Below are positions 1 through 64,000 of a stretch of 64,000 bases of DNA, piece after piece. Position numbers and translations under genes: made by a program. The stretch is taken from positions 13,061,579-13,125,578 of the forward strand of contig NC_043026.1 of NCBI RefSeq assembly GCF_006345805.1, read 5' to 3'. Source of the stretch: Octopus sinensis. Taxonomy: Eukaryota. The notes beneath the pieces were generated by a model. The model saw only the letters and a list, made by a program, of their open reading frames with translations, ran no database searches and had not been told where the DNA came from. Each line of letters opens with the position of its first letter. Positions within the stretch are counted from its first letter, which is position 1.

Positions 1-67
1 ACTTAAAAATTACTGTCGATTTTAGCAGTTTTGTAACTTCTTGCGGAACCCTCGTTGAAAACCACTG
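1..67 (+). mobile_element. 3' end of a hAT/Charlie-like MITE
   Basis: Ends ...gttgaaaaccactg, same sequence as the MITE monomers at 30832-31380 and 42092-42516; CAGTG(G/C)TTTTCAA termini are hAT-like. Confidence 0.7.
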
Positions 68-150
68 ACCCAGATATTTGAAGCTTCTAGTTCTCCTCCC
101 TGGCATTTGATGGAGTCTATTTTCTGCACATGCTGAGTGTTCATTGTATC

Positions 151-489
151 TCTCTTTTACTCTTTTACTTGTTTCAGTCATTTGACTGCGGCCATGCTGG
201 AGCACCACCTTTAGTTGAGCAACTCGACCCCGGGACTTATTCTTTTTTGTAAGCCCAGTACTTATTCTATCGGTCTCTTTTTGCCGAACCGCTAACAAAC
301 ATACATATATATATATATATATATACGACAGGCTTCTTTCAGTTTCCGTCAACCAAATCCATTCACAAGGCATTGGTCGGCCCGGGGCTATAGGAGAAGA
401 CACTTGCCCAAGGTGGCATGCAGTGGGACTGAACCGAGAACCATCTGGTTGGTTAGTAAGCTACTTACCACACAGCCACTCCTGCGCCT
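151..489 (-). mobile_element. tRNA-derived SINE family A (CORE-like)
   Basis: Minus strand reads aggcgcaggagtggctgtgtggtaag (A-box-like), ggttcagtccc (B-box-like), ccttgggcaagtgtctt (CORE-like), an internal (TA)n and the tail ggcggtgctccagcatggccgcagtcaaatgactgaaacaagtaaaaga; about 15 copies in the window. Confidence 0.8.
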
Positions 490-534
490 TCCATACACAA
501 AAACTATTTTCCCTGCAAACTTTCCTCTGATATT

Positions 535-930
535 GCTGCACCAGTTATGTGCCCATAGCTTACACCGGGTACATCTTATGGAGTTTCTACCCACACCTTT
601 TCTACAGATCAAGCATGGTCATCTACCTGAGGGTGATTTGTGATTTGTCTCCTCTCCTACTTACTAAGACTTTGGTTTTAGCATTTTGATTCCATATCAG
701 AAGTTTCTTCTCTAGTTCTGGTAGTGATTGTATCCTAAGAAGAAAGTCATCAGCATAGAGGAGCTCCCAGGTGCAGCCCATCTTAATTTCCTCTGTTCTT
801 GCCCGGAGGACTATGATGAACAAGAGGGGACTGAGGACTGATCCTTGGTGAACCCCTACTTGTACCCTGAATTCATCACTATACTCACAGCATCCTTCTA
901 AAAGGCTTATAGAGCTCTTACCAGCAAGTC
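535..930 (-). mobile_element. RTE-clade LINE fragment (RT C-terminal part)
   Basis: Peptides WELLYADD and CRKGVGRNSIRCTRCKLWAH; homologous to 5055-5300. Confidence 0.75.
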
Positions 931-944
931 ATATATATATATAT

Positions 945-1225
945 GGAGGCGCAATGGCCCAGTGGTTAGGGCAGCGGACTCGCGGTTTCAATTCCCAGAC
1001 TGGGCATTGTGAGTGTTTATTGAGTGAAAACACCTAAAGCTCCACGAGGCTCCGGCAGGGGGTGGTGGCGATCCCTGCTGTACTCTTTCACCCACTCTTT
1101 CTTCTGTTGGCCTGCTCGCTTAGCCAGCGGGGTGGCGTCAGTTGAAGGCTAAAACAATGTGAAGCGCATTGTGACCAGTGATGTGTAGCAACATCTGATA
1201 GCCTGGTCGATCACAAAAAGATCAC
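945..1225 (+). mobile_element. tRNA-derived SINE family B
   Basis: Head ggaggcgcaatggcccagtggttagggcagcggactcgcgg...ttcaattccc shared with copies at 7812, 37140, 37501, 44104 and 47140. Confidence 0.75.
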
Positions 1226-1739
1226 GGTGATATATATATATTCGTGTGCCTTTGATTGTCCCCACCACCACACCATCATTTAACAGACTAATAGAATAAA
1301 TAGGAGGCTCACACAGAATAAGTCCTGGGGTCAATTACTTCAACTAGGGTAAAAGAAACCCTTTAAGGTGGTGCTCCAGCATGGCCACACTCAAATGACT
1401 GCAACAAAGAATAAAAGATCAGGGAGTAGAAATGAAGATTGGAAAGCAGAAACCTGCAGCCTCGATTGGAAGGGGAACAATACAGCCCCTGATTATAAGG
1501 GAGTTGGCAGTGCAAACGTGGTTTTATGTTGTTTAATAAAAGAAAGTTTTTCACTCAAGAATCAAAATGGAAAGAATCACATCAACTGACCAGAAAATAT
1601 AATGCAACAAATTATTAAAATGAAAGGATTTTAATTTCAAAATTCAGAACATTTTTAACAAAATATTTCCTCACAAATTTCAATGATAAAGTTTTGCCTA
1701 AATTTCTCAGTGATTTCTGTTTTTGCTGCATCTAAACTT

Positions 1740-2160
1740 CGGACACTGGTAGAATGTGTCATATAAAACATCTTTTACTCTTATCATTTTTGAGAAAAGC
1801 TTATATTTAGGAAGTTATTTCATGTTAAAGTTGTCCTATTTCGGCAATTTCAACCAATCAATGACGTGTTTTCAGCTGAATAAAATTACTGCTATTGTTT
1901 GTCAACAACTTTTGGTGGTGTATTTTTTGTTTGTCACTGTTATTTATGACATCATTTCTGTGTTTGTACTGGTTTTAAGGTTGGGGTTTTAGGGTTAGGG
2001 TTTTAGTGTTAGGGGGTTAGGGTTTTAGGGTTAGGGCTGTCATAAATAACTGACAAACAAAGCATACACTGCTGGAAGTTCTTCTTGACAAACAACAGCA
2101 GTAATTTTATTCTGCTGAATAAACGTCATTGATTGGTTGAAATTAGGGTTAGGGTTATCA
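1740..2160. mobile_element. Foldback/MITE-like element with about 105-bp inverted arms around a degenerate (TTAGGG)n loop
   Basis: 1847-1951 (atttcaaccaatcaatgacg...tatttatgaca) is the reverse complement of 2038-2143; the loop holds ttaggg/ttttaggg repeats. Confidence 0.65.
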
Positions 2161-2299
2161 TCCCAAGTTAGAATGTTCTCCACAGAAAAGGATTTATCTT
2201 ATTCTAGAATTAAAAGATTTCCTTCCTTTGCGAATCCTTTTGTGTTCTGTTAAATTACTGCTAGATGCAAAAAATCTTCCATATTTCGCAATGAAAGAG

Positions 2300-4027
2300 T
2301 CATTCCCCTGTGTGGATCCGTTTGTGACTTGTTAAGCCACTCTTAGACACAAACGATGTCCCACAAATTTCACAGTGGAATGGCTTCTCTCCAGTGTGAC
2401 GACGTTTGTGAATTACAAGACCAGAATTTTGAGAAAAAGATTTCCCACAGACTTCACATTGGAAAGGTTTTTCCCCAGTATGGACCCTTCTATGCCTTGT
2501 TAAGTCAGTGCTGTAGGCGAAAGATTTCCCACAGATTTCACAGCCAAATGGTTTCTCCCCTGTATGTTTCCGTTTGTGTTTCGTTAAGGCACTGTTCGAC
2601 AAAAAAGATGTCCCACATACTTCACAGTGGAAAAGCTTTTCTCCCGTGTGGATATGTTTGTGAATTATAAGACCGGAATTCTGAGAAAAAGATTTTCCGC
2701 ATATTTCACATTGGAAAGGTTTCTCCCCCGTGTGCATTCGTTTATGCCTAATTAAGTCACTGCTACAAACGAAGGATTTCCCGCACATTTGACAGTCAAG
2801 TGTCTTCTCCCGTCTGTGTATTCTTTTGTGTTTAATTAAGTTACTATTATAGGCAAACAAAGCCCCACATATTTCACAACGATACGGTTTTTCTCCAGTG
2901 TGGCTTCGTTTATGCATGACAACTTTAGAATAGTTTGAGAAAGATTTGCCACAGATTTGGCAGTGAAATGCTTTCTCTTCTCTGTGTATTGCTTCGTGTT
3001 CTGTTAAGTGACTGTTCGTCACAAAAAATGACCCACATATATTACAACGATATGGTTTCTCTCCTGCGTGACTTCGTTTATGTATGACAAGCGTAGAATT
3101 TTGAGTGAAGCATTTCCCGCAGATTTCACAGAGATGCAGTTTTCGCCCAGAGTGCTTTAATTTGTGTGTGCTTAAGAGGCTGTTACTAACAAAAGACTTT
3201 CCACAAATTCCACAATGGAAAGGTTTATCTCCAGTGTGAGTTCGTCTGTGAACTACAATATAAGAATTATCAGAGAAGGATTTACCACAGATTTCACAAT
3301 GGAAAGGTCTTTCACCTGTGTGACTACGTAAGTGAAGAACAAGATTAGAATTTTTAGTGTAAGATTTGCCACAAACCATGCAGTGGAAAGGTCTTTCTCC
3401 TGTATGGCTGCGCTTGTGAACTGCAAGACTAGAAGTTTGAGTGAAACTTTTTCCACACACCTCGCAATGGTGCGGCTTCTCTCCCGTGTGTGTTCGTTTA
3501 TGTATGTTTAAATCACTATTACAAAGAAAATATTTTCCACAGATCTCACAATGACAGCTGTTTTCTCCAGAGTGGATTCTTTCGTGAATTTTTAGCCTAC
3601 TTTTTGAGACAAATGATTTCGCACATATTTCACACTTGAATGGTTTCTCCCCAGTGTGACTACGAGTGTGTAGAACAAGATCAGAATTGTTAATGAATGA
3701 TTTTCCACAGATCTCACAATGAAACAGTCTTGCTCCAGTGTGTATCCGTTTGTGTTTCGTTAAGACATCTTCAGAGACAAAATATTTCCCACATATTTCA
3801 CAATTATAGGCTTTTTCCTTATTGTGTATTTCTTTGTGTTTAAAGACTTCTTGCTCCGAAGAGAATGTCTTCCTACAAACATCACATTTATATTCGGTGA
3901 TATTTCCCTGTCTCGATCTTTCTTTAGTAAATACTTCACCATTAACAGTTTTCTCATCCCCGTCTGTCTCTCTATCTGTATCTGTATCGTTCAAAACAAT
4001 CGTGTCCAAGTGATCAACGTTCTCCAT
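2300..4027 (-). CDS. C2H2 zinc-finger protein, 575 aa, 19 tandem fingers (ZNF-1)
   Basis: Uninterrupted ORF of CxxC-x12-HxxxH units with TGEKP-type linkers; no KRAB/ZAD/SCAN/BTB domain. Confidence 0.95.
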   Translation of the reverse strand: MENVDHLDTIVLNDTDTDRETDGDEKTVNGEVFTKERSRQGNITEYKCDVCRKTFSSEQEVFKHKEIHNKEKAYNCEICGKYFVSEDVLTKHKRIHTGARLFHCEICGKSFINNSDLVLHTRSHTGEKPFKCEICAKSFVSKSRLKIHERIHSGENSCHCEICGKYFLCNSDLNIHKRTHTGEKPHHCEVCGKSFTQTSSLAVHKRSHTGERPFHCMVCGKSYTKNSNLVLHLRSHTGERPFHCEICGKSFSDNSYIVVHRRTHTGDKPFHCGICGKSFVSNSLLSTHKLKHSGRKLHLCEICGKCFTQNSTLVIHKRSHAGEKPYRCNICGSFFVTNSHLTEHEAIHREEKAFHCQICGKSFSNYSKVVMHKRSHTGEKPYRCEICGALFAYNSNLIKHKRIHRREKTLDCQMCGKSFVCSSDLIRHKRMHTGEKPFQCEICGKSFSQNSGLIIHKHIHTGEKLFHCEVCGTSFLSNSALTKHKRKHTGEKPFGCEICGKSFAYSTDLTRHRRVHTGEKPFQCEVCGKSFSQNSGLVIHKRRHTGEKPFHCEICGTSFVSKSGLTSHKRIHTGE

Positions 4028-5054
4028 ATTATTTCTTGAGCAATTCTTAAAAAGCTGACAAACGTCTGTGAGTTAATTTATTGTGATTCAATTTCTTGTC
4101 TTAGATATCACAGTCCTCCGTTTACAAGCGTGGAACAGATGCAACGTAGATGTATATCCTACTTACTGGTAGAAAGTCCAAATTAAAAGCCATTTCCTCC
4201 TTTTCTGTAAAATAGGGAAAAACCAATTAACGATTTAAAGCTTTGATCAAATGAAATAATTAACACCGATCATCAAACTTGCTCGTCGCCCTGCCTTATC
4301 CACAAACAGTAACGTTCACCTTAACATAAGATAATTACTACGTATGATTGAATTAATTTTACCTGAAATAATTAGAAACACAAACACGGTAGACGGTGTC
4401 GATGATAATTTTTTCCCACGTTAGAATGACACCGGTGACAAACATGAAAATCCCCACTCAAAAATAAAAATTGGGTTAAAATATAGTGTTCAACTATTAA
4501 TAAATGCGTCTTGGATATAGTATTAATGTATACGAGGGGTTCTCCTAGCTTTTAGGGTGTTGTGAAAGGCCTGTTCCCAGGCCAAGCCTTCCGAGTTCTT
4601 GTAGAGGGCTTCGAAAAACTGAAGGATGGTCGCAGTGAATGAATGTGAGAAGGGGACATGTTGAATAAAATCCTAAATAACCGATCCACTTCTAATTTCT
4701 TTTCCCAAAGCCAGAAACTTTTCATCGCCCTTTCTACATTACGCTACGTATCTTTGTGCGTGTGTGTGTGTGTGTGTGTGTGAGTAACACTCTAGCTTTT
4801 AACATTGTTTGATTTTTTTTCAGTTTACAAGTTTTAGTCGAAGATAAAGAATACGCTCACCCGGTGGTCAGGGTTCGGTTTAGAGTTTAAGATTAGGATT
4901 TCGCCGAAAACGGGTGTGTGCGTATTTTTTTTTACCTTTTAAATCATTCAATGCGAACTGGAATCGCGTGTTTATTTTTTGCATTTATCTCATAAATGAC
5001 GCAGCACGGAATTTTGTCAGTGAACAGTCGCGGTCTCGAAGCGACAAAAATACG

Positions 5055-7160
5055 CCTTTTCTACAGATCGAGCAGGGCCATCTACCTGAAGGGATTTGTG
5101 GTTTGCCTGCCTTCCTACTTATTAGGACTTTGGTTTTAGCTAGGTTTCCATACTTGAAACTTCTCCTCTAGTTCTGATAGTGTCTCAGCAATTAGAGCAC
5201 GATCGTCAGCATAGAGAAGCTCCCAGGGGCATCCTGTCTTGAATTCCTCTGTTATTGCCTGGAGGACTGAATCTTTTTGGAACCCTACCTCTACCTGGAA
5301 TTCTTCATTGTACTCGTTGCCAACCCTCACCTTACTGACAGCGTCCCTGTATATGGCTTGCACAGCTCTCACTAACCATTCATCTATCCCTAGTTTCCTT
5401 ATTGACCACCAGATAAGGGATCGGGGGACCCTGTCGAAGGCTTTCTCCATGTCAACAAAAGCCTGGTACAGGGGCTTATCTTTGGCTAGGTATTTCTCCT
5501 GCAGCTGCCTTACCAGGAATATGGCATTAGTGGTGCTTTTCCCTGGCACGAACCCAAACTGACTCTCTCCCTAATTAGTTGGGCTATGACCATCTCCGTG
5601 ACCTTCATTACCTGATCCAACAGCTTAATACCCCTGTAGTTATTTGTATCTAAATCATCACCTTTACCTTTGTAGCAATTGACTAGTATGCTGCAACACC
5701 AGTCATTGGGTATGACTCCTTCGTGTATCACCTGGTTAACTATACGGGTGACTAGGCTGTAGCCGACATTACCAGATATTTTGAGCATCTCTTCAGTGAT
5801 TCCTGATGGGCCAGGTGTTTTCCCTTTCTTCATACTCTTAATTGCTTTATCTACCAAGGTACTGTCAACTCGAATAGCTGGTCCCTCTGTTGGGTTGACA
5901 TTCGGCAGACTCTCTTTATCCCATTCATTTTCCTTATTTAGCAGCCTCTCATAATGATGTCTCTAAACCTCTCTCTTTGCAACCTCATTTAGCGTAAGTG
6001 AACCATCATCCATGCGGACACATTTCTCTCCTACGACATCACGATTCTCTCTCACACACTGTTTTGCAACATGAAATACCTCACAGTGCAGAACATTGGC
6101 AAATTTTTTATCTGCTTCCCCTCTGGCTAAATTAACCTGCCTCCTAGCTTCCCTTCTGGCTGTCTGATACAATTCCCTGCTACCACTGTTCTTCCAGTCG
6201 TTTCCAAGTCTGTTTCTTTTGTCTAATAGCCCTGTCAACAATATTGTTCCACCACCATGTTATTTTGGGTCGAGAGGGGACTTTGCACCATCCACAGATC
6301 TGGTCAGTGACTCTCAGCAGCTTGTCCTGTAGAAACCTCCTGTTGTCTTCTACATCATGTGAAGCTATATCCCCTTCTATTTCGTCAAAGGCTTTGAGTA
6401 ATATGTCTCTAAATCTCTGTCCATTTGGAGTATCATTAAGCTTCCAGACCCTTCTTTATGATGGTCATCTTCTGGGCATCCATTTAGCCCTGATCCTGAA
6501 GTCACTAACTTCCAATCTATGTTGCAGGGTACATTCTTTGCTTGGGAAGGTTTTGGCATTTCCTGAAGTTAGTATTGCAAACCATAAGATCATTTGCAAC
6601 ACAGAACTCTTAGCAGCCTGGTTCCCTCTTTGTTGTGGGAACCAAAACCATAGCCTCCATGTACGCTGTGGAAGCCCCCTGCATGAAGTCACCAGCCACA
6701 AAGAGAAGGTCCCTGTCATTTGTCAATGAGGTAGTCTGCAAGAGGGTGTCATAGAATTGGTCTTTCTGTTCATTGGGTAGCCCTGGCTGAGGGGCATAGG
6801 CCTATATCATGGTTGCTAACCCATGATGAATCACTAATCTAATCTTAAGTATTCTGTCACATACTCTGACTACCTCGATTACCTTATCAACCCATTTCTC
6901 CGCAAGAAGTATCCCAACGCCCCTGATCCTGTCAGTGTTCCTTGCCCAGAAAATCTTGTACCTGTGTTCTTTGCCTGTGAGGAACCTAGCAGAACCTCCT
7001 CTCCACCTTACTTCTTGGATGCAGCACATATTGACACATCTCAACAGACCTACCTTTCAGTGTGCTGATGTTGAGAGAGTGCCAACCTTGAGGGTGTGGT
7101 GGGAGATATGGGCCTGTGAGACCCTGGGATGGGGGACAGTAGCTTCATGTACCTGAAAAG
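5055..7160 (-). mobile_element. Degraded RTE-clade LINE (APE endonuclease + reverse transcriptase, frameshifted)
   Basis: ORF pieces CIQEVRWRG...GVGILLAEKWVD (APE), KTPGPSGIT...NYRGIKLL, FVDMEKAFDRVPR and ELLYADD (RT). Confidence 0.9.
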
Positions 7161-7811
7161 AAAGCTCGCATTTGGCAGAATTCATAAACAAACAATAGCC
7201 TTCAGTTCAACCTGCATACACTACACTATCATATTTTTGCACTTTATGATCACTACCTTACATAGGAGATAACCCTAAGTAGGGGTGGGCATGGCGTTAA
7301 GCCTTTAGAAGTGTTCATGGGAGATAACCAAGGGATGACAAAGGATAGGAACTTCCAGTACAGGTGGAGGGGGTGAGGGCAGGCGCAAAGCAAACTGGGA
7401 AGTTTAGACGAGAGAATCTTCTGTGTGCGCTGGTTTATATCAGGTGGTGGTGGTGGAGGAAGTCTTGGCGAAGCAAGTGGTAATCGAAAGAGAGAGAGAG
7501 AGAGAGTGAGGCTAAGAGACAGACAGAGTGAGGCGGAGGGAGAGAGAGGGGGTAGTGGTCAAGAATATGAGGGAGAAAAAATATTCTTTTGGGATCTGTG
7601 TAGCATAATTTAACGAGGCAGCAAAATGTTGGTAATAGTAAAATAGAATTGAGAAATCTGAGAGTTTTCGGTCAGACAATCTAAGACAACGTAAAGTATA
7701 ATAGCCATCTCAATATGGCTAACCACTAAGGGTGGGTGTTACTGTAGCTTTTAGCCCCAGGAGATCATCATCTCCAAAATTAGGGAAATAAGTGACAGTC
7801 TGTGATAAACT

Positions 7812-8190
7812 TTAAAAAGGAGCACTCCGTCGGTTACGACGATGAGGGTCCCAGCTGATACGATCAACAGAACAGCTTGCTCGTGGAATTAACGTGCAAG
7901 TGGCTGAGCACTCCACAGACACGTGTACCCTTAACGTAGTTCTCGAGGAGATTCAGCGTGACACAGAGTGTGACAAGGCCGGCCCTTTGAAATACAGGTA
8001 CAACAGAAACAGGAAGAAAGAGTGAGAGAAAGTTGTGGTCAAAGTGTACAGCAGGGATCACCACCATCCCCTGCCGGAGCCTCGTGTAGCTTTTAGGTGT
8101 TTTCGCTCAATAAACACTCACAATGCCCGGTCTGGGAATTGAAACCACGATCCGACGACCGCGAGTCCGCTGCCCTAACCACTGGGCCAT
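7812..8190 (-). mobile_element. SINE family B, full length
   Basis: Reverse complement of the 44104-44485 copy from head to ...gtaaccgacggagtgc tail. Confidence 0.8.
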
Positions 8191-8527
8191 TGTGCCTCCA
8201 CTTATAAACTTTAAAAGATGAATGAATCGATGAATTTGTTGTAGTTAAGGAAATGCGTGAACTAAGGTCACCTTAAGGCAACAACAAGGAAGACAAAACT
8301 ATTGAAACTATATTTGCATGATGACATGGAACTGAAATAGACAGAATAAGGAAAAGAACTAATAACGAATAGGAGTGGCTGTGTGGTAAGTAGCTTGCTT
8401 ACTATCCACGTGGTTCCGGGTTCAGTCCCACTGCATGGCACCTTGGGTAAGTGTCTTCTAGTTATAGCCTCGGGCCAACCAAAGCCTTGTGAGTGGATTT
8501 GGTAGACGGAAGCTGAAAGAAGTCCGT

Positions 8528-8529
<2 letters not shown>

Positions 8530-8591
<62 letters not shown>

Positions 8592-8692
8592 GATATATAT
8601 ATATATATATACACATACATATATATACATATACATATATATATATACATAGATATATATATATATACATACATATATATATATATACATAC

Positions 8693-8740
<48 letters not shown>

Positions 8741-8751
8741 TATATATATAC

Positions 8752-8848
<97 letters not shown>

Positions 8849-9081
8849 CATATATATATACATACATATATATATACATACTATATATATACATACATAT
8901 ATATACATACTATATATATATATATATATATACATATATATATACATACATATATGGATATGTTATCCCATAGGAGGGTTGCATTTACAACCACTATCTC
9001 AATTTGTATACATACATATATATATACAAATATATACATACATACATATACATATAGACATATATACACACATATATATAT

Positions 9082-9124
<43 letters not shown>

Positions 9125-9133
9125 TATATACAT
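8530..9133. repeat. (TA)n/(TACA) microsatellite
   Basis: Low-complexity TA run with interspersed CA. Confidence 0.95.
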
Positions 9134-9134
9134 C

Positions 9135-10886
9135 TGACTTTTTTACCACTGCAGATATAAAATCAGAGGCGGCGACGATAGATTACATCGATATAAAGGA
9201 AGACGATGTAACCAAGGCTATAGATGAAATGAAAACAGACTCAGCTACTGGCCCCGATGGATTCCCGGCAATCCTCCAAAAAGCATGTAAGAGAGTCCTA
9301 GCAAGACCACTGCAGTTCCTCTTTCAGAGCTTCCTTGCAGCTGGCAAACTTCCAGGAAAACTGAAGGAAGGTAAAATATGCCCCATTCATAAAGGAGGTA
9401 GCAGAGTGGAAGCCAAGAACTATAGACCTATCTCTCTGACCTCACACATCAGCAAGGTCATGGAACGAATAGTCAGAAGGAAGCTGATCACCTTCCTTGA
9501 AGAGAATGACTTGCTGCCCGACACCCAACATGGTTTCCAACCAGGGAGAAGCTGTTTAACTCAGCTCCTACAACACTATGACTGGGTGCTGAAACGGCTG
9601 CTCAACCACTCAAATGTGGAAGTGATATATCTCGACTTTGCAAAGGCCTTTGATAAAGTCGATCATGGAATGATATGTCACAAACTGCGTGATCTCAACA
9701 TAGTTGGAAAACTGGGAGAATGGCTTCATGACTTTCTGAAGGATAGAAGTCAGGTGGTAGTAGCCAATGGGGCCACCTCCATTAACACACAAATAGTGAG
9801 CGGTGTTCCGCAGGGCACTGTTCTGGGACCACTACTGTTCATAATGGCCCTCTCAGACATGCCCTCAGCCACGCAGAGAGCCACGATCACAAGTTATGCA
9901 GATGATACAAAGGTTTCACAGGCAATACAGAACCCTGAGGACACTAAACACCTGCAATGTGAGCTGGACGAAATATACAAGTGGGCTGAAAAGAATAGCA
10001 TGCAGTTCAATGCTGGAAAGTTTCAAGCTTTATACTATCAGCATGCAAAACTGAATGCAATACCCAATGAATACACTGGACCCGGAGGGATTGCAATCCC
10101 AGAGGCACAATCAGTGCGTGACCTGGGTATTCACATGAGTGATGACGCGACCTTTCATGTACATGTTGCTAAACTGACAATGAAATGTAGACGGCTGGCT
10201 GGATGGATTCTTAGAACCTTTAGAACAAGAAACCATGATGGTCCTCTGGAAGACACTTGTCCTAAGCCACTTTGACTATTGCTCTCAGCTATGGTCACCA
10301 TCCAGTGTCAAGTTGATCACAGAACTTGAGGCGATCCAACGAAGCTACACAAAGAAGATAGCCTCTATGCAGAATGTAAGCTACTGGGAAAGACTCAAGA
10401 GATTAAAATTATATTCCCTGGAGCGTAGGCGGGAAAGATATGCCATAATATACATCTGGAAGATCCTGGAGGGAAGTGTCCTGAACTTTGGCATCGTGAG
10501 TTACGCAAATGCCAGAACTGGGCGCCACTGCGTGGTGCCTAGGACTCCAAACCTGCCATCAAGATGTAGGACAAGATTCTGTGATAGCCTGGGCTTCCGA
10601 GGCACACAGCTCTTCAATATCCTCCCGAAGAACCTGAGAGACCTGCATGGGGTGGATACAGATGTCTTTAAAATGAAGCTGGATCTCTTCCTGTCAGGTG
10701 TCCCAGATGAACCAACTTCACGGCAGGAGGGGCAGATGAGGGCAGCTGCATCGAACTCTCTTATGCACCAAATAGCAGTTGCTAGAAAGCCTCCATGAAG
10801 TGAAACCAAGTAGCAACACCAAATGGCGGTGCCCCAGCATGGCCACAGCTCATAAGCTGAAACTAGAATCAATCAATCAATCAATC
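9135..10886 (+). mobile_element. 5'-truncated CR1-clade LINE, RT domain with one frameshift near 10235, (ATCA)n tail
   Basis: GPDGFP, KNYRPISLTS, QHGF..GRSCLTQLL, YLDFAKAFDKVDH, SGVPQGTVLGPLLF, YADDT, then the CR1-type C-terminus LKLYSLERRRER; tail aatcaatcaatc at 10867-10886. Confidence 0.9.
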
Positions 10887-13665
<2,779 letters not shown>

Positions 13666-13909
13666 TGTTTGTGTTTGTGTTTGTCTCCCCAACATCGCTT
13701 GACAACCGATGCTTGTGTGTTTACATCCCTGTAACTTAGCAGTTCAGTAAAAAAGGCTGATAGAATAAGTACTAGGCTTACAAAAGAATATCTCCAGGGG
13801 TCGATTTGCTTGACTAAAAGGCGGTGCTCCAGCATGGCCACAGTCAAATGACTGAAACAAGTAAAAGAATAAGAAAGCAATGTATTTTCATTTAAAATTT
13901 CCTGTAGTT

Positions 13910-15574
13910 TTAATTAAAAATAGGTGATAAACGAGGCTTTTGTCCCGTGTGGCTTCGTTTGTGGATAACAAGACTAGAACTCTGAGTAAAAGATTTTCCA
14001 CAGATTTCACAGTGGAATGGTTTTTCCCCCGTATGGATCTGTATGTGAATTTTTAGTACACTTTTACGGACAAATGATTTCATACATATTTCACACTTGA
14101 ATGGTTTCTCCCCCGTATGGCCACGTATGTGTCTTGCAAGGTCATGATTGCTTATAAATGATTTCCGGCATATTTCACAGCTGAACGGTTTCTCATCAGA
14201 GTGGATTCTTTTGTGAGCTGTTAGTACACTTTTAGAAACAAATGATTTTGCACATATTTCACACTTGAATGGCTTTTCCCCAGAATGGCCACGTGTGTGT
14301 CTTGCAAGGTCATAATTGCTTATAAATGATTTCTCACAGATCTCACAATGAAACAGTCTTTCTCCAGAGTGGGTTCTTTTGTGAAATGTTAGCCCACTTT
14401 TACACACAAAGGATTTTGGACATATTTCACACTTGAATGGTTTTTCCTTGGTGTGACAAAGAGAATGTACTGCAAGATGAGAATTGCTTATAAAAGATTT
14501 TCCACATATTTCACAGTGGAAAGGTTTCTCCCCAGAGTGGATTTTTCTGTGAGTTGTAAGTACATTTCTCCAGGCAAATGATTTATCACATATTTCACAC
14601 TTGAATGGTTTCTCCCCAGTGTGACTACGTGTGTGTAGAACAAGATCAGAATTGTAAATAAAAGATTTTCCGCATACTTCACAGCTGAACGGTCTCTCTC
14701 CACTATGGACTTTTTTGTGAGTTGTTAGCCCACTTTTAGAAACAAATGATTTTGGACATATTTCACACTTGAATGGTTTTTCCTCGGTGTGACAAAGAGA
14801 ATGTACCACAAGATGAGAATTCTTAGTAAATGATTTCCGACATATTTCACAGCTGAATGGTTTCTCCCCAGTATGGATTTTCGTGTGAGTTGTAAGTACA
14901 TTTTTCCAGGCAAAAGATTTACCACATATTTCACACTTGAATGGTTTTTCTCCAGTGTGAGTAGGCATGTGTACTGCAAGGTTAGGATTGCTTATAAATG
15001 ATTTACCACAGATTTCACACTTGAATGGTTTCTCCCCAGTGTGACGACGTGTGTGTACTGAAAGTTCAGAATTTCTAAGATATGATTTCCCACAGATCTC
15101 ACAACTGAAGGGTTTCTCATCAGAGTGGATCCTTTTATGTCTGTTTAAGACACTGTTACAGACAAATGATTTTGTACATATTTCACACTTGAATGGTTTT
15201 TCCCCAGTGTGACGACGTGTGTGTATTGCAAGATGAGAATTGCAAAGAAACGATTTTCCACAGATCTCACAATGGAACAGTCTTGCTCCAGTGTGTATCC
15301 GTTTGTGTTTCGTTAAAGACATCTCAGAGACAAAATTCTTTCCCACATATTTCACAATTATAGCTTTTTCCTTATTGTGTATTTCTTTGTGTTTAAAGAC
15401 TTCTTGCTCCGAAGGAATGTCTTCCTACAAACATCACATTTATATTCGGTGATATTTCCCTGTCTCGATCTTTCTTAGTAAATACTTCACCATAACAGTT
15501 TTCTCATCCCCGTCTGTCTCTCTATCTGTATCTGTATCGTTCAAAACATTGTTCCAAGTGATCAACGTTCCCAT
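13910..15574 (-). CDS. C2H2 zinc-finger protein ZNF-2 (about 18 fingers); 5' end frameshifted in this sequence
   Basis: ORF 13910-15355 holds 16 complete fingers plus a partial one. 15300-15600 aligns to the ZNF-1 N-terminus except for several 1-2-nt indels, which places the homologous ATG at 15574. Confidence 0.85.
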
Positions 15575-15812
15575 ATTATTCTTGAGCAATTCTTAAAAAG
15601 CTGACAAACGTCTGTGAGTTAATTTATTGTGGTTCAATTTCTTGTCTTAGATATCACAGTCCTCCGTTTACAAGTGTGCAACAGATGCAATGTAGATGTA
15701 TTTCCTACTCACCAGTAGAATGTTTGTTATAAAGTCCAAATGAAAAGTGAAGAAGGTTGAAGAAAGTTCGCTGATTGATTTGTTGTTCATTAAAAGCCAT
15801 TTCCTCCTTTTC

Positions 15813-16904
15813 TGTAAAATAGGGGAAAACCAATTAACGATTTAAAGCTGTGATGAAACGAAATATTTAATCATGAAGGTGATGGAACACCGACCCTCAA
15901 ACTTGTTCGTTGCCCTGTCTTATCCACAAACATTAACGTTCACCTAATCATGAGATAATTACAATATATAATATAATTAGCTCAAATTATTAGAATCACA
16001 AAAGCACATTTTCCCCCACGTTTGAATGACAGCGGTGACAAAAATAAAAATCCCCACTCAAAAATGAAAATCGGGTTAGAATATAGTTTTCAAGTAGCAA
16101 TGACTACTTTTGGGATATTATATGAATGTGTTCAAGGGGAACTGCTGGCTTGAAGGGTGTCGCGGAAAGGGCTGGTTGCCGGTCCAATCTTCCGAGGTTC
16201 CCAGAATAGAGAGGGAGAGGAAAGAAGAAATGGAAATGAGGAATATTTACATGGAAAAAAAGGTCCGTTGTGAAATGGGGCGTTGTTCTTTTTCGCTAAA
16301 TGACTTTCTACAAATTCTTCATCTCGTCGAGTCAAACATAAAGAAGTCGGGTATATTTTTTTGCTGTTGGTTGTACATTCTTCAAAATAACATATGCAGG
16401 AAACCTACGATAAAATACGTTCCAACCGCGACTTGTTTTGTTAGGATTTAAAAAATATAATTACGACTACCTTTATGCCTTTGTTAAAGCAGAAAGGGAG
16501 AATTTGAAGGAGGTGTGGTTGTTGTTTCTAGAAAATCGGAAGACCACGAAGAGACCCGCTCCTTTGTACGTTATAGCTTTTGTGTTGTTCAATACAATTA
16601 AAGATGAAAATTATTATAATTGAAGGTGTACCTGGCTGTTATATTATTGGGAACTTTTAACATATGTCACCGGTATGATTGAAACGAAAGAAGCATTTAT
16701 TAACGACACCGTCTGCTGTGTTTGGTTTTAATTAGTGTAATTATATCATATGTGGTAATTACCTCATGTTAAGGTGCACGTTAATGTTTATGGACAACAC
16801 AGGGCGACCTACGTGTTTGAGGGTCGGTGTTCCATCTCCTCCGTCGTTAATTATTTCATTTGATCACAGCTTTGCATCGTTAATTGGTTTTTCCCTATTT
16901 TACA
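15813..16904. promoter_or_regulatory. Head-to-head interval between ZNF-2 and ZNF-3; candidate bidirectional promoter with 5'-UTR introns
   Basis: Conserved acceptor ttccctattttacag at 15812(-), 16905(+), 4205(-), 20883(+) and 28733(+). Donor-like GTGAGT/GTAAGT lies about 100 nt after it in ZNF-1, -2, -3 and -5. 15820-16060 and 16660-16900 are inverted homologues. Confidence 0.5.
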
Positions 16905-17151
16905 GAAAAGGGGGAAATGACTTTTAATTAACAACAATTCGGTCAATGAACTTTCTTCAGCCTTCTCCACACTTCATTTGGACTTTATACCAAACATTCT
17001 ACTGGTGAGTAGAAAATATATCTACGTTATGTCTGTTCCACACTTGTAAACAAAGATCTGTGATGTCTGAGACAAGGAATTGAACCACAATAGATTAACT
17101 CACAGACGTCTGTCAGCTTTTTTTTTTTTAAAGAATTGCTCAAGAATTAAC

Positions 17152-18450
17152 ATGGAGAACGTTGATGATTTGGACACTTCAAGCACAACTGTTTTTAGCA
17201 ATATAGATACAGTTAGTGGAACAGACCGACATCAGAAAGCCGCTGACAAAAACATTCCTGAATATCGCTGTGAGATTTGTAGAAAGACATTCTCTTCAGA
17301 AGATGAAGTCGTCACACACAAAGAAATACACAAGAAGGAAAAACTGTTCCATTGTGATATCTGTGGGAAAGCTTTCACCCGGAATTCTCATGTTGTAGTT
17401 CACAAACGTAGTCACACGGGAGAAAAACCATTCCATTGCGAAATATGTGAGAAGTCTTTTGTTTCTAATAGCGTCCTAGCAACACACAAACGGATCCACA
17501 CGGGAGAGAAACCCTATCATTGTGAAATCTGCGGGAAATCTTTTGTCTCAAATAGTGATTTAACGATCCACAAACGGATCCATAGTGGGGAAAAGCCGTA
17601 TCACTGTGAAATCTGTGGGAAAAGATTTGTTAATAATAGTAATTTAACGACGCACAGAAGTATTCACGTTGGGGAATCGCCCTATTATTGTGAAATATGT
17701 AGGAAATATTTCGTGAAGAGTAGTAATTTAACGAGACATAAACGAATTCACTCTGGAGAAAAACCGTTCCACTGTGACATATGTGAGAAATCTTTCTCTG
17801 ATAAATCTAGTCTTGCGTTCCATGAAAGACAACACTCTGGAGAAAAACCATATCGTTGTGAAATTTGTTCAAAATCGTTCTCTCAGAAATCTAGGCTTGT
17901 AGTTCATGAAAGACTACACACAGGAATAAAACCTTATCATTGTCAAATATGTGAAAAATATTTTGTCTCAAATATTGGTCTCAAAAAACACTTAAGAATA
18001 CACACGGGGGTAAACCCTTTCAGCTGCGAAATATGTGGAAAGTCTTTCACGCAAAATTCTAGTCTTCAAATACACAAGCTTAATCACATAGGAGAAAAAC
18101 CTTTTCATTGTGATATATGTGGGAAGTCTTTCAGTCAAAATTCTAGCCTTCATATCCACAAACGTAGTCACACTGGGGTAAAGCCTTATCGCTGTGACAT
18201 ATGTGGGAAGTCTTTCACGCAAAATTCTAGCCTTCATATCCACAAACGTAGTCACACGGGAGAGAAACCTTACCATTGCGAAATCTGTGGGACATGGTTT
18301 GTGTCTAGCAGTGACTTAACAAGGCACATACGGATCCACACGGGGGAAAAACCTTTTCACTGTGAAGTCTGTGGAAAATCCTTTTCTCAGAGTTCTAGTG
18401 TTGTTATCCACAAACGAAGCCACACGGGACGAAAGACATTATTATCGTAA
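17152..18450 (+). CDS. C2H2 zinc-finger protein ZNF-3, 432 aa, 14 fingers
   Basis: Start set at the MENVDDLD ATG (17152) by homology with paralogues; the listed TTG start at 17080 is upstream read-through. Confidence 0.93.
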   Translation: MENVDDLDTSSTTVFSNIDTVSGTDRHQKAADKNIPEYRCEICRKTFSSEDEVVTHKEIHKKEKLFHCDICGKAFTRNSHVVVHKRSHTGEKPFHCEICEKSFVSNSVLATHKRIHTGEKPYHCEICGKSFVSNSDLTIHKRIHSGEKPYHCEICGKRFVNNSNLTTHRSIHVGESPYYCEICRKYFVKSSNLTRHKRIHSGEKPFHCDICEKSFSDKSSLAFHERQHSGEKPYRCEICSKSFSQKSRLVVHERLHTGIKPYHCQICEKYFVSNIGLKKHLRIHTGVNPFSCEICGKSFTQNSSLQIHKLNHIGEKPFHCDICGKSFSQNSSLHIHKRSHTGVKPYRCDICGKSFTQNSSLHIHKRSHTGEKPYHCEICGTWFVSSSDLTRHIRIHTGEKPFHCEVCGKSFSQSSSVVIHKRSHTGRKTLLS

Positions 18451-18639
18451 AAAATGGAGGAAATTGTTTGTCAGGTGTAGCAAAATGGCAAAACACAAAA
18501 GGGTTCACCCTGGATGGAAACATTTTCAGTTGTAAAACATAATAAATGCATTTTTTTTTGAGAACATTTTATGATAATGAAATTGTGTTAGAAATCATTT
18601 TCTTTATCTGAAATAAGATCTGTTCACCGTTCTGTTTTG

Positions 18640-18940
18640 TAGAGGCACATGGCCTAGCGGTTAGAGCAGCGGACTCGCGGTCGAGGGATCACGGGTTCGA
18701 ATCTCAGACCAGACGATGTGTGTGTGTTTATGAGCGAAACACCTAAGCTCCACGCGGCTCCGGCAGAAGGTAATGGCGAAACCTCTGCTGACTCTTTCGC
18801 CACAACTTTCTTCCACTCTTTCCTCCTGCTTCTTGCAGCTCACCTGCGACTGACCGGCGTCCCGTCCAGGTGGGGAACCTATACGCCAAGGAAACCGGGA
18901 AACCGGCCCTTATGAGCCAGGAATGGCTCGAGAAGGTACT
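18640..18940 (+). mobile_element. tRNA-derived SINE with V-domain-like core
   Basis: tRNA-like head (ggttcgaatctc) followed by ctgcgactgaccggcgtcccgtccagg, resembling the V-SINE core; related copy on - at 47365-47597. Confidence 0.55.
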
Positions 18941-19023
18941 TAGAGGATTTTTATTTCAAATATTCACAAAATTTTTACAAAATATTTAAATTGACAAAAA
19001 AAAATATTTCATCACAAATTTCA

Positions 19024-19077
<54 letters not shown>

Positions 19078-19930
19078 AATAAATGGAGTTGAACAAAGAC
19101 GTTTATTATACTCTCTTTACATTCGACACATGTTTCGAAGACAACATGGTTTTATTCCAAATTGTTTTCAGAGTTGGTTTTCTATTTTCTTTTCTTTTTT
19201 TTTTATTACAAGTGAAAAAACCAACGGTAAAATACGTTCCTCCCGTAACCATTTTATTCGGATGTCTTTTCATTTTCGTGTTTATTTACAAGTGCCCTAT
19301 AAAACACCTCCTTGCCTTTATCAAGACAGAATCGTATGATTTGAAGGAGACTTGGCTGTTATTTCTAGAAGATCGAAAGACCACACAGAGACCCACTCCT
19401 TCGTAAGTAACTGTATTCGTGCAGCGTGATGATACTGGATACAAGTAAAAGAAATTTCTCTCTGTGCTATAATATATTGAGAACTTATAAACGTACGTCA
19501 CCGGTTTCATCGAAACAAGGGAAATAATTATTAACGACACCGTATAACCGTGTTTTCTGGTTAATTGATCTGATCTAATTATGTCATGTCTTGTAATTAT
19601 CTCGGTAATGTTTGTGGATAAGATAGGGCGACGGACATATTTCAGGGACGGTGCCCCTTCATGGCTTTAGATCGTTCATTGACCCGCCTGATTTCCTCTC
19701 GAAAGAAGGTAAGAATCGTTTTCTCATTGTAGTTGCAATTGCGAGGCTGAAAGGGTTAGGGTCGGGCAATTTCATCTCTGGCCCTGAATTGGTGAATTAC
19801 TTCACCTTTCACCTTCAAAGGAAAATAGGGCGATCCTTCGGTACAGGTACCGTAAGTACAGGAAGTGGCTTTGTTTACATATCTGAAGATAACAGAAACC
19901 CTTTTCTCCCCACCCCTAACCCTAACCCCC

Positions 19931-19980
<50 letters not shown>

Positions 19981-20082
19981 ACTTTCTTGAAATGTATACG
20001 GTACTTTCGGTACCTATACCGAAGGATCGCCTTATTTGCTCTTTTACTTGTTTCAGTAATTTATTATGTTATAGTATTGCTC

Positions 20083-20459
20083 TTTTACTCTTTTACTTGT
20101 TTCAGTCATCTGACTGCGGCCATGCTGGAGCACCGCCTTTAATCGAGCAACTCGACCCCGGGACTTATTCTTTTGTAAGCCCAGTACTTATTCTATCGGT
20201 CTCTTTTGCCGAACCGCTAAGTGACAGGGACGTAAACACACCAGCATCGGTTGTCAAGCAATGCTAGTGGGGACAAACACACACACACATATATATATAT
20301 ATACATATATACGACGGGCTTCTTTGAGTTTCTGTCTACAAAATCCACACATAAGGCTCTGGTCGGCCCGAGGCTATAGCAGAAGACACTTGCCCAAGGT
20401 GCCACGCAGTGGGACTGAACCCGGAGCCATGTGGCTGGTAAGCAAGCTACTTACCACAC
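20083..20459 (-). mobile_element. SINE family A
   Basis: Reverse complement of family A from tail to ...ttaccacac. Confidence 0.8.
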
Positions 20460-20998
20460 AATATATAAAAAAACACTTTCTTGAAATGTATCCGGTACTT
20501 TCGGTACCTATACCGAAGTTACGCCGAAAATAGGGCTAGAGAGAAAATGCCTGAATGTGAAAATGTTTGAAGATCGATGGAAGAATGTAGCACGGATGTT
20601 GCGTGTGGATGGAACCTCATGAATGCGACACAGGATGTAACTCGGGTATCAGTGGCGAGGCGGGACTCGTGGGGTCCGAATTAACCCTCCATCCGTAATC
20701 TCTTCTAGTCTGTCTTATCGTTCGATTTCATTATATTTTCGTATTTGTGTGAAATTTTTAATGTCATCTTTTTGTATAATCATTCGTTCATCTGACCCCA
20801 AAATCAGATTGTATTGGCCCCTTGTGGGTAATAAAAAAAAAATCTGGCTTTAGATCATTAATTGGTTGTTCCCTATTTTACAGGACAGGGGAAATGACCT
20901 AATCAACAGTGACTTAATCAAGGAACTTTCCTCATCCGTCTTCACTTTTCAAATTCGCAGACATTTGTCAGCTTTTTAAGAATTGCTCAGAAATTAAT

Positions 20999-23113
20999 AT
21001 GGAGAACGTTAATCATTTGGACATTTTTACCACAACTGTTTTTAACAATATGGATAAAGTTAGAATGAAGGTCGGAGGTGAGAAAGATGAAGACAAAAAT
21101 GTTCCTGAATATCACAGCGAGATTTGTCGGAAGGCATTCCCTCTCGAACGCAAAGACTTCACACACAAAGAAGTACATAGTAAGGAAAACTTGTTTCATT
21201 GTGAAATATGTGAGAAACCCTTTCTTAGAAACACCAGTCTTGTGGATCACGAATGTAGTCACGTCGGTGAAAAGTGTTTTGACTGTGAAATTTGTGAGAA
21301 ACCCTTTCTTAGAAACACCAGTCTTGTGGATCATGAATGTAGTCACGTCGGTGAAAAACGTTTTGACTGTGAAATTTGTGAGAAACCCTTTCTTAGAAAC
21401 ACCAGTCTTGTGGATCACGAACGTAGTCACGTCGGTGAAAAACGTTTTGACTGTGAAATTTGTGAGAAACCCTTTCTTAGAAACACCAGTCTTGTGGATC
21501 ACGAACGTAGTCACGTCGGTGAAAAACGTTTTGACTGTGAAATTTGTGAGAAACCCTTTCTTAGAAACACCAGTCTTGTGGATCACGAATGTAGTCACGT
21601 CGGTGAAAAGTGTTTTGACTGTGAAATTTGTGAGAAACCCTTTCTTAGAAACACCAGTCTTGTGGATCACGAACGTAGTCACGTCGGTGAAAAACGTTTT
21701 GACTGTGAAATTTGTGAGAAACCCTTTCTTAGAAACACCAGTCTTGTGGATCACGAATGTAGTCACGTCGGTGAAAAACGTTTTGACTGTGCAATTTGTG
21801 AGAAACCCTTTCTTAGAAACACCAGTCTTGTGGATCACGAATGTAGTCACGTCGGTGAAAAACGTTTTGACTGTGCAATTTGTGAGAAACCCTTTCTTAG
21901 AAACACCAGTCTTGTGGATCACGAATGTAGTCACGTCGGTGAAAAGCGTTTTGACTGTGCAATTTGTGAGAAACCCTTTCTTAGAAACACCAGTCTTGTG
22001 GATCACGAATGTAGTCACGTCGGTGAAAAACGTTTTGACTGTGAAATTTGTGAGAAATCTTGTGCTCGGGATGCTTATCTTGTTCACAGCCGTTGTCACA
22101 CCGGAAGAAAATCATCCCAGTGCGAAAAGTGTGACAAATCTTTTGACCCAAACAGAGATTTAACAACAACGCACGTGAAAATATGCAATGAAGAAAAGCT
22201 ATTCCAATGTGAAATATGCGAAAAAATTTTTGGCTCTAGTAGCATCCTGGCAACGCACATACGAATACACACTGGTGAAAAACCGTTCCATTGTGAAATC
22301 TGTGGGAAATGTTTTGCTTATAAGCAACAACTTACGACACACAGTAGTCTACACACTGGGGAAAAACCTGAATGTGAAATATGTGGCAAATCTTTCTCTC
22401 GAAATGCTTATCTTATTGTTCATAAACGAAGCCACACCGGAGAAAGACCATTCCGATGTGAAATGTGTGAGAAATCTTTTGTTTCCAGTAGTTTGTTAAC
22501 AACACACAAAAGGGTACACACTGGGGAAAAGCCATTCCGATGTGAAGTATGTGAGAAATTTTTTGGTTCTTGTAGCGTCCTATCAAGACATAGAAAAGTA
22601 CACAGTGGGGAAAAACCGTTTAGATGTGAAATCTGTGGGAAAGGTTTTGCCTATAATTGTGACTTAAACAGACACGTAAGAGTCCATACAGGAGAGAGAC
22701 CATTCCATTGTGAAACTTGTGGTAAATCTTTCTCTGACAATTCTAGTCTTGCAAGCCACAGAAGTATGCACACCGGGATAAAACAGAATAACTGTGAGAC
22801 ATGTGGTAAATCTTTTCTTCATAAATCTCATCTTACAGTTCACAGACGCAGTCATACGGGAGAAAAGCCATTCCGGTGTGAGACATGTGGGAATTCTTTT
22901 GCTTCCGGTTACGTCCTGACGCAACACAAACGGACCCATACGGGAGAAAGACCATTCCATTGTGAGACATGTGGCAAATCATTCACTCAGAATTCTCATC
23001 TAATTGAGCACAAACGTCGACACACGGGAGAAAAACCATTCCAATGTGAAGTATGTGAGAAATATTTTGTGTCTTCTAGTAAATTAAAGAATCACAAAAG
23101 GATTCATTCTTGA
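20999..23113 (+). CDS. C2H2 zinc-finger protein ZNF-4, 704 aa: 10 near-identical fingers, 2 degenerate fingers, 11 diverse fingers
   Basis: Single ORF with MENVNHLD leader and finger consensus throughout. Confidence 0.93.
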   Translation: MENVNHLDIFTTTVFNNMDKVRMKVGGEKDEDKNVPEYHSEICRKAFPLERKDFTHKEVHSKENLFHCEICEKPFLRNTSLVDHECSHVGEKCFDCEICEKPFLRNTSLVDHECSHVGEKRFDCEICEKPFLRNTSLVDHERSHVGEKRFDCEICEKPFLRNTSLVDHERSHVGEKRFDCEICEKPFLRNTSLVDHECSHVGEKCFDCEICEKPFLRNTSLVDHERSHVGEKRFDCEICEKPFLRNTSLVDHECSHVGEKRFDCAICEKPFLRNTSLVDHECSHVGEKRFDCAICEKPFLRNTSLVDHECSHVGEKRFDCAICEKPFLRNTSLVDHECSHVGEKRFDCEICEKSCARDAYLVHSRCHTGRKSSQCEKCDKSFDPNRDLTTTHVKICNEEKLFQCEICEKIFGSSSILATHIRIHTGEKPFHCEICGKCFAYKQQLTTHSSLHTGEKPECEICGKSFSRNAYLIVHKRSHTGERPFRCEMCEKSFVSSSLLTTHKRVHTGEKPFRCEVCEKFFGSCSVLSRHRKVHSGEKPFRCEICGKGFAYNCDLNRHVRVHTGERPFHCETCGKSFSDNSSLASHRSMHTGIKQNNCETCGKSFLHKSHLTVHRRSHTGEKPFRCETCGNSFASGYVLTQHKRTHTGERPFHCETCGKSFTQNSHLIEHKRRHTGEKPFQCEVCEKYFVSSSKLKNHKRIHS
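21200..22057 (+). repeat. Coding 84-bp tandem repeat x10 (CEICEKPFLRNTSLVDHE[C/R]SHVGEK[R/C]FD)
   Basis: Exact 84-nt period with only a few variable sites per unit. Confidence 0.97.
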
Positions 23114-23184
23114 ATAAAAATTTTGGACTGTGAAATATGTAAATCCTTTCCCTTGGAAAACACTTTGTTTTATTTGTCATTTTA

Positions 23185-23998
23185 TTTCTTATCGCCCGGC
23201 GTTGCTCGGGTTTGTAAGGGAAAAACTATATAAGCATTTTTAGAGAGTTATAGCCAAAAAATAGCAAAAAAAATGCATTATTAAAAATGAAAAAAAAATG
23301 ATGGTAACTTTTTTTTTTAAATCGTTGACTCATCGTAGACATTTTAGAGAGTTACTTCCCTTATATAATAGCGAAAAAATGCATTAAAATGGAAAAAAAT
23401 TATGGTAAATTTTTTTTAAATCGTAGACTCATCGTAGACGCGCGCTAATACCCAGAAGTTATAGCCAAAAAAGCCAAAAAATGCATTAAAAATGGAAAAG
23501 AAATGATGGTAAATTTTTAAAAAATTGTTGACTCATCATAGACATTTTTAGAGAGTTACTTCCCTTATATAATAGCGAAAAAAATGCATTAAAATGGAAA
23601 AAAATTATGGTAAATTTTTTTTGAAATCGTAGACTCATCGTAGACGCGCGCTAATACCCAGAAGTTATAGCCAAAAAAGCAAAAAAGTGCATTAAATGGA
23701 AAAAAAAAAAATGGTAAATTTTTAAAAAATTGTTGACTCATCATAGACATTTTTAGAGAGTTACTTCCTTATATAATAGCGAAAAAAATGCATAAATGGA
23801 AAAAAAAAAAAAATGATGGTAAATTTTTTTTAGATCGTAGACTCATCGTAGATGTGTGCTAATACCCAGAAGGGCTCGATATGAATCACGACTATAAGAT
23901 ACCCGCTTTTGGTTAAACTGCACCGCAAAATGTGGGAGTAGTTAGGAATCTAAATCGTAAGAGACAGACACACAACTTGACTTTTATATATAAAGATA
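23185..23998 (+). mobile_element. Non-autonomous Helitron-like element with internal tandem repeats
   Basis: 5' hairpin cccggcgttgctcggg; repeated internal blocks (...ttgactcatcgtagac...gagagttac...); 3' end gacagacacacaac...ttttatatataaagat resembles Lep1-type Helitron ends; a similar end sits at about 25580-25607. Confidence 0.5.
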
Positions 23999-24445
23999 TA
24001 AAATATTTATGTATTTTGAAATTAAAATCTTCTAACTACAATTTTTGTTAGATTATATTTTTTAGTCACTTGATGTGTTTTTTTCCAGAAACAATTCACC
24101 ACAGAAAACATTTTATTAAAGTGTGACCACCCCCTTGCATTCTCTACTCATTTACTACCAAACAAGTCACTGCCCTTATCAGTTCCCTTCAAATCCAAGT
24201 TGTGGTGGGGAGTGTACTTCACAGAAACTCTGCCAGATCAAGATTGGAGTCTGGTGCAGCCATCTGGATCGCCAGTCCTCAGTCAAGTCATCCAACCCAT
24301 GCTAGCATGGAAGGCAGACGTTAAACGATGATGATACATATATATATATATATATATATTTACACCGGAGTAAACACATAAATGTGAAACAAGGTGGAAA
24401 AAAGAGTACTCGAATACCAGTGGTAGAGTAATATGCTTTATTTAA

Positions 24446-24666
24446 CCCTTTAGCATTTAAACCGGCCATATCCGCCCAACAGTATTCTGCCTGTTTTATG
24501 TTCAAACTAGCCAGATCTGGTCTCTCACACCAACCCTACAATATCGTTTTAAAAATCAACAGCTACCTCATCAAAATCTCATAGCTACAAGATAATGCAT
24601 GATTAGTTCCAAATAATGTGGATAAAAAAGCATTCATTTTGGCAGAATAATGTGAACAGTAAAGGG
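24446..24666. mobile_element. piggyBac-like MITE
   Basis: TTAA|CCCTTT...AAAGGG|TTAA (TTAA at 24442-24445 and 24667-24670). Confidence 0.75.
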
Positions 24667-24862
24667 TTAAAGCAGCAGAAAATTCAACAAAACCTGTTAC
24701 TCTGAGTTTCCCGTTGCCGTTCATCGGACAGTTTTTGCTAGAAAAAACTGTCTTATCTGTGATATCTAAGACAAGAAGAAACTTTTTTCTAGCAAAACTG
24801 TCCGACGAACGGCAACGGGAAAAACAGTAGTAACGGTTTGTTGAATTTTCTGCTGCTTTAAA
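24667..24862. repeat. Imperfect palindrome with about 80-bp arms (possibly Penelope-like pLTR inversion)
   Basis: agcagcagaaaattcaac...gctagaaaaaa pairs with ttttttctagc...gttgaattttctgctgct; the arms carry CCGA(C/T)GA-acggcaacgg-GAAA, loosely hammerhead-like. Confidence 0.55.
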
Positions 24863-25084
24863 TAAGTATATATATTTACATTTACATATATAAATATATG
24901 TATACTACATATATATATATATGTATACACATACATATAGATATCTACATACATATATATATATATATGTATACACATATACATATAGATATATAGATAT
25001 ATATATATATGTATACACATATACATATAGATATATAGATATATATATATATGCATACATATACATATAGATATATACATATAG

Positions 25085-25128
<44 letters not shown>

Positions 25129-26217
25129 CACACACACACACACTTACATATACCTCGGGCAAGGGTCTTCAGCAATAGCCTCAGCCCGACCAAAGCCTTG
25201 TGAGTGTATTTGGTACACGGAAACTGAGAGAAGCTCTTCACACACACCAATATATATATATTTGAGACACCTGCAAAAGAAGAAATAAAGATAGACTTTT
25301 TTTCTATTCCAAAGGAAAACGATTTTTTTCAAACAAATATGCAACCAAAGAGTTTAATGTACCAGTAATGATAAGGCTGTTAAGACTGCGTGCGCAACAG
25401 CTGATGTACTTATGCATACAAATGCACGTTCCCATGGCTTTATCGATCGCATTCTCACCTGAAATCGATTTTTGTAATTTCTTCAAGACTCATACACGCC
25501 CTGATACCGTCGGTATCTACATATCAAATTTGAATGCAATCGGATGGAGGATGCCAGAGATCCTAGAAGACACACAGACAGACAGAACGGATTTTATATA
25601 ATAGATAATTATAACAATAATACACATATATACATTTCTGGGATCTTTTCGGTTTGAACGGCAGTTTTTAAAAATAATTTCCACGTAACTAAACACTTTT
25701 AAACTTCTTGCACATCACATTTGATGATTTTTCTGGGGTCGATATATTCAACTAAAAATGGCCGCAGTCTAATGACTGAAACAAGTAAAAGGTGGAAAAA
25801 CGAAAAAAAACCCGCAAAAATGATTGGAAAATATAACTGTGGGGTTTATGTCTACTTTCACACTTTAACTGTGGGTCTTTTGTCCGTGGGCCTTGTTTTC
25901 GGAAAATATAACTGTGGGGTTTATGTCTACTTTCACACTTTAACTGTGGGTCTTTTGTCCGTGGGCCTTTTTTTTTTTCAATGTCCTACACTCAATTATT
26001 TTCTGAATCCATTTTTCATCCATTGAAATCCTTACTCAAATTAGCTCAGTACTTGCATACAATCATTGTGTTTTTTTTCCTTCTTTTTTGCCCCTTTCGT
26101 TTGTTTGTCCACGCTAAGATGAGTTAAATCATTGGTTTTTAATTGGGGATCCACAGCAGTAATCATAAAAATTTTGCTTCAGACGTATTTATGGTAAGAA
26201 ACAGGTATGAGGTTTCA

Positions 26218-26640
26218 TCATCATCATCATCGTTTAGCGTCCGCTTTCCATGCTAGCATGGGTTGGACGGTTCTACTGGGGTCTGGGAAGCCAGAAGGCT
26301 GCATCAGGCCCAGTCAAATCTGGCAGTGTTTCTACGGCTGGATGCCCTTCCTAACGCCAACCACTCCGTGAGTGTAGTGGGTGATTTTTACGTGCCACCC
26401 GCACAGGTGCCAGACAGAGCTGGCAAATGGACACGAACGGATGGTGGTTTTTACGTGCCAACGGCACGAGGGCAAGGCGAGGCTGGCATGGCCACGAACG
26501 GATGGTGCTTTTACGTGCCACCGGCATGAGGCCAGTCGGGCGGCGCGTGGCAACGGTCGCGAAAGGAAGGTTCTCTACATGGCCACCGGCAGGTACCACA
26601 TCTGGCAATTTCCATTGATCGATTTCGATTCTGATCCTGA
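26218..26640 (-). mobile_element. Retroposon family C with (GAT)n tail
   Basis: catcatcatcgtttagcgtccgctttccatgctagcatgggttggacgg and ggatgcccttcctaacgccaacc recur at about 24200-24335, 29955-30010, 30590-30780 and 44510-44590. Confidence 0.55.
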
Positions 26641-26817
26641 TGTTTGTTCAACATTTTACATAGTTCAACCTATACACGTTAATGTGTAAAAAACAGAATA
26701 GAAATTTTGAAAGAAGTATCTATAAAATTAGCTTTTCAACAGCAAATGGCTGTGGAGGCCACAAAAATAAAATAGTAATCAAAAAGGTCCATTGAAAAGA
26801 AATGCTTGAGAACCCCT

Positions 26818-27735
26818 CATCATCATCATCATTGTTCGACCGTGGTTGAGACAATGGAATTTACCATGCTACACCAGACTTCACGGTCCATCATGGCATT
26901 ACAGAGGTCCTGTTGCTGGATGCTTGTATCCCTGGAGATTACACATCAGGGTAGGAGAGTGTGCGCCCTCTGGTTTGTGAGTAGATGGCTTCCAGAGGAG
27001 AAGAGTAGAAATACCTCGTTTTCAGCTCTACAACAATGTCCAAAAATGGACTCTCCTACCTTTCACAAGAGATGACACAGGTGGTAGTTTCCCATATATT
27101 TGCATTTTGGTTGGATGAGGCTTCCACGAGAGATTTTGAGCTCTGATAAGGAGGCGAGTGTAGGTTCCATCCAACCGCCCTCAAAGCTTCTTGATAACGT
27201 CCAGGTTTCTGAGCATATAGTAGATTGGTTTGACTGGTATTGCGAGCAGATGGCTTCCAGAGGAGAAGAGTAGAAATTACCTCTTTTTCAGCTCTACAAC
27301 AATGTCCAGCAAACTGGACTCTCCTACCTTTCACAAGAGATGACACAGGTTGTAGTTTCCCATATATTTGCATTTTGGTTGGATGGCCTTCCAGAGAGAT
27401 TTTGAGCTCTGATAAGGAGGCGAGTGTAGGTTCCATCCAACCCGCCTCTCAAGCTTCTTTGATAACGTCCAGGTTTCTGAGCCATATAGTAGATTGTTTG
27501 ACTGGTATTGCGAGCAGATGGCTTCCAGAGGAGAAGAGGAGAAATTACTCTTTTTCAGCTCTACAACAATGTCCAGCAAACTGGACTCTCCTACCTTTCA
27601 CAAGAGATGACACAGGTTGTAGTTTCCCATATATTTGCATTTTGGTTGGATGGCGCTTCCACGAGAGATTTTGAGCTCTCATAAGGAGGCAAGTGTAGGT
27701 TCCATCCAACCACCTCTCAAGCTTCTTTGAACCCC
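26818..27735 (-). mobile_element. RTE-clade LINE 3' fragment with a roughly 265-bp segment present about three times
   Basis: LLYGSETWTLSKKLERR and RRVQFAGHC motifs; agatggcttccagagg recurs at about 26982, 27248 and 27517. Confidence 0.7.
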
Positions 27736-28971
27736 TAGGTTAGACGAATATCGTATTAGGGTCATTGCGTGACATCCAGTTGATAACTCTTGCCCTTGTT
27801 ATTCAATTAAGGGATCCCTTATTTTACACGCCTTTCGTAGTGGATCATCCAAGTGGATGGTTTGTTGATAGAAGAGGCAACAACCCTGCTCACTGTAAGC
27901 GACTTTCATAACGTTTAAATGTAAACGTACAAACACAAACTTTCGTTTCTGTTTAATATTTTTATCTTCAAGTTCTTACGGTTGAGTCAAGCCCGACCAA
28001 TGCCTTGTGAGTGGATTGGTAGACAGAAACTGAAAGAAGCCTTGTAGTATATATGTATATATATGTAGGTTTGTGTTCTGTGTTTGTCTCCTTGCATTAC
28101 TTGACAACCGATGCTGGCCGATGTGTTTATGTCCCCGTCACTTAGCGGTTCAGCAAAGAGAACCGATAGAATAAGTACTGGGCTTACAAAGAATAAGTCC
28201 CGGGGTCGATTTGCTCGACTAAAGGCGGTGCTCCAGCATGGCCGCAGTCAAATGACTGAAACAAGTAAAAGAGAATAAAGAGTATTTTATGATTGCATCG
28301 GGGGAATCTATTTTCCAGTTAAGACAGAATCGTGTGATTTGAAGGAGACTTGGCTGTCATTTCTGCAAGATCTAAAGACCACGCAGAGACTCTTTCCTTC
28401 GTACCTAATGATTATTGTGCTTAGCGATGTTGGATACAATTAGATTTGTAAATTAATATAATTGAAGTTATTTCTGCTTTATATTATGTTGGGGATTTTC
28501 AATATATGTCACCGGTTTCATTCAAACGGAAGAAAATTTATCAACAACATCGTCTACTGTGTTTGTTTCTTGAATTATTTGAGCTAAATCTAATTATATC
28601 GTATGTAGTAATTATCTCAAATTAAGGTGAACGTTAATATTTGTGGATAAGACGAACAAGTTTGATGGTCGTGATTAAGTATTTAATTTAATCACATTTT
28701 TACATCGTTAATTGGTTTTTCCCTAATTTACAGAAAAGGAAGAAATGGCTTTTAATTAACAACAAATCGGTCAATGAATTTTTCTCAGCCTTCTTCACTT
28801 TTCATTTGGACTTTATATCAAACATTCTACTGGTGAGTAGGAAATACATCTACATTGCATCTGTTCCACACTTGTAAACGGAGGACTGTGATATCTAAGA
28901 CAAGAAATTGAACCATAACAGATTAACGCACGGACGTTTGTCTACTTTTTAAGAATTCCTCAAGAATTCAT

Positions 28972-29922
28972 ATGGAGAACGTTGATCAGTTGGACATTTC
29001 AAACACAACTGTTTTTAAGAACGGAGATGCAGTTGAAGAGACAGAGAGAGATGAGGAAGCTGAAGACAAAAGTGTTGGTGAATTTCGCTGTGAGATTTGT
29101 AGGAAGAAATTCTCTTCAGAAGATGAAGTCTTCTCGCATGAAGAAATACACAAGAAGAAGAAACGGTTCCGTTGTGAAATCTGTGGGAAATCATTTAGTG
29201 CTAAAGCTTATCTTTTGATTCACAAACGTAGTCATACAGGAGAAAAACCAATCCATGGGAAATGTTTTGTTTCCAACGGAGATTTAAAAAGACACAAAAG
29301 GATGCACTCGGGCGCAAAACCTTACAGCTGTGAAGTATGTGGGAAAATTTTCAGTCAAAATTCTAATCTTGTTGTTCATAAACGGAGTCACACAGGAGAA
29401 AAACCATTCGAGTGTGAAATTTGTGGGAAATCTTTTGTTTCCAACGGAGATTTAAAAAGACACAGAAAAATCCACACGGGGGAAAAACCGTTCCACTGTG
29501 AAGTATGTGGGAAAACTTTCAGTCAAAATTCAAATCTTGTTGTTCATAAACGGAGTCACACAGGAGAAAAACCATTCGAGTGTGAAATATGTGATAAATC
29601 TTTTGTTTCTAGTACTGTCCTAACAACACACAGGCGAATACATACGGGTGAGAAACCTTATCATTGTGGGATGTGTATGAAATCGTTCACCGATCATTCC
29701 AGTCTTGTATTCCACGAACGACAACACACGGGGGAGAAGCCTTATCCTTGTGAGATATGTGGGACCCTGTTTATGTGTAGCAGTGACTTAACAAAACACA
29801 TAAGAGTTCACACGGGAGAAAAGCTTTTCCACTGTGGAATATGCGGAAAATCTTTTACTCATAATTCTAGCCTGGTTAGCCACAAACGAAGTCACATCAC
29901 AGGTCGGAAAAGCTTGTTGTGA
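28972..29922 (+). CDS. C2H2 zinc-finger protein ZNF-5, 316 aa, 9 complete fingers plus one half finger
   Basis: MENVDQLD leader; the third unit lacks CxxC (EKPIHGKCF, in-frame deletion); the two-finger unit SNGDLKRH/QNSNLVVH is duplicated. Confidence 0.92.
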   Translation: MENVDQLDISNTTVFKNGDAVEETERDEEAEDKSVGEFRCEICRKKFSSEDEVFSHEEIHKKKKRFRCEICGKSFSAKAYLLIHKRSHTGEKPIHGKCFVSNGDLKRHKRMHSGAKPYSCEVCGKIFSQNSNLVVHKRSHTGEKPFECEICGKSFVSNGDLKRHRKIHTGEKPFHCEVCGKTFSQNSNLVVHKRSHTGEKPFECEICDKSFVSSTVLTTHRRIHTGEKPYHCGMCMKSFTDHSSLVFHERQHTGEKPYPCEICGTLFMCSSDLTKHIRVHTGEKLFHCGICGKSFTHNSSLVSHKRSHITGRKSLL

Positions 29923-30017
29923 AATGCACTGGAAGTCTTTTGTCTATTGTAATAACTCATCATCGTCATTTAACGTCGCTTTTTCTATGCTGGCATGGGT
30001 TGGATGGTTTGACAAGC

Positions 30018-30585
30018 GGCGAGCTGGCAGAGTGGTTAGCACGCCGGGCAAAATGCTTAGCGGTATTTCGTCTGCCGTTACGTTCTGAGTTCAAGTTCCG
30101 CCGAGGGCGACTTTACCTGTCATCCTTTCGGGGTCGATAAATTAAGTACCAGTTATGCACTGGTGTCGATGTAATCAATTTAATCCGTTTGTCCCCTCTG
30201 TGTTTATCTCCTTGTGGGTAGTAAAGAAATAGGTATTTCGTCTGTCTTTATGTTCTGAGTTCAAATTCCGCCGAGGGCGACTTTACCTTTCATCCTTTCG
30301 GGGTCGATAAATTAAGTACCAGTTATGCACTGGTGTCGATGTAATCAATTTAATCCGTTTGTCCCCTCTGGTTTATCTCCTTGTGGGTAGTAAGAAATAG
30401 GTATTTCGTCTGTCTTTATGTTCTGAGTTCAAATTCCGCCGAGGGCGACTTTACCTTTCATCCTTTCGGGGTCGATAAATTAAGTACCAGTTATGCACTG
30501 ATTTCGATATAATCGACTTAATCCGTCTGTCTGTCCTTGTTTGTCCTCTCTGTGTTTAGCCCTTTGTGGGTAATAAAGAAATAGG
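30018..30585 (+). mobile_element. Meta-domain-like SINE (family D) with 3 head-to-tail body repeats
   Basis: Head ggcgagctggcagagtggttagc; repeated unit with gagttcaaattcc (B-box-like) and cctttcatcctttcggggtcgataaattaagtaccag, resembling the MetaSINE/Sauria-SINE core. Confidence 0.65.
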
Positions 30586-30831
30586 TTTGACAGGAGCTGG
30601 CAAGTCAGAAGACTCATGTCTGTTTGACAAGACTTCTATGGCTGGATGCCCTTCCTAATCCCAACCAACTTACAGAGGGTTGCTTTTTACATGGCATCAG
30701 CAGCAGTAACTTGCAGGACAAGACCCCCCCCCATTGACTGTAGGAGTGTTGTATTGAGGGACAGATAAGGTATTCTACATTAAAAAATATATTCTAAAAC
30801 AGTGCTTTTCACTTCTAAATATATTCTAAAA

Positions 30832-31380
30832 CAGTGCTTTTCAAACTTTTTGCTGGAGCGGAACCCCAAGGAAACATTGCACTGGCTCGAGGAACCCCTG
30901 TGCAATAATTTAATTGTCTTATGCACACATATCTGCACAGGAGAATTAAAAATTACTGCCGATTTTAGCAGTTTTGTAACTTCTTGCGGAACCCCTGGAC
31001 TATACTGGCGGAACCCTAAGGTTCCACGGAACCCTGGTTGAAAACCACTGATATATATATATATGACAAAAGAAGTCTCTACAGGATTCGATGAAGCCAT
31101 ATATTGCACATTTTATTTATATATATATATATATATATAAACATGTGTATATTTAAAACACTATACAATATATATATATCAGTGCTTTTCAAACTTTTTG
31201 CTGGAGTGGAACCCCAAGGAAACATTCCACTGGCTCGAGGAACCCATGTGCAATAATTTAATTGTCTTATGCACTCATATCTGCACAGGAGAATTAAAAA
31301 TTACTGCCGATTTTAGCAGTTTTGTAACTTCTTGCGGAACCCCTGGACTGTACTGGCGGAACCCTGGTTGAAAACCACTG
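30832..31380 (+). mobile_element. Composite hAT-like MITE dimer with internal spacer
   Basis: Two direct monomers (30832-31050 and 31180-31380); outer flanks ttctaaaa / ctctaaaa (7/8 TSD match). Confidence 0.7.
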
Positions 31381-31741
31381 CTCTAAAATTACAAGGCCCA
31401 ACTACTTCTAACAGGCACAAACGGAATTCTGATCGAAGCACACCATTTAAACCCGTCATAACTTCTTTTTATTATTTTTTGATATTTTCGATTAAAACTC
31501 CGTGTGGACACAACTGAAAACCTGTAAAAAAAAATTAAGTAGCTATATCAAAACTGACCAATAATATTTATGTAATTTACCAAGGGCAAATGAAATGTCT
31601 GGAAAATAAAGATAACTTAAAACATTGTTCCATTTTTCGCATTTTAATTTTATTTTGGCAAATATTAAGTTTTTCTACTGTCCTCACCCCTATTTTATCC
31701 CAAATTTGTTTTATTTTTGCAATTATTTTTTTTTTGCCAAC

Positions 31742-32150
31742 AGGCGCAGGAGTGGCTGTGTGGTAAGTAGTTGCTAACCAGCCACATGGTTCCGGGTTCA
31801 GTCCCACTGCGTGGCATCTTGGGCAAGTGTCTTCTGCTATAGCCCCAGGCCGACCAATGCCTTGTGAGTGGATTTGGTAGACGGAACTGAAAAAGTCTGT
31901 CGTATATATGTATATATAATATGGTGTGTGTGTTATGTCTGTGTTTGTCCCCCTAGCATTGCTTGACAACCGATGCTGGGTGTTTACGTCCCCGTCACTT
32001 AGCGGTTCGGCAAAAGAGACCGATAGAATAAGTACTGGGCTTACAAAGAATAAGTCCCGGGGTCGTGTTGCTCGACTAAAAAGGCGGTGCTCCAGCATGG
32101 CCGCAGTCAAATGACTGAAACAAGTAAAAGAGTAAAAGAGTAAAGAGAGT
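31742..32150 (+). mobile_element. SINE family A, full length
   Basis: aggcgcaggagtggctg head to (gtaaaaga)n tail. Confidence 0.85.
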
Positions 32151-32199
32151 AGGCTACTGGTGAACTTGCTGCATATTATATCCGTTGTTATACTCATTA

Positions 32200-32725
32200 C
32201 GAAGTGTTGTCTCACTCACAACACCTCTGTACATGACTTCAAACGGCTCTCACTCACACTCACACTCACACTCAAAAGTACGCAAACACACGTTAGTATT
32301 TATGTAAACACATCAACCCACGCTTGCAGCATGGTTACGTCCTATCACGTGACCCGAACTGACCAATGAAAATCCAATAAATCCACTTACCGTCCTCATT
32401 CCTCCATTAGACTTCTTCTATAATGTCGATCGCATTTTTCACGGTTTCATTTCTTTCCCCCTTTTTTCATTCAACAACTAATTAAATGGTAACACCCAGT
32501 TTAACGTTATTAGTTTCATACACGACTGACTTCTCTACAGTTCTCTATCAATTCCCACTGGCAGGGTATCTTTCAATTTAACGCTAGCACCAGCGACGAC
32601 TAAAGGTATTTCTACACTTTGGTGCCCCACGAATTTGTTTTCGCGAAATGTTTTCAAATTTGTGTATTTGTAAATAACGCTTTGCAGAGATAATCTTTTG
32701 AGGTTGTAGATAACGTTTATGTTGA
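32200..32725 (+). promoter_or_regulatory. Promoter-like block (E-box TCACGTGAC, two CCAAT boxes, candidate donor AAG|GTATTT at 32606), duplicated at about 39880-40410
   Basis: tcacgtgacccgaactgaccaatgaaaatccaata at about 32345-32380; the block is near-identical at 40030-40410. Function is inferred from motifs only. Confidence 0.4.
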
Positions 32726-32734
32726 TAATATTAC

Positions 32735-33250
32735 GTCTGCCGTTACGTTCTGAGTTCGACTTTGCCTTTCATCCTTTCGGGATCGATGAATTAAGTATCA
32801 GTTACGCACTGGAGTCGATGTAATCGACTTAATCCCTTTGTCTGTCCTTGTTTGTCGCCTCTGTATTTAGCCCCTTGTTGGTAGTAAAGAAATAGGTATT
32901 TTGTCTGCCGTTACGTTCTGAGTTCAAATTCCGGCGAGGTCGACTTTGCCTTTCATCCTTTCGGAGTTGATTAAATAAGTACCAGTTATGCACTGGGGTC
33001 GATATAATCGACTTAATCCCTTTGTCTGTCCTTGTTTGTCCCGTCTGTGTTTAGCCCATTGTTGGTAGTAAAGAAATAGGTATTTCGTCTGCTGTTACGT
33101 TCTGAGTTCAAATTCCGCCGAGGTCGACTTTGCCTTTCATCCTTTCCGGGTCGATTAAATAAGTATCAGTTACGCACTAGGGTCGATGTAATCGACTTAA
33201 TCCCTTTGTTTGTCCCCTCTATGTTTAGCCCCCTGTGGGCAATAAAAAAG
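32735..33250 (+). mobile_element. Family D SINE body array, 3 units
   Basis: About 185-bp period, same unit as 30018 and 53777. Confidence 0.65.
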
Positions 33251-33459
33251 TAAATATTAAAAAAGAATTGTATCTTGGATAAATTTTGTATGTTTTTTTT
33301 TGTCTCCTCTCCCCTAAATATTGACAATGTTAACATTTTTCATATCTTTCCCCTTCGATTTTTCTCTCTTAAACATCAACATTACGTAATCTACATTCTC
33401 GAAAGCGTATCTCTTGCATAGTGTCGTTTAAAAAATAAGTATTTAAAAAGGAAACGATG

Positions 33460-34219
33460 GGATCTTTTCGGTTTGAACGGCAGTTTTTAACAATTTCTAG
33501 ATAACTAAAAAAAATTTAAACTTCGTATACCGGTAGAATGTGTTAAAACATCTTTTTCTCTTGGCTTTATTGAGAAAATTCTATAATTTGTAAGATATTT
33601 GTTGTTTTTTTTCTTCAATTTCTGCAATTTCAACCAATCAATTACGTCCATTGAGGTAAAAAAAATCATTCTGTGCCGTATGAATATGCCCCTCGTTTAA
33701 GAAACAGATTGGATTTATTTACATATCTGAAGACAAAAAGATACCCTTCCCCCACCCCTAACTCTAACCCTAACCCTAAAACAGATTGAAATGCAATAGA
33801 TAGATACTAGGGTCATAATTATGGGTGACAATTATATGACACCGCTAGAAAACTGCCGTTCAAACCAAAAAGATCCAAACGAGTGTTTGGGAGAGTGAAG
33901 TATTTATTAAGTGTTATCAGAAATATGCCCCTCGTTTAAGAAACAGATTGGATTTATTTACATATCTGAAGACAAAAAGATACCCTTCCCCCCCACCCTA
34001 ACTCTAACCCTAACCCTAAAACAGATTGAAATGCAATAGATAGATACTAGGGTCATAATTATGGGTGACAATTCATATGACACCGCTAGAAAACCCCTAA
34101 CTCTAACCCTAAACCCTAAAACAGATTGAAATGCAATAGATAGATACTAGGGTCATAATTATGGGTGACAATTTCATATGACACCGCTAGAAAAACTGCC
34201 GTTCAAACCAAAAAGATCC
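33460..34219. mobile_element. GGATCTTTT-TIR MITE with 8-bp TSD (aaacgatg); internal duplication
   Basis: TIR ggatcttttcggtttgaacggcagtttt; TSD at 33452-33459 and 34220-34227; paralogous empty site aaggaaacgatgttgggagag at about 40815-40836. Confidence 0.8.
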
Positions 34220-34294
34220 AAACGATGTTTGGGAGAGTGAAGTATTTATTAAGTGTTATCAGCATAATTATAATGTACAGTCTTGGGAACATCT

Positions 34295-34502
34295 CTCTTT
34301 ACTCTTTTACTCTTTTACTTGTTTCAGTCATTTGACTGCGGCCATGCTGGAGCACCGCCTTTAGTCGAGCAACTCGACCCCGTGACTTATTCTTTGTAAG
34401 CCCAGTACTTATTCTATCGGTCTGTTTTGCCGAACCGCTAAGTGACGGGGACCTAAACACACCAGCATCGGTTGTCAAGCAATGCTAGGGGGACAAACAC
34501 AG

Positions 34503-34533
<31 letters not shown>

Positions 34534-34706
34534 CATATATACGACAGGCTTCTTTCAGTTTCCGTCTACCAAATCCACTCACAAGGCATTGGTCGGCCCG
34601 GGGCTATAGCAGAAGACACTTGCCCAAGATGCCACGCAGTGGGACTGAACCCGGAACCATGTGGCTGGTTAGCAAGCTACTTACCACACAGCCACTCCTG
34701 CGCCTC
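34295..34706 (-). mobile_element. SINE family A, full length
   Basis: Reverse complement of family A. Confidence 0.85.
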
Positions 34707-35186
34707 TGGAACATATATAAGGATATCCACACATCTTTGTCCTCCCCTCAACTTTGTCTCCTCATAACTTCTAGAAACATTTGTTGATAAAATTATGCGA
34801 TGTGTGTGTATGTGTGTGCATTCACCGATTAAAAAATTTTTTTTTCACATTACATCTCGATATAATTATAATCCACGTCATCTGGAAGATATTTGTAGGA
34901 AATTTCATAAAAAAAAACAATCCACTTTTCTCGAAGTTACGAGGAAACGAATTCAGGGGAGATGCATACATGTTTAGATAGGTAGTATATTGAGGTAGTA
35001 GGTATTTAAAAATGGGGTACTTGTATATAACCATAGGCCTCGTCAGAGATAATAATGAACTTTAAATATATATATAAAAACAGACTTCTCGAAATTGAAT
35101 AGCCTGCCCCCTGTCACTACCTGGTCCTTCCAACTTCTAGTTTTTTTCCATTTCAGATTACAGTATATTGTTTATAGCAACTGGTC

Positions 35187-35645
35187 ATGCCACGAACACC
35201 AGATGCGAAGGAGCTGTCAGATTTTCAAAGAGGACGTATTGTGGGTCAGTCTGATAGTGGACGTAGCCAGCGTAAGATCGCGCAAAACCTTGGAATTCCT
35301 CTTGCCACAGTCAACAGAGTGATTGTCCAGTTCACCAGCGAAGGAAAGGAGTCAACCGCCTCCCGCTCAGGTCGACCTGGGCCCTCTGATAAGTGTCTTC
35401 AGACTGTTAAACAGATTGTTGAAAGTAACCCCCATTGCAAGGCAGCTGATGTTGCAGAACAACTTCAAAAGAGTCGGAGTACCTCTGTGAGGTATCTTCA
35501 TCAACTTGGTTACTACGGTAAAGTAGCCAGAAGGAAACCTTCTTTGACCCACAGATATCCAAAGGATTGGACCAATAAAATGGCAGAGAGAGCCAAATGG
35601 GTTAAAACATTAAAACCTGCAGAAGAAATGTCAACTACATCCTAA
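35187..35645 (+). CDS. Tc1/mariner transposase-derived N-terminal HTH protein, 152 aa, no DDE domain (copy 1)
   Basis: [20 protein letters not shown]...[19 protein letters not shown]...RSGRP and [15 protein letters not shown] are typical Tc1 DNA-binding-region motifs; preceded by the acceptor-like ttttttccatttcag. Confidence 0.7.
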
Positions 35646-36499
35646 ATGAATTATTTAAAAAAATCAGATAACATTATTTTCTTTCTTGAAATTAAATCCT
35701 TAAAAAAAAAATGATTGACTCTATTTTTGATATTTACTCTGTGTGTATGTGTGTATCACCATCATCATCATCATTATCATCAATTAATGTCCGTTGTCCA
35801 TGTTTATTTCAGATATTTTCATTTTAAAAATCATTTCTGGTTAATCCTTGAGAGGACGTTGGCATTGCCCTGGTGGAGGTTTTCACTCTCTGAGTGCTCC
35901 TGTTAGTAAATATTTTCATATTTACTTGTGGTAAGAAGTTTGCGTCGCAACCACCTGTTTCCAGGTTCGACTTTGCCTTACATCCTTTCAGGGTCAAGAA
36001 ATTAGGTACAAGTTGCATACTGGGGTTGATCTAATTGACTGGACCCCTCTCCAAAAAGATAGTATAGATTCCGATTATGTGGAAATATGTGGTGAAAAAT
36101 ATTTTCCAAAGAGATGGAGGGTTGAGAAGTTTTGGAAAATTCACACAAGATGTCTTTCTTTATTTATAACTTTTAGAAAAATTGGTAAGTTTTTGAATGA
36201 AATTTTCTATAAATATCTTTCAGAGTGTCTAGACTATGGTTATATTGGTATTTAATGTGAAAAAATAAATTTGGTGGGTTTTTACTCATACGTATTAGCA
36301 CAATCTGCAAAATGAGTCGAAACCGCGATCCTACGACCGCTGCGCTAACCACTAGGCCATTGTGCCTCCACAGAAACTATGATAAATAAGAGGGATCTGG
36401 GAACTGACATCCTTCTGCACATTAACAGAAAAATTGTGATGCATGTCAGTATGTATGTCTACGCATTCACCACTCATTAAATTTCGATATAATCATAAT

Positions 36500-37030
36500 T
36501 TATACACTCTGAAAAGTGTTTGTAGAAAATTTCTTTGAAAAACCCACATTTTTCTGAAAGTTATGAGGGAAGAAAGATAACTTGTGTGCGAATTTTCTGA
36601 AACTCCTTTTCCCAGTCACAGAAAAAAAAATTTTCTACAACACATTTTTATATAATCGGAATCTACAACACCTTGAGTGTATTTGTAGAAAATTTCAATT
36701 TTTCTGAAAGTTATCAGGAAAAAAATCCAGCTCGTGCGAATTTTACGAAACTCCTTTTTCCCAGTAACAGAAAAAATTTTTTCCACAACAAATTTTTAAA
36801 TAATCGGAATCTACAACACCTGGAGTGTATTTGTAGAAAATTTCATTAAAAAATATCAATTTTTCTGAAAGTTATCAGGAAAAAAAGCCAACTCGTACGA
36901 ATTTTACGAAACTCCTTTTTCCCAGTCACAGAAAAAAAATTTTCCACAACAAATTTTTATATAATCGGAATCTACAACACCTTGAGTGTATTTGTAGAAA
37001 ATTTCATTAAAAATGTCCATTTTCCTGGAA
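36500..37030. repeat. About 155-bp AT-rich tandem repeat, roughly 3.5 units
   Basis: ...ataatcggaatctacaacacct(t/g)gagtgtatttgtagaaaatttc recurs at about 36650, 36800 and 36960. Confidence 0.75.
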
Positions 37031-37139
37031 CTTATGAGGAAGCAAATTTGGCGGAACGGAGGACATGCGTCTGTAGGAATGCTCCCCCCACCAACAACCT
37101 GTCTTAAACACTCCTGTTACGGTTTGGAGGACTATGATA

Positions 37140-37860
37140 CGTGGCACTCCGTCGGTTACAACGACGAGGGTTCTAGTTGATCCGATCAACGGAGCACGTG
37201 AAATTAACGTGCTGAGCACTCCACAGACACGGGGAGATTCAGCGTGTCGCAGAGTGTGACAGGGCTGGCTCTTTGAAATACAGGTACAATAGAAGCAGGT
37301 AGAAAGAGCGAGAGAAAGTTATGGTGAAAGAGTAGAGCAGGGTTCGCCACGGTCCCCTTGCTGGAACCTTGTGGAGCTTTTAGGTGTTTTCGCTCAATAA
37401 ACATTCACAACACCCGGTCTGGGAAGCGAAACCGCGATCCTACGACCGCTGCGCTAACCACTAGGCCATTGGGGCCTCCACAGAGGACTATGATAAGGAG
37501 TGGAGGCGCAATGGCCCAGTGGTTAGGGCAGCGGACTCGCGGTCATAGGATCGCGGTTTCGATTCCCAGACCGGGCGTTGTGAGTGTTTATTGAGCGAAA
37601 ACACTTAAAGCTCCACGAGGCTCCGGCAGGGGATGGTGGTGATCCCTGCTGTACTCTTTCACCACAACTTTCTCTCATTCTTTCTTCCTGTTTCTGTTGT
37701 ACCTGTATTTCAAGGAGCCGGCCTTGTCACCGAGAACTACGTTAAGGGTACACGTGTCTGTGGAGTGCTCAGCCACTTACACGTTAATTTCACGAGCAGG
37801 CTGTTCCGTTGATCGGATCAACCGGAACCCTCGTCGTCGTAACCGACGGAGTGCTTCCAT
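37140..37860. mobile_element. Head-to-head pair of family B SINEs (37140-37482 on -, 37501-37860 on +)
   Basis: The minus copy is flanked by a 13-bp TSD gaggactatgata (37127-37139 and 37483-37495). Confidence 0.8.
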
Positions 37861-37891
37861 GATAAGAAAGAGAGATCTGAGAACTGACTTC

Positions 37892-39822
37892 GGTTAATAT
37901 AGGGCGTAACAAATATCAGAAAATCAAAAAAAAAATGTGTGTAATAGGTGTAAAACAACTTCCTATGAACGAATATGAAAAAAAAAATTCGCCCACGCGA
38001 AAGGGGGGTGGGGGAGAGGCCTCGGAAAATTCACATCGGGAAGTTCCGAAAGCGTCTGAGGAGCTGACCCGGGCACCAAAACAAAAAAAAATAGTGTAAT
38101 ATGTGTAAAACAACTTGCTCTAAACGAATATGACAAAAAAAAATGCGCTCTCGAGAAAGAGGGGTGGGGGAGAGGCCTCGGAATATTTATATCGGGAATT
38201 TCCGAAAGCGTCTGAACCGGGCACAAAAACAAAAACAAAAACAGCGTAATAGGTGTAAAACAACTTGCTCTAAACGACTATCATGAAAAAAATGCGCGCT
38301 CGCGAAAGGGGGGTGGGGGAGAGGCTTCGGAAATTTCACATCTTCAGTCCACGGCCTTTAAACTAAGAAAAAATAGTGTAATTGGTGTAAAACTACTTGT
38401 TCTAAACGAGTATCAAGAACACACACTCACACATGAATCATAAACTCCGTATTTCGCAAAAAAAAAAAAAAAATAAAGAGAAGAAATTCTGGAAAAAGCG
38501 AAGAAATGTTGGATCTCCGCCATGTGAATCAAAATACGTGTCAGAAACATCTTGAAATACTACAGAAATTATGTTACGAAAATGATAATGTATACATACC
38601 TCTTTGAGTGGTCCATCGATAATGATGATAAAGAAATGAGTTGGATTTGAACTCAGAATATTGACTAACACAACTACATACTACAAGACTCAAAATATTC
38701 AGCCAAGTCACCACCCTTTAACTAGCAATAATAATAACATCAATAACATAACAGCCAAAAGATTTATTTGTTCTGAAAATAACAATCATAGTAAATAAAT
38801 ATGTTCTTTAATATTCACATTCATGTGCACAGTTAAACACACTTGCATACAAACAGTCACGCATGCATAATACAGAACGGAACACATAAATGAAGGATGC
38901 ATTACTTAGTATATATTACATCTAGAGAATTTTGATTAATAAGTCAAATATGCAAATTATAAAGATAATTAATTGCTTTACTAAACAGTGTTGTAAAGGT
39001 GAAAAAATAAATTTGGGAAAAAAATACACGCCAAAACTAATTAATAAAGGATAATTAGGGAAGGATTGACACAAAATAATAATTTTTTCTGTCTCTTTTT
39101 TTCTGATAAATGCATCTTAATAAGTGAGAAGAATTGCATATATCTGAACTATTTCAAAGAAAAGCATAAATTTAATGTTTAAAATAGCTTTAACCAAGGA
39201 ATGAGATCCAACATTTCTTCGCTTTTTCCAGAATTTCTTCTCTTTATTTTTTTTTTTGCGAAATACGGAGTTTATGATTCATGTGTGAGTGTGTGTTCTT
39301 GATACTCGTTTAGAACAAGTAGTTTTACACCAATTACACTATTTTTCTTAGTTTAAAGGCCGTGGACTGAAGATGTGAAATTTCCGAAGCCTCTCCCCCA
39401 CCCCCTTTCGCGAGCGCGCATTTTTTTCGTGATAGTCGTTTAGAGCAAGTTGTTTTACACCTATTACGCTGTTTTTGTTTTTGTTTTTGTGCCCGGTTCA
39501 GACGCTTTCGGAAATTCCCGATATAAATATTCCGAGGCCTCTCCCCCACCCCTCTTTCGCGAGAGCGCATTTTTTTTTGTCATATTCGTTTAGAGCAAGT
39601 TGTTTTACACATATTACACTATTTTTTTTTTGTTTTGGTGCCCAGGTCAGCTCCTCAGACGCTTTCGGAACTTCCCGATGTGAATTTTCCGAGGCCTCTC
39701 CCCCACCCCCCTTTCGCGTGGGCGAATTTTTTTTTTCATATTCGTTCATAGGAAGTTGTTTTACACCTATTACACACATTTTTTTTTTGATTTTCTGATA
39801 TTTGTTACGCCCTATATTAACC
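37892..39822. mobile_element. 1.93-kb foldback DNA transposon: about 625-bp modular TIRs, GG...CC ends, 8-bp TSD
   Basis: ctgacttc|ggttaatatagggcg ... cgccctatattaacc|ctgacttc; arms 37892-38517 and 39203-39822; AT-rich non-coding spacer. Confidence 0.88.
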
Positions 39823-40882
39823 CTGACTTCTTCCTGCGTATTGAATTCGTTCCTGTACTCAACGAACTTTTACCTCACTCACAACATGACTTCAAAACGG
39901 TTCTCACCGCAGAAACAGAAATATAAGCGCCCACACTCTCACTCACACTCACACTCAAAAGTACGCAAACACACCCGTTAGTATTTATGTAAACACATCA
40001 ACCCTCGCTTGCAGCATGGTTACGTCCTATCACGTGACCCGAACTGACCAATGAAAATCCAATAAATCCACTTACCGTCCTCATTCCTCCATTAGACTTC
40101 TTCTATAATGTCGATCGCATTTTTCACGGTTTCATTTCTTTCCCCTTTTTTCATTCAACAACTAATTAAATGGTAACACCCAGTTTAACGTTATTAGTTT
40201 CATACACGACTGACTTCTCTACAGTTCTCTACCAATTCCCACTGGCAGGGTATCTTTCAATTTAACGCTAGCACCAGCGACGACTAAAGGTATTTCTACA
40301 CTTTGGTGCCCCACGAATTTGTTTTCGCGAAATGTTTTCAAATTTGTGTATTTGTAAATAACGCTTTGCAGAGATAATCTTTTGAGGTTGTAGATAACGA
40401 TTATGTTGATAATATTAAAAAAAATAATTGCGTTCTGGATGAGTCTTTTTGTCTCCTCTCCCCCAAATATCTGCAATCTGTTTAAAATTTTCATATTTTT
40501 CCCCTTAATTTTTCTATAACCCTTTCGTTACTGTATTTATTTTGATGCTCTGTGTTTCATTCAATTACTTTAAATATAACAAAGAATTTAGTAAAATAAC
40601 TTAGTTATTAAGCTAGTGATAGGAACATAAATTGTGACCAAGGTTTGGGGGAAGATTTCAATTCAAAACTTATTAAAACAAGACATTTGTACTCAGAGAT
40701 AGAGCCGGTTTTGGCCGGGTTGGTAATGAAAGGGTTAAACATCAACATTACGTAATCTGCGTTCTCGAAAGCGTCCTTTTTGTATAATGTCGTTTAAAAA
40801 AAAATGTATCTTAAAAGGAAACGATGTTGGGAGAGTGACGTATTTTATTAAATGTTATCTGCATAATTGTAATGTAGTTATA

Positions 40883-41045
40883 GGCGCAGGAGTGGCTGTG
40901 TGGTAAGTAGCTTGCTAACCAACCACATGGTTCCGGGTTCAGTCCCACTGCGTGGCATCTTGGGCAAGTGTCTTCTACTATAGCCTCGGGCCGACCAAAG
41001 GCTTGTGAGTGGATTTGGTAGACGGAAACTGAAAGAAGCCCGTCG

Positions 41046-41091
<46 letters not shown>

Positions 41092-41233
41092 GGTCCCGGG
41101 TTGAGTCGGGGTTAACCACAGTAAATAAGGTACTCAATACATAGCAGAGTAAAGTAATTTTTTTTATAGAAGGAGCTTCTACAGGACTAGAACTGTTTCA
41201 TTCATGAAACAGTTCTAGTCCTGTAGAAGCTCC

Positions 41234-41326
<93 letters not shown>

Positions 41327-41545
41327 GATGTGTATGTGTCTATGTGTCTGTGTTTGTCCTCTTAGCATTGCTTCACAACCGATGCTGGTGTGTTTACGTC
41401 CCCGTCACTTAGCATTTCGGCAAAAGAGACCGATAGAATAAGTACTGGGCTTACAAAAGAATAAGTCCCAGGGTCGATTTGTTCGACTAAAGGCGGTGCT
41501 CCAGCATGGCCGCAGTCAAATGACTGAAACAAGTAAAAGAGTAGT
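40883..41545 (+). mobile_element. SINE family A with a palindromic insert in its TA tract
   Basis: Head 40883-41047, insert about 41090-41240, tail to 41545. Confidence 0.75.
41165..41240. repeat. Perfect 37-bp inverted repeat with 2-nt loop
   Basis: tatagaaggagcttctacaggactagaactgtttcat-tc-atgaaacagttctagtcctgtagaagctccttctata. Confidence 0.9.
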
Positions 41546-42091
41546 CTTGAAAAGATATGTAGAATATACACAAGGGGAGTAATTTTTCAGTTTAGGGATA
41601 TTAAAAAAACTAAATGAAATTAAGGGGGAGATAACTAGTAAAGCAACATAAATAAGCCCCCTTACTGTTAAATAACATAAACACTGGATATTAACTTTGG
41701 AATTGATTAGAATGGCACGTGGAAGACAAGCAGGACGCATAGTTTTTTTTTTCCCACGAGAGTCCCGGACCCCAGTTATGGACTCCATTTGCATACAGCC
41801 AATCTGAGCTCAGCTATCGAACTAATTTATGAAGAATGTTGTCTCCAGCTTCTTTTCCTAATTGAAAGATAGTCTACGCTTCCTCTAAGGTTGATTCACG
41901 ACTGAGGATTTCATGTTCAGGAACAATGAGCTGCGGTGCTGCCGGTTTCCCACTTGCCATGCCATTCCGACTGATTGTAAAGTAAAGAATGAGCGAACGT
42001 TTTTCGGTGTCGGTGAAGAACGACAACTCATTTTGGAGAATTTTTACTACTTATCTCCCCCTTAATTTTTAATTACTTTTATAATCTAACC

Positions 42092-42516
42092 AAGTGGTTT
42101 TCAACCAGGGTTCCGTGGAACCTTAGGGTTCCGCAAGATGTTACAAAACTGGGGTTCCACTCCAGCAAAAAGTTTGAAAAGCACTGATATATATATATAT
42201 ATATATTGTATAGTGTTTTAAATATACACATATTTATATATATATATATATAAATAAAATGTGCAATATATGGCTTCATCGAATCCTGTAGAGACTTCTT
42301 TTGTCATATATTTATATATCAGTGGTTTTCAACCTGGGTTCCGCGGAACCTTAGGGTTCCGCAAGAAGTTACAAAACTGCTAAAATCGGCAGTAATTTTT
42401 AATTCTCCTGTGCAGATATGTGTGCATAAGACAATTAAATTATTGCACAGGGGTTCCTCGAGCCAGTGGAATGTTTCCTTGGGGTTCCGCTCCAGCAGAA
42501 AGTTTGAAAGGCACTG
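42092..42516 (-). mobile_element. Second copy of the composite hAT-like MITE dimer
   Basis: Same spacer as 31051-31179 in reverse orientation; TSD atctaacc at 42084-42091 and 42517-42524. Confidence 0.75.
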
Positions 42517-42529
42517 ATCTAACCAGTAG

Positions 42530-42712
42530 GTTAGGAGTGGCTGTGTGGTAAGTAGTTTGCTTACCAACCACATGGTTCCGGGTTCAGTCCCACTGTGTGA
42601 CACCTTGGGGAAGTGTCTTCTGCTATAGCCTCGAACCGACCAATGGAAGTACTATATATACTACACATATTATATAATATTCAACGATTAGGAGTGGCCG
42701 TGTGGTAAGTAG

Positions 42713-42774
<62 letters not shown>

Positions 42775-42807
42775 TACATATATATATACATATATACATA
42801 TATATAC

Positions 42808-42847
<40 letters not shown>

Positions 42848-42856
42848 ACATACATA

Positions 42857-42918
<62 letters not shown>

Positions 42919-42927
42919 CATACATAC

Positions 42928-42984
<57 letters not shown>

Positions 42985-43190
42985 TTGTGTGTCTGTGTTT
43001 GTCCCCCTAGCATTGCTTGACAACCGATGCTGGTGTGTTTGCGTCCCCGTCTCATAGCGGTTCGGCAAAAGAGACCGATAGAATAAGTACTGGGCTTACA
43101 AAAGAATAAGTCCCGGGGTCGATTTGATTCGGGTAAAGGCGGTGCTCCAGCATGGCCGCAGTCAAATGACTGAAACAAGTAAAAGAGTAT
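42530..43190 (+). mobile_element. SINE family A with expanded TA tract
   Basis: Head at 42530 (partly duplicated at 42690), tail to 43190. Confidence 0.7.
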
Positions 43191-43522
43191 ATATATATAT
43201 ATATATATATAACACATACGAGGGGCTGCTGGAAAGTTCCTGGCTTTAAGGGGTATCATGAAGGGCTCGGTTGGGGCCCTAATTTTCCAAGTTCCTTTAC
43301 AGTGCTTAGAAAAACTGAAGGACCTCTGCAGTGTGTGTGAATCTGAGAAGAATGTTGAACGAAATCGTTATTAACTAATCTACCTGTATTTTCTCTTTAG
43401 CACACCCCCATATTTAAACAGACTTCTCAAAAGTGAATAGCCTGCCCCCTGTCACTACCTGGTCCTTCCAACTTCTATTTTTTTCATTTCAGATTACAGT
43501 ATATTGTTTATAGCAACTGGTC

Positions 43523-43981
43523 ATGCCACGAACACCAGATGCGAAAGAGCTGTCAGATTTTCAAAGAGGACGTATTGTGGGTCAGTCTGATAGTGGACGT
43601 AGCCAGCGTAAGATTGCACAAAACCTTGGAATTCCTCTTGCCACAGTCAACAGAGTGATTGTCCAGTTCACCAGCGAAGGAAAGGAGTCAACCGCCTCCC
43701 GCTCAGGTCGACCTGGGCCCTCTGATAAGTGTCTTCAGACTGTTAAAAAAATTGTTGAAAGTAACCCCCATTGCAAGGCAGCTGATGTTGCAGAACAACT
43801 TCAAAAGAGTCGGAGAACTTCTGTGAGGTATCTTCATCAACTTGGTTACTACGGTAAAGTAGCCAGAAGGAAACCTTCTTTGACCCACAGATATCCAAAG
43901 GATTGGACAAATAAAATGGTAGAGAAAGCCAAATGGGTTAAAACATTAAAACCTGCAGAAGAAATGTCAACTACATCCTAA
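43523..43981 (+). CDS. Tc1-derived HTH protein, 152 aa (copy 2)
   Basis: Same length as copy 1, with 4 aa differences; same upstream acceptor tttttcatttcag. Confidence 0.7.
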
Positions 43982-44103
43982 ATGAATTATTTAAACGCAT
44001 CAGATAACATTATTTTCTTTCTTGAAATTAAATCCTTCAAAAAAAAAAAAAAAATGATTGACTCTATTTATTTTTGATATTTACTCTGTGTGTATATGTG
44101 TAT

Positions 44104-44485
44104 CGGAGGCGCAATGGCCCAGTGGTTAGGGCAGCGGACTCGCGGTCGTAGGATCGCGGTTTCGATTCCCAGACCGGGTGTTGTGAGTGTTTATTGAGCG
44201 AAAACACCTAAAGCTCCACAAGGCTCCGGCAGGGGATGGTGATGATCCCTGCTGTACTCTTTCACCACAACTTTCTCTCACTCTTACTTCCCGTTTCTGT
44301 TGTACCTGTATTTCAAAGGGGCCGGCCTTGACACTCTCTGTGTCACGCTGAATATCCCCGAGAACTACGTTAAGGGTACACGTGTCTGTGGAGTGCTCAG
44401 CCACTTACACGTTAATTTCACGAGCAGGCTGTTCCGTTGATTCGGATCAACCGGAACCCTCGTCGTCGTAACCGACGGAGTGCTT
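44104..44485 (+). mobile_element. SINE family B inserted in the copy-2 3' flank
   Basis: Absent at the paralogous position (about 35750) of copy 1; flanked by tatgtgt(g)tatc direct repeats. Confidence 0.8.
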
Positions 44486-44685
44486 TCAACATATGTGTAT
44501 CACCATCATCATCATCATTATCATCAATTAATGTCCATTGTCCATGCTGGCATGGGTTGGGCTGTTTGACAAGGGCTGGCAAATTGAGGACGAAAGGCTG
44601 TTAAGCATTTTGCCAGGCGTGCTAACAATTCTTTCTACTATAGGCACAAGGCTTGGAATTTAGGGGGAGGGGGCCAGTCGATTAC

Positions 44686-45635
44686 ATCGACCCCAGTGTT
44701 TCACTGGTACTTAATTCATCGACCCCCACCGAAAGGATGAAAGGCAAAGTCGACCTCGGCGGAATTTGAACAAACAAGAACAGACAAACGGATTAAGTCG
44801 ATTATATGGACCCCAGTGCGTAACTGGTACTTATTTAATCGATCCCGAAAGGATGAAAGGCAAAGTCGACCTCGGCGGAATTTGAACTCAGAACGTAGCT
44901 GCAGACGAAATACCTATTTCTTTACTACCCACAAGGGGCCAAACACAGAGGAGACAAACAAAAACAGACAAACGGATTAAGTCGATTATATGGACGCCAG
45001 TGCGTAACTGGTACTTATTTAATCGATCCCGAAAGGATGAAAGGCAAAGTCGACCTCGGCGGAATTTGAACTCAGAACGTAGCTGCAGACGAAATACCTA
45101 TTTCTTTACTACCCACAAGGGGCTAAACACAGAGGGGACAAACAAGAACAGACAAACGGATTAAGTCGATTATATGGACCCCAGTGCGTAACTGGTACTT
45201 ATTTAATCGATCCCGAAAGGATGAAAGGCAAAGTCGACCTCGGCGGAATTTGAACTCAGAACGTAACTGCAGACGAAATACCTATTTCTTTACTACCCAC
45301 AAGGGGCCAAACACAGAGGAGACAAACAAGAACAGACAAACGGATTAAGTCGATTATATGGACCCCAGTGCGTAACTGGTACTTATTTAATCGATCCCGA
45401 AAGGATGAAAGGCAAAGTCGACCTCGGCGGAATTTGAACTCAGAACGTAGCTGCAGACGAAATACCTATTTCTTTACTACCCACAAGGGGCCAAACACAG
45501 AGGAGACAAACAAAAACAGACGAAGGGATTAAATCGATTATATCGACCCCAGTGCGTAACTGGTATTTATTTAATCGACCCCGAAAGGATGAAAGGCAAA
45601 GTCGACCCTGGTGGAATTTGAACTCAGAACGTAGC
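44686..45635 (-). mobile_element. Family D SINE body array, about 6 units
   Basis: gaaaggatgaaaggcaaagtcgacc occurs 6 times, mostly at about 183-bp spacing. Confidence 0.7.
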
Positions 45636-46091
45636 GGAAAATTCACAAGATCCGATTTTTCCGTTATAACTTCGGGTAAAATGGATATATATTGACTTTT
45701 TTTAACGGAATCCCACGTTTTTGGTTATGGAGAATCCGATTCTGAAAAAAAAAAAAATTTCATGAAAATCGTATTTTCAAAATGTCAACAACCCCTCTCC
45801 CCCTTCACCCCTCCTCCTCATTTTCCACTTTTTCCGGATATTTTTTTTTTCTCTTTTTTTTTTGCGAAATGCGTTGAAAAATATGAAGATCTCGATTCTG
45901 AAATAAATTTGCAATATATATATATATATATTATTTTATGTAGAAAAATACAAACTGGGACAAGAACGTAAAACATTTAGAAGACGACTCAAAAAACACG
46001 GACGGGACATTCGAAGCCTTCAATCTTCAGTCAAGAACCGGATCATCGTAGCAATTTCGGCTGATTAATCTTGTTTGGATTAACTATATAT

Positions 46092-46131
<40 letters not shown>

Positions 46132-46224
46132 GTTAATCCAAACAAGAAAGCACAAAAAAAAACACAACAACGCGAGGACGTGGAACAAATATAGTATTAT
46201 TGGATGCTCAGGAAAGAAGGAAAG

Positions 46225-46268
46225 AAGGAGGGCTCAACGTTTCGAGCGGAGCTCTTCGTCGGAAACAT
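46225..46268 (-). ncRNA. Degenerate hammerhead-like motif (Penelope-like relic?)
   Basis: Minus strand CCGACGA-a-GAGC-ucc-GCUC-GAAA-CGUU; U4C change, extra A and weak helix I. Confidence 0.3.
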
Positions 46269-46300
46269 AGGAAAAAAAATCGCCAACGGTACACACGAGG

Positions 46301-46369
<69 letters not shown>

Positions 46370-46377
46370 TACATACA

Positions 46378-46439
<62 letters not shown>

Positions 46440-46647
46440 TAAGTCTTTTATTGACCAAATACATTTTTAGTTTTCAATATTAAACAAAACTAACATAAAC
46501 ATGGAAAATAATGTTTATTTTCGTATATTTACATTTGAAAAGATTTCTCCCGTGTTTTTTGTTTTAAATACAAAGTCCCTGAGCAGGTCCTCACTGTGGC
46601 ACCGGGAACACTTTGAAATTATATTTCCGATTTCAAAGAAACTACTT

Positions 46648-47040
46648 TAGGCGCAGGAGTGGCTGTGTGGTAAGTAGCTTGTTTACCAACCACATGGTTC
46701 CGGGTTCAGTCCCACTGCTTGGCACCTTGGGCAAGTGTCTTCTACTATAGCCTCGGGCCGACCATAGTCTTGTGACCGTCTTTGGTAGACGGAAACTGAA
46801 AGAAGCCCATCATATATATATGTGTGTGTGTGTGTTTGTGTTTATCCCCCCCCCCCGCAACATCGCTTGACAACCGATGCTGGTGTGTTTACGTCCCCGT
46901 CACTTAGCGGTTCGGCGAAGGAGACCGATAGAATAAGTGCTGGGCTTACAAAGAATAAGTCCCGAGGTCGATTTGCTCGACTAAAGGCGGTGCTCCAGCA
47001 TGGCCACAGTCAAATGACTGAAACAGGTAAAAGAGTAAAT
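46648..47040 (+). mobile_element. SINE family A
   Basis: Full head-to-tail match. Confidence 0.8.
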
Positions 47041-47364
47041 TTTTCTGCTTATAACAAAACTACGTTAGAATCTTTCGTTCACACTGAAAATATTTTAATA
47101 AATTACAAAAAAAAAAAAAAAAAAATGCATCAAGTCAATGGCCCAGTGGTTAGGGCAGCGGACTCGCGGTCGTAGGATCGCGGTTTCGATTCCCAGACCG
47201 GGCGTTGTGTGTGTTTATTGAGCGAAAACACCTAAAAGCTCCACGAGGCTCCGGCAGGGGATGGTGGTGATCCCTGCTGTACTCTTTCACCACTCTAAAG
47301 GCGGTGCTCCAGCATGGCCGCAGTCGAATGACTGAAACAAGTACAAAAAAAAAAAAAAAAAAAA

Positions 47365-47597
47365 GCCAGGCTCATGGGTCCGGTTTCCCGATTTCAATGG
47401 CGTATGTATGTATTCCCCAGCTGGACGGGACGCCAGTCCATCGCAGCGTTACTCATTTTTGCCAGCCGAGTGGACTGGAGTAACGTGAAATGAAGTGTTT
47501 TGCTCAAGATCACAACACGTCGCCCGGTCCAGGAATCGAAACCACAATCGTACGATCATGATGCTGACACCCTAACCACTAGGTCATGCATCTCCAC
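47365..47597 (-). mobile_element. V-domain-like SINE
   Basis: Minus strand: tRNA-like head, then ctgcgatggactggcgtcccgtccagctgggg. Confidence 0.55.
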
Positions 47598-48049
47598 AAC
47601 GTAAAAGCTAATACATTTTATTAATTCGTTGTCATTTGAGAGAATTTGTGTTGTATATAAAACAATGTTAGTTCAATTTACTGTAATTATTTTGAAATTT
47701 ACAATATTCCTAGAAAGCACCGGAGTTCTTAGTAAAACTTATGGCAGGAAATAGTTTTAGTCAAATATATCAAAATGTTAGAGGTTATTTATTAAACCAA
47801 ATCAAGTTTGTAGTCATATTAGGATTTTTTTAGTTGGAAACAAATTTATTTATTTATGAATCTATGTTGTGGGTGTTACATGTGAAAATATTTTATTTAT
47901 TTGTAGATGTATGAATTCCTAAAATATACACCTTTGCTTTTGTTAATGTGAGTGTCTAAAATATAGTTTTCGTATAATTTGAAGATGCATAAGAAATTCT
48001 CACCGTAAGAAGCTCCGATTCTCTTTAAGAATCCCACACCTGAAATATT

Positions 48050-48883
48050 TTAATTCCTCGGTTCAAACTTTAGTCTTTTGAGCAATGTTGACATAATCTG
48101 AGGCATTTGTTTACAGCTATCGTATTCCAGATTATCCAACTTTCTTAATTCCAAAGAGCCAACACGTTTACAGACAGCAGTTAACAGTTTCATGATTTCA
48201 TATTCAGTGCCATATTTCACCAAAACTTTACTTAAAGTTTGCATAAACCACGAACCCTTACGTTTATGAATGACTGACGGATATTTATCAGACGACGAAT
48301 GGAAAACCAACATATCTGCCATGATTGGAATTTTCGGTGGCTTTCTTTCAGATTCTTCTTCCTCGGCATCTTTTCTTTCGACTCCATCATCAATCTTGCT
48401 TCCACGACATGCTTCAATAAATATTAATTTAGGTATTCCTGTCAGAGATGGACAGCGATCGGGTCTCAGGCAAGAAAGCAATTCGTCCAGCTCAACTTCA
48501 CCCTCGTATCCACGTATAATATCGTTTCCTTTACCGTGGCTCAGAATCGCACAAATAAAGCAATCAATATTAATTTTAGGATCGATTTGGCCCAAATCTT
48601 CTAAAGTCCCGAGCATTTCTTTGGCTGTAAAATCTGTAAATACATTGATATCATCTTCATGAAATCCAAGATTTTCTAAAGCCTTTTTAAAATGTTTTGT
48701 GTCTTTCGATGAGCCGTGACGAGTTTCAAGTCTTGGGTCACTGAAATTTTTCACGTTGAAAATGTAGGCAACACCTCGCTTTTCATGTGTCATGTCATAT
48801 TTTTCGAAACATTTCATTAAATCTTCCTCGGTTGGTAAATCGAACTGGGCGCATGTACTACCATTTACATTTACAGTATCCAT
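48050..48883 (-). CDS. Intronless caspase-3/7-like peptidase C14 A, 277 aa (EACRG)
   Basis: KRGVAYIFN, R.GSSKD, CFICAILSHG (catalytic His), PKLIFIEACRG (catalytic Cys, 48401-48415), IPIMADML, GSWFMQ, KQMP; short prodomain. Confidence 0.93.
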   Translation of the reverse strand: MDTVNVNGSTCAQFDLPTEEDLMKCFEKYDMTHEKRGVAYIFNVKNFSDPRLETRHGSSKDTKHFKKALENLGFHEDDINVFTDFTAKEMLGTLEDLGQIDPKINIDCFICAILSHGKGNDIIRGYEGEVELDELLSCLRPDRCPSLTGIPKLIFIEACRGSKIDDGVERKDAEEEESERKPPKIPIMADMLVFHSSSDKYPSVIHKRKGSWFMQTLSKVLVKYGTEYEIMKLLTAVCKRVGSLELRKLDNLEYDSCKQMPQIMSTLLKRLKFEPRN

Positions 48884-48979
48884 AGTAGTCGCGGCAGCAA
48901 TGCGAAAAAGTGAATTTACTTCCTGGTCTGAAATATTATTCGCGTCACTTCACCCGACTAACGTCAGGTTATTATTGAA

Positions 48980-48990
48980 TGCGCATGCGT
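48980..48990. promoter_or_regulatory. NRF1/EWG-like palindrome TGCGCATGCGT upstream of each caspase ORF (also 53384-53394 and 61054-61064)
   Basis: Conserved 47-100 nt upstream of all three ATGs while surrounding sequence diverges; perfect TGCGCATGCGCA also at 58556-58567. Confidence 0.5.
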
Positions 48991-49451
48991 TAACAAAACC
49001 CAGCTCTCGGCTTCGAAGTGGGAACACAATTGAAAATTATTTTCGGTGAAGTGCGGCTTTTGCGTTCCGGAACCACCGCAAAATATTCCCAGTTCCTTTA
49101 AATTGCATTTCGTCCAAAATGAAAGTGAAGTTCTTTTTCAAAAAGAATTAATTGAAACAACAGTTCGTCGAATGTAAACTGCCATCGGCCGCAGAAATGA
49201 GGTCACACTTCACACAAGCTTCTATAAAAGGAAATGTCAATAAAAATACGGGAGCGACCACGAGGAAACGGAGGATGACCACGTGCTTTTTTATAGGACC
49301 AGAGTCGCCTTCAGATGATAACTTTTCCTTTTTTTTTCTTTCTTTCATTCTTTTTGTTGTTGCTGTTGTGAAAATGCTTATTGCCTTACTGTAATGAGTG
49401 AGCTGGATCGGAGATGATATGGTTTTAAACAACATTAATTAAAACATAATT

Positions 49452-49497
<46 letters not shown>

Positions 49498-49835
49498 TCG
49501 TGAGCATTCTGAAAGAGAAAGAAAGAAACACGATTGCCGATAGAGAAATGCACAGAAGGTTGGTACTACTTAAGAAGAGTGGTCCCGGTGCGCGCACTCG
49601 CGTACTCGCGTACTCGCGCTAGCTAGGCGTGACTAGTCGATCCTACAACGACTACCTAGCAAAGTAAATAAAACACAAAATAAATAATTTTTTTTTTTAC
49701 ACAAAGTAAATAATTTTTCTAAACAAAGTAAATAAAACACAAAAACACCAAGGATCGACTAGTCACGACTAACTAGTGCGGATGCGCGACTACGCAAGTG
49801 CGCGCACCGGGACCACTCTTCTTAAGTAGTACCGC
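49452..49835. mobile_element. CpG-rich foldback element (right arm truncated)
   Basis: ggtactacttaagaagagtggtcccggtgcgcgcact is inverted at about 49795-49832. Confidence 0.7.
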
Positions 49836-49959
49836 TGTTTGGTATCCCCGTATATATGATAATTCAAAATATAAACAATAACAAACCATTAAATAATGTC
49901 TATTTTTGAAATGAAACGAAACTAACAGTAATATGACAAAATAATGTTTATTTCTGTTC

Positions 49960-49962
<3 letters not shown>

Positions 49963-49999
<37 letters not shown>

Positions 50000-50500
50000 G
50001 AAATTATTGTATACAGTGCTCAGGTGCACCACAACTTGTCAAAAGTGCATATAAAGCATATGCAGTAATGTACAAATGTCTGGGAAGCGAACAGTGTATG
50101 AGTCAGATACATGCTTGTGTAGGGGAGAAAATCAGATGTAGTGTTGGCGAATCTCAGAAAGCATGGAAGTTTTGAAGGATGCAGTGCTCCGACAACTAAC
50201 AACTGATGTCGGCAGTTTGTTCCATGCTTCAGCAATTCTCAGCGTGAAAAAACGACTTTATTTACATTGGAGAAGTTTACTCCTTCGTTTCTTCCTTTTA
50301 ATTGCAAAGTCCTCGATCAGATACTCGCTGCGGCCACATGAACTCTTCTAAATTATATTTCTGATCATATAACCGCTTGGAATGTTGCTGTAACAAGGTT
50401 GAAGTGATTTCTTTTGTGATGTAAACCATTTACAATTTTCCTGGTGTCTCCACTTCCCTTGATATCCTAAGCACATGTCTATTCTGCTTAATGGTTAATC
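49963..50500 (-). mobile_element. CR1-clade LINE 3' end with (TTA)n tail
   Basis: Minus-strand peptide FFTLRIAEAWNKLPTSVV; (ATA)n at 49963-49997. Confidence 0.7.
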
Positions 50501-50514
50501 TAGTGCTGTTGATA

Positions 50515-51775
50515 ATTTACGCAAGATTTAGGAATTTAATTGTTTTATCAACAAATTTAGGAATTTAATTATTTAATCAATAAATTTATTAAATTTAGGA
50601 ATTTAATTATTTTATCAACAAATTTAGGAATTTAATTATTTAATCAATAAATTTATTAAATTTATGAATTTAATTATTTTATCGCTAGATTTAGGAATTT
50701 AATTATTTAATCAATAAATTTATTAAATTTAGGAATTTAATTATTTTATCGCTAGCTTTAGCAATTTAATTATTTTATCAACAAATTTATGAATTTAATT
50801 ATTTAATCAATAAATTTATTAAATTTATGAATTTAATTATCTTATCGCTAGATTTAGGAATTTTATTATTTTATCAACAAATTTAGGAATTTAATTATTT
50901 AATCAATAAATTTATTAAATTTATGAATTTAATTTTTTTATCACTAGATTTAGGAATTTAATTATTTAATCAATAAATTTATTAAATTTAGGAATTTAAT
51001 TATTTTATCGCTAGCTTTAGGAATTTAATTATTTTATCAACAAATTTATGAATTTAATTATTTAATCAATAAATTTATTAAATTTAGGAATTTAATTATT
51101 TTATCGCTAGATTTAGGAATTTAATTATTTTATCAACAAATTTAGGAATTTAATTATTTAATCAATAAATTTATTAAATTTAGGAATTTAATTATTTTAT
51201 CGCTAGATTTAGGAATTTAATTATTTTATCAACAAATTTATGAATTTAATTATTTAATCAATAAATTTATTAAATTTAGGAATTTAATTATTTTATCGCT
51301 AGATTTAGGAATTTAATTATTATATCAACAAATTTAGGAATTTAATTATTTAATCAATAAATTTATTAAATTTAGGAATTTAATTATTTTATCGCTAGAT
51401 TTAGGAATTTAATTATTTTATCAACAAATTTAGGAATTTAATTATTTAATCAATAAATTTATTAAATTTAGGAATTTAATTATTTTATCGCTAGATTTAG
51501 GAATTTAATTATTTTATCAACAAATTTATGAATTTAATTATTTAATCAATAAATTTATTAAATTTATGAATTTAATTATCTTATCGCTAGATTTAGGAAT
51601 TTTATTATTTTATCAACAAATTTAGGAATTTAATCAATAAATTTATTAAATTTATGAATTTAATTATTTTATCGCTAGATTTAGGAATTTAATTATTTAA
51701 TCAATAAATTTATTAAATTTAGGAATTTAATTATTTTATCGCTAGATTTAGGAATTTAATTATTTTATCAACAAA
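50515..51775. repeat. AT-rich minisatellite with higher-order structure (29/38/29-bp monomers)
   Basis: Monomers tta(g/t)gaatttaattatt + ttatcaacaaat / taatcaataaatttattaaat / ttatcgctagat, mostly in A-B-C order. Confidence 0.9.
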
Positions 51776-52512
51776 ATTTTCTGCTGATAGCAAACTACAT
51801 AAGAATCTTTGTTCCATACTTTACATATTTTAATAAATTAAGAACTAACGTAAAAGCTAATACATTTGACTATTTTGTTGTCATTTCAGAGACTTTATGT
51901 TAATAAGAGACATTTTATCTTAGGAGATTATCTACCATAGTAAAAAAAAAAGAGAAAAAAGCAGAATAATTGGACAAATTTTACGCAATGGTGCTGAGAT
52001 AGCTTAATGCAGTGAGAGAAGAAAGATAAAAAAATTCTCTTTTGCAGACAAACTTTTACGAATCCAGCGATATAGGAAAATACATGAATAAAATAGCCTA
52101 GATATTAATATTGTTCATATTTAGTTGTATATAAAAGAATGTTGGTTCAATTTTCAGAATGTAGGATTATTTTGTAATTTAGAATGGACCTATAAGTCAC
52201 TGGTGTTCTTAGTAAAATTTGTGGTAGGAAATAGTTTTAGTTAAGCACCTTCAAATGTTAGTGGATATTTATTAAGTCAAATCAAGTTTGTAATCATATT
52301 AGTAATTATTTAGTTGAAAATATTACATTTATCTATTTATCAATTTCTGCTGTAGGCATCATATGTGAGAATAGTTATTTATTTGTAGATATATGAATTC
52401 ATAAAATATACACTTTTTGTAATCATGAATATATGTATAATTTGAAGATGTATCTGAAGTTCTCACCGTAAGAAGCTCCGTTTCTCTTTAAGGATCCCAC
52501 ACCGAAAATATT

Positions 52513-53337
52513 TTACTTTCTCGGTTCAAACTTGAATTCTTTGCGCAACGTCGACATAATCTGAGGCATTTGTTTACAACCATTGTATTCCGGATTATCC
52601 GAACTTTGGAATTCTAAAGAGGCAACATACTTAGAGACAGCGGTTAAAAGTGTCATCATTTCGTATTTAGTGCCATATTCCTTCAACATTTTACTTAAAG
52701 TTTGCATAAACCACGAACCTTTTTCTTTATCCCTCATTGACGGATATTTATTTGATGACGAATGGAAAACCAACATATCTGCCATGATTGGAATTTTCGG
52801 TGGCTTTTTTTCAAATCCTAAACCGCAAGCATCTTTTTTTTCGACTCCAAGATCAGGCTTGCTTCCACGACATGCTTCAATAAAGATTAATTTAGGTATT
52901 CCTGTCAGAGATGGACAGCGATCGGGTCTCAGGCAAGAAAGCAATTCGTCTAGCTCAACTTCACCGTCGTATCCATATATGATATCGTTTTCATCACCAT
53001 GGCTCAGAATCGCACAAACAAAGCAGTCAATATTACCTTTAATATGAGAATCCTCTTCGTTAAAATCGTTCAAAACCGCGAGCATTTCTTTCGCTGTTGC
53101 ATCTGTACACACGTTGATATCATTCTCGTGAAATCCAAGATCTTTTAATGCGCTTTTAAAATCTTCTGCATCTTTCGATGAGCCGAGACGAGTTGGAAGG
53201 TCCATGAAATTTTCATTGTTGAAGATGTAGGCAACACCTCGCTTTTTATGTGTCATATCATATTTATCGAAATATTTATCGTCCATAGTAGTCCCTGTGA
53301 CAATGCCATCGCCTGAATCTACTTCCTGGTCTGACAT
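52513..53337 (-). CDS. Intronless caspase-3/7-like peptidase C14 B, 274 aa (EACRG)
   Basis: AILSHG, IFIEACRG (52864-52878), SMRDKEKGSWF; N-peptide DQEVD|S. Confidence 0.93.
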   Translation of the reverse strand: MSDQEVDSGDGIVTGTTMDDKYFDKYDMTHKKRGVAYIFNNENFMDLPTRLGSSKDAEDFKSALKDLGFHENDINVCTDATAKEMLAVLNDFNEEDSHIKGNIDCFVCAILSHGDENDIIYGYDGEVELDELLSCLRPDRCPSLTGIPKLIFIEACRGSKPDLGVEKKDACGLGFEKKPPKIPIMADMLVFHSSSNKYPSMRDKEKGSWFMQTLSKMLKEYGTKYEMMTLLTAVSKYVASLEFQSSDNPEYNGCKQMPQIMSTLRKEFKFEPRK

Positions 53338-53776
53338 GTTATTTCTGTTGCATCAAGTGAAACCAGGTCAGGTTATTATCCAATGCGCATGCGTTAGCGA
53401 AATCCAACTCCTGGCTTCGAAGTGAAAAACAAAATTGGAAAAAATTTTGGGGCCAAGTGCGGCTTTTGTATTCCTGAACCCCTGCAAAATATTCCCAGTT
53501 CCTTTAAATCGCATTTCGTCCAAAATGAAAGTGAAGTTCTTTTTCAAAAAGAACTAATTGAAATAACAGTTCGTCGAATGTAAACTGCAATCGGCTGCAG
53601 AAATGAGGTCACACTTCACACAAGCTTCTATAAAAGGAAATGTCAATAAAAATACGGGAGCGGCCACGAGGAAATGGATTTTAATAACACACACACACAC
53701 ACACATATATATTTTCACCCATCGCGGTGGGTTCTGGAACGTAACACCCGCAATAGTCAAAGGGTTACTGTATTAC

Positions 53777-54745
53777 GGCGAGCTGGCAGAATCGTTAGCA
53801 CGCCGGGCGAGATGCTTAGTGGTATTTCGTCTGCCGTTACGTTCTGAGTTCAAATTCCGCCGAGGTCGACTTTGCCTTTCATCCTTTCGGGGTCGATTAA
53901 ATAAGTACCAGTTACACACTGGGGTCCATATAATCAACTTAATCCGTTTGTCTGTCCTTGTTTGTCCCCTCTGTGTTTAGCCCCTTGTGGGTTGTAAAGA
54001 AGTAGGTATTTCGTCTGTCACTACGTTCTGAGTTCAAATTCCGTCGAGGTCGACTTTGCCTTTCATCCTTTCGGGGTCATTAAATAAGTACCAGTTACAC
54101 ACTGGGGTCCATATAATCAACTTAATCCGTTTGTCTGTCCTTGTTTCTCCTCTCTGTGTTTAGCCCCTTGTGGGTTGTAAAGAAATAGGTATTTCGTCTG
54201 CAGCTACGTTCTGAGTTCAAATTCCGCCGAGGTCGACTTTGCCTTTCATCCTTTCGGGGTCGATTAAATAAGTACCAGTTACACACTGGGGTCCATATAA
54301 TCGACTTAATCCGTAATCCGTTTGTCTGTCCTGTTTGTCCCCTCTATGTTTAGCCCTTGTGGGTAATAAAGAAATAGGTATTTCGTCTGCCGTTACGTTC
54401 TGAGTTCAAATTCCGCCGAGGTCGACTTTGCCTTTCATCCTTTCGGGGTCGATTAAATAAGTACCAGTTACACACTGGGGTCCATATAATCGACTTAATC
54501 CGTTTGTCTGTCCTTGTTTGTCCCCTCTATGTTTAGCCCCTTGTGGGTAATAAAGAAATAGGTATTTCGTCTGCCGTTACGTTCTGAGTTCAAATTCCGC
54601 CGAGGTCGACTTTGCCTTTCATCCTTTCGGGGTCGATTAAATAAGTACCAGTTACACACTGGGGTCCATATAATCGACTTAATCTGTTTGTCTGTCCTTG
54701 TTTGTCCCCTCTGTGTTTAGCCCCTTGTGGGTAGTAAAGAAATAT
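53777..54745 (+). mobile_element. Family D SINE: one head plus 5 tandem bodies
   Basis: ggcgagctggcagaatcgttagc head, then about 185-bp units; inserted into the caspase-B upstream region and absent at the paralogous 49265 site. Confidence 0.75.
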
Positions 54746-54925
54746 GTATTACCACGTGCTTTTTTATAGGACCAGAGTCGCCTTCAGATGATAACTTTTC
54801 CTTTTTTTTTCTTTCTTTCATTCTTTTTGTTGTTGCTGTTGTGAAAATGCTTATTGCCTTACTGTAATGAGTGAGCTGGATCGGAGATGATATGGTTTTA
54901 AACAACATTAATTAAAACATAATTG

Positions 54926-55316
54926 AGTGTGTGTGTGTGTGTGTGTGTGTGTGTTGTGTGTGTGTGTGTGTATTCGTGAGCATTCTGAAAGAGAAAGAAA
55001 GAAACACGATTGCCGATAGAGAAATGCACAGAAGGTTGGTACTACTTAAGAAGAGTGGTCCCGGTGCGCGCACTCGCGTACTCGCGCTAGCTAGGCGTGA
55101 CTAGTCGATCCTACAACGACTACCTAGCAAAGTAAATAAAACACAAAAAACACAAAGTAAGGATCGACTAGTCACGACTAGCTAGCGCGGATGCGCGACT
55201 ACGCGAGTGCGCGCACCGGGACCACTCTTCTTAAGTAGTACCAACCTTCTGTGCATGTTTCTATCGGCAATCGTGTTTCTTTCTTTCTCTTTCAGAATGC
55301 TCACGAATACACACGT

Positions 55317-55403
<87 letters not shown>
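54926..55403. mobile_element. Complete CpG-rich foldback element bounded by (TG)n and (CA)n
   Basis: Inverted arms run from the (TG)n tract through tattcgtgagcattctgaaagag...gtcgatcct and back; short A-rich spacer. Confidence 0.75.
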
Positions 55404-55408
<5 letters not shown>

Positions 55409-55625
55409 GACTAAACGAAGCAAGATATGACATTGCTTCGTTTTACACCTTCGTATACATTTTTTGCTCACAGTCAAGGATGTGTATGCCGTTCAAACCG
55501 AAAGGGTCCAAAAGCTCACATTAAAATATTGTAAAATATAAAAAAAAAATTGAGATGGGGAGGAAGGAGGAAAATAAATTTTGGGAAGTTTTCTTTTTTT
55601 TTTTTTTGCTGTTCGTAATCTTCCA

Positions 55626-56210
55626 TAGGCGCAGGAGTGGCTGTGTGGTAAGTAGCTTGCTAACCAACCACATGGTTCCGGGTTCAGTCCCACTGCGTGG
55701 CATCTTGGGCAAGTGTCTTCTGCTGTAGCCCCGGGCCGACCAATGCCTTGTGAGTGGATTTGGTAGACGGAAACTGAAAGAAGCCTGTCGTATATATATA
55801 TATAGGCGCAGGAGTGGGCCTGTGTGGGTATATCTTGCTAACCAACCCATGTTCCGGTTCAGTCCCACGCGTGGCAATCGTGGGCAATGTCTTTGCTGTA
55901 GCCCCGGGCCGACAATGACTTGTGAGTGGATTTGGTAGACGGAAACTGAAAGAACCCGTCGTATATATGTTGTATTTAATATATATTATAGATTTGTATG
56001 TGTTTGTGTGTCTGTTTTGTCCCCCTAGCATTGCTTGACAACCGATCTGGTGTGTTTACGGTTAGTCCTACGTCCCCGTCACTTGCGTTCGGCAAAAGAG
56101 ACCGATAGAATAAGTACTGGGCTTACAAAGAATAAGTCCCGGGGTCGATTTGCCTCGACTAAAAGGGGGCTCCAGCATAGCCGTAGTCAAATGACTGAAA
56201 CAAGTGAAAG
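55626..56210 (+). mobile_element. SINE family A with duplicated head
   Basis: Heads at 55626 and 55803; tail to 56210; forms a tail-to-tail inverted pair with the copy starting at 56255. Confidence 0.7.
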
Positions 56211-56254
56211 AAAAAAGTATTAACGAAAAAATCTGAATGCTAAGAAAGTTTTGA

Positions 56255-56863
56255 TACTTGTTTCAGTCATTTTGCTGCGGCCATGCTGGAGCACCGCCTT
56301 TTTAATCGAGCAAATCGACCCCGGGACTTTTCTTTTTGTAGCCCAGTACTTATTCTATCGGTCTCTTTGCCGAACGCTAGGTTTACGGGGACCGTAAACA
56401 CACCAGCATCGGTTGTCAAGCAATGCTAGGGACACACACACCCACACACACACACACACATACACACACACACCACACACACCACACCACACATAATATA
56501 TATATATAACATACACATATATACGACGGGCTTCTTTCAGTTCAGTCTACCAAATCCACTCACAAGGCAATGGTCGGCCCGGGCTATAGCAGAAGACACT
56601 TGCCCAAGATGCCACGCAGTGGACTGAACCCGGAACCATGTGGTTGGTAAGCAAGCTACTTACCACACAGCCCCCCTACAACTATTACTAATATATATAT
56701 ATACGACGGGCTTCTTTCAGTTTCCGTCTACCAATCCACTCACAAGCAAATGTCGGTCCGGGGCTATAGCAGAAGACACTTGCCCAAGATGCTCGCAGTG
56801 GGACTGAACCCGGAACCATGTGGTTGGTAAGCAGGCTACTTACCACACAGCCTCTCCTACAAC

Positions 56864-56894
<31 letters not shown>

Positions 56895-57656
56895 TATAAT
56901 ATATATATTATAATATATACGACGGGCTTCTTTGAGTTTCCGTCTACCAAATCCACTCACAAGGCATTGGTCGGCCCGGGCTATAGCAGAAGACACTTGC
57001 CCAAGATGCCACGCAGTGGGACTGAACCCGGAACCATGTGGTTGGTAAGCAAGCTACTTACAAACAGCCTCCCTACCCTATATATATATATAATAATATA
57101 TATACGACGGGCTTCTTTTCAGTTTTCCGTCTACCAAATCACTCACAAGGCATTGGTCGGGCCCTGGGCTATAGCAGAAAACACTTTCCCAAGATGGCCA
57201 CGCAGTGGGAACTGAACCCGGAACCATTGTTGGTAAGCAGGCTACTTACCACACACAGCATCTCCTACAACTATTATATTATATATATACGACGGGCTTC
57301 TTTCAGTTTCCGCTCTACAAATCCACTCACAAGGCAATGGTCGACCCGGGCCTATAGCAGAAGACACTTGCCAGGATGGCACGCAGTGGGACTGAACCGG
57401 AACCATGTGGTTGGTAAGCAAGCTACTTACACACAGCCTAGCCTCCCCTACAACATATATATATATATAGATATATATATACGACGGGCTTTTCATCAGT
57501 TTCCGTCTACCAAATCCACTCACAAGGCATGGTCGGCCCGCGGGCTATAGCAGAAGACACTTGCCCAAGATTCTACGCAGTGGGACTGAACCCGGAACCA
57601 TGTGGTTGGTAAGCAGGCTACTTACCACAAGCCCAGCCCTCCCCTACAAACTATAT

Positions 57657-57689
<33 letters not shown>

Positions 57690-58070
57690 TATATAATATA
57701 TATAATATATATATACGACGGGCTTCTTTCAGTTCCGTTACCAAATCTCACTCATCAAGGGCAATGGTCGGCCCGGGGCTATAGCAGAAGACACTTGCCC
57801 AGGATTCCACGCAGTGGGACTGAACCCGGAACCATGTGGTTGGTAAGCAAGCTACTTACCACACAGCCTCCCCTACAACTATATTATATACTATATATAC
57901 GACGGGCTTCTTCAGTTGTCCGTTTCTACCAAATCCAATCACACAGGATTGGTCGGACACCGGGGCTATAGCAGAAGACACTTGCCCAAGATTGCCACGC
58001 CGTGGGACTGAACCCGGAAACCATGTGGTTGGTAAGCAAAGCTACTTACCACACAGCCACCTCCTTGCAT
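56255..58070 (-). repeat. Family A SINE with about 8 tandem copies of its 5' half (about 190-bp unit)
   Basis: atacgacgggctt...ttaccacacagcc repeats start at about 56523, 56703, 56920, 57104, 57289, 57481, 57715 and 57899; indel-noisy. Confidence 0.75.
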
Positions 58071-58150
58071 CTATGGGCAATCTTGGGCCGACCAATGCCT
58101 TGTGAGTGGATTTGGTAGACGGAAACTGAAAGAAGCCCATCGTATATATG

Positions 58151-58181
<31 letters not shown>

Positions 58182-58709
58182 TTGTGTGTCTGTATTTGAC
58201 CCCCCACCCAACATCGCTTGACAACCGATGCTGGTGTGTTTACGTCGCCGTAACTTAGCGGTTCGGCGAAAGAGACCGATAGAATAAGTACTGGGCTTAC
58301 AAAAGAATAAGTCCCGGTGTCGATTTGCTCGACTAAAAAGGCGGTGCTCCAGCAAGGCCGCAGTCAAATGACTGAAACAAGTAAAAGAGTAAAAGAGTAC
58401 GGTTTCTACTTCGCGGATTTTCACTTATCGCGGTGGGTTCTCGAACGTTAACACCCGCAATAGTCGAAGGGTTTCTGTATTATACTTTTAATGTCCTGTG
58501 AAAGCAACATTTCGTTAGAAGTCGGTGATGGCGGTGAAAAGCGGTTATACGGTTGTGCGCATGCGCAGGCTTTCACACGCACGCGCACACACAGACACAC
58601 ACACACACGCGCAAAAACACCCATTGACCTTCAATGGAATACTGACACCCGCACTCGCACGACGTATGAACGTATGTTTGTACGTGTATATGAGAGACGA
58701 CGGGCGCAA

Positions 58710-58749
<40 letters not shown>

Positions 58750-58864
58750 ATGGGGTTCATGTAAACACAACACTATGAAGCTGAAGACGATTGCACACGC
58801 AAACACACACACGCACGCACACACACACACACACACATCCGTGTATATTTTATATACATGTACA

Positions 58865-59278
58865 TGGGCGCAGGAGTGGCTGTGTGGTAAGTAGCTTGCT
58901 TACCAACCACATGGTTCCGGGTTCAGTCCCACTGCGTGGCATCTTGGGCAAGTGTCTTCTGCTATAGCCCCGGGCCGACCAATGCCTTGTGAGTGGATTT
59001 GGTAGACGGAAACTGAAAGAAGCCTGTCGTATATATGTATATATATATATATGTATATGTGTGTGTGTGTGTTTGTGTGTCCGTATTTGTCCCCCTAGCA
59101 TTGCTTGACAACCGATGGTGGTGTGTTTATGTCCCCGTCACTTAGCGGTTCGGCGAAAGAGACCGATAGAATAAGTACTGTGCTTACAAAAGAATAAGTC
59201 CCGGGGTCGATTTGCTCGACTAAAAAGGCGGTGCTCCAGCATGGCCGCAGTCAAATGACTGAAACAAGTAAAAGAATT
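58865..59278 (+). mobile_element. SINE family A, full length
   Basis: Head to gaaacaagtaaaaga tail. Confidence 0.85.
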
Positions 59279-60147
59279 AAAACTATTTTCCCATTCAGCC
59301 CATATTCGTAGCATATCCAGTTTTCTGGTGATCGCTTCATGTTTTTCTCTACTTTTCGGGAGAAACTTACTTAGGCGCAAAGGAAATTATCCAGTCCGAA
59401 CAACATACGAAGTTTTGCACTTTTGGAAGGCAGGAAATTGCTCCGCAGGCAGACAAAATCACAGAAGACGCTTTCATTCACACTTCAGATATTTTAATAA
59501 ATTACGAACTAACTTAAAAGCTAATGCATTTTATTATTTCATTGCCAATTCAGAGACTTCACGTTAAGAAGAGACACATTTTATTAGGAAGTTATCCATA
59601 AGAGTTTTTAAAAATTAGGAGAGGATTTAAAAAAGCATTACGCAATGGTGCTTCGATAGTTTAATGCAGTGAGAAAACAAAGAAAAATTATTTCTCTTTG
59701 GTAGACAAACTGGTACGAATCCAGCGATATATGAAAGCATATGAATAAAATAGCCTACATATTAATATTGTTCATATTTAGCAAGGTTAGTTCAATTTTC
59801 AGGGTGTAGAATTATTTTGAAATTTAGAATGTTCACAGAAGGCATTGGAGTTCTTAGTAAAATTTATGCTAGGAAATAGTTTTAGTTAAGCGTCTTAAAA
59901 TGTTAGAGGATATTTATTAAAGCAAAATCAAGTTTGTAGTCGTATTAGCAATTATTTAGTTGGAAATATTACCTTTATCTTTTCATCAATTTATATTGTT
60001 GGTATAATGTAAAAATAATGTAATTATTTGTAGATATATGAATTCATAAAATATACTTCTTTTGCAATTGTAGATATATTCTTTTATATTCTTTTAATAT
60101 AACATGCACATCCAACGGAATTTCTCACTGTAGAAAGCTGAAATATT

Positions 60148-60972
60148 TTATTTCTTCGCTTCAAACTTTAGTTCTTTAAGCAATGTCGACACAATCTGAG
60201 GCATCTGTTTAAGATGAGCCTTTTCCTCGTCACTACTTTTAGTTTCTAAAGAGGCAACGTGGTTAGAGACAGCTGTTAAAAGTGTCAAGATTTCTTTTTT
60301 AGTGCCATATTTGGACAAAATTTTACTTAAACTTTGCATAAGCCACGATCCTTCAGTTTGCGTGAATGACTTATATCCATTATAACACGCATGAAAAACC
60401 AGCAGATCTGCCATAATTGGAAAATTGGTTTCATTTACTTCTGCTTCAGGTTCATCGCTTATGTCGATTCCTTTATCTCTCTCTATTCCGCGACATGTTG
60501 CAGTAAAAATTAATTTAGGTACTCCACTTAAAGATGGACATTTTTCGGGTGTCAGGTAAGAAAGCAATTCATGCAGTCCAACTGGAACACGGCCCTTTCC
60601 AAAAATCGTATCGTTTGTATGACCATGACTGATAATTGCACAAACAAAGCAACCAATATTTTCGTAACGACCATCTTTGTTAAAATTCTCCAAAACTTTA
60701 CTCATTTCACCGGTTGTTAAATTTGGCCAATCTACGATACACCTTTCAGAAAATCCAAGTTTTATTAATGCCGCTTTAAAAGCTTCTGTATCTTTTGATG
60801 AGCCTTCACGAGATTCAGGACGGTTGTTTTTGAAATTTTCGTGGTTGAAGATGTAGGCTACAAGTCGCTTTTTATCATCCATATCATATTTAGGGAAACG
60901 TTTACTAAGATCTTCCTTAGTTGGTGAATGGGGCTGATCGCTTGTCCCAACGTTTTCATCTCCATCTGCCAT
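60148..60972 (-). CDS. Intronless divergent caspase-like peptidase C14 C, 274 aa (ATCRG)
   Basis: KRLVAYIFN, SREGSSKD, CFVCAIISHG, PKLIFTATCRG (60487-60501), FPIMADLL, GSWLMQ, KQMPQ. Confidence 0.9.
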   Translation of the reverse strand: MADGDENVGTSDQPHSPTKEDLSKRFPKYDMDDKKRLVAYIFNHENFKNNRPESREGSSKDTEAFKAALIKLGFSERCIVDWPNLTTGEMSKVLENFNKDGRYENIGCFVCAIISHGHTNDTIFGKGRVPVGLHELLSYLTPEKCPSLSGVPKLIFTATCRGIERDKGIDISDEPEAEVNETNFPIMADLLVFHACYNGYKSFTQTEGSWLMQSLSKILSKYGTKKEILTLLTAVSNHVASLETKSSDEEKAHLKQMPQIVSTLLKELKFEAKK

Positions 60973-62366
60973 GGTAGTCGATGTAAGAATGTGATGAGCA
61001 GAACCTGGTTCCGTTTATTATATATTATTTCTGTCCTCTCAAATTGCTATCAATGCGCATGCGTTAACGAAATCCAACTCCTCGCTTCCAACTCAAAATA
61101 TACAAATGCATCAGAAATTCTCACCGTAATAATCTGCGTTTCTATTTAAGGACTCCACACCTTAAGGGGTTACACGATAAAAACTATCTGAGGGCTGAAC
61201 TCATAGGCGAGAGGGTTAAACGTTCAGATGCACGGTGTTCGATGATATCGATAGAATGTCTTTCTTCCCTTATTTGGCATTTAAAATTTCGGCAATGTTT
61301 CGTTGATGGTTTAAATCTTCGGCAATTTCCGTAAGGAAATTTTTATTTCTTTATTTTATTTACGTCATTTTGTAGGCGACATTTGCTTAGAAATCGTTGA
61401 GAGAGGGGAAAAGTGAACCACACCGAAGAGTGCGTGCGCAACCATTCACACACACACACACACACACACATACACACACACACATACACACACATACACA
61501 CACACATACACACATACATACATACATACACACACACGTACACATACAACCACTGACTTTTGTTGTGGATGAGTTGAATATTGAAACCCTCACTCGCAGA
61601 ATGCATGAATGCATTTAGGTGTATGTGCGAGAAAATGGCTGTGAATGTGTGTGTGTGTGCGTGTGTGTATGTGTGTGTGTGTGTGTATGTGTGTGTGTGC
61701 GCGCGTGCGTTTGAGTACGCGAGTGTATTTGCGGACTCGACCCTAGCGTCTGTTTCCATCCTTGCCCTCCCCACCGACTTCAAAGCAAATGTCGACTTTA
61801 AGAAAACATGAAATGGTAGTAAATAAATAAAATTATTTACGGAAATTTCAAAACAATAAGCTGCAAGAAAATAACAGGTAAATGACAAGATTGCCTGCCT
61901 TGCAGGTATAGAAAATTGCAGAAGCTTTCAGTCAAATTTAAATATTTTAAGAAATTAAGAACTGGCGTAAAAGCAAATACATTTTATTATTTCGCCGGCA
62001 TTTCAAAGATTTAATCTTAATAGCAAAATTTATAAGGAGATCATCCACCAGATTTTAAAATTAGCAGAAAAATTGGAAAAGATATTTAGAAATTGTGCTG
62101 AGATAGAATAATACAGTGAGTAAGAAAGAAAAAACAATTTCTCTTCGGCAGAGAAACTTTTACGAATGCAGCGGTATATGAAAGCGTATGAATAAAATGG
62201 CGCGCATATTAATATTGTTCATATTGTATATAAAAGAATGTTAGTCAATATTCAGAGTGAAGAGTTATTTTGAAATTTAGAATGTTCCTAGAAGGCACTG
62301 GAGTTCTTGGTAAAATTTACGTTAGGAAATAGCGTTAGTGAAACATCTCATTATATGATATTTCTG

Positions 62367-62806
62367 GGATCTTTTCTGTTTGAACGAGAGTTTTTCTAGT
62401 GGTGTCATATGAAACTGTCACCCATAATTATGACCCTAGTATCGATCTATCACATTTCAATCGGTTTTAGGGTTACGGTTAGTTAGGGTTAGGGTTAGGG
62501 TTAGGGGTGGGGGGGAAGGGTATCTTTTTTTGTTCACAAATGTAAATAAACCCAATCTGTTTCTTAAACGAGGGACATATTCATACGGCACAGAAAGTTT
62601 TTTTAGCTCAATAGATGTCATTGATTGGTTGAAATTGCAGAAATTTAAGAAAAAAACAACAAATATCTTACAAACTATAGAATTTTCTCAATAAAGCCAA
62701 GAGAAAAAGATGTTTTATAAACAAATTCTACCAGTATACGAAGTTTAAAAGTGTTTAGTTACGTGGAAATTATTTTAAAAAACTGCCGTTCAAACCGAAA
62801 AGATCC
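62367..62806. mobile_element. GGATCTTTT-TIR MITE, complete, 8-bp TSD tatttctg, internal (TTAGGG)n
   Basis: TSD at 62359-62366 and 62807-62814; same family as 33460 and 25641. Confidence 0.85.
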
Positions 62807-63104
62807 TATTTCTGAAACCAAATCAAGTTTGGTGGTGGTCAGTTGTAACCATAAACCAATTCTTTTTTCAAAAAAATATCTGAGGTCTAAATTCATAAGT
62901 AAGAGGTTTAAACGTTCAGATTCGCAGTGTGCGACATCAATAAACAGTGTTTAGTTCAATTTTAAGAGTGAAAATTAGTTTGAAATTTAGAATGTTCGTA
63001 GAAAGCTGTGATATTCTTAGTAAAATTTACGTTAGGAAATACTTTTAGTTAATTATCTAAAAAGTTACAGTATATTTATTAAACCAATATCAATTTGTAA
63101 TTAT

Positions 63105-63316
63105 CGTGACGTATATTTGCCATTTCAATATGGCTAACCCCTAAGGGTGGATGCTACTGTAGTTTTTAGCCCCAGGAGGACACACTCCTCCAGCTGGCCA
63201 TAGACACACTTTCTGTGCCCTATCAGTATTTGCAAAGGGAAGTCATCCTTCCCGTCTTCAACTTATGATACACACGGACTCGAGTTTCGAGGTATTGACC
63301 TCTCGTCAGCGTGTGA
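63105..63316 (-). mobile_element. 212-bp hammerhead-bearing retroposon (Penelope-like pLTR or retrozyme-like) with 14-bp TSD
   Basis: caatttgtaattat at 63091-63104 and 63317-63330; insertion absent at paralogous sites (about 47801, 52283 and 59929). Confidence 0.75.
63271..63315 (-). ncRNA. Type I minimal hammerhead ribozyme
   Basis: CACACG-CUGACGA-GAGGU-caau-ACCUC-GAAA-CUCGAG-UC-CGUGUG: perfect 6-bp helix I, intact core, 5-bp helix II, palindromic helix III (ACUCGAGU), GUC cleavage triplet. Confidence 0.85.
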
Positions 63317-63545
63317 CAATTTGTAATTATATTAACAATTATTTAGTTGGAAACATTACATTTATCTATTTATTAATTTCTGCTGTGGGAATAAAATGTG
63401 AAAATAGTGTTTTTTCTTTTTGTTGTAGATGTATGAATTCATAAAATATACTTCTCTTGCAACTGTAAATGCATAAGTTCCAAAAATATATTCTTTTAGT
63501 GTAATATTCACATCGAAAGGATATTCTCACCGTAAGAAGATATTA

Positions 63546-63626
63546 TCACGGTTCAATCTTTAGCTCTTTCAGTTATGTCATCATACGCTGGGGGTTTTGT
63601 TTCCAGCGATCTATTTCCGGATTACG
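63546..63626 (-). pseudogene. Relic of a fourth caspase C-terminus
   Basis: Translates RNPEIDRWKQNPQRMMT*LKELKIEP*, versus DNPEYNGCKQMPQIMSTLRKEFKFEPRK; lies after the same flank (attctcaccgtaagaag) as caspases A and B. Confidence 0.7.
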
Positions 63627-63797
63627 ACATCTGATATTCTGTATATTGATATACAAAAAGAAAATTCTGGCATTTTATATTCTGTATATGATATTAATGG
63701 ATGTTTTTAGTGTCACTTCTGGTTTGAATCGCAGAACCATTCCATGTTTCGAAGATCAATTTACCTTCATTCTTATACGACGTTCAACGCGGGCTAA

Positions 63798-63905
63798 CAT
63801 GTGTGTGTGTGTGTGTGTGTGTGTCCGTATGTGTATGTGTGTGTGTGTGCGTGTCGTATGTGGTGTGTGTGCGTGTGTGTGTGTGTGTGTGTGTGCGTGT
63901 GCGTA

Positions 63906-63936
<31 letters not shown>

Positions 63937-64000
63937 CCGTATGTGTGTATGTGTGTGTGTGTGTGTGTCCGTATGTGTATGTGTGTGTGTGTGCGTGTCC
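63798..64000. repeat. (TG)n-rich microsatellite
   Basis: Direct inspection. Confidence 0.9.

What the first reader, a model, noticed from the sequence alone, without database searches (positions are those of the whole stretch)
21200..22057. PRDM9-like homogenised zinc-finger minisatellite, but with an invariant recognition helix
Ten consecutive 84-bp fingers are nearly identical, whereas the other ~70 fingers in the cluster are diverse. Helix positions -1/2/3/6 are always R/T/S/D. The only amino-acid variation is R/C (CGT/TGT, CpG-type transitions) at two non-contact sites and E/A in CxxC, the opposite of PRDM9, where variation concentrates at contact residues. Ten identical fingers imply a repeated 3-bp target of about 30 bp. 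R at -1 with an acidic residue at 6 resembles engineered CNG-binding modules, so a (CNG)n triplet repeat or satellite is a speculative target. The non-canonical VGEKRF linker may instead indicate RNA or protein binding. A very recent expansion is also possible.
Basis: partly seen in the sequence, partly recalled or inferred. Interest (0 to 1): 0.72.

Follow-up and report, generated by a model that had tools for sequence, protein, structure and literature searches.

The report
Young ten-copy zinc-finger repeat in octopus
One 84-bp zinc-finger unit inside an unannotated, octopus-specific zinc-finger gene has been copied ten times in a row fairly recently; the fingers are identical because the copies are young, not because anything shows their DNA-reading residues are protected, so this is an extreme case of an ordinary process.

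Summary
Window 21200-22057 holds 10.2 head-to-tail 84-bp units (97% matches, no indels). They lie in frame in an intact 704-aa ORF (20999-23113, +) of Octopus sinensis. All ten fingers read RNTSLVD with a VGEKRF linker, and the 69 other fingers in the window are diverse.

Only 6 of 84 columns vary (3 synonymous, 3 not). The chance that none falls in the four contact codons is 0.38-0.62, so the "invariant helix" shows no selection. Units differ by 1.4-2.6%, close to the O. sinensis-O. vulgaris divergence (1.6%, about 2.5 My).

The amplified unit corresponds to finger 2 of an Octopus-only paralogue family. It was already atypical before it was amplified, at three framework positions (P before the core F, and linker T to V and P to R). 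Three broken fingers flank it. It still passes Pfam and is predicted to fold as a normal finger.

There is no PR/SET or KRAB domain, so it is not PRDM9. A (CNG)n target is a fair but untested guess. The orthologous array and any expression data could not be obtained.

Best reading: a young unequal-exchange amplification, probably near-neutral, lying N-terminal to 11 canonical fingers.

The parts
20840..20998 (+). Upstream region conserved among the four paralogues, with an acceptor-like TTTGTCAG; probably the start of the large coding exon or 5'UTR
   Evidence: Alignment A4 of the regions upstream of ZNF1/3/4/5 has 74% mean column identity. The splice-site role is inferred.
20999..23113 (+). 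Intact ORF of 704 aa ('ZNF4'), a member of an Octopus-only C2H2 subfamily; not present as a called protein in the public collection
   Evidence: ORF listing. Pfam finds only C2H2 families. Exact look-ups were negative. No close relative was found in 5.8 billion proteins.
20999..21199 (+). Subfamily N-terminus MENVNHLD..., including a degenerate first finger (21116-21178, SEICRKAFPLERKDFTHKEVH; first Cys replaced by Ser)
   Evidence: Alignments A1 and A2 with ZNF1/3/5. The profile finds O. bimaculoides and O. sinensis proteins. No Pfam family is detected.
21200..22039 (+). Ten complete 84-bp units, each one C2H2 finger with helix RNTSLVD and linker VGEK(R/C)F; six variable columns
   Evidence: The unit aligns to finger 2 of the paralogues. 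Pfam zf-C2H2 scores 32.9 bits for two units. AlphaFold2 predicts four beta-beta-alpha fingers, pLDDT 86.9.
22040..22057 (+). Right edge of the array: 18 bases (CEICEK) identical to the unit consensus, at the start of the next finger
   Evidence: Unit 11 and the pairwise alignment. Read as the in-register homology used for unequal exchange (inference).
22040..22207 (+). Two degenerate fingers: CEICEKSCARDAYLVHSRCH (22040-22099; C-H spacing 11, core F replaced by C) and CEKCDKSFDPNRDLTTTHVKIC (22121-22186; spacing 13, last His replaced by Cys)
   Evidence: Translation. Not matched by the finger pattern. Pfam is sub-threshold at 17.5 bits.
22208..23107 (+). Eleven diverse canonical fingers, mostly with TGEKP/TGERP linkers; the likely sequence-specific DNA-binding part
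   Evidence: Pfam's best stretches fall here. A canonical pair scores 53.5 and 53.4 bits.

Best explanation
The array is a young intragenic amplification of one zinc-finger unit.

ZNF4 is one of five tandem paralogues of an Octopus-specific C2H2 gene family. Its second finger was duplicated repeatedly, in register. The likely mechanism is unequal crossing-over or replication slippage between the conserved CEICEK and linker sequences of neighbouring 84-bp fingers (inferred). Occasional gene conversion between units also seems to have occurred.

The ten fingers are alike because their common ancestor is recent, roughly as old as the O. sinensis-O. vulgaris split (order 2-4 My). No selection holding the recognition helix constant has been shown.

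The finger was already atypical before it was amplified: Pro before the core Phe, and linker VGEKR instead of TGEKP. It sits in an N-terminal half of the gene whose other three fingers are broken. After amplification, CpG decay spread R-to-C changes through most units.

At the protein level the block adds ten foldable but sub-canonical fingers in front of eleven canonical ones. The canonical tail most likely does the sequence-specific DNA reading. The block is most likely near-neutral baggage giving at most weak, repetitive DNA contact (inferred, not shown).
For: Shown:
- Array anatomy and intact frame.
- Only 6 of 84 columns vary, 3 synonymous and 3 not. This does not differ from neutrality (P=0.08). 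The absence of contact-codon variation is expected by chance (P=0.38-0.62).
- Mean unit divergence is 2.57%, or 1.40% without the three CpG columns. The substitution divergence between the window and the syntenic O. vulgaris locus L004 is 1.62% over 19.5 kb. The species split is dated at 2.5 Mya (PMC10700109).
- Variant sharing points to stepwise growth: units 3, 4 and 6 are identical, units 8 and 10 are identical, and units 1 and 5 differ at one position. There is one four-gamete violation (columns 5 x 75, unit 9).
- The unit aligns to finger 2 of the paralogues, yet is at most 67% identical in DNA to any other finger.
- Its framework residues are outliers: P at x7 0/69, linker V 1/69, linker R 1/69.
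- 7 of 10 units carry Cys where 50 of 69 other fingers have Arg.
- The flanking fingers are broken.
- Two array units score 32.9 bits on zf-C2H2 and 34 bits on the linker-spanning zf-H2C2_2 model (cut-off 40). Canonical neighbours score 45-53 and 53.
- Other young finger duplications lie in the same cluster. The ZNF5 fingers at 29329 and 29497 differ by 2 of 84 bases, and ZNF2 has an older 168/336-bp higher-order repeat.
Against: - A run of ten is the longest among the 253 poly-ZNF proteins compared. The only other long runs (9 and 4) are in PRDM9-type proteins, so this is an extreme case.
- The synonymous:non-synonymous ratio (3:3 against a neutral expectation near 1:5) leans weakly towards purifying selection (P=0.08).
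- The fingers keep all zinc ligands and core residues, pass Pfam, and are predicted to fold. The model superimposes on DNA-bound arrays, so a function is not excluded.
- The ORF is intact over 704 codons.
- Neither expression nor the orthologous array could be examined.
Confidence: 0.6

Rival explanations
1. Functional homopolymeric reader. The ten identical fingers are kept by selection and together read a 3-bp-periodic DNA target of about 30 bp, such as a (CTG/CCG)n-like triplet repeat or a satellite. ZNF4 would then be a repeat-binding factor.
For: - The helix RNTSLVD shares R(-1), N(+1), L(+4) and an acidic +6 with engineered CNG modules: RNDALTE=CTG (PMC3607563) and RNDTLTE=CCG (PMC7317221).
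- The fingers are predicted to fold, and the model superimposes on DNA-bound Aart, PRDM9 and CTCF arrays (TM 0.80-0.86).
- There is a weak excess of synonymous change.
- Octopus ZNFs have been proposed to target repeats (PMC10547256; PMC12513265).
Against: - The helix lacks Asp at +2, which is present in every cited engineered CNG module. It has Asp rather than Glu at +6.
- The linker has lost T(+1) and P(+5) of TGEKP, a motif described as highly predictive of DNA binding (PMC11327367).
- The conserved Arg at +9 is replaced by Cys in 7 of 10 units.
- Helix invariance is what chance predicts.
- The window contains no (CNG)5 tract. This is uninformative for the rest of the genome.
Confidence: 0.12
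2. Old array kept homogeneous. The array is much older than it looks and is continually homogenised by gene conversion and unequal exchange, as the PRDM9 minisatellite is, but without diversifying selection on contact residues.
For: - One four-gamete violation among unit variants.
- Variant types are interspersed along the array rather than strictly blocked.
- PRDM9-type arrays show that such homogenisation exists (PMC5519329; P0198 and P0157). One complete whale PRDM9 has no amino-acid diversity between fingers.
Against: - No other finger array in the cluster is homogenised (32-41% divergence).
- A single incompatibility can be a recurrent A-to-G change.
- Divergence equal to the between-species yardstick is explained most simply by age.
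Confidence: 0.12
3. Non-DNA role. Because the linker is not TGEKP, the block serves as a protein- or RNA-binding scaffold rather than a DNA reader.
For: - Non-canonical linker, scoring below the cut-off on the linker-spanning Pfam model.
- Literature statement that TGEKP predicts DNA binding rather than RNA or protein binding (PMC11327367).
Against: - No positive evidence. G(+2) and K(+4) of the linker are retained.
- Weak Pfam hits to zf-met and jaz models occur equally in the canonical neighbours.
- The fold matches are all DNA-bound arrays.
Confidence: 0.08
4. Assembly artefact. The copy number in the assembly is wrong, either inflated or collapsed.
For: Tandem repeats are error-prone in assemblies. 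The gene is absent from the protein annotations searched.
Against: - No indels in 858 bp, and the frame is kept.
- The six variants are shared between units in a structured pattern rather than scattered singletons.
- 858 bp is far shorter than long reads. That the O. sinensis assembly of Li et al. 2020 is PacBio-based is from memory, not checked here.
Confidence: 0.07

Closest known systems
PRDM9 zinc-finger coding minisatellite (vertebrates)
   Same: Head-to-tail 84-bp finger units with very high identity between units, turned over by unequal exchange and gene conversion (PMC5519329). The predicted fold superimposes on PRDM9 finger structures 5eh2 and 5v3g (TM 0.80-0.84).
   Different: No KRAB, SSXRD or PR/SET domain. 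Amino-acid diversity lies entirely outside the contact residues (P=0). The PRDM9-type proteins seen here vary at -1, +3 and +6. The linker is VGEKR, not TGEKP. The lineage is a mollusc.
Ordinary intragenic finger duplications in poly-ZNF genes
   Same: In-register duplication of whole fingers that gives adjacent fingers with identical helices. Seen here in P0070, P0176 and P0262 (three identical fingers each) and in the same window in ZNF5 (168-bp two-finger duplicate; two fingers 2/84 apart) and ZNF2.
   Different: Ten copies instead of two or three. This is the longest run among 253 poly-ZNF proteins compared, apart from a PRDM9-type protein.
Octopus lineage-specific C2H2 expansions
   Same: A tandem cluster of single-large-exon paralogues. 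The shared N-terminus (MENVxxLD...EYxCxxCRKxFSSExEV) was found only in O. bimaculoides and O. sinensis proteins. This fits the octopus-specific expansion clusters described in PMC12513265.
   Different: This gene and its four neighbours are not among the called proteins. None of the relatives retrieved carries an internal homogenised block.
Engineered CNG-recognising finger modules (RNDALTE=CTG, RNDTLTE=CCG, RSDKLTE=CGG)
   Same: R at -1, N at +1, L at +4 and an acidic residue at +6.
   Different: T instead of D at +2, D instead of E at +6, V at +5, a different scaffold and linker. No binding data exist for the octopus helix.

Membership tests
PRDM9 | PR/SET methyltransferase domain N-terminal to the finger array | tested here: not met
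   Pfam on the whole 704-aa protein finds only zinc-finger families plus a sub-threshold BolA hit. The 67-aa N-terminus matches no family.
PRDM9 | KRAB-related and SSXRD domains | tested here: not met
   No such Pfam hit. Upstream coding exons cannot be excluded, but the four paralogues share the same ATG context.
PRDM9 | Tandem C2H2 array with very high identity between fingers | tested here: met
   Ten units, 97% matches. Mean pairwise difference 2.6%.
PRDM9 | Amino-acid diversity concentrated at DNA-contact residues (statistic P of Baker et al. 2017) | tested here: not met
   P = 0.0 for the array, against 0.23-0.28 for neighbouring genes and 0.14 if uniform. Only three positions vary, so the test has little power.
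PRDM9 | Germline expression and hotspot specification | not testable with these tools
   No expression or recombination data are available here.
C2H2 zinc finger (Pfam PF00096) | C-x2-C-x12-H-x3-H with core Phe and Leu | tested here: met
   All ten units.
C2H2 zinc finger (Pfam PF00096) | Score at or above the Pfam gathering cut-off | tested here: met
   Two units score 32.9 bits against a cut-off of 25.2. Canonical neighbours score 44.7-53.5.
C2H2 zinc finger (Pfam PF00096) | Beta-beta-alpha fold | tested here: met
   AlphaFold2 prediction of four units: pLDDT 86.9, a hairpin plus helix in each unit. Foldseek matches to DNA-bound fingers. This is a prediction, not an experiment.
DNA-binding poly-ZNF class (TGEKP-linked) | Conserved TGEKP-type linker between fingers | tested here: not met
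   The linker is VGEK(R/C). V and R are each seen in 1/69 other fingers. zf-H2C2_2 scores 34.0 against a cut-off of 40. G(+2) and K(+4) are retained.
Octopus 'MENV...SEDEV' C2H2 subfamily | Shared N-terminus and first-finger motif | tested here: met
   48-55% identity to ZNF1/3/5 over 67 aa. The profile retrieves only Octopus proteins over its full length. The first finger of ZNF4 has lost its first Cys.
Coding minisatellite / VNTR | Head-to-tail units of 10-100 bp in a coding region | tested here: met
Coding minisatellite / VNTR | Copy-number polymorphism between individuals | not testable with these tools
   Only one assembly is available.

The most novel reading that the evidence does not exclude
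The ten-finger block is a selected, working module. It would be a natural homopolymeric zinc-finger reader that recognises a 3-bp-periodic satellite or triplet repeat in the octopus genome, or a length-polymorphic coding minisatellite whose copy number tunes binding. Either would be a non-PRDM9, invertebrate example of a functional homogenised finger array.
Probability: 0.1. Interest if true: 0.65.

Novelty: new member of a known kind. Interest (0 to 1): 0.3.

Why it matters
This is a snapshot of how zinc-finger arrays grow: one finger copied ten times within roughly the age of a species pair, inside the large lineage-specific C2H2 expansion of octopuses.

It also serves as a caution. Identical recognition helices in a young array say nothing about selection. 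The PRDM9 signature needs both homogenisation and an excess of contact-residue diversity.

If the block turned out to be expressed and to bind a periodic repeat, it would be a rare natural homopolymeric finger reader, and a handle on the proposed link between octopus ZNFs and repeats. As it stands it is a curiosity of modest interest.

The whole five-gene ZNF cluster is absent from the called proteins. That is a practical point for anyone counting cephalopod C2H2 genes from annotations.

Tried and rejected
- Full-length protein search. It was swamped by generic vertebrate poly-ZNFs (best 40% identity) and gave neither a self hit nor an orthologue.
- Search with the N-terminus, three units and the degenerate region. 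Best hit 33% identity, so no protein in the collection carries this unit.
- Exact look-ups of ZNF4 and of ZNF1/3/5: not on record.
- Attempts to reach the orthologous array:
  - P0155 is not on record.
  - P0160 (O. bimaculoides, L001) lies 3.8 Mb from the caspase locus L002, and its finger exon is only 65-69% identical to the window's ZNF genes.
  - L003 (O. vulgaris) is a paralogous caspase site at 82-87% identity.
  - L004 is the true syntenic O. vulgaris region. It ends at window position 35626, about 12 kb short of ZNF4, with no called gene beyond it to walk from.
- Metagenome scan for the unit: 0 hits.
- Search for a (CNG)5 tract in the window: none.
- The antisense ORF (20987-22099) and the +2-frame ORF (21078-22163) through the array. 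They arise because the unit has no stops in those frames. Their only Pfam hits are summed weak partial matches with no single passing stretch. Rejected as coding.
- Rfam and tRNA scans of the window: nothing.
- Reading the array as a transposon or non-coding satellite: rejected, because it is in frame, homologous to finger 2 of the paralogues, and keeps every zinc ligand.
Full report
**What is there**

Tandem Repeats Finder reports an array at exactly the stated coordinates, 21200-22057: period 84, 10.2 copies, 97% matches, no indels, score 1625. The array lies in frame inside an intact ORF, 20999-23113 on the + strand, 704 aa. Each unit encodes CEICEKPFLRNTSLVDHE[C/R]SHVGEK[R/C]FD, a C-x2-C-x12-H-x3-H finger with the core Phe and Leu. 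Positions -1/+2/+3/+6 are R/T/S/D in all ten units.

Six of the 84 columns vary:
- Column 5, A/C (E/A; units 8-10).
- Column 9, T/A (synonymous).
- Column 51, C/T (synonymous, CpG).
- Column 55, T/C (C/R at +9, CpG; 7 Cys and 3 Arg).
- Column 75, A/G (synonymous).
- Column 76, C/T (R/C at linker +5, CpG; 8 Arg and 2 Cys).

The window holds 79 C2H2 fingers in five genes: ZNF1 (-) 2300-4027, ZNF2 (-) 13910-15355, ZNF3 (+) 17152-18450, ZNF4 (+) 20999-23113 and ZNF5 (+) 28972-29922. The 69 fingers outside the array differ from each other by 32-41% in DNA, against 2.6% within the array. It omitted the three synonymous variable sites.

**Organism and context**

A neighbouring intronless caspase gene (48050-48883, -) has a 100% self hit on a 15,106,159-bp contig. 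Its 90% cluster holds XP_036370982.1 of Octopus sinensis on that same contig, together with an O. vulgaris orthologue. The window is therefore O. sinensis.

All four complete ZNF genes start with MENV(D/N)xLD and carry a conserved first finger (...EYxCEICRKxFSSEDEV...). About 160 bp upstream of the ATG is also conserved, including an acceptor-like TTTGTCAG. So whole gene units were duplicated in tandem.

A profile of this N-terminus, searched against 1.84 billion representative proteins, matched over its full length only a handful of proteins. Those that carry a name are from O. bimaculoides or O. sinensis. This fits the octopus-specific C2H2 expansion clusters described by Holzinger et al. 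2025 (PMC12513265).

Neither ZNF4 nor ZNF1/3/5 is on record as a called protein. No protein among 5.8 billion clusters shares the array unit; the best hit is 33% identical. A product containing the 11-finger tail would have ranked and did not. The gene therefore appears to be unannotated in both the O. sinensis and the O. vulgaris gene sets. This is an inference with the stated caveats.

**Anatomy of ZNF4**

In order along the protein:
- An N-terminal 67 aa whose first finger has lost its first Cys (SEICRK..., 21116-21178).
- The ten units (21200-22039).
- An 18-base stretch identical to the unit, which begins the next finger (22040-22057).
- Two broken fingers: C-H spacing 11 with core Phe replaced by Cys (22040-22099), then spacing 13 with the last His replaced by Cys (22121-22186).
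- Eleven diverse canonical fingers, mostly with TGEKP or TGERP linkers (22208-23107).

Pfam finds nothing in the N-terminus and only sub-threshold signal in the two broken fingers. In the paralogue alignment the unit occupies the place of finger 2 (RNSHVVV in ZNF3, AKAYLLI in ZNF5). Yet it is at most 67% identical in DNA to any other finger in the window, with a median of 57%.

The unit is also an outlier at framework positions that the other 69 fingers conserve:
- Pro before the core Phe: 0/69 (Ser in 48).
- Val at linker +1: 1/69 (Thr in 47).
- Arg at linker +5: 1/69 (Pro in 53).
- Asp at +6: 0/69.
- Thr at +2: 2/69 (Ser in 51).

The finger had therefore drifted well away from the family norm before it was amplified.

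**Is the invariant helix meaningful?**

No. With only six variable columns, the probability that none falls in the 12 bases of the four contact codons is 0.38. It is 0.17 for the whole helix, -1 to +6. With three variable codons out of 28, the probability that none is a contact codon is 0.62.

The ratio of three synonymous to three non-synonymous columns leans towards purifying selection but is not significant (P=0.08). It is also confounded by CpG hypermutability: three of the six variable columns are CpG positions (P=0.02).

The statistic used to recognise PRDM9-type evolution is the share of within-array amino-acid diversity at contact residues (Baker et al. 2017, PMC5519329). It is 0 here and 0.23-0.28 for the neighbouring genes. 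So 'the opposite of PRDM9' is a true description, but it rests on three variable residues.

Among the 69 diverse fingers, entropy peaks at -1, +3 and +6, the usual pattern.

**Age**

The syntenic O. vulgaris locus, L004 (OX597841.1:6276765-6302156, reversed), aligns to window 63996-35626 at 97.15% identity with 1.62% mismatches over 19.5 kb. The two species split about 2.5 Mya (PMC10700109).

Units differ on average by 2.57%, or 1.40% without the three CpG columns. If the units evolve independently, their mean coalescence is about as old as that split, very roughly 2-4 My. This estimate rests on few sites.

Growth was stepwise. Units 3, 4 and 6 are identical, units 8 and 10 are identical, units 1 and 5 differ at one position, and units 8-10 share the E-to-A change. 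One pair of sites shows all four combinations (columns 5 x 75, through unit 9). That points to conversion between units or to a recurrent change.

From the direction of CpG decay and from the paralogue consensus (Arg in 50/69), Arg at +9 is ancestral. The derived Cys now sits in 7 of 10 units, so a framework-damaging change was carried along by later duplications.

**Can the fingers work?**

Two units pass Pfam zf-C2H2 (32.9 bits, cut-off 25.2). That is 12-21 bits below canonical neighbouring pairs. They fall below the cut-off of the linker-spanning zf-H2C2_2 model (34.0 against 40; neighbours score 53).

AlphaFold2 was run on four units, using 48 four-finger stretches from the window as the alignment. 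It predicts four beta-beta-alpha fingers with mean pLDDT 86.9. The model superimposes on DNA-bound arrays: Aart at TM 0.86, PRDM9 at 0.80-0.84, CTCF at 0.84. The fold is therefore probably intact.

The TGEKP linker is described as highly predictive of DNA binding. Thr(+1), Lys/Arg(+4) and Pro(+5) are conserved, Gly(+2) caps the helix, and Lys(+4) touches the backbone (PMC11327367). The array's linker keeps Gly and Lys but has lost Thr and Pro.

**The proposed (CNG)n target**

Engineered modules for CTG (RNDALTE; PMC3607563), CCG (RNDTLTE) and CGG (RSDKLTE; PMC7317221) all have Arg at -1, Asp at +2 and Glu at +6. RNTSLVD shares Arg(-1), Asn(+1), Leu(+4) and an acidic +6, but has Thr at +2 and Asp at +6.

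From general knowledge of finger-DNA contacts (not tested here), Asp(+2) buttresses Arg(-1), and 5'-C recognition by an acidic +6 is weak. The prediction is therefore reasonable but soft. The window holds no (CNG)5 tract, which says nothing about the rest of the genome.

**How unusual is it?**

- The run of 9 (P0198) has a PR/SET-type N-terminus, and the run of 4 (P0157) an SSX/KRAB-like one. Both N-terminal assignments are by eye and were not checked against Pfam. Both arrays vary at -1, +3 and +6, the true PRDM9 signature.
- The runs of three in ordinary ZNFs have identical helices.
- In the same window, ZNF5 carries a two-finger (168-bp) duplicate whose fingers differ by 2 of 84 bases, and ZNF2 carries an older 168/336-bp higher-order repeat.

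The ZNF4 array is thus an oversized instance of ordinary finger duplication, not a PRDM9-type system.

**Verdict**

The feature is real. It is best explained as a young, in-register amplification of an already aberrant finger 2, in the decaying N-terminal half of an unannotated Octopus-specific ZNF paralogue. Helix invariance reflects youth.

PRDM9 membership fails on domain content and on the diversity signature. A functional repeat-reading role, long-term concerted evolution, a non-DNA role and an assembly error remain possible at low probability each.

The decisive data could not be reached with these tools: the O. vulgaris and O. bimaculoides orthologous arrays, raw reads, transcripts and binding assays.

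Noticed in passing
window 2300-4027 (-), 13910-15355 (-), 17152-18450 (+), 20999-23113 (+), 28972-29922 (+): None of the four complete ZNF ORFs of this five-gene cluster (ZNF2 is N-terminally truncated and was not looked up) is on record as a called protein, although the neighbouring caspases are. [quoted passage not shown]
   Followed up: partly
window 29256-29609 (ZNF5): A young two-finger (168-bp) duplication, 91% over 2.1 copies. The fingers at 29329 and 29497 (both QNSNLVV) differ by only 2 of 84 bases. This is a second recent intragenic finger duplication in the same cluster.
   Followed up: partly
window 13987-15356 (ZNF2) and 10887-13666: ZNF2 has an older 168/336-bp higher-order finger repeat (76-79%) and lacks the family N-terminus; its ORF starts inside a finger. 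A 2.8-kb (AT)n microsatellite lies just beyond its 3' end.
   Followed up: no
window 48050-48883, 52513-53337, 60148-60972 (all -); L004 10001-15392: Three tandem intronless caspase (Peptidase_C14) genes. The exact ORF of the middle one is not on record. The 392-aa O. vulgaris model P0152 spans the positions of both the middle and the first caspase, so it looks like a fused gene model.
   Followed up: partly
window 30062-30531, 32752-33215, 44770-45635, 53821-54750: A repeat of about 184 bp (168 bp by TRF at the first site), looking like a SINE, occurs as short tandem arrays (2.5-5 copies, 91-97% identical) at four places. Rfam and ARAGORN find no tRNA or known RNA in them.
   Followed up: partly
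window 9229-10798 (+); 35187-35645 and 43523-43981 (+): A reverse-transcriptase (RVT_1) fragment of a LINE-like element, and two nearly identical 152-aa ORFs with Tc1/mariner-type HTH domains.
   Followed up: partly
window 1971-2036, 33996-34194, 62467-62506: Short interstitial telomere-like (TTAGGG/CCCTAA)n tracts.
   Followed up: no
window 50516-51769: A 1.25-kb AT-rich satellite (period 67/96 bp, GC about 21%) between two of the caspase genes.
   Followed up: no
window 21200-22039: Three of the six variable columns in the array are CpG transitions (enrichment P=0.02). This hints that the gene body is methylated in the germline.
   Followed up: partly
L001 10001-21333 (O. bimaculoides CM046628.1): P0160 (XP_052833736.1) shows that in at least one family member the MENV... 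methionine is internal, preceded by about 106 aa from upstream exons. The ATG at 20999 may therefore not be the true start of ZNF4.
   Followed up: no

Follow-up and report, generated by a model that had tools for sequence, protein, structure and literature searches.

Three caspase genes on an Octopus sinensis chromosome

The stretch of DNA analysed here (64,000 nucleotides, referred to as the window, in whose numbering all coordinates are given) carries three caspase genes, A, B and C, which form a head-to-tail array on the minus strand of O. sinensis chromosome CM016888.1. Their open reading frames of 277, 274 and 274 amino acids are uninterrupted at the positions assigned to them in the first-pass annotation. 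The genes and their associated features are as follows.

48050..48883, minus strand: caspase paralogue A, ORF of 277 aa, single coding exon, annotated in GCA_006345805.1
48884..49170, minus strand: upstream flank of A; homology extends to the corresponding flank of B and to that of an A-like gene in another octopod
52513..53337, minus strand: caspase paralogue B, ORF of 274 aa, single coding exon
53376..53576, minus strand: upstream flank of B, with homology to the corresponding flank of A
60148..60972, minus strand: caspase paralogue C, ORF of 274 aa, single coding exon
61746..61796, minus strand: terminal mini-exon of a fourth paralogue (P0020/P0021 type, QACRG), recognized by its match to a short terminal exon; next paralogue upstream of C

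No other caspase copies were found within the window beyond A, B and C. The mini-exon shows the same spacing as in the O. vulgaris locus L002, and the main exon of this fourth, QACRG-type paralogue should be located just beyond the window end. Because the upstream flanks of A and B are homologous, the duplicated unit apparently takes in a putative promoter or 5'UTR. The earlier description of the genes as intronless is true of all three coding sequences, but it is nothing special, since the canonical caspase-3-like gene of O. sinensis also consists of a single exon. Gene B has no protein annotation of its own at NCBI, where it is merged with A, and the sole transcript-like model linking B and A contains a non-canonical junction. 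No transcript contigs encoding the exact proteins were found; exact A and C are recorded solely from the genome contig.

Domain composition and fold

The whole 233-position model of Peptidase_C14 (Pfam PF00656) is matched by A (E = 1.9e-49), B (1.7e-55) and C (3.4e-41), and represents the only domain found in the three proteins. It starts at residue 33-38, leaving a short pro-peptide without CARD or DED. The closest solved structures are those of caspase-7, -3 and -6 and Sf-caspase-1 (HMMER, E ~1e-40), which share 31-35% identity and the fold (Foldseek TM ~0.85) with A, B and C, together with the SHG and CRG motifs, an Asp in the inter-subunit linker, the C-terminal interface strand and the short N-terminal peptide. 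The comparison of AlphaFold models with caspase-3/7 that had been proposed as a check confirmed this assignment: the AF2 models of A (pLDDT 78.7; TMt ~0.85 against caspase-3/7) and C (pLDDT 77; TMt ~0.8 against caspase-7 and Sf-caspase-1) both adopt the p20-p10 caspase fold, with Foldseek TMt values of 0.81-0.87 to caspase-3/7. A, B and C are real full-length caspase genes of the effector (caspase-3/6/7-like) type, as indicated by the short pro-peptide, the lack of CARD and DED, and the Asp processing site in the linker. An assignment to the metacaspases or paracaspases was ruled out, the top sequence and fold matches all being caspases.

Active site and S1 pocket

The catalytic dyad and the Gly following the His are intact in all three proteins (H116/C159 in A, H113/C156 in B, H116/C160 in C), as had been read from the SHG motif and the catalytic Cys. 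The pentapeptides EACRG (A, B) and ATCRG (C) also read as originally claimed, and none of the three corresponds to the QACxG consensus. In order, the motifs are SHG, IEACRG (GAA = Glu157) and PSVIH in A; SHG, IEACRG (GAA = Glu154) and PSMRD in B; and SHG, TATCRG (GCA-ACA; T-A158-T159-C160-R-G) and KSF-TQTE in C. The codons concerned are listed below.

48269..48271, minus strand: A codon 205, ATT (Ile), equivalent to Arg207 of caspase-3; the codon is AAG in P0011 and AGG in B and other paralogues
48413..48415, minus strand: A codon 157, GAA (Glu); CAA (Gln) in all Q-type paralogues compared
52876..52878, minus strand: B codon 154, GAA (Glu), equivalent to Gln161, from codon reading
60496..60501, minus strand: C codons 158-159, GCA ACA (Ala-Thr) replacing Gln-Ala, from codon reading

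The positions equivalent to R64, Q161 and R207 were placed by an HMMER alignment to caspase-7 and by a profile alignment, numbered on mammalian caspase-3. None of the proteins contains the complete Arg64/Gln161/Arg207 triad of the S1 pocket. Both alignments support R/E/I for A (R55, E157, I205) and R/E/R for B (R50, E154, R202), the triads first proposed. For C, which had been read as R/A/T, the R/A part was retained (R55; A158 for Q161), while the T was not: the L3 loop lacks one residue and is devoid of Arg and Lys, so that a deletion of R207 describes C better than its exchange to Thr. Unlike caspase-3, -6 and -7 and Sf-caspase-1, the octopus proteins thus have a pentapeptide starting with Glu or Ala instead of Gln, and Arg207 is replaced in A and deleted in C. 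They further differ from these enzymes in the exchanges Tyr204 to Pro and Trp206 to Val, Met or Phe; across the octopus family these S2/S4 residues are altered as well (Tyr204 to Pro, Trp206 to Phe, Ile, Met or Val).

The Glu and Ala codons do not represent assembly errors, because the independent assembly of O. vulgaris has the same residues in A (P0030), B (GAA) and C (P0023). The suggestion that A-to-I editing might recode these positions did not hold: edited GAA encodes Gly or Glu and edited ATT encodes Val, so editing is unable to restore Gln or Arg.

The linker Asp was found as claimed (VERKD-A in A, with D172; VEKKD-A in B; IDISD-E in C), and conservation of this alignment column reaches at least 90% across the family. 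Hardly any variation is seen in the C-terminal interface strand KQMPQIxSTLxKxLKF of the family members, A, B and C included. VExxD-A, the linker site of the family itself, implies that processing within the family is Asp-directed, and B keeps both Arg residues; this would fit ordinary Asp-specific executioners that tolerate the substitutions and cleave after Asp at useful rates. Nevertheless, we regard this as very improbable: of the 168 background caspase domains, 149-150 have the canonical Gln161 and Arg207, A as well as C is without two of the three P1 ligands, and in caspase-12 the Arg341Lys exchange alone has been taken to predict loss of function (PMC11121540).

Evolution of the octopus caspase family

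All close homologues of A, B and C come from Octopus, the nearest non-octopus caspases being at most ~41% identical, which bears out the view of a lineage-specific family. As judged from the sequences, the family is confined to Octopus, expands by tandem duplication of DNA, undergoes reshuffling through gene conversion and evolves fast. It occupies two chromosomal clusters. Among its 25 members, 11 are non-canonical at R64, H121, Q161, C163 or R207 (~40% with S1 or catalytic losses), and the catalytic dyad is lost in paralogues P0008, P0010, P0013, P0015, P0016 and P0017. Only six positions are conserved in the 168 background domains yet variable in the octopus family, and Q161 and R207 are among them. 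Next to the cluster, O. vulgaris and O. bimaculoides carry truncated caspase fragments.

Values of dN/dS range from 0.35 to 1.24 across the family comparisons, with 0.35 for A against its closest relative P0011, ~0.9 within the C subfamily (a pair of QACRG members included), 1.08 for C between O. sinensis and O. vulgaris, and 1.24 for a pair of EASRG members. The high values for the C subfamily and the EASRG pair suggest that purifying selection on these proteins is weak or mixed. Identity is 80% in coding against 83-84% in flanking sequence for A and B, and 81% in coding against 90% in upstream sequence for P0020 and P0019. A 1-bp deletion in codon 152, two codons ahead of that for Glu, shifts the frame of the O. 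vulgaris B orthologue, a lesion fitting decay as well as dispensability. In the O. vulgaris version of C, the triad reads L/A/deleted, the Arg64 position being Leu there and Arg in O. sinensis. Almost all differences between the two C genes fall into one segment:

60793..60912, minus strand: 5' part of C, ~nt 61-180 of the CDS, including the Arg55 codon

Since this stretch resembles the neighbouring QACRG paralogue, it is likely a gene-conversion patch.

Several of these features would be expected if A, B and C were recent, decaying copies in a birth-and-death family without a function of their own. The S1 changes would then be the first visible lesions, and the frames would still be open only owing to the youth of the copies and to patching from working neighbours by gene conversion, which can keep frames open without selection. 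The frameshift in O. vulgaris B, the missing annotation of B, the dN/dS values of C and its subfamily, the position of the Arg64 codon within the conversion patch, the mosaic identity seen among the paralogues, the adjoining fragments and the lack of matching transcript contigs all agree with such a decay. On the other side, with random substitution an open frame would survive the observed number of changes in A and C at a probability of only 0.005-0.06, all indels in the family alignment are in frame, A is constrained relative to P0011 as judged by its dN/dS, and variation at otherwise conserved positions is concentrated on Q161 and R207 rather than scattered. Catalytically dead EASRG paralogues are moreover kept intact in O. 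sinensis and O. bimaculoides and in two hemichordate genera, indicating that loss of catalysis alone need not mean gene loss. Decay of all three genes is thus considered possible, if somewhat doubtful.

The Gln-to-Glu exchange in inactivated caspases

The first residue of the pentapeptide is Gln in 167 of 194 background domains and Glu in only five, and EACRG does not occur among them. In four of the five background domains with Glu161 the nucleophile Cys163 is replaced by Ser, and three of the five Glu-bearing octopus family members have the motif EASRG. With the octopus family included, Glu161 is present in 7 of 12 Ser domains versus 3 of 195 Cys domains (Fisher p = 3e-8). Where Gln was replaced in Ser-type domains, Glu was acquired in 5 to 6 of 6 to 7 events, as compared to an expectation of one in seven from single-base neighbours (p = 3e-4). 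The EASRG motif is found in two hemichordate genera (P0138/P0180), whose paralogues keep QACRG, in a midge (P0058), in an orthopteran (katydid P0032, domain 1) and in two octopus lineages (P0013/P0016 and P0010) which use different Ser codons. To our knowledge, these EASRG-type caspases of octopus, hemichordates, midge and katydid have not been studied. The octopus representatives belong to the same gene family as A and B, with 59-66% identity to them, and all the dead EASRG caspases share with A and B the Gln-to-Glu exchange two residues before the nucleophile position, differing in the Ser at this position where A and B retain Cys. Because Glu mostly accompanies the Cys-to-Ser exchange, it looks like a mark of inactivated rather than re-targeted caspases.

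One may go further and regard the Glu of EA[C/S]RG as a convergent, selected signature of regulatory pseudo-caspases, which would have evolved separately in octopods, hemichordates and insects. The carboxylate group of this Glu would sit in the enzyme's own S1 Asp pocket and might keep the active-site loops in a conformation like that with bound substrate; A and B would be an intermediate form in which the pocket is already plugged but the nucleophile still there. We consider this extension tentative and, as a whole, doubtful.

Comparison with clan CD proteases of other specificities

A residue other than Gln two positions before the catalytic Cys is also found in Dronc (PFCRG), metacaspases (D-x-C) and MALT1 (D-M-C), where it goes along with non-standard P1 preferences, and this residue is acidic in the Arg/Lys-specific enzymes of clan CD. 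The analogy drawn from these enzymes in the first-pass annotation is apt for A and B as far as the acidic residue is concerned, but does not extend to a basic P1 preference: in MALT1 and the metacaspases the positions of both Arg residues are acidic too, whereas A, B and C, which are caspases by sequence, all retain Arg64, B has Arg207 as well, and only the -2 residue of A and B is acidic.

It was further proposed that each paralogue has its own specificity. The S1 residues indeed differ between the paralogues, but the evidence leans towards inactivation rather than towards separate working specificities. If the dyad were working with an S1 pocket taking a non-Asp residue (neutral in A, larger and less basic in C), the paralogues would attack different substrates. 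The intact dyad, oxyanion Gly, CRG motif and fold are in line with this, as are the role of the -2 residue as an S1 determinant across clan CD (Asp in metacaspases and MALT1) and the family-wide changes of S2/S4 residues; the faster divergence of coding sequences than flanks would fit diversifying selection on the protein. Real activity on some other P1 residue would be compatible with the intact Cys, His and oxyanion Gly. We still consider re-targeting unlikely, given the pocket's retained Arg residues and the association of Glu161 with nucleophile loss elsewhere; specificity residues would also be expected to be fixed between sibling species, but C has Arg or Leu at position 64 and B is broken in O. 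vulgaris. The alternative of decoys or modulators, offered in the same proposal, is the better half of it, because Glu travels with the dead Cys, B is frameshifted, Arg64 of C is not fixed and the Arg positions are not acidic.

Discussion

The most likely reading of A, B and C is that of regulatory pseudo-caspases or decaying copies, and not of ordinary cell-death executioners. Among the more specific readings we lean, at somewhat less than even confidence, towards pseudo-caspases with an intact dyad, weak or absent Asp-directed activity and a putative role as regulators of their neighbours. Members of the family have repeatedly lost residues required for Asp-directed proteolysis: in A and B the S1 Gln has turned into Glu, A also being without Arg207, while C is devoid of Gln161 and Arg207 and its O. 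vulgaris counterpart also of Arg64. These changes are predicted to leave little or no affinity for a P1 aspartate, and in A and B the new carboxylate most likely pairs with the remaining Arg as a putative plug of the pocket. Because the fold, the interface strand and the linker site stay while Asp binding is presumably lost, the proteins would act as dyad-intact pseudo-caspases. Given the retained inter-subunit Asp and dimer-interface strand, they may be processed by canonical caspases; their cleavage and dimerisation are probably still possible. Although executioner caspases are stable homodimers, A, B and C might pair or compete with their QACRG neighbours, assuming that paralogues heterodimerise, much as has been proposed for caspase-12, cFLIP-L and CASPS18.

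Pseudo-caspases in the strict sense have lost the catalytic Cys and/or His, whereas the dyad of A, B and C is intact; they do correspond to the broader, caspase-12-type definition of a present dyad and a substituted P1-Asp ligand (PMC11121540). Rodent caspase-12 (Arg341Lys) is regarded as a pseudo-caspase despite its intact dyad, and resembles A, B and C also in its tandem arrangement with active paralogues and its proposed modulator role (PMC11121540). It differs by its CARD and by a conservative Arg-to-Lys exchange at a single position, whereas two ligands are gone from A and C, and a negative charge is gained in A and B. The decoy CASPS18 of Aedes aegypti is reported to enhance the paralogous CASPS19 (Bryant et al. 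2010, cited in PMC4840389), and CASPS18 and human cFLIP-L act via a paralogue and not by proteolysis (PMC4840389, PMC7586951, PMC11121540). Both arose by duplication of an active caspase and are encoded beside it or in its vicinity, and A, B and C may be likened to them in this; however, they are devoid of catalytic residues and their modulatory role was tested by experiment, whereas A, B and C are known from sequence.

If the genes are unexpressed, they are just part of an ordinary birth-and-death family. Caspase biology is otherwise marked by near-absolute Asp specificity, and we know of only a handful of natural caspases departing from the Arg/Gln/Arg pocket. The octopus genes represent a young, well-resolved family in which this pocket has been dismantled in several ways with the remaining protein kept, and canonical sister genes within a few kilobases and sibling species are available for comparison. 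Because the pocket varies beside canonical sisters, the family provides natural 'mutants' for the contribution of each S1 ligand and for the route from enzyme to pseudo-enzyme. The pairing of Gln-to-Glu and Cys-to-Ser exchanges in unrelated animals suggests that this route may be a common one, and A, B and C would add a putative layer to the regulation of cell death or immunity in cephalopods.

Identity and active sites of the three caspases

A, B and C are true caspase paralogues of the effector type that combine an intact catalytic dyad with an altered S1 pocket. The three open reading frames reported in the first-pass annotation were recovered on the minus strand:

48050-48883, minus strand: caspase A, ORF of 277 aa
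52513-53337, minus strand: caspase B, ORF of 274 aa
60148-60972, minus strand: caspase C, ORF of 274 aa

Each spans the full length of the Pfam caspase domain (E values of 1.9e-49 for A, 1.7e-55 for B and 3.4e-41 for C), and the closest relatives of A among solved structures are caspase-7, -3 and -6 and Spodoptera caspase-1 (E ~1e-40). AlphaFold2 models of A (pLDDT 78.7, pTM 0.79) and C (pLDDT 77.0, pTM 0.78) adopt the caspase fold and match caspase-3/7 with TM values of 0.81-0.87 (normalised to target length), low confidence being confined to the N-terminus, the inter-subunit linker and, in A, the L3 loop. A viral or horizontal source of these single-exon genes was considered and discarded, since the top viral structural match, an ascovirus caspase, shows 17% identity versus 31-35% for animal caspases.

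Active-site residues were placed by two routes, a HMMER alignment to caspase-7 and a profile alignment numbered on mammalian caspase-3, whose numbering was verified at R64, H121, G122, Q161, C163 and R207. The codons of A specify AILSHG, IEACRG (Glu157 = GAA) and YPSVIH, those of B AILSHG, IEACRG (Glu154 = GAA) and YPSMRD, and those of C AIISHG, TATCRG (GCA ACA) and YKSF-TQ. Both alignments give an S1 triad of R/E/I for A and R/E/R for B, in agreement with the earlier assignment; C carries R/A followed by a one-residue deletion in a loop devoid of any basic residue, so that its Arg207, previously listed as substituted, is better called deleted. The Asp noted earlier in the inter-subunit linkers is present and lies in an alignment column conserved to at least 90%. 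Family-wide departures also affect S2/S4, with Pro instead of Tyr at position 204 and Phe, Ile, Met or Val instead of Trp at position 206. A-to-I editing, which had been proposed for checking at these codons, offers no way back to the canonical residues: according to the codon table, GAA can yield only Gly or Glu and ATT only Val, leaving Gln and Arg out of reach.

Genomic setting and gene structure

The locus encoding A lies on chromosome CM016888.1 of assembly GCA_006345805.1 at ~13.10-13.12 Mb. No further caspase copies were detected in the window by tblastn, apart from one small exon:

61746-61796: small terminal exon of the next upstream paralogue (17-residue match)

As the spacing between this exon and C matches that in O. 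vulgaris, the main exon of the paralogue is expected just past position 64000. In the NCBI annotation, B and A are merged into one gene, and the B ORF is missing from the protein collection. The corresponding isoform X2 (P0029) fuses residues 1-44 of B to A from residue 48, at homologous positions. Its value as evidence of splicing is doubtful, because the junction (window 48740-48745 / 53203-53210) falls inside the common AAAATTTCA and has no GT donor. The isoform would thus be artefactual or stem from a recombinant allele, with template switching, a faulty gene model and a B/A fusion allele from unequal crossover as likely sources. Likewise, the Logan contig L006 (encoding P0011) was rejected as a transcript, since it shows colinearity with the genomic sequence on either side of A and looks genomic.

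The canonical octopus caspase-3-like genes (QACRG, SWR) are located elsewhere in the genome. The one fetched from O. sinensis (P0201; L007 1001-1867, CM016863.1) also consists of one uninterrupted coding exon, so a single coding exon is no peculiarity of A, B and C, and effector caspase genes without introns may be general in octopus. A retrogene origin specific to the family is thus unsupported, the more so as the homology between A and B continues for 200-290 nt upstream and into part of the sequence downstream, which favours tandem duplication at the DNA level over repeated retroposition.

The surroundings of the array contain the following elements:

2300-4027, 13910-15355, 17080-18450, 20999-23113, 28972-29922, both strands: cluster of C2H2 zinc-finger ORFs
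9229-10275: reverse-transcriptase ORF (RVT_1, E 7e-31), transposon remnant
10000-14000: very low GC (14-25%), no N runs
43523-43981: 152-aa ORF with Tc1/Sleeping-Beauty-type HTH domains, transposon remnant
44770-45635, 53821-54750, 55625-58058: SINE-like tandem arrays with units of 184 bp and 172-188 bp
50516-51769: AT-rich minisatellite between A and B (periods 67/96/259 bp, ~21% GC)

The long zinc-finger ORFs, with 10-16 fingers each, represent another tandemly expanded family beside the caspases. SINE-like arrays flank the caspase genes and separate them, the unit at 53821-54750 being the apparent reverse complement of that at 44770-45635; scans for tRNA genes and Rfam families at 44-64 kb of the window, these arrays included, gave no match. 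The stretch at 10000-14000, which contains several overlapping minus-strand ORFs without Pfam match, is probably a low-complexity repeat.

An Octopus-restricted, converting family

A, B and C belong to an Octopus-restricted, rapidly evolving and converting family that repeatedly yields non-canonical and catalytically dead members. Close homologues come solely from three Octopus species (O. sinensis, O. vulgaris and O. bimaculoides) and from read-set assemblies, the nearest caspases outside the family reach at most 41% identity, and the members are spread over different chromosomes, forming two or more clusters. Of the 25 octopus sequences in the comparison, eleven deviate from the canonical residue at R64, H121, Q161, C163 and/or R207.

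Non-canonical members of the octopus family
A, B, C (O. sinensis); C of O. vulgaris: L/A/deleted
P0011: Arg207Lys
P0008: QASRG
P0010, P0013, P0016: EASRG
P0015, P0017: Arg64Cys and His121Cys

In a neighbour-joining tree, A groups with P0009 from O. bimaculoides and with P0011, both of which retain QACRG (bootstrap 100%), and B with the QACRG protein P0003 of O. bimaculoides (78%), while C and its O. vulgaris counterpart P0023 form a long branch beside the QACRG genes P0019-P0022. The syntenic O. vulgaris array shows the order fragment, P0020, C, B, A; the O. bimaculoides cluster was compared excluding a 16.7-kb stretch. A truncated caspase fragment upstream of the P0020/P0019 gene (L002 1417-1701 in O. 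vulgaris, L004 6255-6743 in O. bimaculoides) is an old pseudogene at the cluster edge.

A single residue distinguishes O. vulgaris A from the window copy, and both Glu and Ile are retained. O. vulgaris B (L002 16881-17701) retains GAA and shows only three substitutions, but codon 152, the second one ahead of the Glu codon, has lost a base (TTT to TT); the annotation spans this deletion with a 392-aa B-A fusion model (P0030). The deletion could represent a true pseudogene or an assembly error. The C genes of O. sinensis and O. vulgaris are identical from nt 181 onward and share only 65% identity at nt 121-180, a stretch that contains the Arg64 codon and in which the O. sinensis copy resembles the adjacent QACRG paralogue. 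Similarly, B and P0002 are 96-98% identical at nt 541-810 and 64-70% at nt 181-300. Such mosaic identity is general in the family, indicating frequent gene conversion. As a result, orthology is blurred, also with the O. bimaculoides copies, and so are the timing of the Q-to-E change and the distinction between one and two origins of Glu in A and B; the 90 nt around the Q-to-E site are nearly identical across all paralogues.

Selection and constraint

Pairwise dN/dS values (Nei-Gojobori) are only weakly informative on function, owing to gene conversion and to the low divergence (~0.4%) between O. sinensis and O. vulgaris.

Pairwise dN/dS values
A - P0011: 0.35
B - P0003: 0.50
A - B: 0.67
C - P0020 / P0019: 0.88-0.91
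P0020 - P0019 (both QACRG): 0.89
C, O. sinensis - O. vulgaris: 1.08
P0016 - P0013 (EASRG pair): 1.24, not significantly above 1

The coding sequences are no better conserved than their flanks, with identities of 80% versus 83-84% for A and B and 81% versus 90% (upstream) for P0020 and P0019. Under random substitution at the observed levels, the chance of a frame staying open would be 0.5-6% for A and C and 2-11% for B, and all indels in the family alignment are in frame. Together, these values indicate fast evolution under weak or mixed constraint with reading frames mostly kept, to which gene conversion may contribute. The variable positions are nonrandomly placed: only six (G45, D131, K154, F158, Q161 and R207) are conserved in the background yet variable in the octopus family, as judged from an entropy below 0.8 bits in 168 background caspase domains and above 0.9 bits in the family.

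Simple decay is a serious rival, although we consider it rather unlikely. The frameshift in O. vulgaris B and the unstable Arg64 of C argue for decay or dispensability; the mostly kept frames and the placement of the variable positions have to be set beside them.

Glu at position 161 and loss of the nucleophile

The background consisted of 194 caspase domains, drawn from the 147 cluster representatives (50% identity) that ranked nearest in the profile search. Gln occupies position 161 in 167 of these domains and Glu in five, and EACRG does not occur.

Glu161 domains outside the octopus family
Hemichordates Glandiceps and Ptychodera (P0138, P0180), both genera; their paralogues keep QACRG
Midge Diamesa (P0058)
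Katydid Anabrus (P0032 domain 1), EASKG
Cricket, EACQI
Soft coral, degenerate domain

The Glu-bearing domains are mutually at most 42% identical. An EASRG/EASKG motif, combining Gln-to-Glu with Cys-to-Ser, thus appears repeatedly among distantly related animals (P0138, P0180, P0058, P0032 domain 1 and the octopus proteins P0010, P0013 and P0016; loci L008 10001-10849 and L009 10001-10888), and both hemichordate genera share it. In four of the five background Glu domains, the catalytic Cys is substituted by Ser (Fisher p = 8e-6), and with the octopus family added, Glu is found in 7 of 12 Ser domains versus 3 of 195 Cys domains (p = 3e-8). Within Octopus, Cys was replaced by Ser twice, as seen from the codons AGT (P0013/P0016) and TCT (P0008), and in the P0008/P0010 lineage Ser came first and Glu later. 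Ser-type domains show 6 to 7 independent replacements of Gln, of which 5 to 6 led to Glu, compared to about 1/7 expected from single-base neighbours (p = 3e-4 for the excess). All these statistics draw on the top 150 hits, with phylogeny handled by the identity cut-off only. As Glu161 elsewhere accompanies loss of the nucleophile, we take it to be characteristic of caspases that have lost activity; a possible advantage would be that it neutralises the now useless Arg pair, acting as a putative "plug".

Possible roles

The S1 changes would remove or greatly weaken binding of a P1 Asp, as two of the three P1 ligands are gone in A and C and a carboxylate would sit in place of that of the substrate in A and B. 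A review of caspase evolution takes the Arg341Lys exchange of caspase-12 to predict loss of function (PMC11121540). At the sequence level, conservation of the linker Asp and of the C-terminal strand, which hardly varies in the family alignment, suggests that A, B and C can still be processed and dimerise. We therefore tentatively prefer, at a little under an even chance, to regard them as dyad-intact pseudo-caspases serving as decoys or modulators, analogous to cFLIP-L (PMC7586951) and to CASPS18, the latter as mentioned in the part of PMC4840389 that cites Bryant et al. 2010. Re-targeting to another substrate specificity, for which the intact dyad and the fast-evolving coding sequences would give room, is also a serious rival; we judge it quite improbable, Glu161 being the change associated with inactivation.

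The public-database names of the family proteins ("caspase-7", "caspase-1-like", "caspase-like isoform X2") are automatic. No paper on the octopus family, on caspases with EACRG or on the association of Glu with Ser was found in the open-access literature, and the open-access papers on cephalopod and lophotrochozoan caspases contain no description of the family. We rate the finding as a lineage-specific caspase expansion containing pseudo-enzymes, the interest of which would rise if expression together with a regulatory role or a non-Asp specificity hold true.
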